Source: a virus | Lineage: Duplodnaviria; Heunggongvirae; Uroviricota; Caudoviricetes | Direction: 5' to 3' (one strand) | Length of the DNA stretch: 14,457 nucleotides | IMG/VR virus record: IMGVR_UViG_2537562191_000039 | Coordinates: 1-14,457 of that record | Shown here: in pieces, positions 1 through 14,457 of the stretch | Layout: each line of letters opens with the position of its first letter | How positions within the stretch are numbered: the stretch's first letter is position 1 | Notes under the pieces: generated by a model | Database searches by the model: none | Told to the model about the DNA's origin: nothing | The model's input: the letters and a program-made list of their open reading frames with translations, nothing else | Made by a program: the position numbers and the translations under genes

Positions 1-170
1 TGGCCACACTAACGTGGGTGGACTGGTATAACAATCGACGATTGCTGGGAAGGCTGGGCCATACTCCTCCGGCAGAAGCAGAAAAAGCTTATTATGCTTC
101 CATCGGAAACGATGATCTGGCAGCCTGAGTTCACAGATAAAACACTCTCCAGGAAACCCGGGGCGGTTCA
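1..170 (+). mobile_element. Right end of an insertion sequence (transposase 3' end plus terminal repeat); outer boundary approximate
   Basis: Transposase stop at 126-128 is followed by about 40 nt before methyltransferase-coding sequence resumes in another frame. The end is placed provisionally at the CA dinucleotide at 169-170. The left end and any target-site duplication lie outside the window, so the boundary is unverified. Confidence 0.45.
3..128 (+). CDS. DDE transposase/integrase (rve-type, IS3-family-like), C-terminal fragment; 5' end is off-window
   Basis: Frame 3 is open from nt 3 to TGA at 126-128 and translates to ATLTWVDWYNNRRLLGRLGHTPPAEAEKAYYASIGNDDLAA*. The W..WYN..R....G..TP.E.E pattern matches the conserved C-terminal end of rve-type transposase catalytic domains. 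Not in the ORF track because the start is outside the window. Confidence 0.6.
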   Translation, partial: ATLTWVDWYNNRRLLGRLGHTPPAEAEKAYYASIGNDDLAA

Positions 171-181
171 AATCCCCTGAC

Positions 182-3100
182 GTGCTCGTCGGGGGAACAC
201 CATGTTTTACCGCGGGGCATATGGTTCTTTGTAAAAATGGCTATAAACCAATAGAAAATGTTTGCCCTGGTGATTACGTAGTCAGTCATCTCGGGCGGTT
301 ACAACAAGTAAAAAGAGTTGGTTCAAAAATAGCTAATACGGGGTTACTTAATGCCGTTGGGCAGCCTTTAGGTATAAGAACAACCAATGACCATCCCTTC
401 CTGGCTGTTCGGTGGAAAGCCCAAAACACCCGGAAAAATGGCACATATTTTAAGAGAGAGTTGTTGTCTGAACCGGAATGGCGAGCAGCATGTGATATGC
501 CGGGATATCAATGGTGCGCTCTAACTAATTTCAATATTGCATTTCCAGATATTTGTTCTCGGTTCTTGTCTGAAGAACAGGCTATGTATCTTGCGGGCGC
601 TTATGTTGGCGATGGATATATTAGGAGATGGAGAGGTAAATCTAAGAAGGCGGTTGTTTTTGGCATAAATTGCCAGAAATTGAGAAAGTTTCATTGCCGC
701 ATACCAGAAAACATATTTTCCGTGGCAAGCGAAATCCGAGGGAGCATCAAAGTAACCTTGAATGATACGTGTTATGCCAATTGGCTTAATGAACATTTTG
801 GCGAGTTAAGCCATGCTAAGCGTATCCCTGCATGGGTGATGTCGCATCCATTGCGTCATGTGTTTTTACAAGGCTATCTTGATACTGATGGGACACCAAG
901 TGGTAAAGCGGGATTTAGAATTAATAGTGTTAGTTCTGCGCTTGCTTGGGGCGTTGCGGGGTTGTCACAGACTTGTGGTTATGTTTCTTCGGTCAGCTTT
1001 ATTGAAGTTGAGCCCAAAAAAGTGATCGAGGATCGCGTGGTAAATCAACGGAATTATTATCAGGTAACAATCTGCCCGCAGAAATTGTCACGTAAATCAA
1101 GATTGGCTCATGGAATGCTTTTACGAACAGTCAAAGAGTTTAAATCGGTAGGCCTAGATACTGTATACAACATAGAAGTCGAAGGTGATCATTCCTATAT
1201 CCTCAATGGTGCGGTGGTCCATAACTGTCAGGCATTCAGTATCGCGGGATTACGTGGTGGGCTTGATGATGAGCGTGGCGCGCTAACTTTAAAGTATGTG
1301 GAGCTTGCAAATGCAATTGACGACAAACGGGCTGAGTCATTTCTCAAACCAGCCGTTATCGTCTGGGAAAATGTCCCAGGAGTCTTGTCATCGGCAGATA
1401 ACGCCTTCGGATGTTTCCTTGCCGGATTGGCTGGAGAAGATGCGCCATTTGAACCAGGTGATCGACCTGAATCAGGAAAAAGTAACACGTTCTGGCGGTG
1501 GGATGGCAAAACCGGTTGCCATGCTCCAAAGTGGCCGCAGTGTGGTTGTATTTATGGACCGCAGCGAAAAGTGGCCTGGAGAATCCTTGATGCCCAATAC
1601 TTCGGAGTGGCACAACGACGCCGACGCGTGTTTGTTGTCGCAAGTGCTCGAACAGACCTCGATCCCGCAACGGTACTTTTTGAGTTCGAAGGCGTGCGCC
1701 GGAATATTGCGCCGAGCCGAAAAAAGAAGGAAATCGCTTCCGCCATTATTGCAAATGGCGCTGCAATCAGTGGCGAAAGCCTAAATCCATGCCTACACGC
1801 TGACATGCCACCCGGTATGAAATCGACGAAAGCCGTAAACGCTTTCAGGATGGCAGCATTTGGGGAATATATTGACGATGAAACCGCATCGACAGTAAAG
1901 GCAAGAGATTTTAAAGATGCCACTGACCTTGCCGTTTTTAGCAGCACAGGAGCAGGTTTTTGGTCAGAAGGGCATGGTACATTGCGGGCACGTGAGCAAG
2001 AAAGCCATGAGCATCTTGTTACATTGGCTTTTCCTGAGCGTATGAGCGGTACACAACATGCTGCAACTAAGAATACTTCACCATCTCTAATGGCTAAAAA
2101 TCCAACAGCTGTTTGCTATGAAGTAAGAAACGCAGAAGTAGCTGTCCGCCGTCTTACCCCTGTCGAATGTGAAAGGCTGCAAGGTTTTCCTGAGGGGCAT
2201 ACGTTGATCCCGACGGAAAAGCGTAAAAAAGTTTCTTCAGATGAACTGGCATACCTTCGCAATCACTATCCAGATTTAAGCGAAGAAGAGGCCGCGATGC
2301 TTGCAGCTGACGGACCGCGTTACAAAGCGATCGGCAACAGCATGGCAGTTCCTGTTATGCAATGGATAGGGTGTCGCATTCTTGCGACCGTAGCGGATAA
2401 ACAGCAAAAAACAATAAATACCATTACCTACACAAGAAAACTCCGGACTCCGGATGAATATGAACGCCCAATATTCAAATGGGTAGGCGGTAAATTCTCA
2501 GAGTTGCCTACAGTGCTTGAGCATCTACCACACGGCAAGCGGTTAATAGAACCATTCGTTGGTGGCGGTTCCGTATTTACGAATGCAGGATTTCGCCACA
2601 ACCTGCTTAATGATATTAACGGTGACCTGATTAACTTCTATCAGACATTGCAGCGAGAGGGACATTCGCTCGTCACGCTGGCATATAGTTTTTTCAAAAA
2701 TTACAACAACGCTGACGCTTACCTCGAAGTGCGTGAGGCATTTAACAGAGGAAAGTATGACCAACTACATCATGCTGCTGCCTTTTTGTACCTTAATCGG
2801 CACTGTTTTAATGGCGTAACGCGGTACAACCAAAATGGCGAGTTCAACGTAGGGTATGGCAAATACAAAGCGCCCTACTTCCCACATGCAGAGATGGAGG
2901 CATTTTTGGCTGATGACGTACTCAAAAACACTTCCTTTGTATCAGGTGACTTTGCTAGCGTCATTGAGGCGGCTGGTGAAGACGATGTGATTTTTTGTGA
3001 TCCGCCGTATGAACCGCTTCCGGATACAGAGGGATTTACCAGCTATTCAGGAAATAGCTTCCGTTTCGACGAACAGAAACGGCTTGTATCACTGTTGGTG

Positions 3101-3274
3101 GATGCCCACCAGCGCGGCGCTAAGGTAGTGATAACAAATAGTGGTGCTCCAAACATCCGTGAACTATATGAAGGAAACGGGTTTAAAGTACATCATATGG
3201 CAGCCAGACGGTCGGTTTCCTGCAAGGCGTCAACACGTGTAGTTGCTAACGATATAATTGCAATAATGAAGTAA
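182..3274 (+). CDS. Fused DNA methyltransferase: C5-cytosine MTase domain (motifs IV-X only, intein-interrupted) plus Dam-like N6-adenine MTase domain; 5'-truncated by the IS
   Basis: ORF-track protein of 1030 aa. C5-MTase motifs appear in canonical order: motif IV split by the intein (SPDVLVGGTP|CQAFSIAGLRGG), motif VI VIVWENVPGV (ENV at nt 1367-1375), motif VIII YFGVAQRRRRVFVVA, motif IX RRLTPVECERLQGFPEGH, motif X AIGNSMAVPV. The last ~290 aa carry Dam-family motifs: KWVGGK, EPFVGGGSV (nt 2555-2572), FLYLNR, EFNVGYGKYK, FCDPPY (nt 2999-3010). No motifs I-III are present. Reading upstream in frame hits TGA at 113-115 inside the IS end, so the GTG at 182 (no Shine-Dalgarno) is probably not the ancestral start. 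Confidence 0.85.
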   Translation: MLVGGTPCFTAGHMVLCKNGYKPIENVCPGDYVVSHLGRLQQVKRVGSKIANTGLLNAVGQPLGIRTTNDHPFLAVRWKAQNTRKNGTYFKRELLSEPEWRAACDMPGYQWCALTNFNIAFPDICSRFLSEEQAMYLAGAYVGDGYIRRWRGKSKKAVVFGINCQKLRKFHCRIPENIFSVASEIRGSIKVTLNDTCYANWLNEHFGELSHAKRIPAWVMSHPLRHVFLQGYLDTDGTPSGKAGFRINSVSSALAWGVAGLSQTCGYVSSVSFIEVEPKKVIEDRVVNQRNYYQVTICPQKLSRKSRLAHGMLLRTVKEFKSVGLDTVYNIEVEGDHSYILNGAVVHNCQAFSIAGLRGGLDDERGALTLKYVELANAIDDKRAESFLKPAVIVWENVPGVLSSADNAFGCFLAGLAGEDAPFEPGDRPESGKSNTFWRWDGKTGCHAPKWPQCGCIYGPQRKVAWRILDAQYFGVAQRRRRVFVVASARTDLDPATVLFEFEGVRRNIAPSRKKKEIASAIIANGAAISGESLNPCLHADMPPGMKSTKAVNAFRMAAFGEYIDDETASTVKARDFKDATDLAVFSSTGAGFWSEGHGTLRAREQESHEHLVTLAFPERMSGTQHAATKNTSPSLMAKNPTAVCYEVRNAEVAVRRLTPVECERLQGFPEGHTLIPTEKRKKVSSDELAYLRNHYPDLSEEEAAMLAADGPRYKAIGNSMAVPVMQWIGCRILATVADKQQKTINTITYTRKLRTPDEYERPIFKWVGGKFSELPTVLEHLPHGKRLIEPFVGGGSVFTNAGFRHNLLNDINGDLINFYQTLQREGHSLVTLAYSFFKNYNNADAYLEVREAFNRGKYDQLHHAAAFLYLNRHCFNGVTRYNQNGEFNVGYGKYKAPYFPHAEMEAFLADDVLKNTSFVSGDFASVIEAAGEDDVIFCDPPYEPLPDTEGFTSYSGNSFRFDEQKRLVSLLVDAHQRGAKVVITNSGAPNIRELYEGNGFKVHHMAARRSVSCKASTRVVANDIIAIMK
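203..1225 (+). other. Intein (Hint splicing domain with LAGLIDADG homing-endonuclease insert), 341 aa, inserted at the catalytic Cys of the C5-MTase PCQ motif
   Basis: Begins with Cys (TGT 203-205) directly after GGTP, with an N-terminal block CFTAGHMVLCKNGYKPIENVCPGDYVV. Block B is TNDHPF. Two LAGLIDADG-type motifs, LAGAYVGDGY (nt 590-616) and FLQGYLDTDG (nt ~866-892), each retain the Asp. Block F is VYNIEVEGDHSY. Ends ILNGAVVHN (AAC 1223-1225) followed by +1 Cys (TGT 1226-1228). Removing it joins GGTP to CQAFSIAG, restoring GG.PCQ.FS.AG. Confidence 0.8.
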
Positions 3275-3304
3275 AAAACGCCGCAGTAGCGGCGTTTACT
3301 TTTT
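3273..3304. terminator. Bidirectional rho-independent terminator between the convergent MTase and glnS genes
   Basis: Hairpin with stem CGCCGC (3279-3284), loop AGTA, stem GCGGCG (3289-3294). An A-run (3273-3278) lies on one side and a T-rich tract TTTACTTTTT (3295-3304) on the other, giving a U-tract on either strand. Confidence 0.7.
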
Positions 3305-3322
3305 CATGTGGCGAAATACCTA

Positions 3323-4984
3323 TTAACCTAACTTCGCCCAGGTATCACGCAGCCCAACGGTGCGGTTAAATACCGGTTTTTCCGCCGTAGAATGGCGGCT
3401 GTCGAGGCAGAAATAACCTTCACGCTCAAACTGGAATGCTTTACCCGCTACCGCTTCTTTCAGCGACGGTTCAGCAAAGCCCTGTTTGATCACCAGCGAT
3501 TCCGGGTTAATCACCGACAGGAAATCATCCGCAGCACCTGGGTTCGGCACGTTGAACAGACGATCGTACAGGCGGATTTCAACCGGCAGCGCATGTGCCG
3601 CGCTCACCCAGTGAATAACGCCTTTCACTTTACGACCATCTGCCGGATCTTTGCTTAAGGTGTCGGCGTCATAAGTACAGAAGATGGTGGTGATATTGCC
3701 TTCGGCATCTTTCTCCACGCGTTCAGCCTTAATGACGTAAGCATTACGCAGACGCACTTCTTTACCCAGCACCAGACGTTTGTACTGCTTGTTAGCTTCT
3801 TCGCGGAAATCGGCGCGGTCGATCCAAATCTCACCGCTAAACGGCACCTGACGGCTACCCATTTCCGGTTTGTTTGGATGGTTCGGCATGGTGACCATTT
3901 CGCCTTCGCCCTGGTAGTTTTCGATAACCAGTTTCACCGGATCGATAACCGCCATTGCGCGCGGGGCATTTTCGTTGAGATCTTCACGGATGCAGGATTC
4001 CAGCGACGCCATCTCAATGGTGTTGTCCTGCTTGGTCACGCCGATGCGTTTGCAGAACTCACGAATAGAAGCCGCAGTGTAACCACGACGACGCAGACCG
4101 GAAATGGTCGGCATACGCGGGTCATCCCAGCCTTCAACGTGCTTGTCGGTCACCAGCAGGTTCAGCTTACGCTTGGACATCACGGTGTATTCCAGATTCA
4201 GGCGCGAGAATTCGTACTGGCGCGGATGAACAGGAATGGTGATGTTGTCCAGTACCCAGTCATACAGACGACGGTTGTCCTGGAACTCAAGCGTACACAG
4301 AGAGTGCGTAATACCTTCCAGCGCATCGCTGATGCAGTGGGTGAAGTCGTACATCGGGTAGATGCACCACTTGTTGCCAGTCTGGTGGTGTTCAGCAAAC
4401 TTAATACGGTACAGCACCGGGTCGCGCATCACGATAAACGGCGAAGCCATGTCGATTTTCGCACGCAGGCAGGCTTTACCTTCTTCAAAACCACCGGCAC
4501 GCATTTTTTCGAACAGCGCCAGGTTCTCTTCAACGCTGCGGTCGCGGTACGGGCTGTTTTTACCCGGCTGCGTCAGGGTGCCGCGGTATTCGCGGATCTG
4601 TTCCGGCGTCAGTTCGTCAACATACGCCAGGCCTTTGTTGATCAGTTCAACAGCATAGGCATGGAGTTTGTCAAAATAATCGGAGGAGTAACGGATGTTG
4701 CCAGACCAGTGAAAACCTAACCATTCAACGTCGTTTTTAATCGACTCAACGTACTCGATATCTTCTTTTACTGGGTTAGTGTCGTCGAAACGCAGGTTGC
4801 ACTGGCCTTTATAGTCCTGGGCGATCCCGAAGTTCAGGCAGATAGATTTCGCATGACCAATATGCAGATAGCCATTCGGTTCCGGCGGGAAACGGGTATG
4901 TACTGTGGTGTGCTTACCACTGGCCAGATCTTCATCGATGATCTGACGAATAAAGTTAGTCGGGCGGGCTTCTGCCTCACTCAT
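3323..4984 (-). CDS. glnS: Glutamine--tRNA ligase (glutaminyl-tRNA synthetase)
   Basis: 553-aa product begins [48 protein letters not shown], with the class I HIGH motif and a VMSKR (KMSKS-type) motif. Full length and near-identical to E. coli GlnRS as I recall it. The flanks are not the chromosomal nagE/chiP neighbours. Confidence 0.97.
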
Positions 4985-5173
4985 TGTGGATTCCTCAAAG
5001 CGTAAACAACGTATAACAGCGTATGATCTTATAAGCCGAATAGGCTGACAACCACTAGTTGATTAGAAATTGCTTTCTATCGTTATTTCAATAATGAGCT
5101 TTTTCATGAAGCCCACTTTTGCGCATAAGTAAATTAATGATAAATGGCACACAATTGGAACCAAAAAGGATGT

Positions 5174-5211
5174 AAAGGTGCACCAAATTAGTGGTGTATT
5201 GGTACACCTTT
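5174..5211. promoter_or_regulatory. Imperfect palindrome downstream of the ParA/RHH operon; candidate protein-binding site or weak terminator
   Basis: Arms AAAGGTGCACC (5174-5184) and GGTACACCTTT (5201-5211) pair at 10 of 11 positions across a 16-bp spacer. No clean U-tract follows on the minus strand. Confidence 0.35.
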
Positions 5212-5252
5212 GGTTCAAGACTTTTTAAGTTCTAAAACCAACCTGAAAGACT

Positions 5253-5540
5253 TTATTTTGCTTCCTCAGACTCCGCTAACATGAGGATAGCATGGCGGAT
5301 CATATTCAATTTGCTGCGATTATGCTTTTTACTTAACGCATCAAGTACTTGGTACTCGTATTCATTGAAACCAACACGAATAGATTTAAAATCACGTGGA
5401 GCGTCCTTATCGAGCACTTTGTTGTCTTCTGGTTGCTCACCCGGCACCAAATCAGCCTTACTGGCAAAATCCTCAATTCGGCGTTCAAGATCGGGGTCTT
5501 TTACTTCGGGGGCTTTTACCGATTTACGAGGCTTAATCAC
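5253..5540 (-). CDS. ParG-like ribbon-helix-helix centromere-binding partner of ParA
   Basis: 95 aa. C-terminal RHH pattern: strand KSIRVGFNEYEY, helix QVLDALSKK, helix KLNMIRHAILMLAE, after a charged flexible N-terminus. GTG start overlaps the parA stop by 8 nt, with AAGGAG just upstream (translational coupling). Confidence 0.55.
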   Translation of the reverse strand: MIKPRKSVKAPEVKDPDLERRIEDFASKADLVPGEQPEDNKVLDKDAPRDFKSIRVGFNEYEYQVLDALSKKHNRSKLNMIRHAILMLAESEEAK

Positions 5541-6174
5541 TTAATAACTCCTTAACCAACATCTGGATTTCACCTTTAGCTTTCCCGTTGTCCATCTCAA
5601 CAACGCCCTTCCCTTCAGCCATGCAATCGCGGTAAACCTTACGATCACGAATGATGGTTTTCAGCAACTTCAGTTGCGGATATTCAGCTAGGTACTCTTT
5701 GGCCTCATTGGTTTCATTCACAACCGGATTGGATGGGGCCATTGTTAAGACTGCGAACGCCTTAATGCTAGGATTAGGCATCAGGTCCAAAGCCTCTTCA
5801 AACACTTCAACAAAGTGTGCCAGCGTGTCTAAATCTGGTTGAGATGGTCTGAATGGGACCAACACAATATCTGCAGCGGTTATGCCTGTACGCATCTCTT
5901 TGCTATCGCGCCCGGCTGTATCAACAACTACAAATTCATAACGCTTATCCAGATCGAGAAGTGTTTCTCGAATATTACCAAACTTCTGGACACAATGAAT
6001 TACAGGAGAAACCTCTGCCGTGTTACGGTCAGCTGCCCAGCGGGCAGCTGTTCCTTGCTTGTCTGCATCTAGTAACACTACATCCTTATTTGCGCGGGCA
6101 AGCTCCGCACAGATGTTTACGCTTGTGGTTGATTTTCCACAGCCACCTTTTTGGCTGACTACCAATATAATCAT
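5533..6174 (-). CDS. parA: ParA-family partition ATPase (small, type Ib-like)
   Basis: Deviant Walker A near the N-terminus, MIILVVSQKGGCGKSTTSVN, then LLDADKQG and VVVDTAGR motifs typical of ParA/MinD ATPases. Start placed at the internal ATG 6174, which has GAGGAA 5 nt upstream, rather than the ORF-track start at 6204. Confidence 0.85.
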   Translation of the reverse strand: MIILVVSQKGGCGKSTTSVNICAELARANKDVVLLDADKQGTAARWAADRNTAEVSPVIHCVQKFGNIRETLLDLDKRYEFVVVDTAGRDSKEMRTGITAADIVLVPFRPSQPDLDTLAHFVEVFEEALDLMPNPSIKAFAVLTMAPSNPVVNETNEAKEYLAEYPQLKLLKTIIRDRKVYRDCMAEGKGVVEMDNGKAKGEIQMLVKELLSD

Positions 6175-6418
6175 ATCCGTTCCTCGGTGTGATTTTGGTA
6201 TCAAAACGGTTCCAGATAAGAGCCTTTTTGATGCGGGACAGGCTCTATAATGGAGTCATGAATGTTTGGCAAAGTATAACATCAATCAGACCAAATACAC
6301 CTTATATTGCATCCTATTTAACACGAAATCAGCCCTAAATTGGAACCAGATACAAAATTGCACCATAACAGCACCTAACCGGTGCCAGATTAACACTAAT
6401 TAGACACCATTAAGGCAT

Positions 6419-6443
6419 AAAAAAGGCTGCAATTTGCAGCCTT
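6419..6443 (-). terminator. Rho-independent terminator of the parM-parR operon
   Basis: Perfect inverted repeat AAGGCTGCA / TGCAGCCTT (6423-6431 and 6435-6443) about 20 nt past the parR stop. On the minus strand it is followed by a run of six T (complement of the A-run at 6419-6424). Confidence 0.65.
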
Positions 6444-6461
6444 AAACCAGCACATCTTCTG

Positions 6462-6806
6462 TCAATCAGGTAGAGAGTCAGCCAGATTGCGCGCCGACGC
6501 GCTTTTGGCAACAACTTGCTCCTTCACTGGCTCAATGGAGGCAGGGCGCTCCTCAACCGCAGCTGGTAGTTCCAGGAAGGATGCCAGCATTTTTCGGATC
6601 AGCTCCGGGTTATTGTCTTCGGTCAGCAGGGAAGCCAGTAATCCTGGAAGCCTGCTATCGACTTCTCCCAGCGCAAGCCCTGCCAACAATGCGGTTCTTG
6701 CCATATCGCTATGTTTTTTTATCTTCTCGCTCGCCGCCTTTTCATTGGCATAAGCCTCTGGGCGAAGATAAATCATCACTTTCTTACGTTCCTGAGACAT
6801 GGACAT
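6462..6806 (-). CDS. parR: ParR-like centromere-binding adaptor of the type II (ParMRC) partition system
   Basis: 114 aa. N-terminal KKVMIYLRPE and central ARTALLAGLALGEVDSRLPGLLASLLTE resemble plasmid R1 ParR/StbB as I recall it. Sits directly downstream of parM with GAGG 4 nt before its ATG. Confidence 0.75.
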   Translation of the reverse strand: MSMSQERKKVMIYLRPEAYANEKAASEKIKKHSDMARTALLAGLALGEVDSRLPGLLASLLTEDNNPELIRKMLASFLELPAAVEERPASIEPVKEQVVAKSASARNLADSLPD

Positions 6807-6813
6807 TACCTCG

Positions 6814-7770
6814 TTAACCGATTGCTTTCAGGCCATGAACAAGAGCAAGTTGCGGGTCATCCGCCACGAAGAAACGGTCATCACGAATATTAACTTGCTC
6901 GCGAATTGCATCTGCCACCAGCGGTGCGCCACCACCGATCACCATGACATGCGTATATCCTTTAAAGTCGCCAATCACATCAAGAACTCGGGTACGCAGA
7001 CGGTCAATGCTTGCGGCAATGGCCTTTTTCACATCACCAATCGCTGATGGGTCATTGATATTGTCGTTCAGATAATCTTCATCGTGGCGGTTAATAATGA
7101 GCTGATCAACATTGTAATTTGACGTTTCGGTATTGGCCCTTGCAAGTGCTTGCCTTACTTCCCTGGTGACCAGTGATACACCAAGATTCGAATCGCCAAA
7201 AACACGGGAAACTGCCGTCATTTGCCCAGCGACCATTGAAACATCAAGGGTAGTTCCACCCAAATCGACGATAAGAACAGAATGGACAGGGTTCAGATTG
7301 TCGCACAGGCCAATTCCTGCCGGAATAGACTCCGGTCGTACCGTAACTTTCTTAATCGTGAACACATTGCCTTTATTCAGCGTGACGGGGCGCATAAGGC
7401 TGGCTTTCTTGCGCTCGATGTTATCGAGATTGTATTGCGCGTCGTCGTCGTAAAACTCCGCCAGAGGCAGCGTGACCACAATTTCTACTTCCTGCGGCTC
7501 AATACCGCTTGTCAGCAGGGCATGGTGAACAGCCAGGACGTTAAGCGGGCTGTATTGCCATTCCACGTTATTCGTCGGCAGAACATCTGGCGAGATCAAA
7601 TCATACGAATACTTCTCGTCGTCAATGACATAGTTAAACGGCTTGCCAGCACCAAATGTTGCTGACCATCCGCGCTTAAAGCTGTTAGGACTGATGTGAG
7701 TGCGAGTTTCCCCGTCGTGCTCCCACAGCATTTTGATATTGGTTGAACCATCATCGATAAAAATGCGCAT
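6814..7770 (-). CDS. parM: ParM/StbA actin-like plasmid segregation ATPase
   Basis: MRIFIDDGSTNIK (phosphate 1), LIVDLGGTTLDVS (phosphate 2) and HVMVIGGGA (adenosine) motifs; colinear with R1 ParM as recalled over the whole length. Start placed at the internal ATG 7770, which has GGAG 7 nt upstream; the ORF-track start at 7794 is a GTG eight codons further up. Confidence 0.9.
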   Translation of the reverse strand: MRIFIDDGSTNIKMLWEHDGETRTHISPNSFKRGWSATFGAGKPFNYVIDDEKYSYDLISPDVLPTNNVEWQYSPLNVLAVHHALLTSGIEPQEVEIVVTLPLAEFYDDDAQYNLDNIERKKASLMRPVTLNKGNVFTIKKVTVRPESIPAGIGLCDNLNPVHSVLIVDLGGTTLDVSMVAGQMTAVSRVFGDSNLGVSLVTREVRQALARANTETSNYNVDQLIINRHDEDYLNDNINDPSAIGDVKKAIAASIDRLRTRVLDVIGDFKGYTHVMVIGGGAPLVADAIREQVNIRDDRFFVADDPQLALVHGLKAIG

Positions 7771-7796
7771 CTTCTTGCTCCACTTCTGAGACACAT

Positions 7797-7951
7797 TTGA
7801 GAATCAAAATGTAATTTTAAAAGAGAAGCACCCAAAAATCCACACCAAACGAGACAAAAAAGAGCGCTTGTTGAGTTTATTTTGAGAATATCTTAATCAC
7901 CCACTGAATGATGGCCTGATAGTGAGATTTATTTGAGAATGAATTGAGAAT
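7797..7951. repeat. Iteron cluster (parC-like centromere/operator) in the parM upstream region
   Basis: Exact TTGAGAAT copies at 7797-7804, 7882-7889, 7933-7940 and 7944-7951, plus degenerate copies TTGAGTTT (7871-7878) and GTGAGATT (7922-7929). All lie between the divergent parM and PAAR genes. Confidence 0.55.
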
Positions 7952-8036
7952 ACAAAAATATTCCGAAATTTAACTCTCCGTTTGAATGACGAAATAACAA
8001 AGTGATGACAATAGGAGGATAACCAGGAGGTGAAGA

Positions 8037-8321
8037 ATGAGCGCAATAGCCACCAGCGACACCCTTTGTTCTGGTCACGGAGGATTTCCGCCGCGACTGG
8101 TAGCTGAAACCGTTCCCTGGTTCACCGTTAACGGTAAGCCAGTTGTTGTAGATGGTGCCATGTTTCCCAGTCACACTGACGGTAACAGTGCACACCCAGG
8201 GGCAGCTGTATCGACGCGAGTATGGTTTTCGATAGGTGGAAAGGGAGTTGTCTGTGTAGGCGATCCGCTTTCTTGTGGTTCTGTTATCGCCAACGGCGAG
8301 GATATTTTTCAGGTTGCATAA
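8037..8321 (+). CDS. PAAR-domain protein (spike-tip type, as in phage gp5.4 or T6SS PAAR)
   Basis: 94 aa with three PAAR-like segments and conserved metal ligands: DTLCSGHGGFPP, VNGKPVVVDGAM...HTDGNSAHPG, IGGKGVVCVGDPLSCGSVIANG. Strong RBS AGGAGG at 8025-8030, 6 nt before ATG 8037. Confidence 0.7.
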   Translation: MSAIATSDTLCSGHGGFPPRLVAETVPWFTVNGKPVVVDGAMFPSHTDGNSAHPGAAVSTRVWFSIGGKGVVCVGDPLSCGSVIANGEDIFQVA

Positions 8322-9124
8322 TGCTTGATTCAATAGGTGAAGTTAAAGCCTTCAAAATTCTGTCAGATGCCGGTATCTCTACACCAGAATCTATAACCAT
8401 AAGCCGGGCAGCTTCTGTAAAAGCCTCATCACTCGCCAGCGCCATACAGGGAATAGTTCACGCCGATAAAACCTATCCTGATTCTGTTTCGGCCTGGACT
8501 ACTCAATTGCTTGGCTTTTCTGAACAGCTCAATGAGGCCAGCAAAGCGTCTTCATTACTGGCTGATTCTCTTTCCCCATACACCAAGCCATCAGAGCTGT
8601 TACAGATGAAGATTGGCTGGGAATGCTACGCAAAAGGTAACGAGCTGACCCCCATACCTGCTTTCGCCCTTGTTGAGGGAATGGGGAATGTTTCCATTCC
8701 GCAATCTCTAACGGACGCATTGACGGCGCTAAAACTTGATGCTCTGAAAACCGCCATGAACGCCATTAACGCAAAAATTGAAGCTGCCGGAAGTGCTGGT
8801 GGTGATAGCAATGGTGGGCAGGGTGGTACTGGGGGCGCTCAGGCTCCAGTCATTACTCAGGATGAAATTGATGCTTTACGGGAAGCAGTGACAGCCGCCG
8901 AAGTTTTACTCTCCGAAATTAACTCAGCAAGTGAGAGTGTCGTAGCCCTTGCAGGTCGCATTAAAACGTCAACCACTCAGGCAACCAAAGGTTTAGAGAA
9001 CGCTGTCGCCATCACGTTAACTGGTTCTCTACTGGATGATGCAGTAATGAGTCCGGCAATCAGTTTAATCATACCACAAGGCGTTATCGACGCGCTCCAA
9101 ACGAACACCAAAAAGGAACCATAG
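8321..9124 (+). CDS. Hypothetical protein, Ala/Ser/Leu-rich with a central Gly-rich linker; function unknown
   Basis: ATG at 8321 overlaps the PAAR stop (TAATG). 267 aa from MLDSIGEVKAF. Internal low-complexity linker AGSAGGDSNGGQGGTGGAQAP. No transmembrane segment or catalytic motif recognised. The ORF-track N-terminal extension from 8222 overlaps the PAAR gene and is rejected. Confidence 0.55.
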   Translation: MLDSIGEVKAFKILSDAGISTPESITISRAASVKASSLASAIQGIVHADKTYPDSVSAWTTQLLGFSEQLNEASKASSLLADSLSPYTKPSELLQMKIGWECYAKGNELTPIPAFALVEGMGNVSIPQSLTDALTALKLDALKTAMNAINAKIEAAGSAGGDSNGGQGGTGGAQAPVITQDEIDALREAVTAAEVLLSEINSASESVVALAGRIKTSTTQATKGLENAVAITLTGSLLDDAVMSPAISLIIPQGVIDALQTNTKKEP

Positions 9125-9163
9125 CAACACCACTTAGGAACACAAAAGGATATAAATTGGTAC

Positions 9164-9655
9164 ATGTTTAACACCAAAAAAATGAACCTGAAGAGGATGG
9201 TTTTGAAAAAGATAATTTTGATTGTAATTGCGCTTTTAGCCATTTCTGGAATTTACCGAACAACGACGGCAGTTATCGAACACATCAGGTATGTCCGATC
9301 GCTTGAAGACTCAAAATCACAACTGGAAAGCACGAACAACACGCTTTCTACCGCATTACAGTTAAGTGAGAACGCTCGCTCAGCCATGCTGACCGAAAAC
9401 GAAAGAATTAAAGCACTGGAAAAGGAGTACCAGCGCAAAACAGCAGAACTGAATGCCAACCTAATCAAACAACGAGAGGAAAGCCAGAATGAAATCACTC
9501 GCCTTGAAAATGCGTTACGCCGTGCTGGGATTAACGATGTGCGTGTGCCTGATGACGTTATCAGGATGCAGCGGGAACGGGCAAAAGCCATCAACCAGCG
9601 TGCCAGTGAAAATTACCGTAGAAGCCACCAGCAAGCCGCAGGCAAATCTGATTGA
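9164..9655 (+). CDS. Putative i-spanin (Rz-like inner-membrane spanin subunit)
   Basis: 163 aa. N-terminal basic region then a hydrophobic segment IILIVIALLAISGIY (type II membrane anchor), followed by a charged, heptad-rich periplasmic region. The o-spanin gene is embedded in its 3' part in another frame. Confidence 0.6.
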   Translation: MFNTKKMNLKRMVLKKIILIVIALLAISGIYRTTTAVIEHIRYVRSLEDSKSQLESTNNTLSTALQLSENARSAMLTENERIKALEKEYQRKTAELNANLIKQREESQNEITRLENALRRAGINDVRVPDDVIRMQRERAKAINQRASENYRRSHQQAAGKSD

Positions 9656-9821
9656 TTACTCCCCTTGTTTAGTGCCAGAGGACACGCCAGTGCTGTTAAA
9701 CAAGTATCCGACATACGCTGAACAGTTATTCAGCACGATCGACGAATGCAACCAACGAAACGCACTGAATAACCAAAGAAACAGGGAGATTTGGGAAGGG
9801 AAGGGGGATCAAGGCTCCTGA
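9489..9821 (+). CDS. Putative o-spanin (Rz1-like outer-membrane lipoprotein)
   Basis: Signal peptide with lipobox (MKSLALKMRYAVLGLTMCVCLMTLSG|C) and a Pro/Cys-containing mature region. Starts inside the i-spanin gene in a different frame and extends 166 nt past its stop. GAGGA lies 8 nt upstream of ATG 9489; ATG 9510 is an alternative start. Confidence 0.6.
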   Translation: MKSLALKMRYAVLGLTMCVCLMTLSGCSGNGQKPSTSVPVKITVEATSKPQANLIDYSPCLVPEDTPVLLNKYPTYAEQLFSTIDECNQRNALNNQRNREIWEGKGDQGS

Positions 9822-10267
9822 AGCCAGATGTCCTGGCTGTCAGCTTCTTCGAAACCGTGACAGACGTTAAAGTCACTCAAGCGATACTGACGCTGACGGC
9901 CTCTATTTCGCTCATGCCAATGCATGTATCCACCAGCAAATGCCAGCGGACAATCACTATAGTCTATGTAACCAATACCATTCCCCAAACGTGCTTCGCG
10001 CGCACCGGCTTTCCAGGACAGTAGAAAAGAGTCACGATCCGCCAGCATAACAACAAAATCGTCCGGATCTCCGATACAGTGAAGAATACCTGCCTTACAT
10101 AACTGCTTGAGCGCTTTTGACTGGCTCAGGATGTCTTCTCCGTAATACTGAAAACAATCATCAACAACAGCGGGATAGCCTGCCGGGGGATTCAGGCTGG
10201 TTGGTATAGCTGACGCGATCGCCAGCATTAAGCGATATTGTGTTTTTGATGGGTTAACGTGACTCAT
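9809..10267 (-). CDS. Hypothetical protein (152 aa), second gene of a two-gene minus-strand operon
   Basis: ORF-track 152 aa beginning MSHVNPSKTQYRLMLAIASAIP. AAGGGA sits 5 nt upstream of the ATG. No recognisable domain. Its 3' end overlaps the convergent o-spanin gene by 13 nt. Confidence 0.55.
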   Translation of the reverse strand: MSHVNPSKTQYRLMLAIASAIPTSLNPPAGYPAVVDDCFQYYGEDILSQSKALKQLCKAGILHCIGDPDDFVVMLADRDSFLLSWKAGAREARLGNGIGYIDYSDCPLAFAGGYMHWHERNRGRQRQYRLSDFNVCHGFEEADSQDIWLQEP

Positions 10268-10283
10268 TTTGTCCCTTGTTTAC

Positions 10284-10676
10284 TCATTGTCGCCATGCAT
10301 TTTTTAACTCAGGAATATCTGCCATTTCAATTAACTTGCGAAGTCCAGCACTGACTTTCCCATTGCCAACCATAGCAAGCCAATCTCTTACAGCTTTCGG
10401 CATGTAGAGCGTTGCAGTTACCGGCTCTTCAACCCTGGCAGGACATCCGCATACAGGCCATTTAATTGATTCCATAACTTCGGATGCCGGGGTGAGGGCG
10501 GGGACATTGAGTATATCTCTACCAGAAAACTGGATAACGATCCGTTCAGCGAGCGAGAGTATCTCACTTTCGGCAAGAATTGATGCCAACTGCGCCTCAA
10601 CAAGAAAGCGACTTGTTGTGTTCAGAGAGTGGCTCTTAGCGCCATTTTTATACGAAACAAAGATTCGATACGCCAT
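10284..10676 (-). CDS. Hypothetical protein (130 aa) with C-terminal ribbon-helix-helix-like DNA-binding region
   Basis: C-terminus TATLYMPKAVRDWLAMVGNGKVSAGLRKLIEMA fits a strand-helix-loop-helix RHH pattern (Arc/MetJ-like). The N-terminal ~80 aa are unrecognised. First gene of the operon, 16 nt upstream of the 152-aa gene. Confidence 0.55.
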   Translation of the reverse strand: MAYRIFVSYKNGAKSHSLNTTSRFLVEAQLASILAESEILSLAERIVIQFSGRDILNVPALTPASEVMESIKWPVCGCPARVEEPVTATLYMPKAVRDWLAMVGNGKVSAGLRKLIEMADIPELKNAWRQ

Positions 10677-10834
10677 AACTCTAATGATTTGTGTTAGAAA
10701 ACTAAAATTAAATCACATAACAACATGCGTGTTAATAGATTTTATTTTACTAAACCTATTGACTAAATCACAAAGTAGGTATTGTTAGCCCGTCAAAAGA
10801 ACCTTCACGCCGCGCCCGAATTTAGGGCTTAACC

Positions 10835-12532
10835 GTGAATAAAAACATTCAGCCAGCTCGTGATCGCGAGCGCGAGATTATGAATCGGGCGGCAAGCGTC
10901 ATGGCTATGACCGTCGATCCGACCACCGATGCAGCAGGCAACATGATTGCTGACCAGGCAGTAATGATGGAAAACCTGGATAAAGCAATCCAGAAAGTGC
11001 CTATGTTTGAAGGCGTAAATCCAGAGGTCGCTCGTCAGATCACTGGTGGGTGGGCTATGTCTCTGCATGAGTATAAACGTCAACATGGTCATTACCCGGC
11101 AAGTGACATCCTGGCGAACGCACACATGGCTCTTGAACGCCTGATGACTGAATGTGCCAGTGATACCCATGAAGGCACGGGTAAGGCAATGTTTGAGTCT
11201 GTCGCGCAATCAATGCGTAGCTCTGACGGCGTAATGAAAGTTGCTCAATATGCTGCTCTAATTCTGCCTGCCTCTCTGGGCGCTGCTACCAGTGATGCCT
11301 GTACTTTTGTTCCTTGTGATCGTGACGAGTCAAATATTTATGAACTGGTCAACGTAGCAGGCACAAAATTCGGCACCTTCAAACAAGGTGACGAACTGAA
11401 TATGCAGTCAGCTGGTGTTTATTCTCAAATGAAGCGCCTGTATACCCTTTCCACTAAAGGGGATGGCAGCACCAAAACCTTCCAGTTCGACATCCAAAAT
11501 TTTGAGGGACAATCCTGCCCGCTTCGCGCTGGTTATAACAAACTGCTGATCAACCGCAAACCGTCCAAAGTTGACGACGGCGATGGCAACCTTTATTTCA
11601 ATGCTAAAGACAGCAAAGGTAATGCTTTCTCAGCGACTGCCAAAGTTGCCTATGACACTGGTGTCATTGACATTACATTTACCCAGGCTCCGCCAGAAGG
11701 TACTGAAATTGCTGTTCAGGTCGAAATTAACATCGAGCGCAATCCAAGCCTGATTCCTGTGATCAACCAGGCTATGCGTAAGTACGAAGTTCGTCCGTCC
11801 CAGTACGTAATTGCTTCCGAACACACGGTAATGTCCGCATCCGATTTAAGCCGTGAGCACGGCCTTGAATTAGCGGCACTTCAGTTCTCCGCGATGCGTA
11901 ACTGGATCTCCCATGAAACTGACATCATGCGTCTGCGCACCCTGGTATTCCATACCGTTTATGGCCGTGAATTTGATGTGGCTCTGCCGGAAGCTCAAAA
12001 CTATGAGTCCTGGGTCGGCCTCCTGCGTCACGTAGTAAACGCTCTGTCTCAGGAAATGGCAAATCGTACCCTGACAACGGGTATTCGTGGCGGCTTTGCT
12101 GGTGGTGACGCCGCGAACTTCCTGCGCTCTCTGCCTCCACAGCACTTCCAGATCGCACCAGGTTACGTTCAGTCGCCGTATGTACAGTACATCGGCACCC
12201 TGTTTGGCACGATTCGTATTTACGAAGTGCCGCAACCTGTCTGTGAGCAATTCCAGGCACAGGGATATGACTTCGGGCTGGATGACATCTTCTTCTATGG
12301 GCGTGGCGAAGGCATCGGTAAAGCCGGTCTGATTGCTGGTGATGCAGTCCCTGCAATCCCTTACGTGCACGAAACCAATCCGTCTCTCGTTAACCGTACC
12401 ACTCTCTGGGGCAGTGCCATCAACGAAGTACATCCTCGCAACGGTGAAAACTACTTCACTCGCCTGCGTCTGACTCGTGCCAAAGAAGGCGCTATCGACA
12501 TGCTGACAGGCAAGGTTAACGAAAAAAAGTGA
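10835..12532 (+). CDS. Putative major capsid protein (large phage head protein); exact family not established
   Basis: 565-aa ORF with GTG start (an in-frame ATG at 10880 is an alternative). It is followed by an Ig-like decoration-type gene and ends in an A_AAA_AAG slippery heptamer. The C-terminal region loosely recalls T4 gp23-type capsid proteins, but this is from memory only. The gene is certainly real; the product call is tentative. Confidence 0.5.
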   Translation: MNKNIQPARDREREIMNRAASVMAMTVDPTTDAAGNMIADQAVMMENLDKAIQKVPMFEGVNPEVARQITGGWAMSLHEYKRQHGHYPASDILANAHMALERLMTECASDTHEGTGKAMFESVAQSMRSSDGVMKVAQYAALILPASLGAATSDACTFVPCDRDESNIYELVNVAGTKFGTFKQGDELNMQSAGVYSQMKRLYTLSTKGDGSTKTFQFDIQNFEGQSCPLRAGYNKLLINRKPSKVDDGDGNLYFNAKDSKGNAFSATAKVAYDTGVIDITFTQAPPEGTEIAVQVEINIERNPSLIPVINQAMRKYEVRPSQYVIASEHTVMSASDLSREHGLELAALQFSAMRNWISHETDIMRLRTLVFHTVYGREFDVALPEAQNYESWVGLLRHVVNALSQEMANRTLTTGIRGGFAGGDAANFLRSLPPQHFQIAPGYVQSPYVQYIGTLFGTIRIYEVPQPVCEQFQAQGYDFGLDDIFFYGRGEGIGKAGLIAGDAVPAIPYVHETNPSLVNRTTLWGSAINEVHPRNGENYFTRLRLTRAKEGAIDMLTGKVNEKK

Positions 12533-12645
12533 TGGTGGCGAACGTGTCGGTATCACCAACGTCACTTGACGTAGATGAAGGTGAAACTATCGCCGCGAAC
12601 ACTTCAAAGGCACAGAAAAAAACAAAGCAGAAGTAAGGCAAAAAC

Positions 12646-12666
12646 ACGCCCCTGAATAAGGGGCGT
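12646..12666 (+). other. RNA hairpin between the capsid gene and the Ig-like gene (not a canonical terminator)
   Basis: Stem ACGCCCC (12646-12652) / GGGGCGT (12660-12666) with a 7-nt loop. No U-tract follows; it is followed directly by AGGAG (12669-12673) and ATG 12680. Confidence 0.35.
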
Positions 12667-12679
12667 TCAGGAGAAAAGA

Positions 12680-12958
12680 ATGGCAAACATTCAAGTAACT
12701 ATCTCGCCATCTGACGCAACAGACAAATCTTTCACTGTTGAGTCCGATCACCCTGAAATTGTCCAGGTTGATGGCACTACATGTACCGCTCTTAAGGCCG
12801 GGCAGGCAGTGCTGACAATCAAAACAAATGACGGCAATAAAACCGCACAGTGCACAGTCACTGTTAGGGAGGCACCTAAAAGCGTAAGCGCCGTCAGTGT
12901 TGAACCAACTACGAAAGAAGTAACCGTAGGCGACAACTTCACGGTAAGCGAATCCTGA
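12680..12958 (+). CDS. Ig-like (Big_2-type) domain protein, probable head decoration or accessory protein
   Basis: 92 aa. VTISPSDATDKSFTVESDHPEIVQVDGTTCTALKAGQAVLTIKTNDGNKTAQCTVTV fits the bacterial Ig-like group 2 pattern. RBS AGGAG is 6 nt upstream. The C-terminal VSAVSVEPTTKEVTVGDNFTV looks like the start of a second, truncated Ig-like domain. Confidence 0.65.
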   Translation: MANIQVTISPSDATDKSFTVESDHPEIVQVDGTTCTALKAGQAVLTIKTNDGNKTAQCTVTVREAPKSVSAVSVEPTTKEVTVGDNFTVSES

Positions 12959-12962
12959 TCAG

Positions 12963-12989
12963 AGGCTGCCCATTAACCGTGGGTAGCCT
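12963..12989 (+). other. RNA hairpin downstream of the Ig-like gene; possible weak terminator or attenuator
   Basis: 10-bp stem AGGCTGCCCA (12963-12972) / TGGGTAGCCT (12980-12989) with one G-U pair and a 7-nt loop, followed by a pyrimidine-rich rather than clean U tract. Confidence 0.3.
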
Positions 12990-13025
12990 TGCCTCGTTCT
13001 CTCGCTTTAGAGGATAAGAACCAGC

Positions 13026-14457
13026 ATGAATAAGATTAGTTTTTCGGTAGGGCAGGCAGCTGGCGTTGCTGTAATGTCAGTCAATGCTGACGCTACCCTC
13101 ACCAATACCAGCGGTGGCGCTTCCGTCTTTGCTGGGCTTGTAATATCGCGTCGTGGCGCACCGGGTAAGGTACTGAAAGTTGACGATACGACTTATCAAA
13201 GCGTATTAGGTTCACCGATTCACCCTCGCCTGGGCGCGGCATTTGAACCATACCGCCACGTGGAGCGTGCAGTAAAAGGCGGTTCTGGATATGTCGTTCG
13301 AGTTTGCGCTAAAGACATGAAGGTACCGGGTATTTCTGTTTCCGTTGTGGGCAGAGCAAAAGCGGCAAAGGCGAGTAAAGAACTTTCCGTTGAACCAACT
13401 GAAACCACAGTAAATCCAGGTGACACATTAAGCGTTGGTGTTGCTTCAACAGTAACGACTCAATCAGAGGTCTTCACACCAAAAGAGACGCCTCAGATAA
13501 AAGGTGATGAGAAAGCATTATTCTTCATCAAAGATGGTGATGCATCTCAAAATCGCACGTTATCACTAACCCGCGATAATGAAGAAAGCGAACTCTTTAC
13601 GCTGACGCTGAAAGAAAAACAAACTGATGGGTCCATTGAGGTACTGGAAAGCCACCAGGTGTCCTTCAATCCAGAAGGCACTAACGACATGGGCCAACCT
13701 GCATGGATTCCGACACTGCTTGAAAGCCAGTCCACTCGCATTGGTGCCGTGCTGGCAGATGATGCAGAAGCATCTGCTGCTCAACTCATTTTTGAGGATG
13801 TAGCTTTTGAAGGTGGTACTGATGGCGATCTGTCCACAATTAACACTGAAGACTATCTGGAAGCATTAAAGGTTCTCGAAGCTTCAGAGGTTAATTACAC
13901 CGCATTGCTGTCACTGGGTTGTTATGACGCATCCGCCTTAGCCGCAATCAAAAAGCTGGCTGAAGATGTTCGCGTAGACATGTTCTATGACCTGAAGGGC
14001 AACCAGACACCTGAAAACGCTATTTCAGAAGCGAAAAGCCATAGTTTTGGCGGCTCACATCAACCAAGCCGTTACTACTTCCCGCTTTCCTGCCGAGATA
14101 CCTTCACTGGGATGAATGTCGTCTATGGCATTAGTTGCGACGCATTCGTAGCGAAAGCAAAAGGAGTTGCGCTGGTACCGGATGTTGGTGGTTGGCATTA
14201 CGCACCCGCAGGTATATCACGCGCGATTATTGATCGACAGAACATTGCCCGAATTCCAAATATCGGTGCAGTTGATCGTGAAGCGTTCGTTCTTGCGCGC
14301 ATTAATCCAGTTTCAGTTGCTGCTGACGGGTCCGTTTACATTGACGACTCTTTAACAACTTACAGCAAAAACAATTATCTGCGATTCCAGCATGTGTCTT
14401 CCTTGATGAACGCCATCGCCAGAAATTTCTATGACGTAGCTCAGGCGATTAAGCACG
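13026..14457 (+). CDS. Large phage structural protein with an internal Ig-like segment (possibly tail sheath or another major virion protein); 3' end off-window
   Basis: ATG 13026 is preceded by AGAGGA. Frame 0 is open to the window end (at least 477 codons), which is why it is absent from the ORF track. Internal Ig-like stretch KELSVEPTETTVNPGDTLSVGVAS (nt ~13381-13449). The N-terminal VFAGLVISRRGAPGKVLKVDDTTYQSVLG loosely resembles sheath-protein N-termini. Product call is low confidence. Confidence 0.55.
   Translation, partial: MNKISFSVGQAAGVAVMSVNADATLTNTSGGASVFAGLVISRRGAPGKVLKVDDTTYQSVLGSPIHPRLGAAFEPYRHVERAVKGGSGYVVRVCAKDMKVPGISVSVVGRAKAAKASKELSVEPTETTVNPGDTLSVGVASTVTTQSEVFTPKETPQIKGDEKALFFIKDGDASQNRTLSLTRDNEESELFTLTLKEKQTDGSIEVLESHQVSFNPEGTNDMGQPAWIPTLLESQSTRIGAVLADDAEASAAQLIFEDVAFEGGTDGDLSTINTEDYLEALKVLEASEVNYTALLSLGCYDASALAAIKKLAEDVRVDMFYDLKGNQTPENAISEAKSHSFGGSHQPSRYYFPLSCRDTFTGMNVVYGISCDAFVAKAKGVALVPDVGGWHYAPAGISRAIIDRQNIARIPNIGAVDREAFVLARINPVSVAADGSVYIDDSLTTYSKNNYLRFQHVSSLMNAIARNFYDVAQAIKH

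What the first reader, a model, noticed from the sequence alone, without database searches (positions are those of the whole stretch)
1..205. IS end abuts the methyltransferase gene just upstream of motif IV, apparently truncating the C5 domain
A transposase C-terminus ends at nt 128. The MTase reading frame is already open from nt 116 and encodes ...GNPGRFKSPDVLVGGTP, the run-up to C5-MTase motif IV, but it hits TGA at 113-115 inside the IS-like end. Motifs I-III (AdoMet binding) are nowhere in the ORF. The simplest reading is an IS insertion that split an ancestral gene, leaving a C5 domain that should be inactive and a Dam-like domain that is intact. Expression would then depend on the weak GTG at 182 or on read-out from the IS.
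Basis: partly seen in the sequence, partly recalled or inferred. Interest (0 to 1): 0.5.

Follow-up and report, generated by a model that had tools for sequence, protein, structure and literature searches.

The report
IS629-split, intein-bearing phage-plasmid methyltransferase gene
An ordinary insertion sequence (IS629) has cut off the first 67-70 codons of a phage-plasmid DNA methyltransferase gene.

Summary
Window 1-170 is 100% identical to the right end of IS629/IS1203. The transposase stop is at 126-128 and the IS tip (...GGTTCA) is at 170, not 128.

The IS sits inside dmt, the bifunctional C5-cytosine/Dam methyltransferase gene of P1/D6-type phage-plasmids. I predicted the protein the other junction should encode if this were a simple insertion. 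That exact protein exists on another contig of the same assembly: hrdC, then dmt codons 1-67, then AAT, then the IS629 left end. AAT also flanks the IS in the window (171-173), so this is a clean insertion with a 3-bp duplication. Motifs I-III are lost, so the C5 domain should be dead. The Dam domain is intact.

- "GNPGRFK" is encoded by the IS, not the methyltransferase.
- "GGTP|C" is not motif IV. The Cys at 203-205 is residue 1 of a 341-aa LAGLIDADG intein (203-1225). The true catalytic Cys is at 1226-1228.
- The contig is P1-type up to about 1442 and D6-type from 1226 on. This is either a real recombinant or an assembly mis-join.

The IS event is ordinary. The intein is the more interesting part.

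The parts
1..170 (+). Right end of IS629/IS1203 (IS3 family). The transposase OrfB C-terminus is in frame 3 (3-125), with stop TGA at 126-128. The right inverted repeat runs to the tip ...GGGGCGGTTCA at 170. The contig (which is the whole window) starts inside this multicopy repeat.
   Evidence: 170/170 identical to the end of a complete 1310-bp IS1203 copy in L002. 99.4% identical to IS629 of VT1-Sakai, annotated there as 'inverted repeat from right end of IS629'. The left and right inverted repeats match at 13/13 terminal bases, TGAACCGCCCCGG. The window is the entire contig AEZU02000060.1.
171..173 (+). AAT, the right copy of the 3-bp target-site duplication made by the IS629 insertion.
   Evidence: Left junction on L008...GGGGAAATCGAAT|TGAACCGCC. 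Right junction in the window...GGTTCA|AATCCCCTGACG. The intact allele has a single AAT: GGGGAAATCGAATCCCCTGACG. An IS1203 copy in L002 likewise has a 3-bp duplication, AAG.
171..202 (+). Remnant of the dmt N-extein: 2 nt of the Glu codon plus SPDVLVGGTP, the first half of C5-MTase motif IV. The nominal start GTG at 182-184 has no Shine-Dalgarno sequence.
   Evidence: 100% identical to the intein-containing P1-like allele L001. Two SNPs (181, 202) against the intein-less D6, P1 and P7 alleles. No SD-like motif upstream of 182 or of ATG 221.
203..1225 (+). 341-aa class-1 intein with a LAGLIDADG homing endonuclease. Cys1 is at 203-205, block B TNDH at 383-394, LAGLIDADG motifs at 590-616 (LAGAYVGDG) and 866-892 (LQGYLDTDG), block F at 1163-1198, and terminal His-Asn at 1220-1225.
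   Evidence: Intein-less alleles (pE2863-2, P1, P7) read GGTP-CQAFS without interruption, and their similarity to the window resumes exactly at 1226. Pfam: Hint_2 28.6 bits against a 28.4 cutoff, LAGLIDADG_3 30.3 against 22.5. NCBIfam TIGR01443 intein_Cterm 25.9 against 15.6. The AF2 model has pLDDT 92.7. Foldseek top hits are PI-SceI, TliVMA, PI-PfuI and PI-PkoII, E 7e-17 to 1e-9. Homologous inteins sit at the same site in other C5-MTases.
1226..2356 (+). C-extein C5-cytosine methyltransferase part. The +1 Cys (the catalytic Cys of motif IV, PCQ) is at 1226-1228. CQAFSIAG is at 1226-1249, motif VI ENVPG at 1367-1381, motif VIII QRRRRVF at 1613-1633, motif IX at 2147-2191, and motif X GNSMAVPV at 2333-2356.
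   Evidence: PF00145 matches profile positions 136-296 only. TIGR00675 scores 80.8 bits, below the 100.65 cutoff, whereas the intact intein-less allele scores 118.2.
2229..2247 (+). Sequence identical to the predicted P1-type late promoter 'LPdam2' annotated inside P7 dam (-22 box plus -10). It is followed by ATG 2297 with a GAGG Shine-Dalgarno sequence. This is a candidate route to a Dam-only product.
   Evidence: P7 record annotation. Exact 19-nt match in the window and in six related loci. SD and ATG. The promoter is a prediction in the P7 record and has not been tested.
2480..3274 (+). D12-class (Dam) N6-adenine methyltransferase domain. FVGGGS is at 2555-2572, DPPY at 2999-3010, and the stop TAA at 3272-3274. 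This is the D6-type allele.
   Evidence: PF02086 matches profile 1-252 of 253, E 7e-56. TIGR00571 scores 247.7 bits against a 114.85 cutoff. 100% nt identity to the intact dmt of pE2863-2 from 1226 to the stop.
3276..3297 (.). GC-rich 9-bp hairpin between the convergent dmt and glnS genes. It looks like a terminator on both strands.

Best explanation
The window is a whole draft contig of E. coli 4.0522 that begins inside a copy of IS629/IS1203. That IS inserted, by ordinary transposition with a 3-bp AAT duplication, into codon 67 (P1-type numbering; codon 70 in D6-type) of dmt. In P1, dmt is the third gene of the C1-repressed uhr-hrdC-dmt operon of P1/D6-type phage-plasmids, and it encodes a C5-cytosine MTase fused to a Dam MTase. 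The insertion leaves two pieces. One is a 76-aa stub (motifs I-III plus 9 IS-encoded residues) on another contig. The other is the 3' ORF seen here. The 3' ORF has lost its promoter, ribosome-binding site, start codon and the AdoMet-binding motifs I-III, so its C5 domain should be catalytically dead. Independently of the IS, this allele carries a 341-aa LAGLIDADG intein inserted exactly between Pro and the catalytic Cys of motif IV. In intact copies, that Cys doubles as the +1 splicing nucleophile, and an active C5 site exists only after protein splicing. The Dam domain is unaltered. Any Dam activity would need one of two routes: poorly initiated translation from GTG 182 on transcripts reading out of the IS, followed by splicing; or, more plausibly, the conserved internal late-promoter-like site at 2229-2247 with ATG 2297. 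Shown: the IS identity and boundary, the duplication, the other half of the gene, the intein anatomy, its fold and its empty-site alleles, and the loss of motifs. Inferred: C5 inactivity, the expression routes, and splicing competence.
For: - IS identity: window 1-170 is 170/170 identical to the IS1203 end. IS629 is annotated at the same sequence in VT1-Sakai.
- Prediction test: assuming a simple insertion with an AAT duplication, I predicted the left-junction product as P1-type Dmt residues 1-67 plus LNRPGNPGD*. That exact 76-aa sequence is in the protein collection as EIH78378.1 [E. coli 4.0522]. It is encoded on AEZU02000047.1 of the same assembly (GCA_000194335.2) as the window, directly after hrdC/rdgC and directly before IS629 orfA.
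- Junction sequences give AAT on both sides against a single AAT in intact alleles.
- Intact relatives are 1095 aa with the intein and 762 aa without it. PF00145 profile positions 4-119, which cover the region holding motifs I-VI, map to residues 10-138 of the intact protein.
- The truncated ORF falls below the TIGR00675 cutoff: 80.8 against 100.65.
- Intein.
- Operon and promoter context in P1 and P7.
- No sigma-70-like promoter in 1-3229 and no SD before 182 or 221.
- Dam domain full length and 100% identical to an intact allele.
Against: - The two junctions lie on different contigs, so physical linkage through a single IS629 copy is inferred from the matching site and duplication. It has not been read.
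- The left contig is P1-type over more than 8 kb, while the window is D6-type from 1226 on. The ORF as written may therefore be a recombinant or an assembly mis-join.
- No expression, methylation or splicing data exist.
- LPdam2 is only a prediction in the P7 record.
- Split C5-MTases can sometimes reassemble from fragments (own knowledge: M.AquI), so 'dead' is likely but not proven.
Confidence: 0.88

Rival explanations
1. The contig is a chimera, and ORF 182-3274 does not exist as one gene. The strain carries a P1-like plasmid with the IS629-split, intein-containing dmt and a separate D6-like plasmid with its own dmt. The assembler walked from one to the other through the near-identical dmt core. 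The IS insertion would still be real, but the 'intact Dam domain' would belong to a different, possibly intact, gene.
For: Window 171-1442 is 100% identical to the P1-like allele L001, and 1226-14457 is 100% identical to D6-like pE2863-2. The switch therefore falls within a 217-nt stretch identical in both, inside about 775 nt that are 99.4% identical. The same assembly holds a P1-type replicon contig (L008: parB, parA, rep) and a D6-type RepB contig (L012). None of at least 83 D6-like PLSDB plasmids carries the intein, whereas 129 plasmids do, and the intein-bearing records I examined were P1-like. The data are 454 reads: a loxP paired-end linker is left at the end of L008.
Against: The contig is not broken at 1226 or at about 2000-2444. 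An overlap assembler would normally break there if two diverging alleles were present (inference). Real recombination or intein homing between co-resident plasmids would give exactly this pattern. No D6-type left-junction or D6-type 5' dmt fragment was found among my exact look-ups, though this is a weak negative.
Confidence: 0.35
2. The 5' part was lost through an IS-mediated adjacent deletion or rearrangement rather than a simple insertion.
For: The window alone cannot exclude this, because it starts inside the IS.
Against: The 5' part exists in the same assembly. It ends at exactly the same nucleotide and carries the same AAT triplet. The same left junction also occurs in two unrelated sequencing runs (L007, L009).
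Confidence: 0.04
3. The ORF is a natural short isoform that starts near nt 182 and never had motifs I-III.
For: Gene callers annotate a 1030-aa protein starting at GTG 182.
Against: All intact relatives start 67-70 codons upstream and carry motifs I-III. The sequence upstream of 171 is IS629. There is no SD before 182.
Confidence: 0.01
4. The 76-aa N-terminal stub (motifs I-III) and the spliced C-terminal product reassemble in trans into an active C5-MTase.
For: Naturally split C5-MTases exist (own knowledge: M.AquI). Both fragments are still encoded.
Against: The cut lies inside the Rossmann-fold half between motifs III and IV, not in the variable region. The stub carries 9 foreign residues. 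The 3' ORF lacks translation signals.
Confidence: 0.04

Closest known systems
IS629 / IS1203 (IS3 family) insertions in STEC genomes and prophages
   Same: Terminal sequence identical (170/170). TG...CA ends. 3-bp target duplication. OrfB C-terminus identical. The insertion inactivates a prophage or plasmid gene.
   Different: Nothing unusual. Only this particular target (dmt codon 67) is specific, and it recurs in two other sequencing runs.
Dmt of phage P1 (Dam of P7): bifunctional C5-cytosine / N6-adenine (GATC) DNA methyltransferase, third gene of the C1-controlled uhr-hrdC-dmt operon in P1
   Same: Same domain order (C5 then Dam). Same upstream neighbour, hrdC/rdgC. 85-100% nt identity in the C5 part. 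The LPdam2-like site is conserved.
   Different: P1 and P7 reference alleles have no intein (754 aa in the P1-type intein-less proteins; about 670 aa for the 2019-nt P7 gene). This copy has the intein, lacks codons 1-67, and its Dam domain is the D6 type, only about 67% nt identical to the P1-like one.
Full-size LAGLIDADG inteins such as PI-SceI (VMA1), TliVMA, PI-PfuI and PI-PkoII
   Same: Cys1, TxxH block B, two LAGLIDADG motifs, terminal His-Asn, Cys at +1. Predicted HINT plus LAGLIDADG fold matches them at Foldseek E 1e-17 to 1e-9. Inserted at a catalytic residue of the host protein. Intein-free alleles exist.
   Different: Sequence identity to solved inteins is only 11-17%. The host protein is a C5-cytosine DNA methyltransferase, and the +1 nucleophile is the MTase catalytic cysteine. 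The carriers are enterobacterial P1-type phage-plasmids. Splicing and homing have not been tested.
Inteins in actinophage DNA methylases (Genes 2023;14:288, PMC9957025)
   Same: A phage methylase gene family patchily invaded by an intein, with signs of horizontal transfer between divergent host alleles.
   Different: Different phage group and hosts. That paper never uses the words 'cytosine' or 'catalytic', so I could not compare the methylase family or the insertion site.

Membership tests
IS3 family, IS629/IS1203 | Terminal inverted repeats ending 5'-TG...CA-3' that match the reference element | tested here: met
   The right end is 170/170 identical to the annotated IS1203 copy. The left repeat (on L008) and right repeat share TGAACCGCCCCGG. 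The IS629 IRR annotation lies at this sequence in VT1-Sakai.
IS3 family, IS629/IS1203 | 3-bp direct target-site duplication flanking the element | tested here: met
   AAT lies on both sides (L008 8413-8415 and window 171-173) and once in intact alleles. The two sides are on separate contigs.
IS3 family, IS629/IS1203 | OrfA/OrfB transposase made by -1 frameshift, DDE domain, about 1310 bp | tested here: inconclusive
   Only the last 41 codons of orfB are in the window, and they are identical to the reference. L008 holds orfA and the start of orfB, with 454-type homopolymer errors. The complete copy is not assembled.
Intein (class 1, with LAGLIDADG homing endonuclease) | N-terminal Cys/Ser, block B TxxH, C-terminal His-Asn, and Cys/Ser/Thr at +1 | tested here: met
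   Cys at 203-205, TNDH at 383-394, HN at 1220-1225, Cys at 1226-1228. These are conserved in homologues. TIGR01443 scores above its cutoff.
Intein (class 1, with LAGLIDADG homing endonuclease) | In-frame insertion at a conserved host site, with intein-less alleles whose sequence is continuous across the site | tested here: met
   pE2863-2, P1 and P7 read GGTPCQAFS. The insertion is exactly 1023 nt.
Intein (class 1, with LAGLIDADG homing endonuclease) | HINT fold enclosing a two-motif LAGLIDADG endonuclease domain | tested here: met
   AF2 model pLDDT 92.7, pTM 0.89. Foldseek matches PI-SceI, TliVMA, PI-PfuI and PI-PkoII, and I-DmoI for the endonuclease part. Pfam LAGLIDADG_3 scores above its cutoff.
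Intein (class 1, with LAGLIDADG homing endonuclease) | Protein splicing and site-specific DNA cleavage (homing) activity | not testable with these tools
   Indirect evidence only. The intein is 100% identical between alleles whose other parts differ by 1-33%, and two flanking SNPs track with intein presence.
C5-cytosine DNA methyltransferase (PF00145 / TIGR00675) | AdoMet-binding motifs I-III | tested here: not met
   Absent from the window ORF. HMM matches start at profile position about 135. The motifs lie in residues 10-57 of intact alleles and on contig L008. TIGR00675 scores 80.8, below the 100.65 cutoff.
C5-cytosine DNA methyltransferase (PF00145 / TIGR00675) | Motif IV (PCQ catalytic Cys), VI (ENV), VIII (QRR), IX and X | tested here: met
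   All are present, but motif IV is split by the intein into GGTP (191-202) and CQAFS (1226-1240).
Dam / D12-class N6-adenine DNA methyltransferase (PF02086 / TIGR00571) | Full-length domain with the FxGxG AdoMet motif and the DPPY catalytic motif, scoring above the curated cutoff | tested here: met
   PF02086 matches 1-252 of 253, E 7e-56. TIGR00571 scores 247.7 against 114.85. FVGGGS is at 2555-2572 and DPPY at 2999-3010. GATC specificity was not tested.
P1 Dmt orthologue | C5 plus Dam fusion located directly downstream of hrdC/rdgC in a P1/D6-type phage-plasmid | tested here: met
   L008 carries uhr-hrdC-dmt' and is 100% identical to P1-like L001. The window downstream is D6-like: glnS, parM, capsid, sheath. 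The P1/D6 hybrid status is unresolved.

The most novel reading that the evidence does not exclude
The intein is an actively homing element of enterobacterial phage-plasmids that uses the catalytic cysteine of a C5-MTase as its splice nucleophile. Under this reading the contig records a recent transfer of the intein, with a short co-converted flank, from a P1-type dmt into a D6-type dmt in a cell carrying both plasmids. This would be the only D6-type allele seen with the intein. It would mean E. coli isolates, usually treated as intein-free, commonly carry a mobile intein. It would also mean Dmt's cytosine-methylation activity is gated by protein splicing.
Probability: 0.3. Interest if true: 0.55.

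Novelty: new member of a known kind. Interest (0 to 1): 0.3.

Why it matters
The IS629 insertion itself is routine pseudogenisation of a prophage or plasmid accessory gene, and it matters little: by my own knowledge of P1 biology, host Dam can substitute for P1 Dam in a dam+ host. It is worth correcting for annotation. Gene callers give this ORF a GTG start, and PGAP names its intact intein-containing relatives simply 'Dam family methyltransferase', which hides a truncation, a dead C5 domain and an intein.

The by-product is more useful. A well-formed LAGLIDADG intein sits at the catalytic Cys of the C5 domain in Dmt. It is present in 129 PLSDB plasmids of Escherichia, Salmonella and Shigella and in about 36 of 5,426 complete E. 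coli genomes. I found no description of it in the searchable literature. It offers a tractable system, with P1 genetics in E. coli, for studying intein homing between co-resident phage-plasmids and for splicing-dependent activation of a DNA methyltransferase.

Tried and rejected
- Pfam on the 41-aa transposase tail gave no hit because the tail is too short. DNA identity to annotated IS copies settled the question instead.
- Exact look-up of four D6-type and two further P1-type predicted left-junction products found nothing. Only the P1-type product with an M start exists.
- The 1025-aa P1-type 'truncated' protein EIK9103299.1 looked like an independent case of the same truncation. Its contig simply starts inside an intact dmt, with no IS sequence, so I rejected it.
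I could not list every contig of the assembly, so the question of hybrid versus mis-join stays open.
- The sigma-70 promoter scan found nothing upstream of or within the 5' part of the ORF. The only hit is at 3230-3258, near the stop.
- Sequence search of the PDB with the intein gave only weak hits: Spl DnaX mini-intein at E 0.0015 and PI-PkoII at E 0.024. Fold comparison was needed.
- Literature searches combining 'intein' with P1, Dmt, P1-like, phage-plasmid or cytosine methyltransferase found no paper describing this intein. The actinophage methylase intein papers concern other phages, and I could not compare their insertion site.
- There are no tRNA genes in the window.
Full report
**1. 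The observation**

- Frame 3 of nt 3-128 encodes ...WVDWYNNRRLLGRLGHTPPAEAEKAYYASIGNDDLAA and stops at TGA 126-128.
- The long ORF's frame is closed by TGA at 113-115 and open from 116.
- It reads SGSLSSQIKHSPGNPGRFKSPDVLVGGTPC, and GTG lies at 182.
- The ORF (182-3274, 1030 aa) has PF00145 and TIGR00675 matches only from profile position about 135 onward, plus a full-length Dam (PF02086) domain.

**2. The IS and its true boundary**

Nt 1-170 are 170/170 identical to the right end of a complete, annotated 1310-bp 'IS3-like element IS1203 family' copy in plasmid p7_55_62A-3 (L002). They are 99.4% identical to IS629 of phage VT1-Sakai, where the record annotates 'inverted repeat from right end of IS629'.

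The element ends at nt 170 (...GGGGCGGTTCA), 42 nt beyond the transposase stop. Only SPDVLVGGTP (173-202) is methyltransferase.

**3. The window is a whole draft contig, and the other half of the gene exists**

The 1030-aa product is on record on a single contig, AEZU02000060.1 of GCA_000194335.2, whose length equals that of the window. The contig simply stops in a multicopy repeat, so the window cannot show the left side.

An IS1203 copy in L002 has a 3-bp duplication, AAG. If the insertion here were simple, the left junction should read ...GGGGAAATCGAAT|TGAACCGCCCC. It should then encode Dmt residues 1-67/70 followed by LNRPGNPGD*.

Of eight predicted variants, the one with a P1-type N-terminus exists exactly: EIH78378.1, 'hypothetical protein EC40522_B0128 [Escherichia coli 4.0522]'. 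It is encoded on AEZU02000047.1 of the same assembly (L008), directly after uhr and hrdC/rdgC and directly before IS629 orfA.

The junctions are ...ATCGAAT|IS629|AATCCCC..., whereas intact alleles read ...ATCGAATCCCC.... This is a clean insertion with a 3-bp AAT duplication and no deletion. The same left junction occurs in two unrelated sequencing runs (L007, L009).

**4. What the gene is and what was lost**

The gene is dmt, the bifunctional C5-cytosine/N6-adenine methyltransferase of phage P1 (annotated dam in P7). In P1 it is the third gene of the C1-repressed Pdmt-uhr-hrdC-dmt operon.

Intact relatives are 762 aa (D6-like plasmid pE2863-2, no intein) or 1095 aa (P1-like plasmids, with intein). 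In the intact protein, PF00145 profile positions 4-119 map to residues 10-138. By inspection of the intact sequences, the lost 67-70 residues contain motif I (SVCSGIEAAS), motif II (AEIEPF) and motif III (LGDM).

The truncated ORF scores 80.8 bits on TIGR00675 against a cutoff of 100.65. The intact allele scores 118.2.

**5.

After GGTP the ORF does not continue with CQAFS. It continues with CFTAGHMVL... for 341 residues and returns with ...AVVHN|CQAFSIAGLRGG.

Intein-less alleles (pE2863-2, P1, P7) read GGTPCQAFS without interruption. Their DNA similarity to the window resumes exactly at nt 1226.

The insert (203-1225) has these features:
- Cys1, block B TNDH, two LAGLIDADG motifs (LAGAYVGDG and LQGYLDTDG), block F (VYNIEVEGDHSY), terminal His-Asn, and Cys at +1.
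- Pfam Hint_2 and LAGLIDADG_3, and NCBIfam intein_Cterm, all score above their cutoffs.
- An AlphaFold model built on 12 sequences has pLDDT 92.7.
- The model's best PDB matches are the full-size inteins PI-SceI, TliVMA, PI-PfuI and PI-PkoII (E 7e-17 to 1e-9).

The catalytic Cys of motif IV is at 1226-1228 and doubles as the +1 splicing nucleophile.

Homologous inteins (47-54% identity) occupy the same site in C5-MTases from Mannheimia and from metagenomes. Distant ones (29-33% identity) sit at the same P|C position in other C5-MTase lineages.

The intein DNA is present at 95-100% identity in 129 PLSDB plasmids of Escherichia, Salmonella and Shigella. About 36 of 5,426 complete E. coli genomes hold the intein-containing dmt. 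I found no paper describing it.

**6. A P1/D6 mosaic, real or assembled**

- Window 171-1442 is 100% identical to a P1-like intein-containing allele (L001).
- Window 1226-14457 is 100% identical to D6-like pE2863-2.
- The Dam domain is only about 67% identical to the P1-like one.
- The left contig L008 is P1-like over its whole length (parB, parA, rep ... hrdC), and its uhr-hrdC-dmt' stretch is 100% identical to L001.
- The assembly also holds a D6-type RepB contig that abuts the window's right end (L012).
- No D6-like plasmid in PLSDB has the intein.
- Two SNPs in the 32-nt N-extein remnant (GAC and CCA) are shared by intein-containing alleles. They differ (GAT and CCT) in all three intein-less alleles examined, as expected for a co-conversion tract.

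There are two readings. In the first, a real recombinant arose by intein homing or by homologous exchange in the roughly 800-bp near-identical core between co-resident plasmids. In the second, the assembler mis-joined across that core in 454 data; a loxP paired-end linker is still present at the end of L008.

The contig is unbroken at 1226 and at 2000-2444, which argues mildly for a single real copy. I put the mis-join at about 0.35. It does not affect the IS result. It does affect whether the 'intact Dam domain' belongs to the IS-truncated gene.

**7. How it most likely works**

Shown:
- The IS separates the 3' ORF from Pdmt, its RBS, its start codon and motifs I-III.
- There is no sigma-70-like promoter in 1-3229.
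- There is no SD before GTG 182 or ATG 221.

Inferred:
- The C5 domain cannot bind AdoMet and is inactive, whether or not the short precursor splices.
- Full-length translation is poor and depends on read-out from IS629.
- The Dam part may still be made from the 19-nt sequence at 2229-2247, which is identical to the predicted late promoter LPdam2 of P7 and conserved in all relatives checked. This would use ATG 2297, which has a GAGG SD.
- In a dam+ host the loss should be tolerated (own knowledge of P1 biology: host Dam can methylate the pac site).

**8. Verdict**

- The IS event is ordinary.
- The intein at the catalytic cysteine of Dmt, and its possible recent move between P1- and D6-type alleles, is a new member of a known kind and is modestly interesting.

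Noticed in passing
window 203-1225: A 341-aa LAGLIDADG intein is inserted at the catalytic Cys of C5-MTase motif IV of dmt. It is widespread in plasmids of Escherichia, Salmonella and Shigella (129 PLSDB records; the intein-bearing records I examined were P1-like phage-plasmids). PGAP annotates the host gene only as 'Dam family methyltransferase'.
   Followed up: yes
window 179-181 and 200-202: Two synonymous SNPs (GAC, CCA) are shared by intein-containing alleles. Intein-less D6, P1 and P7 alleles have GAT and CCT. This looks like a co-conversion tract or a change in the homing site.
   Followed up: partly
window 1226-1442 (crossover interval): The contig switches from P1-type (100% identical to L001 up to 1442) to D6-type (100% identical to pE2863-2 from 1226). 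This is either a real hybrid or an assembly mis-join. The strain has both P1-type and D6-type replicon contigs.
   Followed up: partly
window 3323-4984 (-): A full-length glutaminyl-tRNA synthetase gene (glnS, 553 aa) is carried by the D6-like phage-plasmid. It is convergent with dmt.
   Followed up: no
window 3276-3297: A perfect 9-bp GC-rich hairpin lies between dmt and glnS. It looks like a terminator on both strands.
   Followed up: no
window 2229-2247: A 19-nt sequence is identical to the predicted late promoter LPdam2 annotated inside P7 dam. It is conserved in all P1- and D6-type alleles fetched and is followed by ATG 2297 with a GAGG SD. This could give a Dam-only product.
   Followed up: partly
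L008 9040-9064 (AEZU02000047.1): The contig ends in GTCGTATAACTTCGTATAATGTATG, a loxP-type 454 paired-end linker left untrimmed. The IS629 part of this contig also shows homopolymer-type errors.
   Followed up: no
L012 8635-9848 (AEZU02000067.1): A second IS3-family element is inserted in the D6-like backbone of the same strain, next to a 161-aa gene that is 163 aa in relatives.
   Followed up: no
P0100 (Mannheimia haemolytica, 439 aa, 578 contigs): A homologous intein (47% identity) sits at the same site, but the C-extein ends 19 residues after the intein. The host MTase is truncated while the intein ORF is intact.
   Followed up: no
window 8037-8321 (+): A small PAAR-motif protein (faint Pfam hit in this contig; PGAP names the pE2863-2 homologue 'PAAR domain-containing protein') is encoded between the parM partition genes and the structural-gene block of the phage-plasmid.
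   Followed up: no

What the first reader, a model, noticed from the sequence alone, without database searches (positions are those of the whole stretch)
203..1225. Apparently splicing-competent LAGLIDADG intein inserted on the catalytic cysteine of a C5-cytosine methyltransferase
The 341-aa insert has every hallmark of a class 1 intein: Cys1, block B TNDHPF, two LAGLIDADG motifs that keep their Asp residues, block F, and terminal HN followed by +1 Cys. It sits exactly between GGTP and CQAFS, so the +1 nucleophile is the catalytic Cys of the PCQ motif. Excising it would regenerate a textbook motif IV. I am not aware of inteins being commonly described in DNA methyltransferases, and inteins are uncommon in enterobacterial mobile elements. 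The insert also looks AT-richer than the flanking extein by eye (not computed), suggesting separate acquisition.
Basis: partly seen in the sequence, partly recalled or inferred. Interest (0 to 1): 0.8.

Follow-up and report, generated by a model that had tools for sequence, protein, structure and literature searches.

The report
Homing intein in phage-plasmid DNA methylase
This is a genuine self-splicing protein insert (an intein with a homing nuclease) on the catalytic cysteine of a P1-type phage-plasmid DNA methyltransferase; it is an ordinary example of a known kind, occurs in about 3% of complete E. coli genomes, and in this copy sits in a gene already broken by an insertion sequence.

Summary
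Window 203-1225 encodes a 341-aa class-1 intein with a LAGLIDADG homing-endonuclease domain. It is inserted in frame between GGTP and CQAFS, so its +1 Cys is the catalytic Cys of motif IV. Intein-free alleles differ by exactly these 1023 bases.

- The host gene is dmt, the C5-cytosine/Dam fusion methyltransferase of P1- and D6-type phage-plasmids.
- In this contig an IS1203 element ends 32 nt upstream of the intein. The 5' part of the gene lies on another contig of the same draft genome, so no working C5 enzyme can be regenerated here.
- The intein is not rare. Near-identical copies occur in 152 of 5426 complete E. coli genomes. Homologous inteins occupy the same PC|Q site in methylases of Mannheimia, Propionibacterium and jumbo coliphages. 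C-5 methylases are already listed as intein hosts.

The intein and its 5' flank are P1-type, while everything downstream of the gene's C5 part (shared by both types) matches an intein-free D6-type plasmid 100%. This could be a real recombinant or a chimeric draft contig, and I could not tell which.

Verdict: a real, canonical, new member of a known kind, of modest interest.

The parts
1..170 (+). Right end of an IS1203 (IS3-family) element: C-terminus of transposase OrfB (frame 3, stop at 125-127) and the right inverted repeat ending ...GGGGCGGTTCA at 170. The contig starts inside the IS.
   Evidence: Frame-3 translation reads ...WVDWYNNRRLLGRLGHTPPAEAEKAYYASIGNDDLAA*. Window 1-172 is identical to the annotated IS1203 of p7_55_62A-3, and the inverted repeat matches that IS's left end.
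171..202 (+). All that remains of the N-extein of dmt: 32 nt encoding (E)SPDVLVGGTP, the start of motif IV. It carries the markers of intein-bearing P1-type alleles (C at -22, A at -1).
   Evidence: There is an exact 32-nt match to pO111_2 dmt and none to the D6-type allele.
203..1225 (+). The intein: 341 aa, class 1, with a LAGLIDADG homing-endonuclease domain inserted in the Hint fold. Features are Cys1 (203-205), block B TTNDHPF (380-400), LAGLIDADG 1 (584-619, Asp137), LAGLIDADG 2 (863-895, Asp229), blocks F/G (1160-1225) and His340-Asn341 (1220-1225).
   Evidence: The DNA is 1023/1023 identical to the intein of pO111_2 and p7_55_62A-3.
1226..1228 (+). The Cys+1 codon. It is the splice-junction nucleophile and also the catalytic cysteine of C5-methyltransferase motif IV (PCQ).
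   Evidence: The intein-free alleles read GGTPCQAFS. The alignment to M.HhaI pairs ...GGTPCQAFSIAG with ...AGFPCQAFSISG.
1226..2473 (+). C-extein, C5-cytosine methyltransferase part: the rest of motif IV (CQAFS 1226-1240), ENVPG (1367-1381), QRRRRVF (1613-1633), a target-recognition region, RRLTPVECERLQGFP (2147-2191) and GNSMAVPV (2333-2356).
   Evidence: Pfam DNA_methylase scores 1e-21, and the motif positions come. It is 100% identical to pE2863-2. It is 99.5% identical to the O111:H8 P1-type allele through +1112.
2474..3274 (+). C-extein, Dam-type N6-adenine methyltransferase domain (FKWVGGK 2474-2494, DPPY 2999-3010), with the stop codon at 3272-3274. This part is D6-type and only ~65% identical to P1-type alleles.
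   Evidence: Pfam MethyltransfD12 scores 7e-56, and TIGR00571 dam scores 1e-73 on the intein-free allele.
3323..14457 (.). Backbone of a phage D6-like phage-plasmid: glnS, ParA-like and ParM/StbA partition genes, a PAAR protein, the capsid gene and the start of the tail sheath gene. This is context, not part of the intein.
   Evidence: It is 98.5% identical to phage D6 MF356679 and 100% identical to pE2863-2.

Best explanation
Window 203-1225 is a canonical class-1 intein carrying a LAGLIDADG homing endonuclease. It sits at the PC|Q site (motif IV) of the C5-cytosine methyltransferase domain of Dmt, the C5/Dam fusion methyltransferase of P1-like phage-plasmids.

Inferred mechanism in an intact gene:
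1. The precursor is translated with the catalytic cysteine masked, because that cysteine is the +1 residue.
2. Cys1 undergoes an N-S acyl shift, assisted by block B Thr61/His64.
3. Cys+1 attacks the resulting thioester.
4. Asn341 cyclises, assisted by His340, and releases the intein.
5. An S-N shift restores GGTP-CQAFS, giving an active methylase plus a free 39-kDa endonuclease.
6. The endonuclease would cut intein-less dmt alleles at ...GGAACACCT|TGTCAGGC.... Repair from the intein-bearing allele then copies the intein in.

In this particular contig the host gene is dead as a C5 enzyme. IS1203 inserted 32 nt upstream of the intein with a 3-bp AAT duplication, and the 5' 202 nt of the gene lie on another contig of the same draft genome (E. 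coli 4.0522). At best, read-through from the IS and initiation at GTG 182 could give a 7-residue N-extein precursor.

Shown: the intein's anatomy, its exact insertion site, its allelic distribution, the IS disruption and the P1-type origin of the intein and its 5' flank. Inferred: splicing, endonuclease activity and homing.
For: Intein identity:
- Pfam LAGLIDADG_3 and Hint_2 match, and TIGR01443 scores above its cut-off.
- The AlphaFold2 model has pLDDT 91.6, with top Foldseek matches to PI-SceI (3e-17), TliVMA and PI-PfuI.
- C1, T61, H64, D137/G138, N341 and C+1 are invariant or nearly invariant across ten homologues, all inserted at the same GGxP|C...HN|CQ site of PF00145 proteins.

Clean insertion:
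- pE2863-2 dmt (762 aa) reads GGTPCQAFS and has a C-extein identical to the window's.
- M.HhaI's PCQ cysteine aligns to Cys+1.

Mobility signature:
- About 153 interrupted against 337 uninterrupted dmt alleles occur in complete E. coli genomes.
- Every intein copy examined has an open frame, with pN/pS of 0.24-0.57.
- Intein divergence (0.5-1.3%) is below flank divergence (1.1-4.6%) in all 10 allele pairs.
- The synonymous -1 base is A in the window and all five other intein-bearing alleles examined, and T in all 6 intein-free alleles.

IS disruption:
- Window 1-170 equals the IS1203 right end.
- I predicted a 76-aa left-junction product (P1-type N-extein + AAT + IS1203 left end). It exists exactly as EIH78378.1 of E. 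coli 4.0522, whereas the D6-type versions do not.
- The window is contig AEZU02000060.1 and its protein is EIH77818.1.
Against: - No experiment shows splicing or DNA cleavage for this intein or any close relative that I could find.
- The -1 residue is proline. From my own knowledge of engineered intein systems, that hinders the first acyl shift. The proline is conserved in all homologues, so the family presumably tolerates it.
- The Pfam Intein_splicing score is below its cut-off and Hint_2 is borderline.
- pN/pS rests on only 5-13 substitutions per pair.
- Lower intein divergence could also arise from recombination mosaicism in the exteins.
- No promoter-like site lies in 1-1300, so expression of this copy is doubtful.
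- That EIH78378.1 comes from the same genome as the window is inferred from the accession series and the exact junction match. I did not read it from the assembly.
Confidence: 0.9

Rival explanations
1. The join between the P1-type intein region and the D6-type backbone is an assembly chimera. Strain 4.0522 would carry a P1-type plasmid (dmt::IS1203, intein+) and a separate D6-type plasmid with an intact intein-free dmt. The draft assembler then walked from one to the other through the ~1.1-kb stretch they share.
For: - The window is a 14.5-kb contig of a draft assembly that begins inside a repeat.
- The IS left junction carries a wholly P1-type N-extein.
- The C-extein differs from the O111:H8 P1-type allele at only 5 of the first 1112 nt, which is an easily collapsed repeat.
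- No record among 5426 complete E. coli genomes or PLSDB has an intein joined to a D6-type backbone.
- None of 83 D6-type plasmids in complete genomes carries the intein.
- The hypothetical full-length D6-type intein+ protein is absent from the 15-billion-protein collection, while the intein-free form is seen on 142 contigs.
- O111:H8 strain 99.1145 carries both plasmid types.
Against: - All five distinguishing SNPs (+218 to +432) are D6-type, with no mixed consensus.
- The other contig end is not at a P1/D6-shared repeat, so this assembler does not obviously mis-join.
- I could not inspect reads or the other contigs.
Confidence: 0.45
2. The join is real but comes from ordinary homologous recombination: a single crossover or cointegrate between co-resident P1-type and D6-type plasmids within the 99.5%-identical C5 region. 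The endonuclease would play no part.
For: - The sequence is P1-type on the whole 5' side, including the IS and N-extein.
- It is D6-type from at most +218 onwards, with 13.2 kb 100% identical to pE2863-2.
- A long near-identical stretch is available for RecA-mediated exchange.
- dmt alleles are visibly mosaic. For example, the C5 domain is replaced in p99_1145-4 and pO111_2 has a different recognition region.
Against: No such hybrid occurs among about 490 dmt-bearing complete records. This scenario cannot be separated from the chimera or from long-tract conversion using the window alone.
Confidence: 0.3
3. The contig records a recent endonuclease-driven homing event from a P1-type dmt into a D6-type dmt, with co-conversion of the 5' flank.
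For: - The intein and its adjacent 32 nt are 100% donor-type (pO111_2-like), while downstream is 100% recipient-type with an intein-free twin, pE2863-2.
- The -1 A marker travels with the intein in every allele examined.
- The intein has evidently entered several extein haplotypes.
Against: The 5' donor tract would have to cover the entire N-extein (at least 231 nt, including the divergent start) and pre-date the IS insertion, while the 3' tract is under 218 nt. D6-type+intein has not been seen anywhere else.
Confidence: 0.15
4. The endonuclease domain is a relic. The intein still splices because it must, but no longer homes, and its patchy distribution reflects plasmid lineage sorting and general recombination.
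For: - Only one of 492 dmt-bearing genomes has two dmt records, and that one looks like the same element present twice. There is therefore no direct evidence of conversion in co-residence.
- Relatives show decay: P0019 is a mini-intein without the endonuclease domain, and P0009 has Asn in place of the second catalytic Asp.
Against: - Both catalytic Asp residues and both LAGLIDADG helices are intact and modelled with high confidence.
- All 153 E. coli copies are full length at >=95% identity.
- pN/pS is below 1, and the intein is less diverged than its flanks.
Confidence: 0.3
5. The 341-aa segment is a native domain of this methyltransferase family rather than an insertion.
For: None beyond its being in frame.
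Against: 337 uninterrupted alleles lack exactly this segment and read PCQ. The fold is that of PI-SceI-type inteins.
Confidence: 0.01

Closest known systems
PI-SceI (Sce VMA1 intein) and the TliVMA/PhoVMA and PI-PfuI inteins (solved structures)
   Same: They share the two-part architecture: a Hint splicing fold interrupted by a two-motif LAGLIDADG endonuclease domain, with Cys1, block B TxxH, a terminal HN and Cys+1. They are the top structural matches.
   Different: Sequence identity is only 10-17%. The present intein is shorter (341 against 360-540 aa) and shows no obvious extra DNA-recognition region. Its host proteins are unrelated to theirs (V-ATPase, ribonucleotide reductase). Its activity is untested.
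Inteins at the same PC|Q site of C5 methyltransferases in Mannheimia phage vB_MhS_587AP2, Propionibacterium phage B22, jumbo coliphages (ph0011, A4) and metagenomic proteins P0007-P0019
   Same: They have the same insertion point (GGxP|C...VHN|CQ), the same block pattern and 28-53% identity over the full length. These are allelic inteins of one family.
   Different: Their host methylases are stand-alone C5 enzymes, not C5/Dam fusions. Some are decayed: the Mannheimia gene is frameshifted just after the intein, and P0019 has lost the endonuclease domain.
Mycobacteriophage/actinophage DNA methylase inteins (Kelley et al. 2016, PMC5050341; PMC9957025; bioRxiv 10.1101/2025.01.02.630785)
   Same: They are LAGLIDADG inteins in phage DNA methylases, with patchy distribution and evidence of transfer between diverged methylases. 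Identity to the present intein is 27%. The 2025 survey lists both N-6/N-4 and C-5 methylases as intein hosts.
   Different: The published cluster E/F cases are in N6_N4 methylases at a different site (Doug...MHV|C...KN|CPLQFD). Their hosts are Actinobacteria, not enterobacterial phage-plasmids.
Dmt of phage P1 and relatives (RCS47, pO111_2) and of phage D6
   Same: The host gene lies in the same position (rdgC-dmt) and has the same C5 + Dam fusion architecture. RCS47 and pO111_2 carry the same intein.
   Different: In the window the gene is cut by IS1203, and its 3' half and neighbours are D6-type rather than P1-type.

Membership tests
Class 1 intein (Hint-fold protein-splicing element) | Nucleophilic first residue (Cys/Ser) directly after the N-extein | tested here: met
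   Cys1 is at 203-205 and is conserved in 9 of 9 homologues that cover the position.
Class 1 intein (Hint-fold protein-splicing element) | Block B TxxH motif | tested here: met
   T61-N-D-H64 lies at 383-394, and T61, H64 and P65 are nearly invariant.
Class 1 intein (Hint-fold protein-splicing element) | C-terminal blocks F/G ending in His-Asn, followed by a Cys/Ser/Thr +1 residue | tested here: met
   The sequence reads ...VYNIEVEGDHSYILNGAVVHN|C. TIGR01443 scores 25.9 bits against a 15.6 cut-off, and N341 is invariant.
Class 1 intein (Hint-fold protein-splicing element) | Hint fold | tested here: met
   The AlphaFold2 model has pLDDT 91.6, and Foldseek matches PI-SceI at 3e-17 and TliVMA at 6e-17. 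Pfam Hint_2 is borderline at 28.1-28.7 bits against 28.4.
Class 1 intein (Hint-fold protein-splicing element) | In-frame insertion at a conserved site of a host protein, with intein-free alleles that differ by exactly the insert | tested here: met
   pE2863-2 and five other alleles read GGTPCQAFS, and 337 uninterrupted alleles occur in complete E. coli genomes.
Class 1 intein (Hint-fold protein-splicing element) | Protein splicing actually occurs (ligated exteins plus free intein) | not testable with these tools
   This needs expression of an intact allele followed by western blot or mass spectrometry.
LAGLIDADG homing endonuclease (intein-encoded, PI-type) | Two LAGLIDADG helices, each ending in a catalytic acidic residue | tested here: met
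   YLAGAYVGD137G and LQGYLDTD229G are present, with helices 124-137 and 218-229 in the model. Pfam LAGLIDADG_3 scores 3e-8.
LAGLIDADG homing endonuclease (intein-encoded, PI-type) | Site-specific cleavage of the intein-less allele and homing | not testable with these tools
   Only indirect signs are available: patchy distribution, an intein less diverged than its flanks, and the -1 A marker linked to intein presence.
C5-cytosine DNA methyltransferase (host protein) | Complete set of motifs I-X in one polypeptide, including the AdoMet-binding motif I and the PCQ motif IV | tested here: not met
   In the window the N-terminal ~66 residues, including motif I, are missing because of IS1203. Intact alleles elsewhere meet this feature (TIGR00675 at 6e-34).
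Bacterial intein-like (BIL) / Hedgehog-type Hint domains (considered) | Hint domain without a homing endonuclease, usually lacking the canonical +1 nucleophile or terminal Asn, and located in variable regions of secreted or hypervariable proteins | tested here: not met
   An endonuclease domain, the terminal HN, Cys+1 and insertion in a catalytic motif are all present.

The most novel reading that the evidence does not exclude
Because the +1 splice nucleophile is the methylase's catalytic cysteine, the unspliced precursor could be a Dam-only enzyme, with C5 methylation appearing only after splicing. If splicing is conditional (for example a Cys1/Cys+1 redox trap, or slowed by the -1 proline), the intein would act as a post-translational timer of cytosine methylation in P1-type phage-plasmids. 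It would do this while still homing between phage-plasmid lineages in E. coli.
Probability: 0.07. Interest if true: 0.6.

Novelty: new member of a known kind. Interest (0 to 1): 0.3.

Why it matters
The intein is an ordinary example in mechanism and architecture, so its value is practical and ecological.
- E. coli, the usual 'intein-free' expression host, carries a native intein on P1-type phage-plasmids in about 3% of complete genomes.
- It adds a well-populated allelic series, with intein+ and intein-free alleles in otherwise near-identical replicons. That would make homing between phage-plasmids easy to test.
- It offers an uncharacterised LAGLIDADG enzyme whose target is the conserved PCQ-coding sequence.
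- It is a natural case of an intein working with proline at -1.

For annotation, these genes are currently named only 'Dam family methyltransferase', and the intein and the C5 domain go unmentioned. For this window specifically, the copy is stranded in an IS-disrupted gene, and the contig may be chimeric.

Tried and rejected
1. I first read the data as a clean homing snapshot: the intein is 100% P1-type and the rest 100% identical to intein-free pE2863-2. I downgraded this for three reasons. The IS left-junction protein proved that the whole N-extein is P1-type. The shared stretch downstream turned out to be ~1.1 kb rather than 217 nt. The window is a draft contig.
2. An exact look-up of the hypothetical full-length D6-type intein+ protein (1103 aa) found nothing.
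4. Strain 06-00048 is the only genome with two dmt records. I checked it as a possible co-residence test. Both copies are the same P1-type element, one with frameshifts, so it is uninformative.
5. I checked whether the far contig end lies in a P1/D6-shared repeat. It does not, so this says nothing about assembler behaviour.
6. Literature searches for this specific intein (terms intein/LAGLIDADG with dmt, P1-like, phage-plasmid, cytosine methyltransferase, Dcm/PF00145, catalytic cysteine) found no description of it. The P1 genome paper is not in the library.
7. A sequence-only PDB search gave just a weak C-terminal match to the Spl DnaX mini-intein, so a fold search was needed.
8. A 25-mer I took to be D6-specific for a collection scan turned out to be present in P1-type alleles. 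I dropped the scan.
Full report
**What is in the sequence.** The long + strand ORF 182-3274 contains, at 203-1225, a 341-codon segment flanked by GGTP and CQAFS. The segment has these features:
- Cys1
- block B TTNDHPF
- two LAGLIDADG motifs that keep their Asp residues: MYLAGAYVGD137GY and FLQGYLDTD229GT
- blocks F/G ending VVHN
- Cys+1

Profile matches are as follows. Pfam gives LAGLIDADG_3 at 3e-8. Hint_2 scores 28.1-28.7 bits against a 28.4 cut-off. Intein_splicing is sub-threshold. NCBIfam TIGR01443 (intein C-terminal region) passes its cut-off.

An AlphaFold2 model built on ten homologues has mean pLDDT 91.6. Its best matches among solved structures are PI-SceI (E 3e-17), the TliVMA intein, PI-PfuI and PI-TkoII, followed by free-standing LAGLIDADG enzymes. 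The composition remark also holds but is modest: 42.7% GC against 47.9% for the C-extein.

**It is an insertion, on the catalytic cysteine.** The closest relative of the rest of the window is plasmid pE2863-2, which is 100% identical over window 1226-14457. Its copy of the gene is 762 codons long and lacks the segment. It reads ...DVLVGGTPCQAFSIAG..., and its C-extein is identical to the window's at every base. Aligning that intein-free protein to M.HhaI puts GGTPCQAFS on AGFPCQAFS. By established knowledge, the cysteine of that motif IV is the catalytic nucleophile.

**What the host gene is.** The protein is a fusion of a C5-cytosine methyltransferase (PF00145/TIGR00675) and a Dam-type N6-adenine methyltransferase (PF02086/TIGR00571). 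It lies after rdgC in P1-type phage-plasmids such as pO111_2 and phage RCS47, where it is annotated dmt. The same position holds in D6-type phage-plasmids, where glnS follows. Window 3300-14457 is 98.5% identical to phage D6.

- Bases 1-170 are the right end of an IS1203 element. They include the OrfB C-terminus and an inverted repeat ending at 170, and they are identical to an annotated IS1203.
- Only 32 nt of N-extein remain. Intact alleles have 231-240 nt, which include motif I.
- The window is the whole of contig AEZU02000060.1 of a draft E. coli assembly, and its protein is EIH77818.1.
- I predicted what the other IS junction should encode for P1-type and D6-type N-exteins, each with a 3- or 4-bp duplication.
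- Exactly one prediction exists in the protein collection: the pO111_2-type N-extein + AAT + IS1203 left end. It is EIH78378.1 of E. coli 4.0522, on a 9-kb contig.

IS1203 is therefore a simple insertion into a P1-type, intein-bearing dmt. No promoter-like site lies in 1-1300. This copy cannot regenerate a working C5 methylase. At most, read-through from the IS and a start at GTG 182 would give a precursor with a 7-residue N-extein.

**How common it is.**
- The intein DNA occurs at >=95% identity and full length in 153 records from 152 of 5426 complete E. coli genomes, almost all of them ~90-100-kb plasmids. It is also in phages RCS47 and vB_EcoM-Ro157c2YLVW.
- The dmt 5' region is uninterrupted in 337 records and split at the intein site in about 153.
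- Homologues at 28-53% identity are almost all embedded in PF00145 proteins. Every homologue I examined, apart from one in mycobacteriophage Doug, sits at the same GGxP|C...HN|CQ site. These include Mannheimia phage 587AP2, Propionibacterium phage B22, jumbo coliphage ph0011 and several metagenomic proteins. One (P0019) is a mini-intein without the endonuclease domain.
- The related intein in mycobacteriophage Doug is in a different methylase at a different site.

In the literature, inteins in phage N6/N4 methylases are described (PMC5050341, PMC9957025). A 2025 survey lists C-5 DNA methylase among previously reported intein hosts. I found no paper on this particular P1-type dmt intein. Annotation pipelines label fragments of it 'Hint domain-containing protein' or 'LAGLIDADG family homing endonuclease'.

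**Signs of mobility (indirect).**
- All intein copies examined are open, with pN/pS of 0.24-0.57, though from few substitutions.
- In all ten pairs of intein-bearing alleles, the intein (0.5-1.3% divergence) is less diverged than 721 nt of flanking extein (1.1-4.6%).
- The intein sits on at least two P1-type backbones (672 and 754 aa without the intein) and on two different N-flank haplotypes.
- The synonymous base at -1 is A in the window and every other intein-bearing allele examined, and T in all six intein-free alleles of both plasmid types.

These signs fit a homing element that is active or was active recently. They do not prove it.

**The odd junction in this contig.**
- The intein and its 32-nt 5' flank are 100% identical to the O111 P1-type plasmids, and the N-extein beyond the IS is P1-type too.
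- From the C-extein onward the window is 100% identical to D6-type pE2863-2.
- Against an O111:H8 P1-type allele, the C-extein differs at only five positions (+218 to +432) in its first 1112 nt, all of them D6-type in the window. It falls to ~65% identity in the Dam domain.
- The switch from P1-type to D6-type therefore lies just after the intein, inside a 1.1-kb near-identical stretch.
- No complete genome or PLSDB plasmid shows this combination. None of 83 D6-type plasmids carries the intein. The hypothetical intact D6-type intein+ protein is absent from the protein collection, while the intein-free one is seen on 142 contigs.

Three readings remain. I rate a chimeric draft contig at about 0.45, a real single crossover or cointegrate at about 0.3, and endonuclease-driven conversion with a long 5' tract at about 0.15. 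Reads or a closed assembly of strain 4.0522 would settle it. None of the three changes what the intein is.

**Mechanism (inferred from the family).** In an intact gene the precursor has its catalytic cysteine tied up as the +1 residue. Splicing should follow the standard class-1 route: the Cys1 N-S shift, attack by Cys+1, Asn341 cyclisation and the S-N shift. This restores PCQ and frees a 39-kDa LAGLIDADG enzyme that should recognise the intein-less PC|Q-coding sequence. The -1 residue is proline in all family members. From my own knowledge, that is unfavourable in engineered systems, so it is worth testing.

**Verdict.** This is a real, canonical intein and a new member of a known kind. It is common in P1-type phage-plasmids and belongs to an allelic family spread across phages of several phyla. 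In this window it is stranded in an IS-disrupted gene on a possibly chimeric contig. Interest is modest (0.3).

Noticed in passing
window 1-170, and a separate contig of the same assembly (protein EIH78378.1): IS1203 inserted in dmt 32 nt upstream of the intein with a 3-bp AAT duplication. The predicted 76-aa left-junction product exists exactly in E. coli 4.0522, so the two halves of the broken gene lie on different contigs.
   Followed up: yes
window 1226-2337 compared with L003 (NZ_CP077509.1) and L001 (NC_013370.1): The C5 domain of the D6-type allele is 99.5% identical to the 754-aa P1-type allele for 1112 nt, then drops to ~65% in the Dam domain. pO111_2 has a quite different recognition region (7-31% identity over C-extein nt 501-900). 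dmt is strongly mosaic between phage-plasmid lineages.
   Followed up: partly
L004 (NZ_CP077485.1) 2627-4175: In the D6-type plasmid of O111:H8 strain 99.1145, which also carries an intein+ P1-type plasmid, the C5 domain is replaced by an unrelated 651-nt ORF. Only a 5'-truncated Dam gene remains, so the intein's target site is absent.
   Followed up: no
window 3323-4984 (- strand): A full-length glutaminyl-tRNA synthetase gene (553 aa) lies directly downstream of dmt on the D6-type phage-plasmid. It is also annotated in phage D6.
   Followed up: no
window 200-205, and all homologues in alignment A1: The residue before the intein is proline (GGTP|C, or FP|C, VP|C, SP|C in relatives). From my own knowledge, that is a -1 residue regarded as unfavourable for the first splicing step in engineered inteins.
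   Followed up: no
L013 (Mannheimia phage vB_MhS_587AP2) 1264-3100: The homologous intein (48% identity) is followed by CQSDKGG...* and then separately annotated methylase fragments. That host gene is therefore frameshifted just after the intein.
   Followed up: partly
protein P0019 (306 aa): This is a mini-intein of about 120 aa at the same PC|Q site. It keeps the splicing blocks but has lost the whole LAGLIDADG domain.
   Followed up: partly
L015 and L016 (E. coli 06-00048 plasmid and chromosome records): The same P1-type region with the intein appears in both the plasmid and the chromosome record of one assembly. The plasmid copy has frameshifts, and there PGAP names the intein part 'LAGLIDADG family homing endonuclease'. 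This may be an integrated second copy or an assembly duplication.
   Followed up: partly
window 8037-8321 and 5533-7770: A PAAR-motif protein gene lies next to the ParM/StbA and ParA-like partition genes on the D6-type backbone.
   Followed up: no
window 149-180 (- strand): A terminator-like hairpin (12 pairs followed by a T-run) spans the IS1203 inverted repeat and the dmt junction. It is probably a chance consequence of the IS end sequence.
   Followed up: no

What the first reader, a model, noticed from the sequence alone, without database searches (positions are those of the whole stretch)
182..3274. Orphan bifunctional methyltransferase (C5-cytosine plus Dam-like N6-adenine) with no restriction partner in the window
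One ORF carries C5-MTase motifs IV-X followed by a complete Dam-type domain (FVGGGS...DPPY). No restriction endonuclease gene is visible nearby. Fused orphan MTases of this kind are typical of phage and phage-plasmid anti-restriction or packaging functions. From memory, phage P1 encodes a bifunctional Dmt and needs adenine methylation at its pac site; I cannot confirm homology here. Because the C5 half looks truncated, only the adenine-methylating half may be active.
Basis: partly seen in the sequence, partly recalled or inferred. Interest (0 to 1): 0.55.

Follow-up and report, generated by a model that had tools for sequence, protein, structure and literature searches.

The report
IS-truncated P1-type Dmt methyltransferase carrying intein
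The ORF is a broken copy of the known phage P1 Dmt (cytosine plus adenine) DNA methyltransferase: an IS629 element has cut off its start, and an unannotated self-splicing intein with a homing endonuclease sits exactly at the catalytic cysteine of the cytosine-methylating half.

Summary
ORF 182-3274 encodes C5-cytosine MTase motifs IV-X followed by a complete Dam (D12) domain, and no restriction gene lies nearby. It is a homologue of phage P1 dmt sitting on a D6-like phage-plasmid backbone.

- Bases 1-170 are the right end of IS629. It removes the promoter link, the start codon and the first 69 codons (motifs I-III), so the "GTG start" at 182 is only a mechanical ORF start.
- Bases 203-1225 (341 codons) are a LAGLIDADG intein inserted in frame in motif IV (GGTP|C...HN|CQAFS). 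It has Cys1, TxxH and HN/Cys+1. The model is confident (pLDDT 91.6) and best matches PI-SceI.

The same intein occupies 129 of 492 dmt-bearing plasmids in PLSDB and occurs in 152 of 5,426 complete E. coli genomes. About 150 diverged relatives sit at the same C5-MTase site.

Bases 1-1442 are identical to a P1-like plasmid that has the same IS629::dmt junction. Bases 1226-14457 are identical to the intein-free D6-like plasmid pE2863-2. The contig is therefore either a real recombinant or an assembly chimera.

In this copy the C5 half is dead. The Dam half is intact in sequence, but whether it is expressed is unproven. This is a known enzyme carrying a new member of a known intein kind.

The parts
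1..170 (+). Right (3') end of IS629 (IS1203-type, IS3 family). The orfB C-terminus runs 3-128 and the right inverted repeat 146-170.
   Evidence: 170/170 identical to the annotated IS629 of VT1-Sakai, ending exactly at its annotated right inverted repeat. The contig starts inside the IS.
171..202 (+). Remnant of the dmt N-extein, encoding (S)PDVLVGGTP, which is the first half of C5-MTase motif IV. The mechanical ORF start GTG lies at 182.
   Evidence: Colinear with dmt of P1-like plasmids and pE2863-2. The two variable sites (181, 202) carry the P1-like allele. There is no SD before GTG182.
203..1225 (+). Class-1 intein of 341 codons with a nested LAGLIDADG homing endonuclease. Cys1 is at 203-205, block B TNDH at 383-400, LAGLIDADG motifs at 590-616 and 866-892, block F at 1163-1198, and the terminal HN at 1220-1225.
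   Evidence: Pfam Hint_2, LAGLIDADG_3 and Intein_splicing. TIGR01443 intein_Cterm scores above its cut-off. It is absent as one exact in-frame block from P1 and pE2863-2 dmt. AF2 pLDDT is 91.6. Foldseek top hits are PI-SceI, TliVMA, PI-PfuI and PI-PkoII inteins.
1226..2356 (+). C-extein, C5-cytosine methyltransferase part. The catalytic Cys of motif IV (also the intein +1 Cys) is at 1226-1228, ENV at 1367-1381, QRRRRVF at 1613-1633 and motif X GNSMAVPV at 2333-2356.
   Evidence: PF00145/TIGR00675 partial matches. Motif positions. 100% identical to pE2863-2 and about 99% identical to P1-like dmt.
2229..2259 (+). Sequence identical to the 'predicted late promoter LPdam2' annotated inside P7 dam. 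An in-frame ATG at 2297, preceded by GAAGAGG, follows.
   Evidence: P7 annotation, sequence, exact single match in the window, start-codon scan. It is a prediction only.
2338..2444 (+). Linker holding the junction between the P1-type C5 module and the D6-type Dam module.
   Evidence: Identity to P1-like dmt drops from about 99% to 67% after 2338. 97% identity to phage D6 begins at 2444.
2477..3274 (+). Dam-type (D12 class) N6-adenine methyltransferase domain. KWVGGK is at 2477-2494, FVGGGS at 2555-2572, DPPY at 2999-3010 and the stop codon at 3272-3274.
   Evidence: PF02086 E 6.6e-56 over the full-length profile. TIGR00571 E 1.6e-73. Matches the stand-alone Dam (orf63) of D6.
3276..3297 (.). 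Bidirectional terminator-like hairpin between the convergent dmt and glnS genes.
   Evidence: Nine-pair GC-rich stem followed by T runs on both strands.

Best explanation
Window 182-3274 is the 3' remnant of a phage-P1-type dmt gene. The gene product is a C5-cytosine methyltransferase fused to a Dam-type GATC adenine methyltransferase, and it lies on a D6-like phage-plasmid backbone. Two mobile elements have hit the gene.

(1) A 341-codon intein sits in frame immediately before the catalytic cysteine of motif IV (GGTP|C...HN|CQAFS).
- In intact alleles the precursor should excise the intein by protein splicing. The catalytic Cys acts as the +1 nucleophile, which recreates GGTPCQAFS and an active C5 domain.
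- The nested LAGLIDADG endonuclease should cut intein-free dmt alleles at this site and spread the intein by repair (homing).

(2) IS629 is inserted 32 bp upstream of the intein.
- It removes the start codon, the first 69 codons (motifs I-III, the AdoMet-binding part) and the link to the operon promoter.
- In this copy the C5 activity is therefore lost, and normal splicing of a full precursor cannot occur.
- The Dam half is intact in sequence but is probably silent, or made only from an internal start.

How the left and right parts came together: the IS629-intein-bearing left part (1-1442) comes from a P1-like plasmid allele and the rest from a pE2863-2-type D6-like plasmid. They are joined within a 217-bp stretch where the two are identical.

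Shown: the anatomy, the homologies, the intein hallmarks and fold, the junctions and the distribution. Inferred: splicing, endonuclease activity, loss of function, and how the two parts came together.
For: Dmt identity:
- (dmt of P1, RCS47, Ro157c2YLVW).
- (85% aa identity between the intact pE2863-2 allele and P1 Dmt).
- (domains).

IS629:
- (170/170 identity, ending at the annotated inverted repeat).
- in p7_54_11A-2 the same insertion has the dmt 5' fragment of 67 codons on the other side and a 3-bp AAT target duplication.

Intein:
- (family models).
- exact 1023-bp in-frame block absent from P1 and pE2863-2.
- the in-silico spliced product equals residues 74-762 of pE2863-2 Dmt.
- Cys1, the block B His, both LAGLIDADG Asp-Gly motifs and the terminal Asn are conserved in relatives of 28-53% identity.
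- confident model whose best matches are intein-homing endonucleases.
- of 151 full-length relatives, all start with Cys, 134 end in HN, 131 are followed by CQ, and 121 of 133 have ENV downstream.

Patchy occupancy typical of a homing element:
- 129 of 492 plasmids.
- 152 of 5,426 genomes.
- 98.5-100% DNA identity across E. coli, E. albertii, E. fergusonii and Salmonella.

No promoter-like site on the + strand in 1-3229, and no SD at GTG182 or ATG221.

Mosaic origin.
Against: - Splicing and endonuclease activity are not demonstrated for this intein or, as far as I could find, for any close relative.
- The other side of IS629 is not in the contig. A simple insertion is therefore inferred from the identical junction in p7_54_11A-2, not seen here.
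- A Dam-only product from an internal promoter and start cannot be excluded, so 'dead gene' applies with confidence only to the C5 half.
- The physical linkage of the intein-bearing left part to the D6-like backbone rests on one draft contig and is found in no complete plasmid or genome.
Confidence: 0.85

Rival explanations
1. Real recombinant. In a cell holding both plasmid types, the IS629::dmt-intein allele of a P1-like plasmid was copied into the dmt gene of a D6-like plasmid. The mechanism would be gene conversion, possibly started by the intein endonuclease cutting the intein-free allele. The right crossover lies in 1226-1442. The left crossover lies in the ~180 bp of dmt upstream of the IS, so the IS was co-converted together with the intein.
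For: - Bases 1-1442 are identical to p7_54_11A-2, including the IS junction.
- Bases 1226-14457 are identical to the intein-free pE2863-2.
- The two informative sites left of the intein are donor-type and all 312 to the right are recipient-type.
- Co-residence of intein-bearing P1-like and D6-like plasmids exists in strain 88.0502.
- A contig that runs unbroken through both would-be branch points is what a single allele in the strain would give.
Against: - Left-side homology is short and only about 94% identical, and rdgC is 65-80% identical.
- No D6-like plasmid with the intein exists among 72,556 plasmids or 5,426 complete E. coli genomes.
- The protein is seen on one contig only.
- The donor allele's endonuclease would have to be made from an IS-disrupted gene.
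Confidence: 0.5
2. Assembly chimera. The strain carries a P1-like plasmid with IS629::dmt-intein and a separate D6-like plasmid with an intein-free dmt. The draft assembler switched templates inside the shared C5 module.
For: - The two sources are identical for 217 bp (1226-1442) and differ at only 5 sites up to 2337.
- The left part is identical to a real P1-like plasmid allele.
- The combination is unique to this draft contig.
- The contig is bounded by a repeat (IS629), so the assembly was repeat-limited.
Against: - Graph-based assemblers normally break at such branch points rather than pass through two of them.
- All five SNPs at 1443-1657 are consistently of one type.
- No read-level data were available to test this.
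Confidence: 0.35
3. The Dam half is still produced and active. It would be made from read-out transcription of IS629, or from the internal late promoter plus ATG 2297, and would methylate GATC.
For: - The Dam domain is complete.
- D6 encodes the same domain as a stand-alone 301-aa protein.
- The P7-annotated predicted late promoter is conserved exactly at 2229-2259, followed by an ATG with an SD-like GAAGAGG.
Against: - The promoter is only a prediction in another phage.
- No sigma-70-like site was found in 1-3229.
- Translation from ATG 2297 is untested.
- The E. coli host has its own Dam, so there is no selection to keep it (own knowledge; P1 dmt is needed only in dam- hosts, PMC12707154).
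Confidence: 0.3
4. Independent events. The intein homed into the D6-like plasmid, and IS629 later inserted on its own at the same nucleotide and orientation as in the P1-like plasmid p7_54_11A-2 (an insertion hot spot).
For: IS629 is very abundant in these strains, with thousands of matches. The donor-type SNPs next to the intein fit a short co-conversion tract.
Against: Identical position and orientation in two plasmids is improbable. Only one other record among 5,426 genomes has this junction.
Confidence: 0.08
5. The 1-kb block is a non-splicing domain insertion or a degenerate intein, so intein-bearing dmt alleles have a permanently inactive C5 half.
For: No experimental splicing data were found.
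Against: All splicing residues are present and conserved across relatives down to 28% identity. Both endonuclease motifs are intact. The fold is confidently that of an intein. Copies from four species are 98.5-100% identical, which argues for recent spread rather than decay.
Confidence: 0.05

Closest known systems
Phage P1 Dmt (YP_006537.1; dmt, P1_gp069) and P7 Dam
   Same: - Same domain order: C5-cytosine MTase followed by Dam D12 MTase.
- 85% aa identity between the intact pE2863-2 allele and P1 Dmt.
- The C5 half is about 99% identical in DNA to P1-like dmt.
- In the intact relatives it follows rdgC/hrdC in an operon.
- Orphan, with no adjacent restriction gene.
   Different: - Reference P1 and P7 lack the intein.
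- The window copy lacks codons 1-69 because of IS629.
- Its Dam half is the D6 type, only about 67% identical in DNA to P1's.
- It lies on a D6-like backbone rather than a P1 backbone.
dmt of Escherichia phage RCS47, vB_EcoM-Ro157c2YLVW and about 129 P1-like plasmids in PLSDB
   Same: They carry the same intein (98-100% identical) at the same codon. It is annotated only as 'dmt' or 'Dam family methyltransferase'.
   Different: Those genes are intact (1095 aa) and sit on P1-like backbones with a P1-type Dam half. p7_54_11A-2 is the exception, sharing the IS629 insertion.
Phage D6 orf63 Dam (YP_009914740.1)
   Same: The Dam half and everything downstream (glnS, partition genes, capsid) are 97-99% identical.
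   Different: In D6 the Dam is a separate 301-aa protein preceded by an unrelated 226-aa 'methyltransferase' (orf64, no Pfam hit). There is no C5 module and no intein.
LAGLIDADG inteins such as PI-SceI (VMA1), TliVMA, PI-PfuI and PI-PkoII
   Same: Same two-domain architecture (HINT splicing domain plus LAGLIDADG endonuclease). Foldseek E-values are 3e-17 to 1e-9. Class-1 hallmarks are present: Cys1, TxxH, HN, Cys+1.
   Different: - Only 10-17% sequence identity.
- A different host protein.
- Smaller (341 aa against 360-540 aa).
- No biochemical data.
Inteins in phage DNA methylases (mycobacteriophage DNMT-1/2, Kelley 2016 PMC5050341; Gosselin 2023 PMC9957025; C-5 methylase listed in bioRxiv 10.1101/2025.01.02.630785)
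   Same: LAGLIDADG inteins that invade phage orphan methylases and move between divergent hosts. Mycobacteriophage copies are about 27% identical to this one.
   Different: - The described cases are in actinophages, mostly in N6/N4 methylases.
- I found no description of the motif IV (PC|Q) site, of enterobacterial phage-plasmids, or of P1 dmt.
- The nearest relative in a named phage is the C5 MTase of Mannheimia phage vB_MhS_587AP2 (47.7%, same site).

Membership tests
P1 Dmt-type bifunctional DNA methyltransferase | N-terminal C5-cytosine MTase domain with all ten motifs (I-X) | tested here: not met
   Motifs IV-X are present. Motifs I-III (codons 1-69) are missing because of IS629. The intact allele in pE2863-2 has them.
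P1 Dmt-type bifunctional DNA methyltransferase | C-terminal Dam (D12 class) domain fused in the same polypeptide | tested here: met
   PF02086 E 6.6e-56 and TIGR00571 E 1.6e-73 in the same reading frame.
P1 Dmt-type bifunctional DNA methyltransferase | Sequence homology to P1 Dmt over both halves | tested here: met
   85% aa identity over 755 aa for the intact allele, which is 100% identical to the window C-extein.
P1 Dmt-type bifunctional DNA methyltransferase | GATC N6-adenine methylation (and C5 methylation) activity | not testable with these tools
   Needs a methylome or DpnI/MboI assay. Documented for P1 only (PMC12707154).
Class 1 intein with nested LAGLIDADG homing endonuclease | In-frame insertion in a conserved host-protein motif, with colinear intein-free alleles | tested here: met
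   An exact 1023-bp block lies between GGTP and CQAFS. It is absent from P1 and pE2863-2.
Class 1 intein with nested LAGLIDADG homing endonuclease | Splicing residues: Cys/Ser1, block B TxxH, C-terminal HN, and +1 Cys/Ser/Thr | tested here: met
   C1, T-N-D-H (residues 61-64), H340-N341 and Cys+1 are present. They are conserved in relatives. TIGR01443 scores above its cut-off.
Class 1 intein with nested LAGLIDADG homing endonuclease | HINT fold plus two-motif LAGLIDADG endonuclease fold | tested here: met
   AF2 pLDDT 91.6 and pTM 0.88. Foldseek top hits are PI-SceI, TliVMA, PI-PfuI and PI-PkoII, followed by I-SceI and I-DmoI for the endonuclease part.
Class 1 intein with nested LAGLIDADG homing endonuclease | Protein splicing and site-specific DNA cleavage (homing) | not testable with these tools
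   Indirect support only. Occupancy is patchy (129 of 492 plasmids) and copies are near-identical across species.
IS629 (IS3 family) insertion | Terminal inverted repeat and transposase matching IS629 | tested here: met
   170/170 identity to annotated IS629, including the right inverted repeat.
IS629 (IS3 family) insertion | Target-site duplication and continuation of the target gene on the other side | tested here: inconclusive
   The left side is not in the contig. The identical junction in p7_54_11A-2 has a 3-bp AAT duplication and the dmt 5' fragment.
Type II restriction-modification system | Cognate restriction endonuclease gene adjacent to the methyltransferase | tested here: not met
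   Neighbours in the window and in intact relatives are rdgC, tail genes, glnS and partition genes.

The most novel reading that the evidence does not exclude
The dmt intein is an active homing element currently spreading in enterobacterial phage-plasmids. This contig would capture its transfer, together with a hitch-hiking IS629, from a P1-like into a D6-like plasmid. Because the intein sits on the catalytic cysteine, splicing would act as a post-translational switch: the unspliced precursor can methylate adenine but cannot methylate cytosine until excision.
Probability: 0.15. Interest if true: 0.6.

Novelty: new member of a known kind. Interest (0 to 1): 0.38.

Why it matters
The methyltransferase itself is the well-known P1 Dmt, so the original finding is ordinary.

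Three things are worth noting:
- About a quarter of dmt genes on P1-like plasmids, and about 3% of complete E. coli genomes, carry an unannotated LAGLIDADG intein at the catalytic cysteine of the C5 domain. Databases label these 1095-aa proteins simply as 'Dam family methyltransferase'. E. coli is generally treated as intein-free (own knowledge).
- This intein belongs to a large, diverged family that targets the same motif IV site in C5 methyltransferases of many bacteria and phages. That gives a tractable E. coli system for studying intein homing between co-resident plasmids, and splicing-dependent activation of one half of a bifunctional enzyme.
- The case is also a caution for annotation. 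The ORF here is a remnant created by an IS, and a draft contig can join two plasmids through a shared gene module.

Tried and rejected
- My first reading, 'intein 100% identical versus exteins 86%, hence classic homing signature', was too simple. One search showed that the C5 extein is about 99% identical to P1-like dmt and that the divergence lies in the Dam half.
- My second reading was a clean homing snapshot into the D6-like plasmid, with a co-conversion tract of at least 22 bp on the left and under 218 bp on the right. I downgraded it when the junction search found the identical IS629::dmt-intein junction on a P1-like plasmid. That makes recombination or an assembly chimera the simpler explanations.
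- I tried to see beyond the IS. The window is the whole contig and the protein is on that contig only.
- I looked for a D6-like plasmid in strain 7-54 11A. Its other plasmids are conjugative or IncFII types.
- I looked for an intact 'intein plus D6-type Dam' protein among cluster members. All listed members are P1-type.
- Literature searches for an intein in P1 dmt, in phage-plasmids or at C5 motif IV found nothing specific. The P1 genome paper is not held, and the assembly accession appears in no paper.
- There are no tRNA genes in the window.
- PDB sequence search alone gave only weak intein matches. Fold search was needed.


Full report
**Observation**

The ORF 182-3274 (+, 1030 aa) is real.
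- Pfam finds a full-length D12 N6-adenine methyltransferase domain at residues 767-1011 (E 6.6e-56). It also finds a partial C5-cytosine methylase match that covers only the second half of the profile.
- NCBIfam agrees, with TIGR00571 dam at E 1.6e-73 and TIGR00675 dcm.
- The neighbours are a GlnRS paralogue, ParA-like and ParM/StbA partition genes, a PAAR protein, hypothetical proteins and a capsid gene. None is a restriction enzyme.

**What the gene is**

DNA searches identify it as dmt of the phage P1 family.
- It matches 'dmt' in P1, P7, RCS47 and vB_EcoM-Ro157c2YLVW (annotations).
- The closest intact allele, in plasmid pE2863-2 (NZ_AP018804.1), is 100% identical to the window from 1226 to 14457.
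- That allele encodes a 762-aa protein that is 85% identical to P1 Dmt, with the same C5-then-Dam order.
- The rest of the window follows the gene order of phage-plasmid D6: glnS, partition genes, upfC/upfB and the major capsid gene.
- The gene itself is mosaic. The C5 module is about 99% identical to P1-like dmt up to 2337. The Dam module is D6-type, 97% identical to D6 from 2444 and only about 67% identical to P1.
- In D6 the Dam is a separate 301-aa protein.
- For P1, Dam methylation of pac sites is required for packaging, and dmt is essential only in dam- hosts (PMC12707154).

**First missed feature: IS629**

- Bases 1-170 are 170/170 identical to the right end of IS629 and stop exactly at its annotated inverted repeat.
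- dmt sequence resumes at 171, at codon 70 of the pE2863-2 allele.
- The contig begins inside the IS, so the left side cannot be read.
- The missing 69 codons hold motifs I-III (YGSVCSGIEAAS...EIEPFP...NLGDM).
- The GTG at 182 is simply the first start codon after an in-frame stop and has no Shine-Dalgarno sequence.
- No sigma-70-like promoter was found on the + strand between 1 and 3229.
- The C5 half of this copy must therefore be inactive.

**Second missed feature: an intein**

The translation reads GGTP|CFTAGHMVL...NGAVVHN|CQAFSIAG.
- Bases 203-1225 (1023 bp, 341 codons) are absent as one exact in-frame block from P1 and pE2863-2 dmt. Removing them restores the canonical motif IV, GGTPCQAFS.
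- The in-silico spliced product equals residues 74-762 of pE2863-2 Dmt.
- The block matches Pfam Hint_2, LAGLIDADG_3 and Intein_splicing. It matches the NCBIfam intein C-terminal model above its cut-off.
- It has Cys1, a block B TNDH, two LAGLIDADG motifs (LAGAYVGDG, LQGYLDTDG), block F, a terminal His-Asn and a +1 Cys. These positions are conserved in relatives of 28-53% identity.
- An AlphaFold model built on that alignment is confident (pLDDT 91.6, pTM 0.88).
- Its best PDB matches are PI-SceI, the TliVMA intein, PI-PfuI and PI-PkoII. Free-standing LAGLIDADG enzymes then match the central domain.
- The +1 Cys is the catalytic cysteine of the PCQ motif. This is established knowledge of C5 methyltransferases, for example Cys81 of M.HhaI. 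The precursor should therefore lack C5 activity until it splices. That step is inferred.

**Distribution of the intein**

- The intein DNA occurs in 129 plasmids in PLSDB at 98.5-100% identity, across E. coli, E. albertii, E. fergusonii and Salmonella.
- By comparison, 492 plasmids carry the dmt C5 module.
- It occurs in 152 of 5,426 complete E. coli genomes, with 148 of 153 copies on plasmids.
- Records annotate the 1095-aa product only as 'dmt' or 'Dam family methyltransferase'.
- Beyond this clade, a search of 1.84 billion representative proteins gave 186 hits at E<=1e-30.
- Among 151 full-length matches, all start with Cys, 134 end in HN and 131 are followed by CQ. Nearly all are preceded by G-[GS]-x-P, and 121 of 133 have ENV downstream. 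A large, old family of inteins therefore targets exactly this site of C5 methyltransferases.
- Named phage examples include Mannheimia phage vB_MhS_587AP2 (47.7%), Propionibacterium phage B22, E. coli jumbo phages and, at about 27%, the mycobacteriophage methylase inteins.

**Literature**

- Inteins in actinophage methylases are described (PMC5050341; PMC9957025).
- C-5 methylases are listed as intein hosts in a 2025 preprint.
- I found no description of this site, of P1 dmt or of enterobacterial phage-plasmids as intein hosts.

**Origin of the arrangement**

I first read the data as a fresh homing event into the D6-like plasmid.
- The window equals intein-free pE2863-2 everywhere to the right of the intein.
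- The intein and the two variable sites just left of it (181, 202) are of the P1-like type.

A junction search then found the identical IS629-dmt-intein junction on p7_54_11A-2, a P1-like plasmid of an O111:H8 strain.
- There the insertion is simple, with the 67-codon dmt 5' fragment on the other side and a 3-bp AAT duplication.
- The window is identical to that plasmid from 1 to 1442 and then follows pE2863-2. The two sources are indistinguishable between 1226 and 1442.
- Two independent IS insertions at the same base are unlikely.

So the left 1.4 kb derives from such a P1-like allele. It was joined to the D6-like backbone in one of two ways.
- By recombination in vivo. This could have been started by the intein endonuclease. 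The left crossover would lie in the ~180 bp of about 94% identical dmt sequence upstream of the IS.
- By the assembler. No complete plasmid or genome has the combination. The protein is known from this contig only.

I cannot separate these two with the tools. I put a real recombinant at about 0.5 and a chimera at about 0.35.

**Is the Dam half alive?**

- It is complete and of a type that works as a stand-alone gene in D6.
- The sequence that P7's annotators marked as a predicted late promoter inside dam is conserved exactly at 2229-2259.
- It is followed by an in-frame ATG at 2297 with an SD-like GAAGAGG.
- This gives a possible route to a Dam-only product, but every step is a prediction.
- The host's own Dam makes the gene dispensable (own knowledge, plus PMC12707154).

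**Verdict**

The enzyme is already known. The intein is a new member of a known kind, phage methylase inteins. Its frequency in E. coli phage-plasmids and its position on the catalytic cysteine give it moderate interest.

Noticed in passing
window 3323-4984 (-): A complete glutaminyl-tRNA synthetase paralogue (553 aa, all three GlnRS Pfam domains) sits on the phage-plasmid, convergent with dmt. The same gene is annotated in phage D6 (orf62).
   Followed up: partly
window 5533-6204 (-), 6462-6806 (-), 6814-7794 (-): Two partition modules lie side by side: a short ParA-like ATPase, and a ParM/StbA actin-type system with a Plasmid_stab_B protein.
   Followed up: no
L002 (P1 reference) dmt, just upstream of the intein insertion point; compare window 190-202: Reference P1 differs from the intein-target consensus at 3 of the 12 nt before the insertion point (GTCTGGGGTACGCC against GTCGGGGGAACACC, giving VWGTPCQ instead of VGGTPCQ). 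This could make the P1 reference allele resistant to the homing endonuclease.
   Followed up: no
NZ_CP077568.1 and NZ_CP077569.1 (E. coli O111:H11 strain 88.0502): One strain carries both an intein-bearing P1-like plasmid and a D6-like plasmid. Donor and recipient types for intein transfer therefore do co-reside in nature.
   Followed up: partly
L009 (NZ_CP077576.1) 14529-18883: The P1-like plasmid p7_54_11A-2 has the identical IS629 insertion in an intein-bearing dmt, with a 3-bp AAT duplication. PGAP calls the downstream part a 930-aa 'Dam family methyltransferase' starting at the ATG inside the intein. That allele also has an internal deletion in the C5 region relative to the window.
   Followed up: partly
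NC_028743.1 (Mannheimia phage vB_MhS_587AP2) 27587-28606: A 47.7% identical intein lies at the same motif IV site of a C5 methyltransferase. The gene is annotated as two separate 'DNA methyltransferase' CDSs, and the corresponding Mannheimia protein P0010 ends shortly after the intein.
   Followed up: no
L004 (phage D6) 7253-7933: D6 orf64, annotated 'DNA methyltransferase' (226 aa), has no Pfam match. In pE2863-2-type plasmids it is replaced by the P1-type C5 module, with the breakpoint at window ~2338-2444.
   Followed up: no
window 149-180 (- strand): A terminator-like hairpin (12 pairs) straddles the IS629 inverted repeat and the first bases of dmt. It is probably a chance product of the junction.
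   Followed up: no

Follow-up and report, generated by a model that had tools for sequence, protein, structure and literature searches.

A second GlnRS gene (glnS) of Escherichia coli origin on a D6-like plasmid prophage

The carriage of glnS by phages of the D6 type has been described before. D6 and D6-like prophages such as pYU39_89 (GenBank MF356679) carry the gene according to Gilcrease & Casjens 2018, as relayed in PMC6799933, and that PLoS One article of 2019 reported and discussed glnS in D6-like genomes, crediting these authors. For another essential synthetase gene, cysS, a copy on plasmid pBT1 was found to be 79% identical to the host gene at the nucleotide level and to have taken over the essential role (PMC6333337). 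The DNA analysed here, a stretch of 14,457 nucleotides referred to as the window, carries a glnS of the D6-like kind, and the second glnS of E. coli origin in this family is both real and already known. A sequence-only reading of the window had proposed that a second copy was captured, possibly as a decoy or a resistance allele, or that the stretch is an integration junction or a chimera of assembly; the captured second copy held up, the junction and the chimera were excluded, a decoy or resistance role found no backing in the sequence, and the known D6-like glnS had gone unrecognised.

The element and the genes around glnS

Window 2444-14457 was collinear with phage D6 at 98.4% identity over 12 kb, and window 1226-14457 was 100% identical to the E. 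coli plasmid pE2863-2, which is circular, measures 92,925 bp and encodes RepB and ParM, while the window itself holds only 14.5 kb. The collinearity with D6 takes in capsid, sheath, partition and dmt genes, and this is the gene content by which a D6-like plasmid prophage was recognised. Judged from these comparisons, the window is a piece of such a prophage, a P1-related myovirus of the kind that is kept as a plasmid of about 90 kb. The same gene order is shared by about 100 plasmids, which measure roughly 75-98 kb. The D6 partition module was present in 94 of the 5426 complete E. coli genomes, plasmid-borne every time and never on the chromosome, and a D6-like prophage integrated at chromosomal glnS was found in none of the 5426. 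Toxin-antitoxin systems, HigB/HigA among them, are present on D6-like elements. Neither the window nor 49 kb of pE2863-2 contained tRNA genes, so that no tRNA-Gln adjoins glnS, and a Rfam scan of the window gave zero families at the gathering score.

The features of the locus are the following.

1-173, strand not assigned: end of an IS3-family element (IS629/IS1203), 99.4% identity by sequence comparison
168-3274, plus strand: dmt, fused C5-cytosine and N6-adenine (Dam) DNA methyltransferase of P1/D6 type, by homology
3276-3297, strand not assigned: predicted intrinsic terminator for both directions (hairpin of 9 bp with 6 GC pairs), where dmt and glnS converge
3323-4984, minus strand: glnS coding sequence (1662-nt ORF, 553 aa, intact class I GlnRS), by Pfam and alignment
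3327-5072, minus strand: full extent of homology to the E. coli chromosomal glnS locus, by sequence comparison
5023-5051, minus strand: predicted native glnS sigma-70 promoter, retained (-35 TTGTCA, 17-nt spacer, -10 GATCAT), also by chromosomal comparison
5073-5252, minus strand: D6-specific spacer separating the captured promoter from orf61, by comparison with the chromosomal locus and D6
5253-5540, minus strand: orf61 of D6, next gene upstream of glnS in the same orientation, hypothetical protein, by D6 annotation
5533-6174, minus strand: ParA-like P-loop ATPase (D6 orf60), by domain match and D6 annotation
6462-6800, minus strand: StbB/ParR-like gene, by domain match and D6 annotation
6814-7770, minus strand: ParM/StbA actin-like segregation gene, by domain match and D6 annotation

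Both flanks proved to be as the sequence-only reading had described them, with an IS-disrupted phage-type methyltransferase on one side and plasmid partition genes on the other. The IS629/IS1203 end abuts dmt at about position 173 and cuts off its 5' end, the first 65 codons being absent, and the partition side consists of the ParA-like ATPase, StbB and ParM/StbA. The span 3273-5252 singled out in that reading extends from the stop codon of dmt (3274) to shortly before that of orf61 (5253).

The dmt gene of the window also contains an intein of 341 aa (window coordinates 203-1225; junctions GGTP/CFTAGH...VVHN/CQAFS), with Cys at position 1, a terminal His-Asn followed by Cys at +1, and Hint_2 and LAGLIDADG_3 domains. 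It sits in a conserved catalytic motif and is precisely absent from the Dmt of pE2863-2. By every feature tested it is a predicted intein with a LAGLIDADG homing endonuclease; a literature search on the Dmt intein found nothing relevant.

The captured gene and its expression signals

The full-length, near-E. coli glnS that had been read from the sequence was confirmed, with 96.1-97.3% nucleotide identity to chromosomal glnS in 5425 of the 5426 complete E. coli genomes. Three Pfam GlnRS domains were matched end to end with every profile covered in full, namely the catalytic domain PF00749 (6e-130) and the anticodon-binding barrels PF03950 (6.6e-34) and PF20974 (8.8e-26). In the active-site comparison that had been suggested, the signature motifs HIGH (residues 41-44) and VMSKR (KMSKS-type, residues 268-272) were intact, and residues 113-477 were identical to the solved E. 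coli GlnRS (PDB 1o0b), with which the protein aligned residue by residue apart from the missing last position. The protein is 98.9% identical to the host GlnRS and differs from that of K-12 by six conservative substitutions (V97I, Q106K, I112V, S478N, D510E, V552L) and by the missing final Glu (E554). The dN/dS of the gene was 0.025 against K-12 and 0.027 against D6, and the values ranged from 0.025 to 0.05. The gene is thereby predicted to encode an intact GlnRS that is nearly identical to the host enzyme and under strong purifying selection.

In E. coli chromosomes glnS is located between nagE and chiP, in agreement with the sequence-only reading. The proposed alignment of the flanks to this locus gave the breakpoints: chromosomal homology begins about 76-88 nt before the ATG and ends at codon 551/552, and no nagE or chiP sequence was seen beside the window glnS. 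The GC content is 50-54% in the captured stretch versus 42-48% in the flanks. At the capture junction the C-terminal codons were replaced (VGE to LG), giving the C-terminus ...WAKLG. The same limits of chromosomal homology were found in pEF-4, the backbone of which is 85% identical to the window, and this suggests that glnS was captured once. For the source of the pEF-4 allele, a single genome-contig scan gave no E. fergusonii locus.

The gene had been credited with its own bidirectional terminator. The GC-rich hairpin at 3276-3297 carries a T-run on either strand and was indeed called as a terminator in both directions, but it is D6 DNA and not chromosomal. At the other end the promoter hexamers and the Shine-Dalgarno sequence are the same as those of chromosomal glnS, the promoter spacer has three substitutions, and a Dam GATC site lies inside the -10 element. 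Dam represses the chromosomal glnS promoter, as summarised in PMC12369378 with reference to Plumbridge & Soll 1987. The D6-specific spacer upstream (5073-5252) contains a 6-bp inverted repeat at 5193-5208, and since no minus-strand terminator was predicted in it, read-through into glnS from the parA-like operon is possible.

Alleles of the family and explanations for the extra gene

The D6 copy, annotated in GenBank as orf62, is 98.0% identical to the window glnS at the nucleotide level, and the reading frame was intact in all 11 good-quality D6-like copies examined. The glnS of pSa1423-90k (Salmonella) appeared as a pseudogene with 30 in-frame stops; as this sequence had 159 gap openings in 4.7 kb against the window, an assembly error was indicated and the copy was left out. 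Best-split tests on the family alleles gave p-values of 1e-7 to 5e-10 for mosaicism. The K-12 allele is identical to nt 1-716 of the pAPEC201603 copy and to nt 835-1574 of that of ptetA. The 3' half of the window glnS shares 98.9% identity with chromosomal glnS of strain 21AH006, and the 5' half reaches at most 96.4% to any chromosome among the matches listed. The alignments identify the family alleles as mosaics, with tracts repeatedly exchanged with chromosomal glnS alleles of E. coli owing to the identity of about 97% to the host copy. It is unlikely that some of this mosaicism is a polishing artefact of assemblies holding two 97%-identical copies: differences occur about every 30 nt, and the assembly of strain E2863 keeps its two copies apart.

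We infer, with somewhat better than even confidence, that the window carries a functional extra GlnRS gene, captured once and serving an auxiliary translation role in a D6-like plasmid prophage. An ancestor of the lineage would have picked up about 1.75 kb of Escherichia chromosome, comprising only glnS and the gene's own promoter, and this piece would have come to lie with the dmt terminator on one side and the partition operon on the other. Transcription would start from the retained, Dam-repressed sigma-70 promoter, perhaps supplemented by read-through from the parA-like operon. The cell would thus gain GlnRS, with about one gene copy added in the lysogen and many more during lytic replication, and the gene may act as an auxiliary translation gene beside the tRNA genes reported for these elements. 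The benefit to the element is probably dosage or translation support, although a benefit of dosage as such is conjecture. An excess of GlnRS causes mischarging in some genetic backgrounds.

Alternatively, glnS might be a neutral passenger, acquired by illegitimate recombination without benefit and preserved mainly because the host copy converts it. Such conversion, with the chromosomal gene under selection as donor, could be enough to make the phage gene look constrained, and the repeated conversion by chromosomal alleles is consistent with this. So is the restriction of family-fixed amino-acid changes to V552L and the loss of E554, both at the capture junction, and so is the existence of a more divergent, viable D6-like lineage without glnS, so that neither the phage nor the plasmid life cycle requires the gene. 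We nevertheless consider this explanation unlikely. The gene is intact across lineages with backbones at least 15% diverged, and also on D6-like elements in Salmonella hosts, where the resident glnS is only 84-85% identical; as no Salmonella-like tracts were seen in these phage-borne copies, conversion cannot be what maintains the gene there. Moreover, the 5' phage-type segment, at most 96.4% identical to chromosomal alleles among the matches listed, still has a dN/dS of 0.03, and phage genomes limited by capsid size usually shed 1.8 kb of useless DNA.

Rather improbable, in our view, is plasmid addiction through an essential gene, in which the element would silence or outcompete chromosomal glnS and plasmid-free cells would grow poorly. 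This has a precedent in cysS on pBT1 and was proposed for D6-like glnS in PMC6799933, and the partition genes adjoin glnS. However, in the pE2863-2 carrier E2863 the chromosomal glnS is intact, in normal nagE-glnS-chiP order and with a normal promoter region, so at the DNA level the loss or defect of the chromosomal copy that marks addiction of the cysS-pBT1 type was not seen in this carrier. The chromosomal gene also persists in essentially all complete E. coli genomes, with a glnS match kept in 5425 of 5426 and 5428 chromosomal places in total. The chromosomal and plasmid copies in E2863 differ at 48 of 1650 sites, and homogenisation of the pE2863-2 allele to the resident one was thereby ruled out. 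As read from these genomes, the glnS of the D6-like element is a second copy and not a replacement, and the capture proposed by the sequence-only reading fits both the homology limited to the gene plus 76-88 nt upstream and the presence of two copies in E2863. Further points against addiction are that phage and chromosomal glnS have the same promoter, so that a mechanism of selective silencing is not evident, that toxin-antitoxin systems such as HigB/HigA are already on D6-like elements, and that the glnS-less lineage persists.

The suggestion that glnS counters a toxin or defence hitting GlnRS or tRNA-Gln, for example an acceptor-stem tRNase such as CdiA-CT(EC869), appears very unlikely. GlnRS binds the acceptor end of its tRNA, and a tRNA-Asn gene is present on elements of the P1 and D6 types. 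At a similarly low level of confidence, one could imagine that phage GlnRS and the tRNA-Asn gene of the element keep tRNA-Gln charged or shielded against an acceptor-end attack on tRNA-Gln and tRNA-Asn by a tRNase of the CdiA-CT(EC869) type, or that unmethylated, newly entered or replicating phage DNA yields GlnRS in a burst through its Dam-sensitive promoter. The link to such a toxin or defence is wholly circumstantial, a literature search found no GlnRS-targeting toxin, and cleaved tRNA is not repairable by an extra synthetase. A decoy or resistance allele was likewise not supported by the sequence: the protein hardly differs from the host enzyme, its few substitutions are conservative and can be lost, none is fixed beyond the junction, and some copies contain K-12-identical tracts, whereas a resistant second synthetase of the mupA type would be a diverged protein with changes fixed in the mobile copy. 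An integration junction or assembly chimera joining chromosome and plasmid, for which only the high identity to chromosomal glnS speaks, can be dismissed, as homology ends 76-88 nt upstream and within the last codons with no nagE or chiP DNA adjoining, the same junctions and gene order occur in the D6 genome and about 100 independently assembled plasmids, the partition module is never chromosomal in the 5426 genomes, and E2863 holds two separate, distinct copies.

Comparison with known systems

No new kind of system is revealed by the glnS of this D6-like element. What is new here are the exact capture limits, the retained Dam-sensitive promoter combined with a D6 terminator, the six residue differences and missing Glu with a dN/dS of about 0.03, the allele exchange with the chromosome, the natural glnS-less lineage and the intact chromosomal glnS of E2863. 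It is unusual for a temperate phage-plasmid to carry an essential host synthetase gene in nearly identical form, and a mobile element can in this way shuttle alleles of an essential housekeeping gene between strains. Such movement is of relevance for typing schemes and for the assembly or polishing of genomes with two 97%-identical copies.

Compared with the D6-like glnS (orf62), the window gene has the same position (dmt / glnS / orf61-parA-stbB-stbA), the same junctions and the same ...WAKLG end. It is a different mosaic, as the 3' half of the D6 gene is of O157/K-12 type and that of the window resembles strain 21AH006, and the window dmt has an intein and is cut by IS629, whereas the D6 dmt has neither. 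Chromosomal E. coli glnS (K-12 b0680; structures 1o0b, 1gts, 1qtq) shares 98.9% protein identity and the same promoter hexamers, GATC and Shine-Dalgarno, but the window copy lies outside nagE-chiP without the chromosomal surroundings and has replaced last codons and a phage terminator. Like cysS of pBT1 in Salmonella Typhimurium D23580, it is an essential aminoacyl-tRNA synthetase gene present as a second copy on an extrachromosomal element; unlike cysS, it shares about 97% identity with the host gene, and the chromosomal glnS of E2863 is intact. Aminoacyl-tRNA synthetases occur in large phages and giant viruses. As with these and with the tRNA genes of P1- and D6-type elements, the window glnS is a host-type translation component that presumably sustains translation, but unlike the synthetases of large phages and giant viruses it is a near-identical and probably very recent host copy in a temperate phage-plasmid and not an old diverged lineage.

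The glnS gene and its borders

The gene between the methylase and the partition genes was found to be a 553-codon glnS on the minus strand (3323-4984 in the ORF list), and a profile search gave full-length matches for the catalytic domain and both anticodon-binding domains of GlnRS. The predicted protein aligned without gaps to the solved E. coli GlnRS (PDB 1o0b), with unbroken signature motifs HIGH (41-44) and VMSKR (268-272). Compared to K-12 GlnRS it carries V97I, Q106K, I112V, S478N, D510E and V552L and misses the terminal Glu. Chromosomal glnS, with the gene order nagE-glnS-chiP in E. coli genomes, showed 96.1-97.3% nucleotide identity to the window gene in 5425 of the 5426 complete E. 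coli genomes. The sequence-only reading, an intact near-E. coli glnS in a mobile-element setting, is hereby confirmed, as are the bidirectional terminator and the flanks that it described, an IS-disrupted methylase on one side and partition genes on the other.

Features around glnS
1 to about 173, left flank: IS629/IS1203 end, adjoining the truncated dmt
3276-3297, both directions: bidirectional terminator hairpin (terminator prediction)
5051-5023, minus strand: retained native glnS promoter (-35 TTGTCA, 17-nt spacer, -10 GATCAT)
right flank of glnS: partition genes for a ParA-like ATPase, StbB and ParM

When the window was aligned to the chromosomal loci of K-12 and 21AH006, both homology breakpoints could be located, and no nagE or chiP DNA was seen. 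The upstream edge lies 76-88 nt 5' of the glnS ATG (window ~5060-5072). The downstream edge lies at 3327, within codon 551/552, so that the chromosomal ...WAKVGE* has turned into ...WAKLG*. The terminator is D6 DNA, and the GC content is 50-54% over glnS versus 42-48% in the flanks. The D6-like E. fergusonii plasmid pEF-4, whose backbone shares 85% identity with the window, has the identical upstream limit, and its chromosomal homology likewise stops at the glnS 3' end. Since so divergent a plasmid shares these limits, the alignments argue for one ancestral capture of glnS.

The D6-specific spacer 5' of the captured promoter also holds a perfect 6-bp inverted repeat (5193-5208; GGTGTA TTGG TACACC), perhaps an operator, perhaps a weak terminator of the parA-like operon.

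A second copy on a D6-like element

The circular E. coli plasmid pE2863-2 (92.9 kb) was 100% identical to window 1226-14457, and Escherichia phage D6 was 98.4% identical to 2444-14457. Of 5426 complete E. coli genomes, 94 had the D6 partition segment (5080-6300), every time on a plasmid and never on the chromosome. Strain E2863, the host of pE2863-2, has an intact chromosomal glnS in the normal nagE-glnS-chiP order; its protein shares an accession with the K-12-derived strain examined, and between it and the plasmid gene 48 of 1650 sites differ, which excludes a single chromosomal copy. With homology confined to the gene and a short upstream stretch, these results support a captured second copy; they exclude an assembly chimera and, together with the lack of nagE and chiP DNA, an integration junction as well.

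A PLSDB search with the glnS gene gave 146 matching records. Some 100 of these are plasmids from Escherichia, Salmonella or Shigella, most of them 75-98 kb long, at 97-100% identity. Another PLSDB hit was to a 316-kb Klebsiella pneumoniae plasmid that is not D6-like (NZ_OP378648.1); its glnS is 86% identical to the window gene, which suggests an independent instance of plasmid-borne glnS.

Plasmid pEC361_3 and the plasmid of isolate A3176, with backbones 72-83% identical to the window, have the D6-like order of Dam methylase followed by orf61-parA-stbB-parM, without glnS. Their methylase-orf61 gap of ~135 bp (3367-3503 in L096, the pEC361_3 segment; 3363-3499 in L097, the A3176 segment) holds a terminator hairpin different from that of the window. 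Among complete E. coli genomes, plasmid glnS was found beside about four fifths of the D6-type partition modules (77-81 plasmid places versus 94 modules). Therefore glnS is dispensable for the phage-plasmid life cycle, and to say that "all D6-like genomes" carry it is slightly too strong. The glnS-less lineage is a natural "empty site" or a deletion, and the difference may stem from gain or from loss of glnS.

The dmt gene contains an intein (203-1225, plus strand, 341 aa), whose LAGLIDADG homing endonuclease has its motifs at nt 590 and 866; the intein is inserted exactly at the Pro-Cys catalytic motif of the C5-cytosine methylase domain (GGTP/CFTAGH...VVHN/CQAFS). The Dmt of pE2863-2 precisely lacks it, the full-length 1095-aa Dmt of the P1-like plasmid NZ_CP027590.1 has it, and the intein-bearing stretch 168-3157 also matches dmt of RCS47 and Ro157c2YLVW, both phages. 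No published description of a Dmt intein turned up in a literature search. The IS end removes the first 65 dmt codons and with them the beginning of the C5-methylase domain, so this domain is probably dead in the window. The gene is a mosaic, 99.4% identical over 168-2367 to P1-like plasmids of O111:H8 and related strains and of D6-type identity from 2444; the exact IS-dmt junction was in no record of the E. coli collection. Further along, 8037-8321 (plus strand) encodes a P1 upfC homologue, a PAAR-domain protein according to RefSeq.

Selection and mosaic alleles

The window and K-12 glnS differ by 52 synonymous and 5 non-synonymous changes (dN/dS 0.025); dN/dS was 0.027 against D6 glnS and 0.01-0.03 among chromosomal alleles. 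Reading frames were intact in all 11 good-quality D6-like copies examined. Only the pSa1423-90k gene seemed broken, and its 159 gap openings in 4.7 kb mark this as an assembly-quality problem. Across the D6-like family only V552L and the lost E554 are fixed, both at the junction, which argues against the specialised decoy or resistance allele proposed earlier. Of that interpretation the captured second copy stands, while junction and chimera fall away and a resistance allele left no sign.

Among themselves, D6-like alleles were 96.8-99.9% identical; against E. coli chromosomal alleles the range was 96.0-98.1%, so they form no tight separate group. The variable-site map showed a block structure, and best-split tests gave p = 1e-7 to 5e-10. 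In pAPEC201603, glnS nt 1-716 are identical to the K-12 allele, with 28 sites differing from the window over nt 1-723; in ptetA, nt 835-1574 are identical to K-12. The 3' half of the window gene is 98.9% identical to the 21AH006 allele. For its 5' 720 nt, the best chromosomal identity among the matches listed (5425 genomes) was 96.4%, and only 37 records, out of 77 plasmid places, reached at least 99%. Copies in Salmonella hosts are still E. coli-like (84-85% identical to Salmonella glnS). The simplest reading of these patterns is repeated gene conversion between phage-plasmid glnS and resident E. coli alleles over an older "phage-type" segment. Part of the mosaicism could still be a polishing artefact in assemblies with two similar copies; in the E2863 assembly the two are clearly distinct. 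As far as we found, this mosaicism has not been reported earlier. The pEF-4 glnS (3001-4665 in L088, the pEF-4 segment; 554 aa, ending ...AKVEG) matched each of the E. coli alleles compared at only 95% identity and is possibly a product of conversion by the chromosomal gene of E. fergusonii.

Possible function and relation to known elements

The GlnRS gene of the window is intact, under constraint and of host type; it keeps its native promoter, is followed by a terminator, and exists in addition to the chromosomal copy. The phage-plasmid gene would be expressed in lysogens, and more strongly as copy number rises in lytic growth. The GATC in the glnS -10 is a Dam site, and its removal or dam deletion derepresses chromosomal glnS (PMC12369378, citing Plumbridge & Soll 1987). 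Given this repression by Dam, phage glnS expression might also rise from under-methylated DNA. Extra GlnRS would then probably serve as an auxiliary translation function beside the tRNA genes reported for D6-like elements (PMC6799933). An anti-toxin or anti-defence function of the phage glnS is an unlikely rival explanation. Addiction through a second essential synthetase, by analogy with cysS of pBT1 (PMC6333337), is weakened by the intact chromosomal glnS and by the identical plasmid and chromosomal promoters. The neutral-passenger view is weakened as well, since glnS has been kept in Salmonella and on diverged backbones.

D6, a myovirus related to P1, lives as a plasmid prophage. Its genome record lists the counterpart of the window glnS as orf62, under the name "glutaminyl-tRNA synthetase, similar to E. 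coli GlnS"; dmt is on one side of orf62 and the partition genes are on the other, and the genes for major capsid and sheath follow downstream. PMC6799933 (PLoS One 2019) reports glnS in D6-like genomes, crediting Gilcrease & Casjens 2018; it terms the gene a moron and suggests a role in fitness or plasmid maintenance, in analogy to plasmid cysS. Given the D6 annotation and this paper, glnS of D6-like elements was already known, and the gene in the window is a real feature that earlier work had recorded in D6 and related elements.

Follow-up and report, generated by a model that had tools for sequence, protein, structure and literature searches.

The DNA analysed here very probably carries the genes that maintain a D6-like (P1 group 2) phage-plasmid as a plasmid, a module in which two independent partition cassettes lie in tandem with a terminator between them. 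A sequence-only reading had placed a type Ib pair, ParA and a ribbon-helix-helix (RHH) protein, next to a type II ParM/ParR pair; our re-derived coordinates agree with it, and all four genes are on the minus strand (Table 1). The module is already annotated: the D6 record names its genes StbA, StbB and "possible ParA", and cop, parA, stbB and parM are listed as the partition system of a re-annotated D6-like plasmid (PMC6799933). The pairing of type Ib with type II is likewise well known and ordinary since pB171, and loci of both types occur together on 971 PLSDB plasmids. The analysis established the gene identities, folds and repeat architecture of the module, and the conservation of these. 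Throughout, the window is the whole stretch of 14,457 nucleotides.

Table 1. Features of the partition module (positions in the window)
Feature	Position	Strand	Description
Downstream array	5146..5218	-	seven 11-bp-phased units; candidate second centromere (parC2-like)
RHH partner gene (D6 orf61)	5253..5540	-	95 aa, candidate centromere-binding protein
parA	5533..6174	-	213 aa, small Walker-type ATPase
parA leader array	6186..6236	-	five 11-bp-phased units: CCGCATC, AGGCTCT, TGGAACC, TGATACC, TCACACC
7-bp inverted repeat AGAGCCT / AGGCTCT	6219..6246	-	14-nt loop; predicted hairpin in parA 5' leader RNA
Extended -10 element, parA-RHH operon	6273..6281	-	TGTTATACT; no good -35 hexamer
Upstream array	6287..6409	-	12 units, 11-bp spacing; candidate RHH operator and centromere (parC1-like)
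Intrinsic terminator, parM-parR operon	6423..6443	-	AAGGCTGCA-AAT-TGCAGCCTT then TTTTTTAT; from terminator scan
parR (StbB)	6462..6806	-	114 aa, N-terminal RHH adaptor, predicted parC binder
parM (StbA)	6814..7770	-	318 aa, actin-like filament-forming ATPase
parC cluster C	7786..7804	-	two iterons, ATTCTCAA-atg-TGTCTCAG; invariant in four lineages
Candidate -10 TAAAAT, parMR promoter	7814..7819	-	putative; weak -35 TGGATT at 7837-7842
Extra degenerate unit near cluster B	7850-7857	-	TTGTCTCG
parC cluster B	7871..7889	-	two iterons, ATTCTCAA-aat-AAACTCAA
parC cluster A	7922..7951	-	three iterons, ATTCTCAA-ttc-ATTCTCAA-ata-AATCTCAC; cores kept in L003, L009, L011

Over 3301 nt the window matches Escherichia phage D6 at 98.6% identity, and it is 100% identical to the E. 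coli plasmid NZ_AP018804; positions 1-2443 depart from the D6 sequence. Its gene order (dmt, glnS, par genes, upfC, upfB, gene 23) is that of D6, and this near-identity and synteny identify the element as a D6-like phage-plasmid. The low-copy extrachromosomal replicon suspected earlier is thus a D6-like phage in its plasmid prophage state. Both cassettes are found together in at least 105 PLSDB plasmids. Searches of the accessible literature returned no experiment on D6-type par loci.

The parM gene starts at ATG 7770, behind a GGAG, and not at GTG 7794. Its product matches the Pfam models StbA_N (1.8e-69) and ParM C-terminal domain (2.7e-55), and the R1 ParM structure 1mwk aligns with it end to end, over residues 1-318 (E = 3.7e-111). 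Identity reaches 54% with R1-type ParM and 70% with ParM of a MOBH conjugative plasmid (L004). The parR gene begins 8 nt past the parM stop and encodes a protein of PHROG 8671 (partition protein), annotated as StbB in D6, that matches Pfam Plasmid_stab_B (3.5e-11) and the pB171 ParR structure 2jd3 (E = 1e-6). An actin-like ATPase, a small RHH adaptor encoded directly downstream of it, and direct repeats upstream of parM around the putative promoter together define a type II cassette. Its terminator, located between the two operons, has a fold of -13.5 kcal/mol and is invariant in four lineages.

The repeats upstream of parM had been described as four exact and two degenerate copies of TTGAGAAT at the place expected of a parC centromere. 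The four exact copies (7797, 7882, 7933 and 7944) are there, but the degenerate ones in the 11-bp register number three (7786-7793, 7871-7878 and 7922-7929). Together these make up seven iterons, all on the same strand, phased at 11 bp and sharing a CTCA core, which form three clusters between 7786 and 7951. The seven TGAG cores fall on one strand, and four neighbour pairs are exactly 11 bp apart; none of 20000 shuffles contained as many lag-11 pairs. Elsewhere in the window a single exact TTGAGAAT occurs, at 11421. The expectation for the whole 14.4-kb window is 0.67, and five copies were reached in 0 of 200 shuffles. The clusters share no single 11-bp register, and gaps of 40 and 74 bp lie between them. 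Across four diverged lineages the CTCA cores do not vary but the spacers do, and L011 gains exactly one 11-bp unit in cluster C. Phylogenetic footprinting supports these repeats, which occupy the place expected of a parC centromere/operator.

We take TAAAAT as the candidate -10 element of the parMR promoter, although it was not listed by a promoter scan of the window. Cluster C is located between this element and the parM Shine-Dalgarno sequence. A TTTTAAAAT block and GTGTGGATT at the putative promoter show no variation among four lineages. In L004, ahead of the gene for its 70%-identical ParM, TTAAAATTACA stands between iteron clusters, as it does here, and CTCA-core 11-bp iterons are found on either side of the -10 block.

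A sigma-70-like promoter match (TTGAGA-18-AATATT, 7933-7962) faces the divergent PAAR/upfC-upfB virion genes, and its -35 hexamer falls within cluster A (7922-7951).

The second cassette is of type Ib. Its ParA, of 213 residues, has a deviant Walker A motif (KGGCGKST, residues 9-16) and lacks an N-terminal HTH or other DNA-binding domain; the small RHH partner is encoded just downstream. Translation of parA starts at ATG 6174 behind a GAGGA Shine-Dalgarno sequence, not at TTG 6204, and neither the start codon nor the Shine-Dalgarno sequence varies among four lineages. ParA belongs to PHROG 164 (ParA-like) and matches the Pfam models AAA_31, CbiA, MipZ and VirC1. The best match in the PDB is ParF of TP228 (4dzz; E = 1e-18, residues 3-211 against ParF 4-202), and the NCBIfam model ParA_partition is covered over 1-203 of 203 positions at 162.6 bits, just under its cut-off of 180. 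In the D6 annotation, the possible ParA is noted for similarity to the C-terminal third of P1 ParA only. A type Ia ParABS system of the P1/F kind was considered and rejected: ParA has only 213 residues, the SopA and RepA models are marginal, and the partner is an RHH and not an HTH protein.

The GTG start of the partner gene, orf61, overlaps the parA stop by 8 nt. Its product has a basic N-terminus (MIKPRK), in which K3 is invariant and R5 invariant or nearly so, a helix spanning residues 16-29 and, from about 50 to 94, a C-terminal ribbon-helix-helix. The orf61 family comprises 101 representative clusters and is covered by neither a Pfam nor an NCBIfam model.

Two palindromes had been put forward as sites of the ParA system. 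AGAGCCT at 6219-6225 and AGGCTCT at 6240-6246 are exactly as described, whereas the 5174-5211 repeat exists but is not an 11-bp palindrome; it consists of two 13-nt arms (5174-5186 and 5199-5211), complementary at 12 of 13 positions, around a 12-nt loop. Neither is a main cis element, the latter being two of the seven units of the downstream array and the former lineage-specific. The 6219-6246 hairpin has a predicted fold of -15.2 kcal/mol (z = -3.9). By our own arithmetic, perfect 7-bp inverted repeats, allowing loops of 3-30 nt, are expected about 0.5 times per 290 bp, and this one is not significant alone. It is identical in D6 and absent from L003, L009 and L011, and because of this lack of conservation it is not a defining element. 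The conserved feature of the ParA system is an array of 11-bp-periodic TGGTRYC-like units on either side of the operon.

In the upstream array, TGGTRYC-like units alternate with AT-rich 4-nt spacers, with one 6-bp phase shift at 6348-6354. Lags 11, 33 and 22 rank as the top three in its autocorrelation (z = 4.2; the 95% maximum under the null is 3.0), and 11 motif matches compare with 2.5 expected (4.4-fold). The units are degenerate in the window, with only two exact TGGTRYC within 6175-6420. The periodic motif recurs in L003 (z = 5.2 / 3.7) and ahead of the parA gene of Aeromonas pASal5, whose product is 65% identical. An array of this kind is also kept in L009, where it has an 11-bp indel, and in L011. 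The leader array continues the units down to the parA Shine-Dalgarno sequence; its second unit is one arm of the 7-bp inverted repeat, and L003 has GGTACC-N5-GGTACC at these positions. Between the arrays, which border it on either side, TGnTATACT is invariant in four lineages amid diverging neighbouring sequence. From its consensus, we infer that this extended -10 element is the parA-RHH promoter; the promoter scan of the window did not list it.

Downstream of orf61, the units TTGAACC, GTGTACC, CACCACT, TGGTGCA, TACATCC, TGGTTCC and GTGTGCC follow the same phasing. Motif matches number 5 against 1.55 expected (3.2-fold), and lags 11 and 22 rank second and third, with a z of 2.5 that is not significant alone. 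L003 and L011 have a much clearer TGGTACC-like array here, of about 11 units by eye, followed by a terminator. In the window the corresponding RNA folds into a hairpin of -18.3 kcal/mol (z = -5.0), and the array possibly doubles as a terminator hairpin. More distant ParA relatives have different RHH partners and different repeats, and therefore site and protein co-vary.

The module is reminiscent of the double par locus of pB171, where type II par1 (ParM/ParR/parC) and type Ib par2 (ParA/ParB(RHH)/parC1+parC2) are likewise neighbours on a single enterobacterial replicon. The two loci have in common a small ParA, an overlapping RHH partner, arrays upstream and downstream of the ParA operon, and recognisably homologous ParR RHH proteins (2jd3, E = 1e-6). 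Identities to a pB171-type locus (L006, whose ParR is identical to 2jd3 across aligned residues) are 44.5% for ParA, 43% for ParM and 28% for ParR, while the RHH partner has no detectable sequence similarity (22% identity, E = 0.035) and other short repeats take the place of TGGTRYC. The pB171 operons are divergent, with a central parC1 common to both and regulatory cross-talk possible; in the D6-like module both operons point the same way, a terminator lies between them and each has its own control region. The host replicons also differ, a phage-plasmid here and a virulence plasmid for pB171.

With R1 ParMRC, the type II cassette shares the parC-parM-parR order, 11-bp direct iterons flanking the promoter on either side and a ParM that is 54% identical and aligns in structure end to end. 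ParR, in contrast, is only 26% identical, and the CTCA core is unrelated to the A/C-rich AAACCC-type repeats of L008; its iterons number seven or eight, grouped 3+2+2 in three clusters, where R1 has ten (5+5). The type Ib cassette resembles TP228 ParF/ParG/parH in its ParA, for which ParF is the best solved relative over the full length (E = 1e-18), in a small partner whose basic N-terminus is flexible and whose C-terminal part is an RHH, and in a candidate centromere/operator ahead of the operon that consists of short repeats and AT-rich spacers. It differs in that orf61 has no detected similarity to ParG (no match at E <= 10), in motif and spacing, and in the additional downstream array. P1, of the sister phage-plasmid group, fulfils the same biological role with type Ia ParA/ParB/parS: adjoining repA, it encodes a single large ParA, which has an N-terminal HTH, and a ParB of the HTH type. 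The D6-like module has neither and lies about 10.5 kb from the initiator gene. The P1 par neighbourhood, between gene 23 and dmt, is presumably roughly the same.

For how the proteins would bind DNA, regulate their own operons, stimulate the ATPase and stabilise the plasmid, we draw on the pB171, R1 and TP228 paradigms. ParR dimers would use their RHH domains to bind cooperatively to the 11-bp iterons, whose core is CTCA and whose best copies read ATTCTCAA. Because the iterons form three clusters around the putative parMR promoter, we propose that the operon is also repressed in this way. Filaments of ATP-ParM would be capped by the ParR-parC complex and would push sister plasmids apart. The 95-aa RHH protein, in turn, may bind the 11-bp-spaced TGGTRYC-like units upstream, across the promoter, in the leader and downstream of the operon, both repressing the parA promoter and building a partition complex. 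Its basic N-terminal tail would stimulate the ATPase of nucleoid-bound ParA dimers, and plasmids would be positioned along the nucleoid as a result.

It is unlikely, though not far-fetched, that a single cassette performs partition and the other is redundant, decaying or otherwise employed, possibly in exclusion or destabilisation of competitors through centromere incompatibility, in a wider host range, or in positioning phage DNA during lytic growth. Redundant, functional type Ib and type II systems are reportedly already established in pB171, and here none of the four ORFs is disrupted in any lineage examined, their motifs and starts are conserved, and each cassette retains a conserved promoter element and repeat arrays. 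In favour of a single working cassette, the ParA-flank units are more degenerate in the window than in L003 and L011, and megablast found ParMRC in 123 plasmids against only 111 for the ParA cassette, a gap for which divergence can account. A precedent exists in plasmid SCP1, where only one of two functional ParABS systems mattered for maintenance in laboratory conditions (PMC13245405). We give a low probability to the repeats being autoregulatory operators only, with the true centromeres elsewhere on the replicon. Both repeat sets do overlap or border candidate promoters, but in the characterised relatives (R1 parC, pB171 parC1/parC2, TP228 parH) the same repeats act as operator and centromere alike. 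Moreover, the L003 and L011 arrays downstream of the RHH gene have no promoter to regulate and are directly followed by a terminator, and outside parC the window offers only the solitary exact TTGAGAAT noted above.

That the dual loci were left behind when two plasmid backbones formed a cointegrate, as suggested earlier, is highly improbable. The nearest relatives of each cassette do occur singly on unrelated conjugative plasmids, ParMR on the MOBH plasmid (L004) and ParA-RHH on Aeromonas pASal5 (L005), and the cassettes therefore have separate origins. The D6 annotation, however, lists one plasmid initiator (orf42, about 10.5 kb away) beside the lytic repL, and no further partition genes, second backbone or transfer genes. 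The cassettes are flanked by the P1-syntenic genes dmt and upfC, their tandem order is identical in all D6-like lineages examined (four, diverged), and 121 of the 123 carrier plasmids are non-mobilizable D6-like replicons of about 90 kb (PLSDB). Just as slim is the chance that ParA-RHH serves not in partition but in positioning or regulation, as a pair like VirC1/VirC2 or another of the ParA family. ParA matches Pfam VirC1 (3.7e-12, residues 13-197) and remains under the NCBIfam partition cut-off, and VirC2 is likewise an RHH protein. Yet the NCBIfam VirC1 score is 51.8 against a cut-off of 313, far from the 162.6 against 180 of ParA_partition, and among solved structures ParF is the closest to ParA in sequence. 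The surroundings are not those of a T-DNA or relaxosome, the pASal5 homologue adjoins repA, and the iterated candidate binding-site arrays flanking the operon fit pB171 par2.

Two independent tandem cassettes thus remain the preferred reading, and a meaning of this arrangement beyond redundancy is a long shot, as is, separately, the standing of orf61 as a distinct type Ib subfamily. If the former held, ParR on parC cluster A would cover the -35 hexamer of the 7933-7962 promoter match, and the prophage partition complex would also silence the tail-tip operon in lysogeny; alternatively, the two cassettes would share the work between hosts or copy-number states. If the latter held, the orf61 family and its TGGTACC-type arrays would represent a distinct, so far uncharacterised subfamily of type Ib centromere-binding proteins.

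Phage D6 is temperate and related to P1, and its prophage exists as a circular plasmid. Over positions 5000-8300, the window shares 98.6% identity with Escherichia phage D6 (MF356679, 56610-59909); identity to the E. coli plasmid NZ_AP018804 is 100%. By megablast, the whole 3.3-kb stretch is found in 105 PLSDB records and partially in 123; nearly all of its carriers are plasmids of Escherichia, Salmonella, or Shigella, ~90 kb in size and non-mobilizable. The GenBank record of D6 describes orf58 as a "StbA type plasmid stability protein" and orf59 as "StbB type", notes a "possible ParA partitioning function" for orf60, and lists orf61 as hypothetical. In the re-annotated D6-like plasmid pYU39_89, the partition system is given as "cop, parA, stbB and parM" (PMC6799933). 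The genes thus carry partition annotations already, in D6 and in about 120 plasmid records.

An ORF check confirms that all four partition genes lie on the minus strand. ParM starts with the ATG at 7770; it has hits to both Pfam ParM domains, and its alignment to R1 ParM covers the protein from end to end (E = 3.7e-111). It shares 54% identity with an R1-type ParM and 70% with the one encoded on a MOBH conjugative plasmid (L004). For ParR, the matches are to Pfam Plasmid_stab_B and to 2jd3, a structure of pB171 ParR. The four exact copies of TTGAGAAT described in the sequence-only reading are found at 7797, 7882, 7933, and 7944; one more exact copy occurs elsewhere in the window, and the expectation for the whole 14.4-kb window is 0.67. 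On the coding strand, the repeat unit is ATTCTCAA plus 3 nt. Degenerate copies had also been proposed and are present, numbering three rather than two, in exact 11-bp register (TGTCTCAG, AAACTCAA, and AATCTCAC). Seven CTCA cores lie on the same strand, clustered as 3, 2, and 2; four neighbor pairs are exactly 11 bp apart, and none of 20,000 shuffles contained as many core pairs at lag 11.

Genes and candidate cis elements of the two partition cassettes
Feature	Position	Strand	Description
parC iteron cluster A	7922-7951		
parC iteron cluster B	7871-7889		
Candidate -10 element of parMR	7814-7819		TAAAAT
parC iteron cluster C	7786-7804		
ParM gene	6814-7770	minus	D6-type parM-parR operon
ParR gene	6462-6806	minus	D6-type parM-parR operon
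Intrinsic terminator	6423-6443	minus	End of parM-parR operon; from terminator scan, invariant across aligned lineages
Upstream array	6409-6287	minus	12 TGGTRYC-like units, one 6-bp phase shift
Extended -10	6281-6273	minus	TGTTATACT, invariant in four lineages
Leader array	6236-6186	minus	5 units, up to the Shine-Dalgarno sequence
ParA gene	5533-6174	minus	
RHH partner gene	5253-5540	minus	D6 orf61
Downstream array	5218-5146	minus	7 units, after the RHH stop codon; takes in the repeat at 5174-5211

We aligned the region upstream of parM with three diverged D6-like lineages, L003 (Shigella dysenteriae, 83% DNA identity), L009, and L011. The TTCTCAA/CTCA cores are invariant across the lineages while the intervening sequence has diverged. 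Also invariant is a TTTTAAAAT block located between cluster B and cluster C; it is seen again upstream of the L004 ParM, between CTCA-core iteron clusters. The TAAAAT hexamer is taken as the candidate -10 element of parMR. A simple promoter scan picked up neither of the minus-strand par promoters, and both promoter calls are based on conservation. Rfam gave no match anywhere in the window. The iterons flank the candidate promoter on both sides, a likeness to R1 parC, whereas their sequence is unrelated to the A/C-rich repeats of the R1 type.

A sigma-70-like promoter match (TTGAGA-18-AATATT, 7933-7962, plus strand) faces the divergent PAAR/upfC gene (8037-8321, plus strand), which encodes a PAAR-motif protein homologous to P1 upfC (Pfam 27.2 bits, cut-off 27). 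The -35 hexamer of this match lies within iteron cluster A, and a block of ~35 bp just upstream of the gene (7985-8020) is nearly invariant in four lineages, so ParR might cross-regulate this virion gene.

In the second cassette, ParA (213 aa, ATG at 6174) carries the Walker A motif KGGCGKST. Among solved structures, ParF of TP228 is its closest relative (E = 1e-18, full length), and the NCBIfam model ParA_partition is covered as a whole at 162.6 bits, below its cut-off of 180. The stop of parA and the partner gene, orf61, overlap by 8 nt. Queried directly against Pfam, NCBIfam, and PDB, orf61 has no match; a word-indexed protein search returned close relatives only, and an AF2 model from a shallow alignment reached a pLDDT of 57. 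An exhaustive HMMER search yielded 101 representative homologs of ~90 aa, clustered at 50% identity (P0016-P0114 among their handles), which are alike in having a basic N-terminus and, toward the C-terminus, a conserved block. Many of these homologs match ribbon-helix-helix (RHH) Pfam families, and the family profile finds CopG proteins in register, although weakly. On these two grounds, we assign the "hypothetical" orf61 as the RHH partner of ParA. The RHH identity had been proposed earlier, and the assignment is a contribution of this analysis. The family has no Pfam or NCBIfam model, is of "unknown function" in PHROGs (phrog_9169), and shows the signature MVKRR...IExFA..AD...K.I.VPFNEYEY..L...A.K.GRSKLN.IR.AI.

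Two palindromes had been put forward as the sites of the ParA system, but the main feature of this region is a set of 11-bp-periodic arrays. Exact k-mer enrichment in the parA flanks revealed no motif; the motif emerged from alignment across lineages and from lag autocorrelation. In the 290 bp upstream of parA, the top lags are 11, 33, and 22 (z = 4.2; 95% null maximum, 3.0), and the corresponding region of L003 is also periodic (z = 5.2). Taken alone, the downstream array falls short of significant periodicity (z = 2.5). In L003 and L011, both of which lack glnS, about eleven crisp TGGTACC-type units with 11-bp spacing lie directly 3' of the RHH gene and are followed by a terminator. Of the two proposed palindromes, the one at 5174-5211 does contain a repeat, with two 13-nt arms (12 of 13 positions complementary) in place of the 11 bp described. 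The AGAGCCT/AGGCTCT inverted repeat at 6219-6246 is present as reported and could form a leader hairpin (-15.2 kcal/mol); it is not conserved in L003, L009, or L011.

In the Aeromonas plasmid pASal5, a TGGTRYC-like motif with 11-bp spacing is found upstream of a ParA 65% identical to that of the window, with a partner 47% identical. Distant ParA relatives from Photobacterium and Burkholderia have other RHH partners and other repeats, and lack TGGTRYC arrays. The motif is therefore specific to the orf61-type partner, and site and protein co-vary. Both iteron arrays also differ between lineages by exact 11-bp units: the parC of L011 has exactly one extra unit, TTCTCAAATGT (L011:1499-1786), and L009 has one upstream of parA (L009:3079-3381). 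Such indels are consistent with unit gain and loss by slippage.

Among the distant loci (L015:1130-1200 and L014:2250-2400), ACTCAA-type repeats are observed upstream of the Burkholderia p1 operon; we take them to be reminiscent of the TP228 parH ACTC boxes. Downstream of the Photobacterium operon lies a 21-bp GGTCACA...TTAGTC repeat array (lag-21 z = 6.7).

The classic double par locus is that of pB171, with a type II par1 and a type Ib par2. We compared the module with a pB171-type locus, L006; where the two align, its ParR does not differ from 2jd3. Identity to the L006 counterparts is 44.5% for ParA, 43% for ParM, and 28% for ParR, and the RHH partners have no significant similarity (E = 0.035). 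As in the parC1/parC2 organization of pB171 par2, used as such in PMC4270457, arrays lie upstream and downstream of the ParA operon. In L006, the two gene pairs diverge from a central region that they share, ParR and ParM to the left, ParA and a CopG-family protein to the right. In contrast, the D6-type module is tandem and co-directional, its operons are split by a terminator and have separate control regions, and it resides in a phage-plasmid in which the single annotated plasmid initiator gene is ~10.5 kb away. In a 2026 survey, more than one partition system was present on ~19% of the PLSDB plasmids with a recognizable one, and the combination of type I RHH and type II, found in 971 accessions, was called previously reported (PMC13245405). 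The double par locus described here is already annotated and of a well-known kind.

The closest relatives of the two cassettes are found one without the other, on unrelated conjugative plasmids, so the pair was assembled from two modules. A cointegrate of two backbones, as the sequence-only reading had suggested, is rejected on the whole D6 annotation, in which there is a single plasmid initiator and no other partition gene. The flanks are also P1-syntenic (dmt, upfC), the tandem order is the same in all four diverged lineages examined, and 121 of the 123 carrier plasmids are non-mobilizable. The core of that reading stands, without the cointegrate and with a fuller set of ParA sites than it listed. 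We consider it highly probable that the module comprises two functional partition cassettes with the candidate cis sites mapped here; the main alternative, that just one of the two matters in practice, appears unlikely.

A full-length glutaminyl-tRNA synthetase gene (glnS; 3323-4984, minus strand) lies directly downstream of the module; it is present in D6 and L009 and absent from L003 and L011, and is therefore a lineage-variable cargo gene. For positions 1-2443, megablast gave no match to D6; at this place D6 carries orf64, which is short and unrelated. A 1030-aa ORF (182-3274, plus strand) encodes a fusion of two methylases, one of C5-cytosine type (PF00145) and one of Dam-type D12 (PF02086), and a 341-aa intein (203-1225; Hint and two LAGLIDADG motifs) sits exactly within the catalytic motif, GGTP|C...VVHN|CQAFS. 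Positions 1-183 are the right end of the IS3-like IS1203, 97-99% identical to annotated IS1203 transposase ends on >2600 plasmids. This end abuts the 5' end of the methylase ORF, so the Dcm-type gene appears truncated by the insertion. Two conserved ORFs of 152 and 130 aa (9809-10676, minus strand; D6 orf53 and orf52) have no Pfam match.

Our analysis establishes the gene families, folds, repeat architecture, conservation, and site-protein co-variation of the module. By analogy with R1, pB171, and TP228, ParR would bind the CTCA iterons, repress parMR, and cap ParM filaments. The RHH protein would coat the TGGTRYC arrays and repress the extended -10 promoter, and its basic N-terminal tail would activate nucleoid-bound ParA. 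The contribution is a base-level map that places, for D6-like phage-plasmids, the candidate centromeres and operators of both systems. We infer that these cassettes are the only partition functions of a widespread, often unrecognized plasmid-prophage group of E. coli, Salmonella, and Shigella. Since R1-type and pB171-type loci carry different iterons, compatibility with such loci is expected, and the map may be of use in forecasting incompatibility with co-resident plasmids and for D6-based vectors.

What the first reader, a model, noticed from the sequence alone, without database searches (positions are those of the whole stretch)
8037..9124. Isolated PAAR spike-tip gene translationally coupled to an unknown 267-aa protein, with no baseplate hub gene nearby
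PAAR proteins cap phage gp5-type or T6SS VgrG spikes and often carry or escort cargo. This PAAR gene is not next to any spike or hub gene; it is divergent from parM and overlaps (TAATG) a gene for a helical, Ala/Ser-rich protein with a Gly-rich linker and no recognisable domain. The pair could be a spike-tip plus cargo or adaptor module, or a misplaced baseplate component.
Basis: partly seen in the sequence, partly recalled or inferred. Interest (0 to 1): 0.5.

Follow-up and report, generated by a model that had tools for sequence, protein, structure and literature searches.

The report
Phage spike tip and its partner protein
These two overlapping genes are the D6-type copies of phage P1 genes upfC and upfB, which encode the sharp cap of the tail's piercing spike and a helical protein that sits on that cap, so the pair is real but already described.

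Summary
ORF 8037-8321 (94 aa) is a PAAR protein, and it overlaps by one base (TAATG) a 267-aa, all-helical, Ala/Ser-rich ORF (8321-9124) that has a Gly-rich linker and no Pfam domain.

The window comes from a D6-like, P1-related phage-plasmid of E. coli. It is 98% identical to phage D6 and 100% identical to plasmid pE2863-2. The two genes are orthologues of P1 upfC (56% identity; solved chain 9vyi_A, E 1.4e-35) and upfB (27% identity; hhalign 99.8%).

A 2026 cryo-EM study of P1 places UpfC as the monomeric cap on the gp5 spike. It assigns UpfB to a "tripod" anchored on that cap. Both genes are dispensable for plaque formation in P1.

The PAAR gene is not orphaned. In the sibling plasmid the gp6 hub and gp5 spike genes lie 8 kb upstream, an arrangement like that of P1.

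In all 41 related loci the PAAR gene sits directly upstream of the upfB homologue, and 38 keep the stop/start overlap. A spanin pair usually follows. A conserved late-promoter-like motif precedes the operon.

Nothing supports a toxin cargo. Verdict: already known, low interest. What the tripod does remains open.

The parts
7992..8012 (+). Predicted D6-type late promoter: box AAATAACAAA (7992-8001), 5-nt spacer, then the -10-like hexamer GACAAT (8007-8012)
   Evidence: The same architecture (AAATCACAnA, 5 nt, NAnnnT) lies 36-148 nt upstream of the tail operon, capsid, portal, tail-fibre-region, holin and other genes in the sibling plasmid. Of 20 motif hits, 12 are intergenic in a genome that is 86.5% coding. 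The box is conserved upstream of PAAR in diverged loci. This is inferred, with no transcript data.
8025..8031 (+). Shine-Dalgarno sequence AGGAGGT, 5 nt before the PAAR start codon
   Evidence: Read directly from the sequence.
8037..8321 (+). PAAR spike-tip protein, 94 aa, orthologue of P1 UpfC / D6 orf57
   Evidence: Pfam PF05488 at 27.2 bits (cut-off 27). PHROG 281 at E 8e-29. PDB 9vyi_A UpfC at E 1.4e-35 and T4 gp5.4 at E 1.4e-5, with H14, H46, H53 and C80 aligned. 56% identical to P1 UpfC. dN/dS 0.04-0.05.
8321..9124 (+). 267-aa all-helical protein, orthologue of P1 UpfB ('tripod') / D6 orf56; its start overlaps the PAAR stop (TAATG)
   Evidence: PHROG 1559 at E 1.6e-109, the same family as P1 UpfB. 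hhalign against P1 UpfB gives 99.8% probability, E 2e-30, over 257 columns. The AF2 model has pLDDT 81. The gene is always directly downstream of PAAR, in 41/41 loci, and 38/41 keep the TRATG overlap. dN/dS 0.16-0.21.
9164..9655 (+). i-spanin (Rz-like), 163 aa, next gene on the same strand
   Evidence: PHROG 214 Rz-like spanin at E 2e-16. N-terminal hydrophobic helix followed by a coiled-coil sequence. Same position as P1 ppfA, which matches PHROG 89 Rz-like spanin at E 5e-25. Found after the upfB homologue in 38/41 loci by tblastn.
9489..9821 (+). o-spanin (Rz1-like lipoprotein) overlapping the i-spanin gene in another frame; the exact start is uncertain
   Evidence: Lipobox LSGC in MKSLALKMRYAVLGLTMCVCLMTLSGC. 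PHROG 456 and 30284 Rz-like spanin families, the latter being the family of P1 Mlp.

Best explanation
The two genes encode the distal end of the tail's cell-puncturing device in a D6-like (P1-related) myovirus that is maintained as a plasmid.

The 94-aa PAAR protein is the UpfC orthologue. It folds into a small metal-stabilised cone, and a single copy caps the blunt end of the trimeric gp5 beta-helical spike. That spike and the gp6 hub are encoded about 8 kb away.

The 267-aa helical protein is the UpfB orthologue. It docks onto the PAAR cone and forms a three-legged helical extension (the 'tripod') beyond the tip.

The pair is transcribed late, from a D6-type late promoter, in one operon with the spanin lysis genes. 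The second gene is translated by coupling to the first through the TAATG overlap.

When the sheath contracts, the tip complex is the first part of the virion driven into the outer membrane. It is an accessory that helps penetration rather than an essential part.

Shown here: homology, gene order, the overlap, purifying selection and the helical fold. Taken from the P1 literature: the location of both proteins on the virion and their dispensability. Inferred: late transcription, translational coupling, and any role of the tripod in membrane penetration.
For: The window is 98.3-98.4% identical to phage D6 and 100% identical to plasmid pE2863-2 from base 1226 onward. D6 annotates the two genes as similar to P1 upfC and upfB.

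The PAAR protein matches the cryo-EM-built P1 UpfC chain 9vyi_A over its full length (E 1.4e-35) and matches T4 gp5.4, with three His and one Cys conserved.

The 267-aa protein is homologous to P1 UpfB end to end, including the position of the linker (hhalign 99.8%; PHROG 1559 for both).

The P1 cryo-EM paper (PMC12810830) describes monomeric UpfC on trimeric gp5, and UpfB as a tripod anchored on the tip.

The cognate spike and hub exist in the sibling plasmid: Gp5 9vzk_q at E 6.5e-56 and Gp6 9vzk_1 at E 7.6e-72.

The gene pair is adjacent in 41/41 loci, down to 28% UpfB identity, and 38/41 keep the one-base stop/start overlap.

The family is small (74 representatives among 1.84 billion proteins), of constant length (about 245-265 aa), and sits on contigs of phage-plasmid size.

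A late-promoter-like motif is shared with capsid, portal, tail, holin and other late genes.
Against: In P1, UpfB was not built into the map. An AlphaFold3 model was fitted into medium-resolution density. The two papers that discuss it give different copy numbers, three trimers versus three copies.

UpfB does not appear in the main text or the virion LC-MS/MS table of the P1 proteome study.

The D6-type protein is only 27% identical to P1 UpfB, and no D6 virion data exist.

Deletion or knock-down of upfB and upfC leaves P1 plaque formation unchanged, so no functional role has been demonstrated.

The promoter is a sequence inference, and the motif was partly derived from the sites it is used to explain.

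I could not model the PAAR-UpfB complex with the tools available.
Confidence: 0.8

Rival explanations
1. The 267-aa protein is an assembly chaperone or adaptor. It binds the PAAR protein in the cytoplasm and loads it onto the gp5 spike, much as T6SS adaptors load PAAR effectors. It is not retained in the virion, and the P1 tripod density belongs to something else.
For: Strict adjacency and stop/start overlap with the PAAR gene would fit a dedicated chaperone equally well. UpfB is absent from the P1 virion proteome text and table. The P1 assignment rests on fitting a predicted model into the density.
Against: The same proteome study also missed UpfC, gp5 and gp26, which are certainly in the virion, so absence there says little. 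The predicted UpfB trimer is reported to fit the tip density. At 267 aa the protein is three times the size of its supposed client. It matches none of the known adaptor families in Pfam.
Confidence: 0.1
2. The 267-aa protein is cargo. It rides on the PAAR tip and is released into the host envelope or periplasm, where it acts as an effector or pilot protein, for example by inserting into a membrane to open the way for the tube or the DNA.
Against: There is no catalytic or toxin domain, no transmembrane segment above threshold and no immunity-like gene. Length and architecture are constant across the family, unlike polymorphic effectors. It is dispensable in P1. The fold matches are non-specific. 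This reading is compatible with the tripod rather than an alternative to it.
Confidence: 0.07
3. The 267-aa protein belongs functionally with the spanin genes that follow it and acts in lysis.
For: A spanin pair follows the gene in 38/41 loci by tblastn, and in P1 by PHROG match. The genes appear to share one operon and promoter.
Against: The protein has no signal peptide, lipobox or transmembrane helix. The holin gene is elsewhere in the genome. The coupling is to the PAAR gene, not to the spanins, from which a 39-nt gap separates it. The P1 deletion shows no plaque defect.
Confidence: 0.03

Closest known systems
Phage P1 UpfC and UpfB (spike tip and 'tripod'; PDB 9vyi / 9vzk; PMC12810830)
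   Same: The proteins are orthologous: PAAR is 56% identical and UpfB is 27% identical over its full length, in the same PHROG families 281 and 1559. The gene order upfC-upfB-i-spanin-o-spanin is the same. The location is also the same, beside the plasmid-maintenance genes and 7-9 kb from genes 5 and 6.
   Different: UpfB has diverged strongly. In P1 the two genes are separated by 8 nt rather than overlapping. The neighbouring partition system is ParM/ParR here and ParA/ParB in P1. P1 has no annotated late promoter in front of upfC. No structural or genetic data exist for the D6-type pair.
Phage D6 orf57 / orf56 (NC_050154, YP_009914734 / YP_009914733)
   Same: Essentially the same genes: 98% (PAAR) and 97-98% (267-aa protein) protein identity. 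They are already annotated as similar to P1 upfC and upfB.
   Different: None of substance. The window's element differs from D6 upstream, with a P1/RCS47-type dmt gene that carries an intein and is cut by IS629.
Phage T4 gp5.4 (PAAR tip of the gp5 spike), with the neighbouring small gene 5.1
   Same: A monomeric PAAR cone of the same size, with the same His/Cys positions, capping a gp5 beta-helix. It is also reported as non-essential for plaque formation. A small partner protein binding one face of the cone has been proposed for T4 from AlphaFold3 modelling only.
   Different: About 30% identity. In T4 the gene sits next to gene 5, and gp5 carries a lysozyme domain that P1-type gp5 lacks. T4 has no UpfB homologue.
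T6SS PAAR proteins with fused or adjacent effectors and adaptors
   Same: The PAAR fold and the principle of using the cone as a docking site for a second protein encoded immediately downstream.
   Different: The score against the NCBIfam T6SS PAAR model is 34 bits against a cut-off of 124. There is no toxin, immunity or adaptor domain and there are no T6SS genes. The context is a phage late operon.

Membership tests
PAAR spike-tip proteins (Pfam PF05488; T4 gp5.4 / P1 UpfC type) | Profile match to the PAAR_motif model above its curated cut-off | tested here: met
   27.2 bits against a cut-off of 27.0, residues 27-85. This is marginal on its own, but PHROG 281 gives E 8e-29.
PAAR spike-tip proteins (Pfam PF05488; T4 gp5.4 / P1 UpfC type) | Full-length similarity to structurally solved spike tips | tested here: met
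   9vyi_A UpfC at E 1.4e-35 over residues 1-93. T4 gp5.4 (5iv5, 4ku0) at E 1.4e-5 and 2.7e-5. 4jiv_D at E 0.017.
PAAR spike-tip proteins (Pfam PF05488; T4 gp5.4 / P1 UpfC type) | Three His and one Cys that hold the metal ion near the apex (their role as ligands is from my own knowledge of the published PAAR structures) | tested here: met
   H14, H46, H53 and C80 align with His/Cys in P1 UpfC and T4 gp5.4. Metal binding itself was not tested.
PAAR spike-tip proteins (Pfam PF05488; T4 gp5.4 / P1 UpfC type) | A cognate beta-helical spike (gp5/VgrG type) in the same genome | tested here: met
   It is not in the window. In the 100%-identical sibling plasmid pE2863-2, Gp5 (E 6.5e-56 to 9vzk_q) and Gp6 (E 7.6e-72 to 9vzk_1) lie 8 kb upstream. 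In the window's own element this region is beyond an IS629 insertion and cannot be seen.
PAAR spike-tip proteins (Pfam PF05488; T4 gp5.4 / P1 UpfC type) | Physical position on the tip of the spike in the particle | not testable with these tools
   Known for P1 UpfC from cryo-EM and inferred for this orthologue.
UpfB family (PHROG 1559; P1 'tripod') | End-to-end homology to P1 UpfB | tested here: met
   hhalign 99.8%, E 2.2e-30, 257 columns. tblastn 27% identity over 97% of the length. Both proteins fall in PHROG 1559.
UpfB family (PHROG 1559; P1 'tripod') | Gene immediately downstream of the PAAR gene | tested here: met
   41/41 loci. 38/41 have the one-base stop/start overlap.
UpfB family (PHROG 1559; P1 'tripod') | All-alpha fold in two parts joined by a flexible Gly/Pro/Ala-rich linker | tested here: met
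   AF2 model with pLDDT 81 and pTM 0.74: ten helices, and a linker at 160-172 with pLDDT below 50. The linker is variable in the alignment.
UpfB family (PHROG 1559; P1 'tripod') | Oligomer docked on the PAAR cone in the virion | not testable with these tools
   No multimer prediction was available. In P1 this rests on fitting an AlphaFold3 model into medium-resolution density.
T6SS PAAR effector/adaptor modules (considered) | Toxin domain fused to, or encoded next to, the PAAR gene, with an immunity gene or a known adaptor family | tested here: not met
   The 267-aa protein and 20 homologues have no Pfam or NCBIfam domain. The next genes are spanins.
T6SS PAAR effector/adaptor modules (considered) | Match to the T6SS PAAR equivalog model, with T6SS core genes nearby | tested here: not met
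   NF033420 scores 34.2 bits against a cut-off of 124. The whole sibling plasmid is a phage-plasmid with no T6SS genes annotated.
Spanin/lysis proteins (considered for the 267-aa protein) | N-terminal membrane anchor or lipobox | tested here: not met
   The N terminus MLDSIGEVKAFKILSDAG has no hydrophobic stretch. The highest 19-residue Kyte-Doolittle average is 1.53, near the C terminus.

The most novel reading that the evidence does not exclude
The UpfB-family protein may be more than a passive ornament. It could be a detachable, membrane-active tip module that contacts or inserts into the host envelope ahead of the PAAR point and adapts penetration to particular envelopes. Two observations fit this: it evolves about four times faster at non-synonymous sites than its PAAR partner, and it appears dispensable on laboratory E. 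coli. A weak fold resemblance to DUF7217 proteins of other large myoviruses (BFVD, E 4e-3, TM 0.44-0.59) leaves open a wider, unrecognised class of tip-docked helical proteins.
Probability: 0.15. Interest if true: 0.5.

Novelty: already known. Interest (0 to 1): 0.15.

Why it matters
It matters little as a discovery. The genes are the D6-lineage copies of P1 upfC and upfB, whose place in the virion was published in 2026 and whose homology was already noted in the D6 annotation.

This analysis adds three things. First, the pairing, the one-base overlap and the operon with the spanins are conserved across the whole small family, which independently supports a physical partnership between the PAAR protein and UpfB. 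Second, the operon carries the same late-promoter-like motif as the capsid, portal, tail and holin genes. Third, the helical partner has no solved structural relative.

The open question is what a helical tripod beyond a sharpened spike is for, given that it is dispensable in the laboratory.

Tried and rejected
- A P1-type late promoter pattern (CAACAARTGAC-N7-TANAAT) gave no match in the window, even with 3 mismatches. The generic sigma-70 and terminator scan gave nothing above chance. The short pattern ACAAAGTR was not specific. Only the longer box found by comparing diverged loci was informative, and its total count is only modestly above a Markov-1 expectation (20 against 12.9 ± 3.7). The signal is in the position, orientation and fixed spacing of the sites.
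- PDB sequence search with the 267-aa protein gave only linker-driven noise.
- BFVD gave weak DUF7217 hits. No family member matches DUF7217 in Pfam, even at E up to 10. A look at eight phage CBA120 proteins for a DUF7217 gene near tail genes found none, so I dropped this lead.
- The afdb50 fold library was not available.
- The D6 genome paper (Gilcrease and Casjens 2018) is not held. I therefore could not check whether D6 late promoters have already been described.
- The window's 130-aa ORF (10284-10676, minus strand) is not a homologue of P1 UpfA.
- Modelling a complex of the two proteins was not possible with the prediction tool. I left the second structure-prediction job unused.

Full report
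**What is there**

The window carries two same-strand ORFs exactly as described. One is 8037-8321 (94 aa). The other is 8321-9124 (267 aa). The TAA stop of the first shares one base with the ATG of the second. A strong Shine-Dalgarno sequence, AGGAGGT at 8025-8031, precedes the first gene, and nothing comparable precedes the second.

The first protein passes the Pfam PAAR_motif cut-off only narrowly, at 27.2 bits against 27.0. Other evidence is clear. PHROG 281 gives E 8e-29. It aligns over its full length with the cryo-EM-built P1 UpfC chain 9vyi_A (E 1.4e-35) and with T4 gp5.4 (E 1.4e-5). Three His and one Cys are conserved at positions 14, 46, 53 and 80.

The second protein has no Pfam or NCBIfam family. 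It is Ala/Ser-rich and acidic. AlphaFold2 models it with good confidence (pLDDT 81, pTM 0.74) as ten helices with a disordered Gly-rich linker at residues 160-172.

**Where it comes from**

The region is 98.3% identical to Escherichia phage D6, a P1-related myovirus kept as a plasmid. From base 1226 onward the window is 100% identical to the 92.9-kb E. coli plasmid pE2863-2. The D6 record already annotates the two genes as similar to P1 upfC and upfB.

I tested that annotation directly:
- The PAAR protein is 56% identical to P1 UpfC.
- The 267-aa protein is 26-27% identical to P1 UpfB and P7 Upf63.6 over 97% of its length.
- A profile of 21 D6-type sequences aligns with P1 UpfB end to end at 99.8% probability (E 2e-30), with the Gly/Ser-rich linker in the same place.
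- Both fall in PHROG 1559.

**What is known about the P1 proteins**

- The 2004 P1 annotation already noted the similarity of UpfC to T4 gp5.4.
- A 2022 study predicted UpfC to be the spike tip. It found that deleting upfC had no effect on plaque formation. It also made a upfB deletion, one of its 29 single-gene knockouts; only five named pmg-gene knockouts failed to give infectious virions. UpfB does not appear in its main text or its virion proteome table.
- CRISPRi knock-down scored both genes as non-essential.
- A 2026 cryo-EM study built UpfC as a single copy capping the trimeric gp5 spike. [quoted passage not shown]
- A second 2026 paper describes the tripod as three copies of UpfB on UpfC and calls its role unclear. 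The copy number is therefore not settled.

**Is the PAAR gene really isolated?**

Within the window, yes. Within the genome, no. In pE2863-2 the gp6 hub (E 7.6e-72 to P1 Gp6, 9vzk_1) and the gp5 spike (E 6.5e-56 to P1 Gp5, 9vzk_q) are encoded 8.0 kb upstream of the PAAR gene. The distance is 7.3 kb in D6 and about 9 kb in P1. In all three the pair sits beside the plasmid-maintenance genes. Separation from the other baseplate genes is thus the normal layout of this phage group. In the window itself the upstream region is cut off by an IS629 end.

**Conservation of the pair**

The UpfB family is small:
- 35 clusters in the 5.8-billion-protein search.
- 74 representatives at 50% identity among 1.84 billion proteins, nearly all 245-265 aa.
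- Only two loci in one-genome-per-species bacterial contigs, both on contigs of 84-93 kb.

In 39 viral contigs plus D6 and P1, the PAAR gene lies directly upstream of the upfB homologue in 41 of 41 cases, down to 28% UpfB identity. The one-base stop/start overlap (TAATG or TGATG) is kept in 38 of 41. The other three have gaps of 0-8 nt.

A spanin gene follows in 38 of 41 loci by tblastn. In P1 the same position is held by ppfA and mlp, which match Rz-like and Rz1-like spanin families. In the window the i-spanin is 9164-9655. An overlapping lipoprotein ORF with lipobox LSGC runs 9489-9821.

Both genes of the pair are under purifying selection. The PAAR protein is much more constrained (dN/dS 0.04-0.05) than its partner (0.16-0.21). 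Conservation in the partner is concentrated in three places: residues 87-118 (PSELLQMKIGWECYAKGN...), the C-terminal residues 221-260, and the first 20 residues.

**Expression**

No P1-type late promoter box is present. However, comparing the sequence upstream of the PAAR gene in diverged relatives revealed a conserved box, AAATCACAAA. The same box precedes the capsid gene in the window.

Across the whole sibling plasmid the box (allowing one mismatch) occurs 20 times. Twelve of those are intergenic, although 86.5% of the plasmid is coding. Nine sites share a fixed architecture: the box, 5 nt, then a hexamer NAnnnT. They lie 36-148 nt upstream of, and point towards, the tail operon, the PAAR gene, the capsid, portal, holin and tail-fibre-region genes, and three other genes.

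Read on the opposite strand, the P1 late '-22' box AAGTGACTT becomes AAGTCACTT. That shares 7 of 9 positions with AAATCACAA, so this is plausibly the D6 counterpart of the P1 late promoter. For the PAAR operon the box is at 7992-8001 and the -10-like hexamer GACAAT is at 8007-8012.

This is an inference. The motif was partly derived from two of the sites, and its raw count is only modestly above expectation (20 against 12.9 ± 3.7). I could not check whether the D6 genome paper already reports it.

**Fold of the partner protein**

**Interpretation**

The best-supported reading is that the pair encodes the PAAR cap of the gp5 spike and a helical protein docked on that cap. They are made late and co-translated, as in P1. 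I put this at about 0.8 overall: near certainty for the PAAR cap, and roughly 0.7 for virion-bound UpfB.

The alternatives are an assembly chaperone that is not retained, a released cargo or pilot protein, or a lysis function. These are less likely for the reasons given under the rival explanations. The cargo reading is compatible with the tripod rather than opposed to it. Nothing supports a toxin: there is no domain, no immunity-like neighbour and no polymorphism in length or architecture.

**Verdict**

But the module is already described in P1 and already annotated as homologous in D6. Novelty is 'already known' and interest is low. The remaining open point is the function of the tripod, which is dispensable in the laboratory and evolves faster than its PAAR partner.

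Noticed in passing
window 1-170: The left end of the window is 100% identical to the end of insertion sequence IS629/IS1203 (IS3 family), which is present in more than 2600 plasmids. It abuts the dmt gene at about base 168, so the 5' part of dmt and everything upstream (hrdC and the gp5/gp6 genes in relatives) is displaced in this element.
   Followed up: partly
window 168-3274 (+): The Dmt methyltransferase ORF (C5 methylase plus Dam-type N6 methylase domains) contains a Hint domain and a LAGLIDADG domain, which is to say an intein. It begins right after the GGTP(C) motif of the C5 methylase. The 168-1225 segment is absent from the P1 dmt gene and from many D6-like plasmids, so the intein is polymorphic. 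Only about 9 codons of the N-extein remain before the IS629 end.
   Followed up: partly
window 9164-9655 and 9489-9821 (+): An overlapping i-spanin/o-spanin pair (Rz/Rz1-like; lipobox LSGC) directly follows the 267-aa gene. It matches the position of P1 ppfA/mlp, which also score as spanin families. Phage D6 annotates these ORFs only as hypothetical proteins.
   Followed up: yes
window 7787-7951: Four copies of an 18-nt repeat (TGAGA...TTTGAGAAT) lie in the 242-nt gap between parM and the PAAR gene. They are probably the parC centromere and operator of the ParM/ParR partition system.
   Followed up: no
pE2863-2 (L046+L045+L047), whole record; window 7992-8012 and 10765-10785: A candidate D6-type late promoter (AAATCACAnA, 5 nt, NAnnnT) lies in front of nine genes or operons, including tail, capsid, portal, holin and tail-fibre-region genes. 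It resembles the P1 late -22 box read on the opposite strand.
   Followed up: partly
window 3323-4984 (-): A full-length glutaminyl-tRNA synthetase gene is carried by the phage-plasmid, as annotated in D6.
   Followed up: no
L002 (P1 AF234172) 6983-7828 (-): P1 upfB is annotated as 281 aa, overlapping upfC by 49 nt. Family-wide conservation of the MLD/MLE start indicates a 262-aa protein that begins 8 nt after the upfC stop. Two database entries for the D6-type protein (283 aa) likewise use an upstream start.
   Followed up: partly
window 9809-10267 (-) and 10284-10676 (-): Two convergent ORFs of 152 and 130 aa lie between the spanins and the capsid gene. They match only PHROG families of unknown function (8101, 7830). 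The 130-aa ORF is not related to P1 UpfA despite its equal length.
   Followed up: partly

What the first reader, a model, noticed from the sequence alone, without database searches (positions are those of the whole stretch)
9809..10834. Uncharacterised two-gene minus-strand operon (130-aa protein with C-terminal RHH, then 152-aa unknown) wedged between lysis and head genes
The two genes are tightly linked with a 16-nt gap, transcribed against the flanking lysis and morphogenesis genes, and each has its own RBS. The first ends in an RHH-like DNA-binding fold; the second has no recognisable domain. The position between functional modules, the opposite orientation, and the pairing of a small DNA-binder with an unknown partner are what one sees for toxin-antitoxin, defence, anti-defence or superinfection-exclusion cargo in phages and plasmids. 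The upstream intergenic region (10677-10834) carries two TAAATCACA copies at 10710-10718 and 10763-10771 that could be operators. This is the best candidate in the window for an undescribed small system.
Basis: inference. Interest (0 to 1): 0.6.

Follow-up and report, generated by a model that had tools for sequence, protein, structure and literature searches.

The report
Repressor-controlled early genes beside capsid gene
Two small genes of unknown function in a D6-type (P1-like) phage-plasmid are real and conserved, but they are not a toxin-antitoxin or defence pair: they look like prophage-repressed early genes, one fixed beside the capsid gene and the other a portable passenger.

Summary
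The window is a D6-type, P1-like phage-plasmid. The two genes are D6 orf52 (130 aa) and orf53 (152 aa). The ORFs, their orientation and the 16-nt gap are as described, and both are under purifying selection.

They are not a co-inherited module.
- The 130-aa family always lies about 160-180 bp from the major capsid gene, transcribed away from it. What follows it varies: the 152-aa gene, nothing, RelE-type modules, or more than ten small genes.
- The 152-aa family occurs elsewhere in other P1-like elements, in the cre/ref/dut early region, and in Vibrio elements that lack the 130-aa family.
- The 130-aa gene diverges independently of its partner (65% against 96% identity in one relative).

The "operators" are something else.
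- AAATCACA is D6's late-promoter box. The capsid-side copy is the capsid late promoter.
- The other copy overlaps the -10 of the operon's own promoter and is not conserved.

A D6-type C1 repressor operator overlaps that promoter. The operon is therefore probably silent in the lysogen and expressed early in lytic growth.

The RHH call is plausible but no HMM or fold search supports it. Neither protein matches any known family. This is an ordinary uncharacterised early accessory locus, of modest interest.

The parts
10284..10676 (-). Gene for the 130-aa protein (D6 orf52; PHROG 7830, unknown function). It has an N-terminal small alpha/beta domain and a C-terminal helix-turn-helix segment that may be RHH.
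   Evidence: ORF. 99% identical to D6 orf52. AF2 pLDDT 74. The family has 42 clusters, all without Pfam hits. It is always divergent from the capsid gene. dN/dS 0.15.
9809..10267 (-). Gene for the 152-aa protein (D6 orf53; PHROG 8101, unknown function). It is a portable, strongly constrained early accessory protein.
   Evidence: ORF. Identical to D6 orf53. The family has about 23 representatives of 135-152 aa, with invariant Y41, F81, G88, G95, Y100, F110, G113, H116 and C136-H137-G138. It occurs in other genomic contexts without the 130-aa gene. dN/dS 0.023.
10707..10735 (-). Predicted sigma-70 promoter of the operon: -35 TTAACA (10735..10730), 17-nt spacer, TG-extended -10 TTTAAT (10712..10707). 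The first TAAATCACA copy (10709-10717) is the reverse complement of its TGTGATTTA.
   Evidence: Read from the sequence. The geometry is conserved in L002 and L010 and less clearly in L011. The scan tool missed it because its rule requires A at position 2 of the -10; it reports an alternative promoter upstream, TTGTGA-18-TAAAAT at 10773..10744.
10688..10709 (+). D6-type C1 repressor operator (TTTGTGTTAGAAAACTAAAATT). It spans from the -10 to about +10 of the operon promoter.
   Evidence: A PWM built from 12 other D6 sites gives one hit in the whole window, here, with score 29. D6 has 14 such sites against 0.2 expected. They lie where P1 has Oc1, Olpa, Odmt, Oref and Omat. The site is conserved in L002, L010 and L016.
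10759..10785 (+). Late promoter of the capsid gene (D6 equivalent of P1 LP23): TTGAC, box AAATCACA (10765-10772), 7 nt, -10 TATTGT (10780-10785). It contains the second TAAATCACA copy.
   Evidence: The same box-spacer-TAnnnT layout lies upstream of at least 10 D6 late genes. AAATCACA occurs 17 times in D6 against 3.5 expected. The position and the core AA.TCAC resemble the P1 -22 box AAGTGACTT.
10709..10717 (+). First TAAATCACA copy. It has no usable -10 on the + strand and coincides with the -10 region of the minus-strand promoter.
   Evidence: It is not conserved as AAATCACA in L002, L010, L011 or L016.

Best explanation
The two ORFs form a short leftward operon of early lytic genes, switched off in the prophage state, in a D6-type phage-plasmid.

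Regulation. A sigma-70 promoter (TTAACA-17-TGaTTTAAT) drives the operon. A D6-type C1 repressor operator covers its start region. C1 should therefore keep the operon off in the plasmid prophage, and it should fire on infection or induction (inferred).

The 130-aa gene. It is a position-locked backbone gene of the D6 branch of P1-like elements. It always sits back to back with the capsid late promoter and heads a slot whose downstream content is freely exchanged. Its C-terminal half most likely forms a small dimeric DNA-binding domain of RHH type. I take it to be a regulator acting on its own divergent promoter region (inferred, not shown).

The 152-aa gene. It is an independent, portable and very strongly constrained early protein of P1-like phage-plasmids. 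Its usual home is the cre/ref/dut early region. In D6-type elements it has landed in the slot behind the 130-aa gene. Its biochemical activity is unknown. It most likely acts on host or DNA functions early in lytic growth.

The TAAATCACA copies. They are not operators of this operon. The capsid-side copy is the late-promoter (Lpa-type) box of the capsid gene. The other is part of the operon's own -10.
For: Identity. The window is 98.9% identical to phage D6 and 100% to E. coli plasmid AP018804. The genes are orf52 and orf53, annotated hypothetical.

Not a module.
- The 130-aa family lies 156-179 bp from the capsid gene, divergently transcribed, in Salmonella, Klebsiella, Enterobacter, Citrobacter, Pantoea, Xenorhabdus, Yersinia and Hafnia elements. 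The downstream genes differ in each.
- In Pantoea pEuc3 the two families are about 37 kb apart on the circular 95-kb plasmid (58 kb in record coordinates). There the 152-aa homologue sits as cre - 79 aa - it - HTH - dut.
- Other 152-aa homologues follow ref or precede dut.
- Vibrio plasmids carry the 152-aa family but no 130-aa family.
- Identities to the window in L002 are 65% (130 aa), 96% (152 aa) and 91% (capsid). In L016 they are 44%, 83% and 81%.

C1 operator.
- The motif ATRTGTTAGAAAAYTAAWWT has 14 sites in D6 against 0.2 expected. They lie upstream of c1, lpa, repL, hrdC-dcm-dam, ref, at the end of ref, and upstream of icd-ant.
- The P1 record places C1 operators at c1, lpa, dmt, ref and mat.
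- A PWM that excludes this site still finds it as the only hit in the window.

Late box.

Both genes are under purifying selection. Base composition does not differ from the flanks.
Against: - Nothing here shows transcription, C1 binding or DNA binding by the 130-aa protein.
- The operator assignment rests on motif recurrence and on analogy of position with P1.
- The AF2 model of the 152-aa protein is unusable (pLDDT 46), so its role is a guess from context.
- Some C1-controlled P1 genes are leaky in lysogens, so prophage-state expression is not excluded.
- The slot downstream of the 130-aa gene carries RelE-type TA modules in Hafnia and Xenorhabdus. Cargo expressed in the plasmid state does therefore land there.
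Confidence: 0.55

Rival explanations
1. Type II toxin-antitoxin or addiction module. The 130-aa RHH protein would be the antitoxin and autorepressor, and the 152-aa protein the toxin that stabilises the plasmid prophage.
For: The layout fits: a small putative DNA-binder is followed 16 nt later by an unknown protein. The same slot holds RelE/HTH and RelE/ParE modules in Hafnia and Xenorhabdus relatives.
Against: - Each family occurs widely without the other.
- The 130-aa allele varies (65%, 44%) while the 152-aa protein stays at 96% and 83%. There is no co-variation, as a cognate pair would show.
- The putative DNA-binding part is C-terminal, the reverse of RHH antitoxins.
- There are no toxin or antitoxin family hits.
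- A C1-type operator predicts repression in the plasmid state.
- D6 already carries phd/doc and RelE/HigA modules.
Confidence: 0.06
2. Prophage-expressed anti-phage defence or superinfection-exclusion pair that protects the lysogen.
For: The genes are accessory-looking, oriented against the structural genes, at a junction between modules. The cargo slot is variable.
Against: - No PADLOC hit.
- The two genes are not co-inherited.
- The operator predicts silence in the lysogen.
- Elsewhere the 152-aa family sits in early operons next to cre, ref and dut.
Confidence: 0.08
3. Early anti-defence locus. The 130-aa protein would be a fusion of a small inhibitor domain with an autorepressor domain, like anti-CRISPR proteins fused to their Aca regulator. 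The 152-aa protein would be a second, independent counter-defence effector.
For: - A strong early promoter under C1 control.
- The first gene combines a fast-changing N-terminal domain (37-65% identity) with a better-kept C-terminal domain (57-72%).
- Several allele classes of it circulate in otherwise near-identical plasmids.
- The N-terminal domain resembles many 55-85-aa orphan phage proteins (TM up to 0.70). Its best PDB neighbours are AcrIF9 and the Dmd antitoxin, but neither match is significant.
Against: - The high divergence comes with high dS (2.2 against about 1). It therefore looks like recombinational import of an old allele rather than positive selection; dN/dS is 0.15.
- There is no functional evidence at all.
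Confidence: 0.17
4. The 130-aa protein is a timing regulator of the adjacent late capsid promoter and of the upfC promoter, which shares a 17-nt element. Its job would be to hold back or tune late expression.
For: - Back-to-back placement with the capsid late promoter, at a near-constant 156-179 bp, is kept across genera.
- The 17-nt element TGACnAAATnACAAAGT occurs exactly twice in the 91-kb D6 genome, upstream of the capsid gene and upstream of upfC. These two sites flank the operon.
Against: - The core of that element is the general late-promoter box, found at more than 10 late genes. It needs no regulator beyond Lpa.
- The 130-aa alleles diverge strongly while the capsid-side promoter block stays nearly invariant.
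- P1 expresses gene 23 without any such protein.
Confidence: 0.12

Closest known systems
C1-controlled early operons of phage P1 (for example Pref/Oref-ref, Pdmt/Odmt-uhr-hrdC-dmt, Plpa/Olpa-lpa)
   Same: A sigma-70 promoter is overlapped by a single asymmetric repressor operator of about 17-20 bp. Copies of that operator are scattered through the genome in front of early genes. In D6 the motif sits at the same genes as in P1: c1, lpa, hrdC/dmt, ref and the end of ref.
   Different: The operator sequence is D6-specific (GTTAGAAAAYTAA, against ATTGCTCTAATAAATTT in P1, which I recall from memory). The P1 consensus finds no credible sites in D6. The two genes have no P1 homologue. C1 binding has not been tested.
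P1 late promoters (Lpa-dependent, -22 box plus -10; for example LP23 AAGTGACTT-N4-TAAAAT)
   Same: The capsid-side TAAATCACA lies in a box-spacer-TAnnnT arrangement directly upstream of the gp23 homologue. The same arrangement recurs before at least 10 D6 late genes. It shares the core AA.TCAC and the position of the P1 box.
   Different: The D6 box is AAATCACA (or AAATAACA) and is not palindromic. The exact P1 box occurs only once in D6. The first copy, at 10709-10717, lacks a -10 and is not conserved.
Ribbon-helix-helix regulators (Arc/Mnt/CopG/ParG class)
   Same: The C-terminal 45 residues show an extended segment (VTATLYMP), helix A, an invariant G-x-G-x-x-S turn, and helix B. The best local hhalign registers against Mnt, CopG, ParD and NikR fall on the strand/helix A or the turn/helix B.
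   Different: No HMM or fold search supports membership. The comparison sequences were recalled from memory. The domain is C-terminal, behind a 75-aa alpha/beta domain.
Type II toxin-antitoxin modules with RHH antitoxins (ParD/ParE, CcdA/CcdB, RelB/RelE)
   Same: Two small adjacent co-oriented genes, the first a putative DNA-binder.
   Different: The two genes are not co-inherited and do not co-vary. The domain order is reversed. There is no toxin family match. The operon is predicted to be off in the plasmid state.
Anti-CRISPR proteins fused to their Aca-type autorepressor (for example AcrIIA1; recalled from memory)
   Same: The first gene of an early operon combines a small variable domain with a DNA-binding-type domain.
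   Different: There is no sequence or significant structural similarity, and no evidence of any inhibitory activity.

Membership tests
Type II toxin-antitoxin module | The two genes are inherited together as a unit | tested here: not met
   The 130-aa family occurs without the 152-aa gene in Pantoea, Xenorhabdus, Yersinia, Hafnia, Citrobacter and Enterobacter elements. The 152-aa family occurs without the 130-aa gene beside it, and in Vibrio with none at all.
Type II toxin-antitoxin module | Toxin or antitoxin belongs to a known toxin/antitoxin family | tested here: not met
   No hit in Pfam, NCBIfam or PADLOC.
Type II toxin-antitoxin module | Cognate partners co-vary | tested here: not met
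   Identities to the window for the 130-aa and 152-aa proteins are 65% and 96% in L002, and 44% and 83% in L016.
Type II toxin-antitoxin module | Toxicity of one product and neutralisation by the other | not testable with these tools
   Needs expression experiments.
Ribbon-helix-helix DNA-binding superfamily | Match to an RHH sequence profile | tested here: not met
   No RHH family at E<=10 for 32 family members or for 10 C-terminal fragments. hhalign against remembered Arc, Mnt, CopG, ParG, omega, ParD, CcdA, RelB and NikR gave probabilities <=1.1%.
Ribbon-helix-helix DNA-binding superfamily | Strand, helix A, G-x-S/T turn and helix B in order | tested here: inconclusive
   AF2 gives helices 94-103 and 108-118 (pLDDT about 85) after an unstructured 85-93. 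G104 and G106 are invariant and S109 is conserved in many members. This is compatible with RHH but also with other two-helix motifs.
Ribbon-helix-helix DNA-binding superfamily | Dimer with an antiparallel two-stranded ribbon that binds DNA | not testable with these tools
Known anti-phage defence systems (PADLOC-DB) | Protein matches a defence-system model | tested here: not met
   No hits for either protein.
P1-type C1-repressed early operon | Operator matching the element's own repeated asymmetric consensus, overlapping the promoter | tested here: met
   A PWM built without this site scores 29.0 at 10688-10709, the only hit in 14.5 kb. D6 has 14 sites against 0.2 expected, at the P1-equivalent genes.
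P1-type C1-repressed early operon | C1 binds the site and represses transcription | not testable with these tools
   Needs EMSA or a reporter assay, or RNA-seq of lysogen against induced cells.
P1/D6-type late promoter (for the TAAATCACA copies) | Box at about -22 followed after 7-8 nt by TAnnnT, upstream of a late gene | tested here: met
   Copy 2 meets it: AAATCACA-AAGTAGG-TATTGT, 49 nt upstream of the capsid start. The same layout is found at pmgB, R, prt, ddrB, lydA, gene 7, mat, the lysozyme gene and upfC. Copy 1 does not: the following hexamer is ATGCGT, and the copy is not conserved.

The most novel reading that the evidence does not exclude
The 130-aa protein would be a new kind of self-regulating early effector. 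A fast-diversifying small inhibitor domain is fused to an RHH-type autorepressor. It is fixed at the head of an exchangeable early cargo slot beside the capsid gene of D6-branch phage-plasmids. The 152-aa protein would be a new, highly constrained counter-defence or host-takeover enzyme (invariant H116, C136-H137) shared by P1-like elements from Vibrio to Enterobacterales.
Probability: 0.15. Interest if true: 0.6.

Novelty: new member of a known kind. Interest (0 to 1): 0.3.

Why it matters
D6-type phage-plasmids are common in E. coli, Salmonella and Shigella: 121 records in PLSDB match this stretch. Sorting their backbone genes from their cargo helps in reading these elements.

This work gives three usable results.
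- It derives the D6 repressor-operator consensus and the D6 late-promoter box. Together they allow early and late genes to be assigned across the whole element.
- It identifies a fixed gene (130 aa) that heads an exchangeable early cargo slot between the capsid and spanin genes. In P1 the same junction holds the par/rep module.
- It shows that the 152-aa protein is a widespread, very strongly constrained early protein with no known fold or family. That makes it a reasonable single-gene target for functional work.

It also removes a tempting but unsupported "new toxin-antitoxin or defence system" reading.

Tried and rejected
- **Family searches.** Pfam, NCBIfam and PADLOC found nothing for either protein. 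PHROGs gave only the families' own unknown-function groups.
- **PDB profile searches.** Four alignments gave nothing below E=0.4.
- **AF2 model of the 152-aa protein.** With 10 sequences it reached pLDDT 46 and is unusable, so I ran no fold search on it.
- **Homology to P1 UpfA.** It has the same length (130 aa) and lies at the same junction, but there is no similarity to either protein.
- **Homology of the 130-aa family to Lpa.** None, for D6 or P1 Lpa.
- **P1 C1 operator consensus in D6.** ATTGCTCTAATAAATTT (from memory) gave no credible sites. D6 uses a different operator.
- **P1-type Lpa box in D6.** AAGTGACTT occurs once, and the ACTAAnTTAGT palindrome once. Neither is the D6 late signal.
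- **hhalign of the C-terminal domain** against RHH sequences recalled from memory was not significant.
- **Rfam on the whole window** found nothing.
- **Base composition** gave no foreign-DNA signal.
- **Literature.** The D6-like population paper does not mention these genes. The P1 genome paper (PMC523184) is not held in the library.
Full report
**What the window is.** Positions 9600-11000 are 98.9% identical to Escherichia phage D6, a P1-like phage-plasmid, and 100% identical to E. coli plasmid NZ_AP018804. In all, 121 PLSDB plasmids from Escherichia, Salmonella and Shigella match this stretch. In D6 the two genes are orf52 (130 aa) and orf53 (152 aa), both annotated hypothetical.
- On one side lie upfC (a PAAR protein), upfB and an overlapping Rz/Rz1-like spanin pair (PHROG Rz-like).
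- On the other side lies the gp23-like major capsid gene.
- In P1 the same junction, between gene 23 and the overlapping ppfA/mlp pair, holds parS-parB-parA-repA-upfA.

**Check of the observation.**
- The ORFs, the strand, the 16-nt gap and the flanking genes are as stated.
- The 152-aa gene has a good ribosome-binding site (AAGGGA). The 130-aa gene has only a weak one (AGAG).
- The two genes converge on the Rz1-like ORF and overlap it by 13 nt.
- Both are genuine genes. Against a Salmonella relative (L002), dN/dS is 0.15 for the 130-aa gene and 0.023 for the 152-aa gene, compared with 0.05 for the capsid gene.
- A repeated 9-mer arises in 8.5% of dinucleotide shuffles of the 158-nt spacer.

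**What the proteins are.** Neither protein matches Pfam, NCBIfam or PADLOC. PHROGs places them in groups 7830 and 8101, both of unknown function. PDB profile searches find nothing.

The 130-aa family:
- It comprises 42 clusters, all without Pfam domains. Those that carry an organism name are from Enterobacterales, plus one Acinetobacter plasmid, and many sit on contigs of about 80-100 kb.
- Its AlphaFold2 (AF2) model has pLDDT 74. It shows an N-terminal beta-alpha-beta-beta domain (residues 1-70), a poorly predicted linker, and helices at 94-103, 108-118 and 122-129.
- Invariant residues are Y3, Y9, G12, S15, H16, G77, P85, P93, L100, G104 and G106.
- The C-terminal pattern (VTATLYMP, helix, G-N-G-K-V-S, helix) fits a ribbon-helix-helix. 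No profile detects it, even for isolated C-terminal fragments. hhalign against RHH sequences I recalled from memory is not significant, although the registers are right for Mnt, CopG, ParD and NikR.
- RHH is therefore a reasonable guess, not a finding.

The 152-aa family:
- It has about 23 representatives at 50% clustering, of 135-152 aa.
- Invariant residues are Y41, F81, G88, G95, Y100, F110, G113, H116 and C136-H137-G138.
- Its AF2 model is unusable (pLDDT 46).

**The two genes are not a module.** This is the main result.
- In D6-type elements the pair is syntenic (L002-L005, L010, L011, L016, L034).
- The 130-aa family is always found 156-179 bp from the capsid gene, divergently transcribed, in much more distant P1-like elements.
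- What follows it differs each time:

| Element | Genes downstream of the 130-aa gene |
|---|---|
| D6-type elements | the 152-aa gene |
| Pantoea pEuc3 | nothing |
| Xenorhabdus | NinX, RelE/ParE, NadS, HicB |
| Hafnia | RelE plus an HTH protein |
| Yersinia | two small ORFs |
| Citrobacter, Enterobacter | ten or more small genes, including an Ea22-like gene |

- The 152-aa family sits elsewhere in other elements. In pEuc3 it lies about 37 kb from the 130-aa gene on the circular 95-kb plasmid (58 kb in record coordinates), in the order cre - 79 aa - it - HTH - dut. In other contigs it follows the Ref-like nuclease or precedes dut.
- Thirteen Vibrio plasmids and Vibrio phage douglas 12A4 carry the 152-aa family. 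No Vibrio element carries the 130-aa family.
- P1 itself has neither gene. Its UpfA, which has the same length, is unrelated.
- The partners do not co-vary, as these identities to the window show:

| Relative | 130-aa protein | 152-aa protein | Capsid protein |
|---|---|---|---|
| L002 | 65% | 96% | 91% |
| L011 | 57% | 87% | 83% |
| L016 | 44% | 83% | 81% |

- The 130-aa segment also has a higher dS (2.2 against about 1). It therefore looks like an old allele moved in by recombination. At least three allele classes (about 100%, 81% and 62-65% identity) circulate in plasmids whose 152-aa gene is at least 95% identical.

**The "operators".** I listed the 110 nt upstream of D6 late genes. A shared layout emerges: AAATCACA (or AAATAACA), then 7-8 nt, then TAnnnT.
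- It is found before gene 23, upfC, pmgB, R, lydA, ddrB, prt, the lysozyme gene, gene 7 and mat.
- AAATCACA occurs 17 times in D6, against 3.5 expected and a maximum of 10 in 200 shuffles.
- P1 late promoters carry a box at about -22 that serves as the Lpa site (PMC10695390). Examples are LP23, AAGTGACTT-N4-TAAAAT, and LPpac, ATGTGACTT-N4-TACCCT.
- The D6 box shares the core AA.TCAC and the position of the P1 box.
- The capsid-side copy (10764-10772, with -10 TATTGT at 10780-10785) is therefore the capsid late promoter.
- A longer 17-nt version, TGACnAAATnACAAAGT, occurs exactly twice in D6: here and upstream of upfC (window 7987-8003).
- The other copy (10709-10717) has no -10 on the + strand and is not conserved as AAATCACA in L002, L010, L011 or L016.
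- On the minus strand that copy reads TGTGATTTAAT. This is the TG-extended -10 of a good sigma-70 promoter for the operon: -35 TTAACA at 10735..10730, a 17-nt spacer, and -10 TTTAAT at 10712..10707. The geometry is kept in L002 and L010.

**A repressor operator on the operon's promoter.** The 14-mer GTTAGAAAACTAAA lies just downstream of that -10. It also lies just upstream of D6 c1.
- A PWM scan finds 14 sites in D6 against about 0.2 expected.
- The sites lie upstream of c1, lpa, repL, hrdC-dcm-dam (an overlapping pair), ref, at the end of ref, and upstream of icd-antirepressor, pmgS, pdcB and orf117-dut.
- The annotated P1 record places its 17-bp asymmetric C1 operators at c1 (Oc1a-e), lpa (Olpa), dmt (Odmt), ref (Oref) and the end of ref (Omat).
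- I recall, but did not check here, that P1 also has C1 operators before kilA-repL and c4-icd-ant.
- The P1 operator sequence itself is absent from D6. That fits an element with its own immunity specificity.
- A PWM trained without the site in question gives a single hit in the whole 14.5-kb window, at 10688-10709, with score 29. It also finds the equivalent site in L002, L010 and L016.
- I infer that the operon is C1-repressed in the plasmid prophage and expressed early after infection or induction. This inference rests on motif recurrence and analogy of position, not on binding data.

**How it most likely works.**

Shown:
- There are two real genes in one transcription unit, preceded by a good promoter.
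- A genome-wide repeated operator-type motif covers that promoter's start region.
- The 130-aa gene is fixed in position and its downstream neighbours are exchangeable.
- The 152-aa gene is portable and very strongly constrained.

Inferred:
- C1 control and early timing.
- DNA binding by the C-terminal part of the 130-aa protein, probably on its own spacer.
- An early, host-directed or DNA-directed role for the 152-aa protein.

Disfavoured:
- Toxin-antitoxin, addiction, lysogen-expressed defence and superinfection exclusion are disfavoured by the lack of co-inheritance and co-variation, the absence of family matches, and the predicted repression in the lysogen.
- D6 also already has phd/doc and RelE/HigA.
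- An early anti-defence role remains open but has no positive support. It could apply to the 130-aa protein as an inhibitor fused to an autorepressor, to the 152-aa protein, or to both.

**Verdict.** This is a previously annotated but uncharacterised early accessory locus of a known phage-plasmid lineage, not a new two-gene system. Interest is modest (0.3). The most useful leads are the 152-aa protein as a conserved orphan, and the capsid-spanin junction as a cargo slot headed by the 130-aa gene.

Noticed in passing
window 182-3274 (+): One 1030-aa ORF joins a C-5 cytosine methylase segment (PF00145) to a Dam-type methylase (PF02086, residues 767-1011). It carries an intein-like insert (Hint_2, LAGLIDADG_3, Intein_splicing; about residues 7-350) between GGTP and CQAFS, that is, at the catalytic Cys of motif IV. 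D6 has an unrelated 226-aa 'cytosine methylase' and a separate Dam, with no intein. An in-frame stop lies just upstream of 182, so the true N-terminus is unclear.
   Followed up: partly
window 10786-10834 (+) and the equivalent region in L002, L010, L011, L016, L027, L029: The leader of the capsid mRNA is almost invariant from E. coli to Pantoea and Citrobacter (GTCAAAAG...CGCCGCGCCC-loop-GGGCT). It can form a small hairpin (GCCC / GGGC) that would enclose the AGGG Shine-Dalgarno sequence 9 nt before the GTG start. Yersinia and Hafnia show ATGC...GCAT at the same place. This may be a translational control element.
   Followed up: no
window 7986-8012 (+): A late-promoter-type element lies upstream of upfC: ATGACGAAATAACAAAGT, then 4 nt, then GACAAT. 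It shares a 17-nt motif with the capsid promoter, and these are the only two exact copies in the 91-kb D6 genome. The P1 record annotates no late promoter at this position.
   Followed up: partly
window 9164-9655 and 9489-9821 (+); P1 ppfA/mlp in L032 11355-11943: This is an overlapping Rz/Rz1-type spanin pair. The first protein has a transmembrane segment and a coiled coil. The second is a lipoprotein with an LSGC lipobox, read in another frame. P1 ppfA ('possible periplasmic function') and mlp ('membrane lipoprotein precursor') have the same overlapping layout at the same position, so they are probably the P1 spanins.
   Followed up: partly
D6 record 7850-9085 (L030): About 1.2 kb of D6 between the tRNA genes and pmgS has no annotated gene. 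It carries two C1-type operator motifs (8909-8930 and 9065-9086, minus strand). It may hold an unannotated early or immunity function.
   Followed up: no
window 3323-4984 (-): The phage-plasmid carries a full-length glutaminyl-tRNA synthetase gene (553 aa), annotated in D6 as orf62 and similar to E. coli GlnS.
   Followed up: no
window 8037-8321 (+): UpfC matches the PAAR motif at Pfam's gathering score (27.2 bits against a cut-off of 27). The 'unknown protein function' genes upfC and upfB, which lie ahead of the spanins, may therefore encode a spike-tip protein.
   Followed up: no
window 9809-9821: The 152-aa gene and the Rz1-like ORF converge and overlap by 13 nt. No terminator-like site lies between them. 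Early leftward and late rightward transcripts would therefore be antisense to each other.
   Followed up: no

What the first reader, a model, noticed from the sequence alone, without database searches (positions are those of the whole stretch)
12518..12708. A_AAA_AAG slippery heptamer at the capsid gene 3' end, with a -1 frame ORF that encodes the missing N-terminal strands of the downstream Ig-like domain
The capsid ORF ends ...gaA AAA AAG TGA (heptamer at 12523-12529), the canonical -1 frameshift motif. The -1 frame continues for 35 codons (to TAA 12634-12636) and encodes VMVANVSVSPTSLDVDEGETIAAN..., which looks like the first beta-strands of an Ig-like (Big_2) domain. The separately initiated 92-aa gene, in the capsid's own frame, encodes the rest of such a domain but lacks those first strands. 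Short direct repeats link the two pieces: ACTATCGCC (12586-12594) with ACTATCTCGCC (12698-12708), and GCGAACAC (12595-12602) with GCAAACAT (12683-12690). Between them lie a stop, a hairpin and an SD-ATG. Phage structural proteins are known to gain C-terminal Ig-like domains by programmed frameshifting. This locus looks like a frameshift-appended Ig domain that has been split or rearranged, or possibly one joined by an unusual recoding event.
Basis: partly seen in the sequence, partly recalled or inferred. Interest (0 to 1): 0.6.

Follow-up and report, generated by a model that had tools for sequence, protein, structure and literature searches.

The report
Capsid frameshift feeding a split Ig domain
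In D6-like phage-plasmids of E. coli, the capsid gene very probably uses an unannotated ribosomal frameshift to add a 35-residue tail, and that tail carries the first two strands of an Ig-like domain whose remainder is made as a separate small protein, which suggests a new way of clipping decoration proteins onto a virus shell.

Summary
The window matches E. coli plasmid pE2863-2 exactly over the 501-nt junction tested and is 98.9% identical to phage D6. Its P1 gp23-type capsid gene ends GA A_AAA_AAG TGA, and the -1 frame stays open for exactly 35 codons.

Among 50 unique junctions from relatives, all 27 with an out-of-frame extension plus the Ig gene keep the heptamer. All three stop codons follow it, and the overlapping ATG is not conserved. 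A sister lineage (L037/L038) encodes the homologous extension in frame, fused to the capsid. Relatives without the Ig gene lack the heptamer.

An HMM of Big_2 strands A/A', built only from non-split relatives, ranks the -1 peptide first (E=2e-4) in the six-frame D6 genome. The C-terminus of the 92-aa protein ranks second (E=0.02). That protein's core covers only strands B-G. The split is conserved under purifying selection, so it is not decay, and recoding by bypass is not supported.

Best reading:
- A programmed -1 frameshift makes a minor 66-kDa capsid species (about 0.8).
- Its tail docks the 92-aa protein by beta-strand complementation (about 0.4, inferred only).

The frameshift-appended Ig extension is a known kind. 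The split donor/acceptor layout is a new variant.

The parts
10835..12532 (+). Major capsid protein gene (P1 gene 23 homolog), 565 codons plus TGA; 62.4 kDa
   Evidence: ORF list. D6 annotates it as 'major capsid protein, similar to P1 gene 23'. 44% identical to P1 gp23. phrog_1014 at E=6e-220. Mass.
12523..12529 (+). Slippery heptamer A_AAA_AAG in the zero-frame register (the last two sense codons of the capsid gene)
   Evidence: Invariant in all 27 unique junctions that have an out-of-frame extension, and absent from the other 23.
12530..12532 (+). Zero-frame stop codon immediately 3' of the heptamer. It is TGA here and TAA or TAG in relatives.
12535..12596 (+). Putative frameshift-stimulating stem-loop, 5 nt after the heptamer. 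Base stem GUGGCGA (12535-12541) pairs with UCGCCGC (12590-12596). Upper stem GGU/UCACC (12549-12557) pairs with GGUGA/ACU (12580-12588).
   Evidence: MFE -27.2 kcal/mol, z=-1.72. Consensus fold. 98% of cells paired against 25-57% when slid, but no double compensatory change. Stem columns vary in 4 of 30 against 17 of 38 elsewhere, p=0.008. dS in this ORF is 2-6 times lower than in the flanking genes.
12529..12636 (+). The -1 frame extension: 35 codons (VMVANVSVSPTSLDVDEGETIAANTSKAQKKTKQK) plus TAA. It encodes Big_2 strands A/A' followed by a basic tail. D6 annotates it from ATG 12532 as the separate hypothetical orf50.
   Evidence: The predicted trans-frame capsid is 600 aa, 66.0 kDa.
12646..12666 (+). 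Intergenic hairpin 1 (ACGCCCCT / AGGGGCGT, 5-nt loop) between the extension stop and the SD of the 92-aa gene
   Evidence: A compensatory C-G to A-U change is visible in the L006/L007 lineage. An analogous hairpin sits at the same place in L037.
12669..12673 (+). Shine-Dalgarno AGGAG, 6 nt upstream of the ATG of the 92-aa gene
   Evidence: A GGAG-type SD and the ATG are conserved in all lineages.
12680..12865 (+). 92-aa protein (p92), residues 1-62: Big_2 strands B-G. This is the acceptor, an Ig domain that lacks strands A/A'.
   Evidence: Pfam Big_2 profile positions 23-79. The full-domain HMM hits positions 21-87. This is the best-modelled part of the AF2 model, pLDDT about 70-82. Foldseek top hits are Big_2 domains 7quz and 2l04.
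12866..12883 (+). p92 residues 63-68 (REAPKS): a linker of normal inter-repeat length
   Evidence: pLDDT below 50. Comparable to the 3-6 residue linkers in tandem Big_2 arrays. It is 4 residues shorter in variant P0012.
12884..12958 (+). p92 residues 69-92 (VSAVSVEPTTKEVTVGDNFTVSES) plus TGA: strands A/A' and the start of B of a second Big_2 repeat. This is a second donor segment.
   Evidence: A/A' HMM second-best hit in the D6 genome, E=0.02. Placed before the p92 core it extends the Pfam match to positions 2-79. 14 of 24 residues are invariant among homologs. dN/dS 0.11.
12963..12989 (+). Intergenic hairpin 2 (AGGCTGCCCA / TGGGTAGCCT) between p92 and the sheath gene
   Evidence: several compensatory substitutions between lineages.
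13026..14457 (+). Tail sheath gene (P1 gene 22 homolog); runs past the window end. It does not complete the second Ig repeat.

Best explanation
During late translation of the capsid mRNA, a fraction of ribosomes slip back one base on A_AAA_AAG. The single E. coli tRNA-Lys re-pairs from AAA-AAG to AAA-AAA just before the stop codon. A stem-loop 5 nt downstream probably helps. These ribosomes read 35 more codons in the -1 frame and make a minor 600-aa (66.0 kDa) capsid species alongside the 565-aa (62.4 kDa) major one.

The added tail is not a whole Ig domain. It is strands A and A' of a Big_2 domain plus a short basic tail. The next gene has its own SD and ATG and makes a 92-aa protein (p92). 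p92 consists of strands B-G of that domain, a normal inter-repeat linker, and strands A/A' of a further repeat.

The proposed mechanism is beta-strand (donor-strand) complementation. The capsid tail inserts into the incomplete Ig fold of p92 and so tethers it to the shell. The frameshift frequency sets how many attachment points each capsid has. p92's own C-terminal A/A' strands cannot reach back with a 6-residue linker, so they could recruit a further p92 in the same way.

Shown here:
- the heptamer, its register and the open -1 frame;
- their perfect co-occurrence with the Ig gene;
- the in-frame fusion of the homologous tail in a sister lineage;
- the identity of the tail, the p92 core and the p92 C-terminus as Big_2 segments A/A', B-G and A/A';
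- purifying selection on all pieces.

Inferred only:
- that frameshifting actually occurs, and at what rate;
- that the stem-loop stimulates it;
- that the tail and p92 physically complement each other;
- that p92 sits on the capsid.

My probabilities are about 0.8 for the frameshift and about 0.4 for complementation. The confidence value of 0.7 refers mainly to the frameshift-plus-split-domain core of this explanation.
For: Evidence for the frameshift:
- The heptamer is in register at the last two codons with the stop immediately after it, and the -1 frame is closed just upstream.
- Of 50 unique junctions, 27 have the Ig gene, A_AAA_AAG and an out-of-frame extension. The stops are 14 TGA, 11 TAG and 2 TAA. 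The extension is exactly 35 codons in 26 of them. The other 23 lack the heptamer.
- The ATG that overlaps the stop is lost in the TAG lineages (VMV becomes VAV).
- L037/L038, from two independent metagenomes, encode ...QVNGTSGTVVEGVTLSPASITVSAGDEITAGNTKKDS* in frame. This is collinear with the D6 trans-frame product.
- L012 (Rosenbergiella) ends its capsid gene with G_GGA_AAG TGA, a 4-nt spacer, an 11-bp perfect stem and a 72-codon -1 ORF.
- dN/dS is 0.33-0.47 in the -1 frame against 0.5-4.5 in the other frames. dS is 0.31-0.43 against 0.8-1.8 in the flanking genes. Stem columns are less variable, p=0.008.
[quoted passage not shown] Frameshift-derived Ig-like coat extensions are known (PMC5009743).

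Evidence for the split Ig domain:
- Pfam coverage is 23-79 for p92 alone and 2-79 with either donor in front. The same holds for the L037 pair.
- Non-split relatives read straight through the break.
- The joined sequence aligns continuously to the Big_2 domain of 7quz, E=1e-8.
- The A/A' HMM ranks the extension first and the p92 C-terminus second in the whole D6 genome.
- D6 has no other Big_2 acceptor.
- Among 354 Big_2 alignments, only these two lineages have a gene that starts at strand B.
Against: - There is no direct evidence of a trans-frame protein.
- The stem-loop has no double compensatory substitution (12 of 15 pairs never vary) and its folding z-score is only -1.72.
- Invariance of the four heptamer-bearing codons on its own is weak evidence, P about 0.06.
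- All lineages have an AUG or GUG within a few bases of the stop, so separate re-initiation cannot be excluded.
- Strand complementation could not be modelled. The monomer AF2 model of p92 is mediocre, pLDDT 64.
- In L037 every capsid subunit would carry the tail, so frameshifting is not intrinsically required for function.
- The D6 genome paper could not be read, so a prior mention cannot be excluded.
Confidence: 0.7

Rival explanations
1. The -1 ORF is a separate 33-34-residue micro-protein, as annotated in D6 (orf50). It would be made by termination-reinitiation at the AUG or GUG next to the capsid stop, not by frameshifting. It could still complement p92 but would not be attached to the capsid.
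For: UGAUG and UAAUG stop-start overlaps occur in the D6-type lineages, and a GUG lies a few nt after UAG in the others. D6 annotates it as a CDS.
Against: There is no SD. The AUG is not conserved. The homologous peptide is covalently fused in frame to the capsid in L037/L038. The heptamer co-occurs perfectly with the out-of-frame state. A conserved stem sits at canonical frameshift spacing. A parallel textbook cassette exists in L012.
Confidence: 0.1
2. The same capsid-extension fusion is made by transcriptional slippage. RNA polymerase adds one A in the A7 run, giving an mRNA that reads GAA AAA AAA GUG and encodes an identical protein.
For: The run of seven A's at 12522-12528. The protein product would be indistinguishable from the ribosomal one. 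Homopolymer length is visibly unstable in assemblies.
Against: From my own knowledge, productive slippage in E. coli generally needs runs of about 9 or more. The conserved element is exactly the ribosomal heptamer plus a structure 5 nt downstream. The parallel L012 site G_GGA_AAG has no long homopolymer.
Confidence: 0.07
3. The heptamer and the -1 ORF are non-functional leftovers of an ancestral capsid-Ig fusion that was disrupted. Only the 92-aa protein is functional.
For: The extension is short. Its dN/dS (0.33-0.47) is higher than for the neighbouring genes. The stem lacks covariation.
Against: The extension keeps exactly 35 codons in 26 of 27 unique junctions across four deep lineages. It has an in-frame counterpart with the same end point. 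Its synonymous change is suppressed. The A/A' match is significant genome-wide. A highly shifty site would be costly at the end of the most highly expressed late gene unless it were used (PMC5009743).
Confidence: 0.05
4. Translational bypassing (a T4 gene 60-type hop), or some other recoding event, joins the -1 peptide to the 92-aa protein into one continuous Ig domain.
For: AAC at 12598-12600 and AAC at 12686-12688 could serve as take-off and landing codons 88 nt apart, with a hairpin between them.
Against: The pair becomes AGC/GAC in relatives. No stop follows the take-off codon. The basic tail after it is conserved as protein. The downstream gene has a conserved SD and ATG. The in-frame lineage still terminates there. 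The supposed linking repeats are at chance level.
Confidence: 0.02

Closest known systems
Frameshift-derived C-terminal Ig-like extensions of phage major coat or tail proteins (T3 gene 10B, Lactobacillus phage A2 major head protein, Listeria phages A118/A500/PSA), reviewed in Atkins et al. 2016, PMC5009743
   Same: A programmed frameshift at the 3' end of the major capsid gene gives a minor, C-terminally extended species carrying Ig-fold sequence. Whether a given lineage joins the extension in frame or by frameshift appears interchangeable, as the review notes and as seen here for L037 against D6.
   Different: In the known cases the extension is a complete Ig-like domain. Here it is only about 20 residues (strands A/A') plus a basic tail. 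The rest of the domain is a separately initiated protein.
E. coli dnaX -1 frameshift cassette (A_AAA_AAG plus a 3' stem-loop)
   Same: Identical heptamer and the same host tRNA-Lys logic. There is a stem-loop about 5-6 nt downstream.
   Different: No conserved upstream SD-like stimulator was seen. The zero-frame stop lies immediately after the heptamer. The stem is long and imperfect and is not supported by covariation. The shift lengthens the product instead of truncating it.
Donor-strand complementation/exchange in pilus assembly: chaperone-usher pili, and type V pili where C-terminal strands of one subunit fill the groove left by a missing N-terminal strand of the next (my own knowledge, not tested here)
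   Same: An Ig-like fold lacks an edge strand, and a terminal extension on another polypeptide matches that strand. p92 carries both an acceptor and a donor, as a polymerising pilin does.
   Different: There is no homology to pilins. No chaperone, usher or activating protease is evident. Physical complementation is not demonstrated. The setting is a phage capsid.
Ig-like capsid or tail decoration modules: lambda gpV C-terminal Big_2 domain, T4 Hoc, T5 pb10, N4 decoration protein
   Same: A Big_2 or Ig fold displayed on a virion. The closest solved phage relative is the lambda gpV C-terminal domain. phrog_215 is described as 'structural protein with Ig domain'.
   Different: Those proteins either are covalently part of the structural protein or bind through a dedicated capsid-binding domain. 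p92 has no such domain, only an incomplete Ig fold plus donor strands.
Lambda G/GT-type frameshift (G_GGA_AAG)
   Same: The L012 relative uses exactly this heptamer at its capsid stop, with a strong hairpin.
   Different: It is in a capsid gene and not a tail chaperone gene. The extension there is an Ala/Gln/Asp/Lys-rich low-complexity tail, not Ig-like.

Membership tests
Programmed -1 ribosomal frameshift cassette | X_XXY_YYZ heptamer in the zero-frame register | tested here: met
   A_AAA_AAG at 12523-12529; the zero-frame codons are GAA AAA AAG.
Programmed -1 ribosomal frameshift cassette | The -1 ORF is open from the shift site, conserved in length, and under purifying selection in that frame | tested here: met
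   35 codons in 26 of 27 unique junctions. dN/dS is 0.33-0.47 in the -1 frame against 0.5-4.5 in the other frames.
Programmed -1 ribosomal frameshift cassette | The shift site is conserved wherever the downstream ORF is out of frame, and dispensable where it is in frame | tested here: met
   27 of 27 out-of-frame junctions have the heptamer, 0 of 2 in-frame junctions, and 0 of 21 junctions without an extension. Codon invariance alone gives only P about 0.06.
Programmed -1 ribosomal frameshift cassette | A 3' stimulatory RNA structure 5-9 nt downstream | tested here: inconclusive
   A stem starts 5 nt downstream and is 98% paired across lineages, with suppressed synonymous change. But there is no double compensatory change and z is only -1.72.
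Programmed -1 ribosomal frameshift cassette | The trans-frame protein is detected, or frameshifting is measured | not testable with these tools
   Needs proteomics or a reporter assay.
Frameshift-appended Ig-like domain on a phage structural protein | The host gene is a major capsid or tail protein and the shift is at its 3' end | tested here: met
   P1 gp23 homolog. The heptamer forms the last two codons.
Frameshift-appended Ig-like domain on a phage structural protein | The extension encodes a complete Ig-like domain | tested here: not met
   The extension covers only Big_2 profile positions 2-22. It has no Pfam hit on its own. It matches HMM positions 4-27 of 88.
Pfam Big_2 (PF02368) for the 92-aa protein | Score above the gathering threshold | tested here: met
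   31.3 bits against a cut-off of 22.8.
Pfam Big_2 (PF02368) for the 92-aa protein | Full-length domain (strands A-G) within one polypeptide | tested here: not met
   Only profile positions 23-79 are covered. The same is true in the L037 homolog, positions 23-77.
Donor-strand complementation systems | An acceptor Ig-like fold that lacks an edge strand | tested here: met
   Met at the sequence level only.
Donor-strand complementation systems | A donor segment on another polypeptide that matches the missing strand(s) | tested here: met
   The capsid extension and the p92 C-terminus are the two best A/A' HMM hits in the D6 genome. Each restores full Big_2 profile coverage.
Donor-strand complementation systems | Physical insertion of the donor strand into the acceptor in a complex | not testable with these tools
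Only a monomer model was obtained, pLDDT 64.
Translational bypassing (T4 gene 60 type) | Matched take-off and landing codons conserved in relatives, with a stop after the take-off codon | tested here: not met
   AAC/AAC in the window but AGC/GAC in the Shigella, L006 and L007 lineages. ACT, not a stop, follows the take-off codon.

The most novel reading that the evidence does not exclude
The locus encodes a self-assembling, non-covalent Ig fibre primed by the capsid. The frameshift tail (donor only) inserts its A/A' strands into the first p92. That p92's own C-terminal A/A' strands insert into the next p92, and so on, as in pilus donor-strand exchange. The frameshift rate would set the number of fibres per head. 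This would be the first donor-strand-exchange polymer described on a virus particle, and the first case where recoding supplies only a 'primer strand' rather than a whole domain.
Probability: 0.25. Interest if true: 0.8.

Novelty: new variant of a known kind. Interest (0 to 1): 0.6.

Why it matters
D6-like phage-plasmids are common. The junction is present on plasmids in 83 of 5,426 complete E. coli genomes, and also in Shigella and Salmonella plasmids. Yet the capsid frameshift is not annotated in any record I inspected. The extension is either called a hypothetical 34-aa protein or ignored.

Recognising the frameshift corrects the gene model of the major virion protein and predicts a second capsid species.

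More broadly, the conserved division of one Ig domain between a capsid tail and a separate small protein suggests a modular attachment principle based on strand complementation. That would explain how a decoration protein with no capsid-binding domain is held on the shell. It could also be exploited for phage display or for capsid decoration in trans.

It also adds two independent capsid-end -1 frameshift cassettes (A_AAA_AAG and G_GGA_AAG) to the P1 supergroup, plus a natural in-frame control lineage. Together these make a convenient system for studying how frameshift efficiency tunes virion stoichiometry.

Tried and rejected
- AF2 on p92 alone gave pLDDT 64. No coordinates are available to check whether the C-terminal hairpin docks. 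Foldseek only confirmed a Big_2 fold.
- The exhaustive HMMER search with p92 returned 20,131 hits, topped by giant tandem Big_2 proteins. It showed that p92 is a phase-shifted repeat unit but found no other split cases.
- The word-indexed search found only close homologs of 88-95 aa.
- The D6 genome paper (Gilcrease & Casjens 2018) is not held under its DOI or its PMC id. Literature searches found no report of a D6-like capsid frameshift and no strand-complemented Ig decoration.
- Bypassing was rejected.
- Covariation in the stem was sought and not found.
- A weak Big_2-like hit in the upfB-like gene was checked and rejected.
- An apparently fused 599-aa capsid in the FWSEC0003 plasmid turned out to be a homopolymer assembly artefact.
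- An upstream SD-like stimulator (AAGG, 12512-12515) is not conserved in relatives.
Full report
**What the window is.** The junction (12300-12800) is 100% identical to E. coli plasmid pE2863-2, and positions 12000-13400 are 98.9% identical to Escherichia phage D6, a P1-related phage-plasmid. The ORF at 10835-12532 is the major capsid protein: 44% identical to P1 gp23, and phrog_1014 at E=6e-220. The tail sheath gene (P1 gene 22 homolog) starts at 13026. In P1 and most relatives the sheath gene follows the capsid gene after about 45-66 nt. Only the D6-like lineage and one sister lineage carry an extra 380-490 nt containing an Ig-like gene.

**Checking the observation.** The capsid gene ends AAC GAA AAA AAG TGA. 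A_AAA_AAG therefore lies at 12523-12529 in the X_XXY_YYZ register, with the stop immediately after it. The -1 frame is closed by TAA at 12517-12519. Read from 12529 it gives VMVANVSVSPTSLDVDEGETIAANTSKAQKKTKQK and then TAA at 12634-12636. A perfect 8-bp hairpin (12646-12666), an AGGAG (12669-12673) and the ATG at 12680 of a 92-aa gene (p92) follow. p92 alone matches Pfam Big_2 only at profile positions 23-79 (31.3 bits). With the -1 peptide placed in front, the match covers positions 2-79 at 38.5-42.1 bits. ACTATCGCC overlaps the 3' arm of a conserved RNA stem, described below.

**Is the -1 peptide really the missing part of the domain?** There are three independent lines of evidence.
- In 28 non-split Big_2 relatives that I inspected, the frame reads straight through the equivalent point. 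An example is VAVSGLTLSPAELSLDEGESKI|ITATITPSDATD. The D6 break therefore lies in the A'-B turn.
- A conceptual join aligns continuously with solved Big_2 domains: 7quz at E=1e-8 over query residues 2-94, and lambda gpV 2l04.
- I built an HMM of the A/A' segment from 198 non-split domains, none of them D6-like, and scanned the six-frame translation of the complete D6 genome (146,808 residues). The top hit is the capsid -1 ORF (18.5 bits, E=1.8e-4). The second is the C-terminus of p92 (12.1 bits, E=0.02). Everything else has E of 0.5 or more. A full-domain HMM hits the p92 core only at positions 21-87.

D6 therefore has one acceptor (p92 strands B-G) and two donors (the capsid extension, and p92 residues 69-92, VSAVSVEPTTKEVTVGDNFTVSES). 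There is no other Big_2 sequence in the genome. The exhaustive HMMER search shows that p92 residues 2-90 align continuously to tandem Big_2 arrays. p92 is thus a repeat unit whose boundaries are shifted by about a quarter of a domain.

**Is the extension made by frameshifting?** I collected about 260 loci from related phage-plasmids, viral contigs and metagenomes. They gave 50 unique capsid-end junctions:

| Junction type | Unique sequences | Detail |
|---|---|---|
| Ig gene, A_AAA_AAG, out-of-frame extension | 27 | stops 14 TGA, 11 TAG, 2 TAA; extension exactly 35 codons in 26 |
| Ig gene, no heptamer | 2 | L037/L038, extension in frame |
| No Ig gene, no A_AAA_AAG | 21 | includes L012, described below |

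- The ATG that overlaps the stop in D6, used for its 'orf50' annotation, is replaced by GCA in the TAG lineages.
- The decisive comparison is L037/L038, two contigs from different metagenomes with capsids 74% identical to the window's. Their capsid ORF continues in frame as ...DYLTGQVNGTSGTVVEGVTLSPASITVSAGDEITAGNTKKDS*. This is collinear with the predicted D6 trans-frame product ...DMLTGKVNEKK|VMVANVSVSPTSLDVDEGETIAANTSKAQKKTKQK*. A hairpin, an SD and a separate 96-aa p92 homolog of the same architecture follow.
- A further relative, L012 (Rosenbergiella), ends its capsid gene with G_GGA_AAG TGA, a 4-nt spacer, an 11-bp perfect stem and a 72-codon -1 ORF. This is an independent textbook cassette at the same position.

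**Selection and RNA structure.** Between deep lineages the extension has dN/dS of 0.33-0.47 in the -1 frame and 0.5-4.5 in the other two frames. Its dS (0.31-0.43) is 2-6 times lower than in the capsid 3' end (0.77-1.45) or in p92 (1.2-1.8). That indicates an overlapping nucleotide-level constraint.

The RNA folds into a two-part stem starting 5 nt after the heptamer: GUGGCGA 12535-12541 with UCGCCGC 12590-12596, and an upper stem 12549-12557 with 12580-12588. The MFE is -27.2 kcal/mol with z=-1.72. Stem columns vary in 4 of 30 against 17 of 38 elsewhere (p=0.008). The formal pair count shows 98% pairing against 25-57% for slid partners. However, 12 of 15 pairs never vary and there is no double compensatory change. 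The structure is therefore plausible but not proven. Invariance of the four heptamer-bearing codons by itself is also only weak evidence, P about 0.06.

From the literature, A_AAA_AAG is the dnaX shift site, is among the most shift-prone heptamers in E. coli, and is absent from its 306 most highly expressed genes. Frameshift-derived Ig-like C-terminal extensions of coat proteins are known for T3, A2 and the Listeria phages, with apparent indifference between in-frame and frameshift joining (PMC5009743).

**Is the split decay or design?** Both p92 parts are under strong purifying selection (dN/dS 0.08 and 0.11). All 12 database homologs are 88-95 aa long, and 14 of the 24 C-terminal donor residues are invariant. 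The break point, stop, hairpin (with a compensatory change) and SD-ATG are shared with L037/L038. Among 354 Big_2 alignments in about 160 other loci, no other gene begins at strand B. The split is therefore a conserved, lineage-specific design.

**Proposed mechanism.** A minority of ribosomes shift -1 and produce a 600-aa, 66.0-kDa capsid species next to the 62.4-kDa major one. Its tail supplies strands A/A' to the incomplete Ig fold of p92 and so tethers it to the capsid.

The linker between p92's last core strand and its own donor is 6 residues, the normal inter-repeat length, and is 4 residues shorter in one variant. By general Ig-fold topology the N- and C-termini lie at opposite ends of the sandwich; this is my own knowledge. 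Such a linker is too short for the donor to fold back on its own core. That donor is therefore available for another p92, which makes head-to-tail chains conceivable.

These structural steps are inference. Multi-chain modelling was not possible, and the monomer model is of moderate quality (pLDDT 64). I put the frameshift at about 0.8 and complementation at about 0.4.

**Rivals.**
- Separate re-initiation of a 34-aa peptide, about 0.10.
- Transcriptional slippage in the A7 run, which would give the same protein, about 0.07.
- A non-functional remnant, about 0.05.
- Bypassing, about 0.02. The AAC/AAC pair becomes AGC/GAC in relatives, the tail after the take-off point is conserved as protein, and the downstream gene has its own conserved SD-ATG.

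**Novelty.** A frameshift-appended Ig extension on a phage coat protein is a known kind, and the D6 cassette is an unannotated new member. The new element is that recoding delivers only the first two strands of the domain. The rest sits on a separate protein that itself ends in a further pair of donor strands. I found no precedent for this in the held literature, but I could not read the D6 genome paper. I class it as a new variant of a known kind, interest 0.6.

Noticed in passing
L012:4195-4440 (Rosenbergiella metrosideri JB07, NZ_JALBCV010000011.1): A second, independent putative capsid-end -1 frameshift cassette in the P1 supergroup. It has G_GGA_AAG TGA, a 4-nt spacer, an 11-bp perfect stem and a 72-codon -1 ORF. 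The ORF encodes an Ala/Gln/Asp/Lys-rich low-complexity tail with no Pfam or PHROG hit. A terminator-like hairpin and the sheath gene follow.
   Followed up: partly
L037:4186-4618 and L038 (IMGVR_UViG_3300013827_000023 / 3300025735_000294): A sister lineage in which the homologous A/A' extension is fused in frame to the capsid, with no heptamer. Every capsid subunit would carry it. This is a natural control for the role of frameshifting in setting stoichiometry.
   Followed up: yes
L262 (NZ_CP031917.1, E. coli FWSEC0003 plasmid), locus 1022-1030: The A7 run reads as A5, and two other A-runs are each one base short. PGAP therefore calls a fused 599-aa 'capsid protein' and misses p92. This is almost certainly long-read homopolymer error, but it places the predicted trans-frame product in RefSeq by accident.
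   Followed up: yes
window 12616-12622; L026 and one duplicate locus: There is a second run of seven A's inside the extension ORF. Two viral contigs have one A fewer there, which changes the tail to ...KKQSRSKAKTRP (41 codons). Whether this is a real variant or a sequencing error is undetermined.
   Followed up: no
window 10877-10920: A 44-nt run that is invariant among six capsid genes differing at 28% of sites overall. It is by far the longest invariant run in the gene (the next is 17 nt). It lies at codons 15-29 near the 5' end. Gene callers disagree on the capsid start (543, 550 or 565 aa), so this may mark the true initiation region or another overlapping element.
   Followed up: no
window 12963-12989: The hairpin between p92 and the sheath gene shows several compensatory substitutions between lineages: AGGCTGCCCA/TGGGTAGCCT here, GGACTCCTCA/TGGGGAGTCC in one relative, and AGCCTCCCCA/TGGGGAGGCT in another. 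It is a conserved intergenic RNA structure, perhaps an attenuator or an mRNA stabiliser that sets capsid:Ig:sheath ratios.
   Followed up: partly
window 12635-12666, minus strand: Read on the minus strand, hairpin 1 followed by GTTTTTG scores as an intrinsic terminator. However, the A-run that would provide the T-tract is deleted in the Shigella, L006 and L007 lineages, so this is probably incidental.
   Followed up: partly
window 12230-12960 compared with L057/L031: A mosaic boundary near the capsid 3' end. Against L057, the last 100 capsid codons have dS=0.62 while the extension and p92 have dS of 0.05-0.085. This implies recent recombination that moved the extension+p92 module as a unit.
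   Followed up: no
window 3323-4984 (-) and 182-3274 (+): There is a phage-plasmid-encoded glutaminyl-tRNA synthetase, annotated in D6. There is also a 1030-aa Dmt-type methyltransferase whose first about 2.4 kb are not D6-like but are 91% identical to P1-group phages, which is another mosaic joint.
   Followed up: no
L007:1-401 and L008:1-401: An IS605-family OrfB/TnpB (Cas12f-like) gene lies just upstream of the capsid operon in one divergent D6-like lineage.
   Followed up: no
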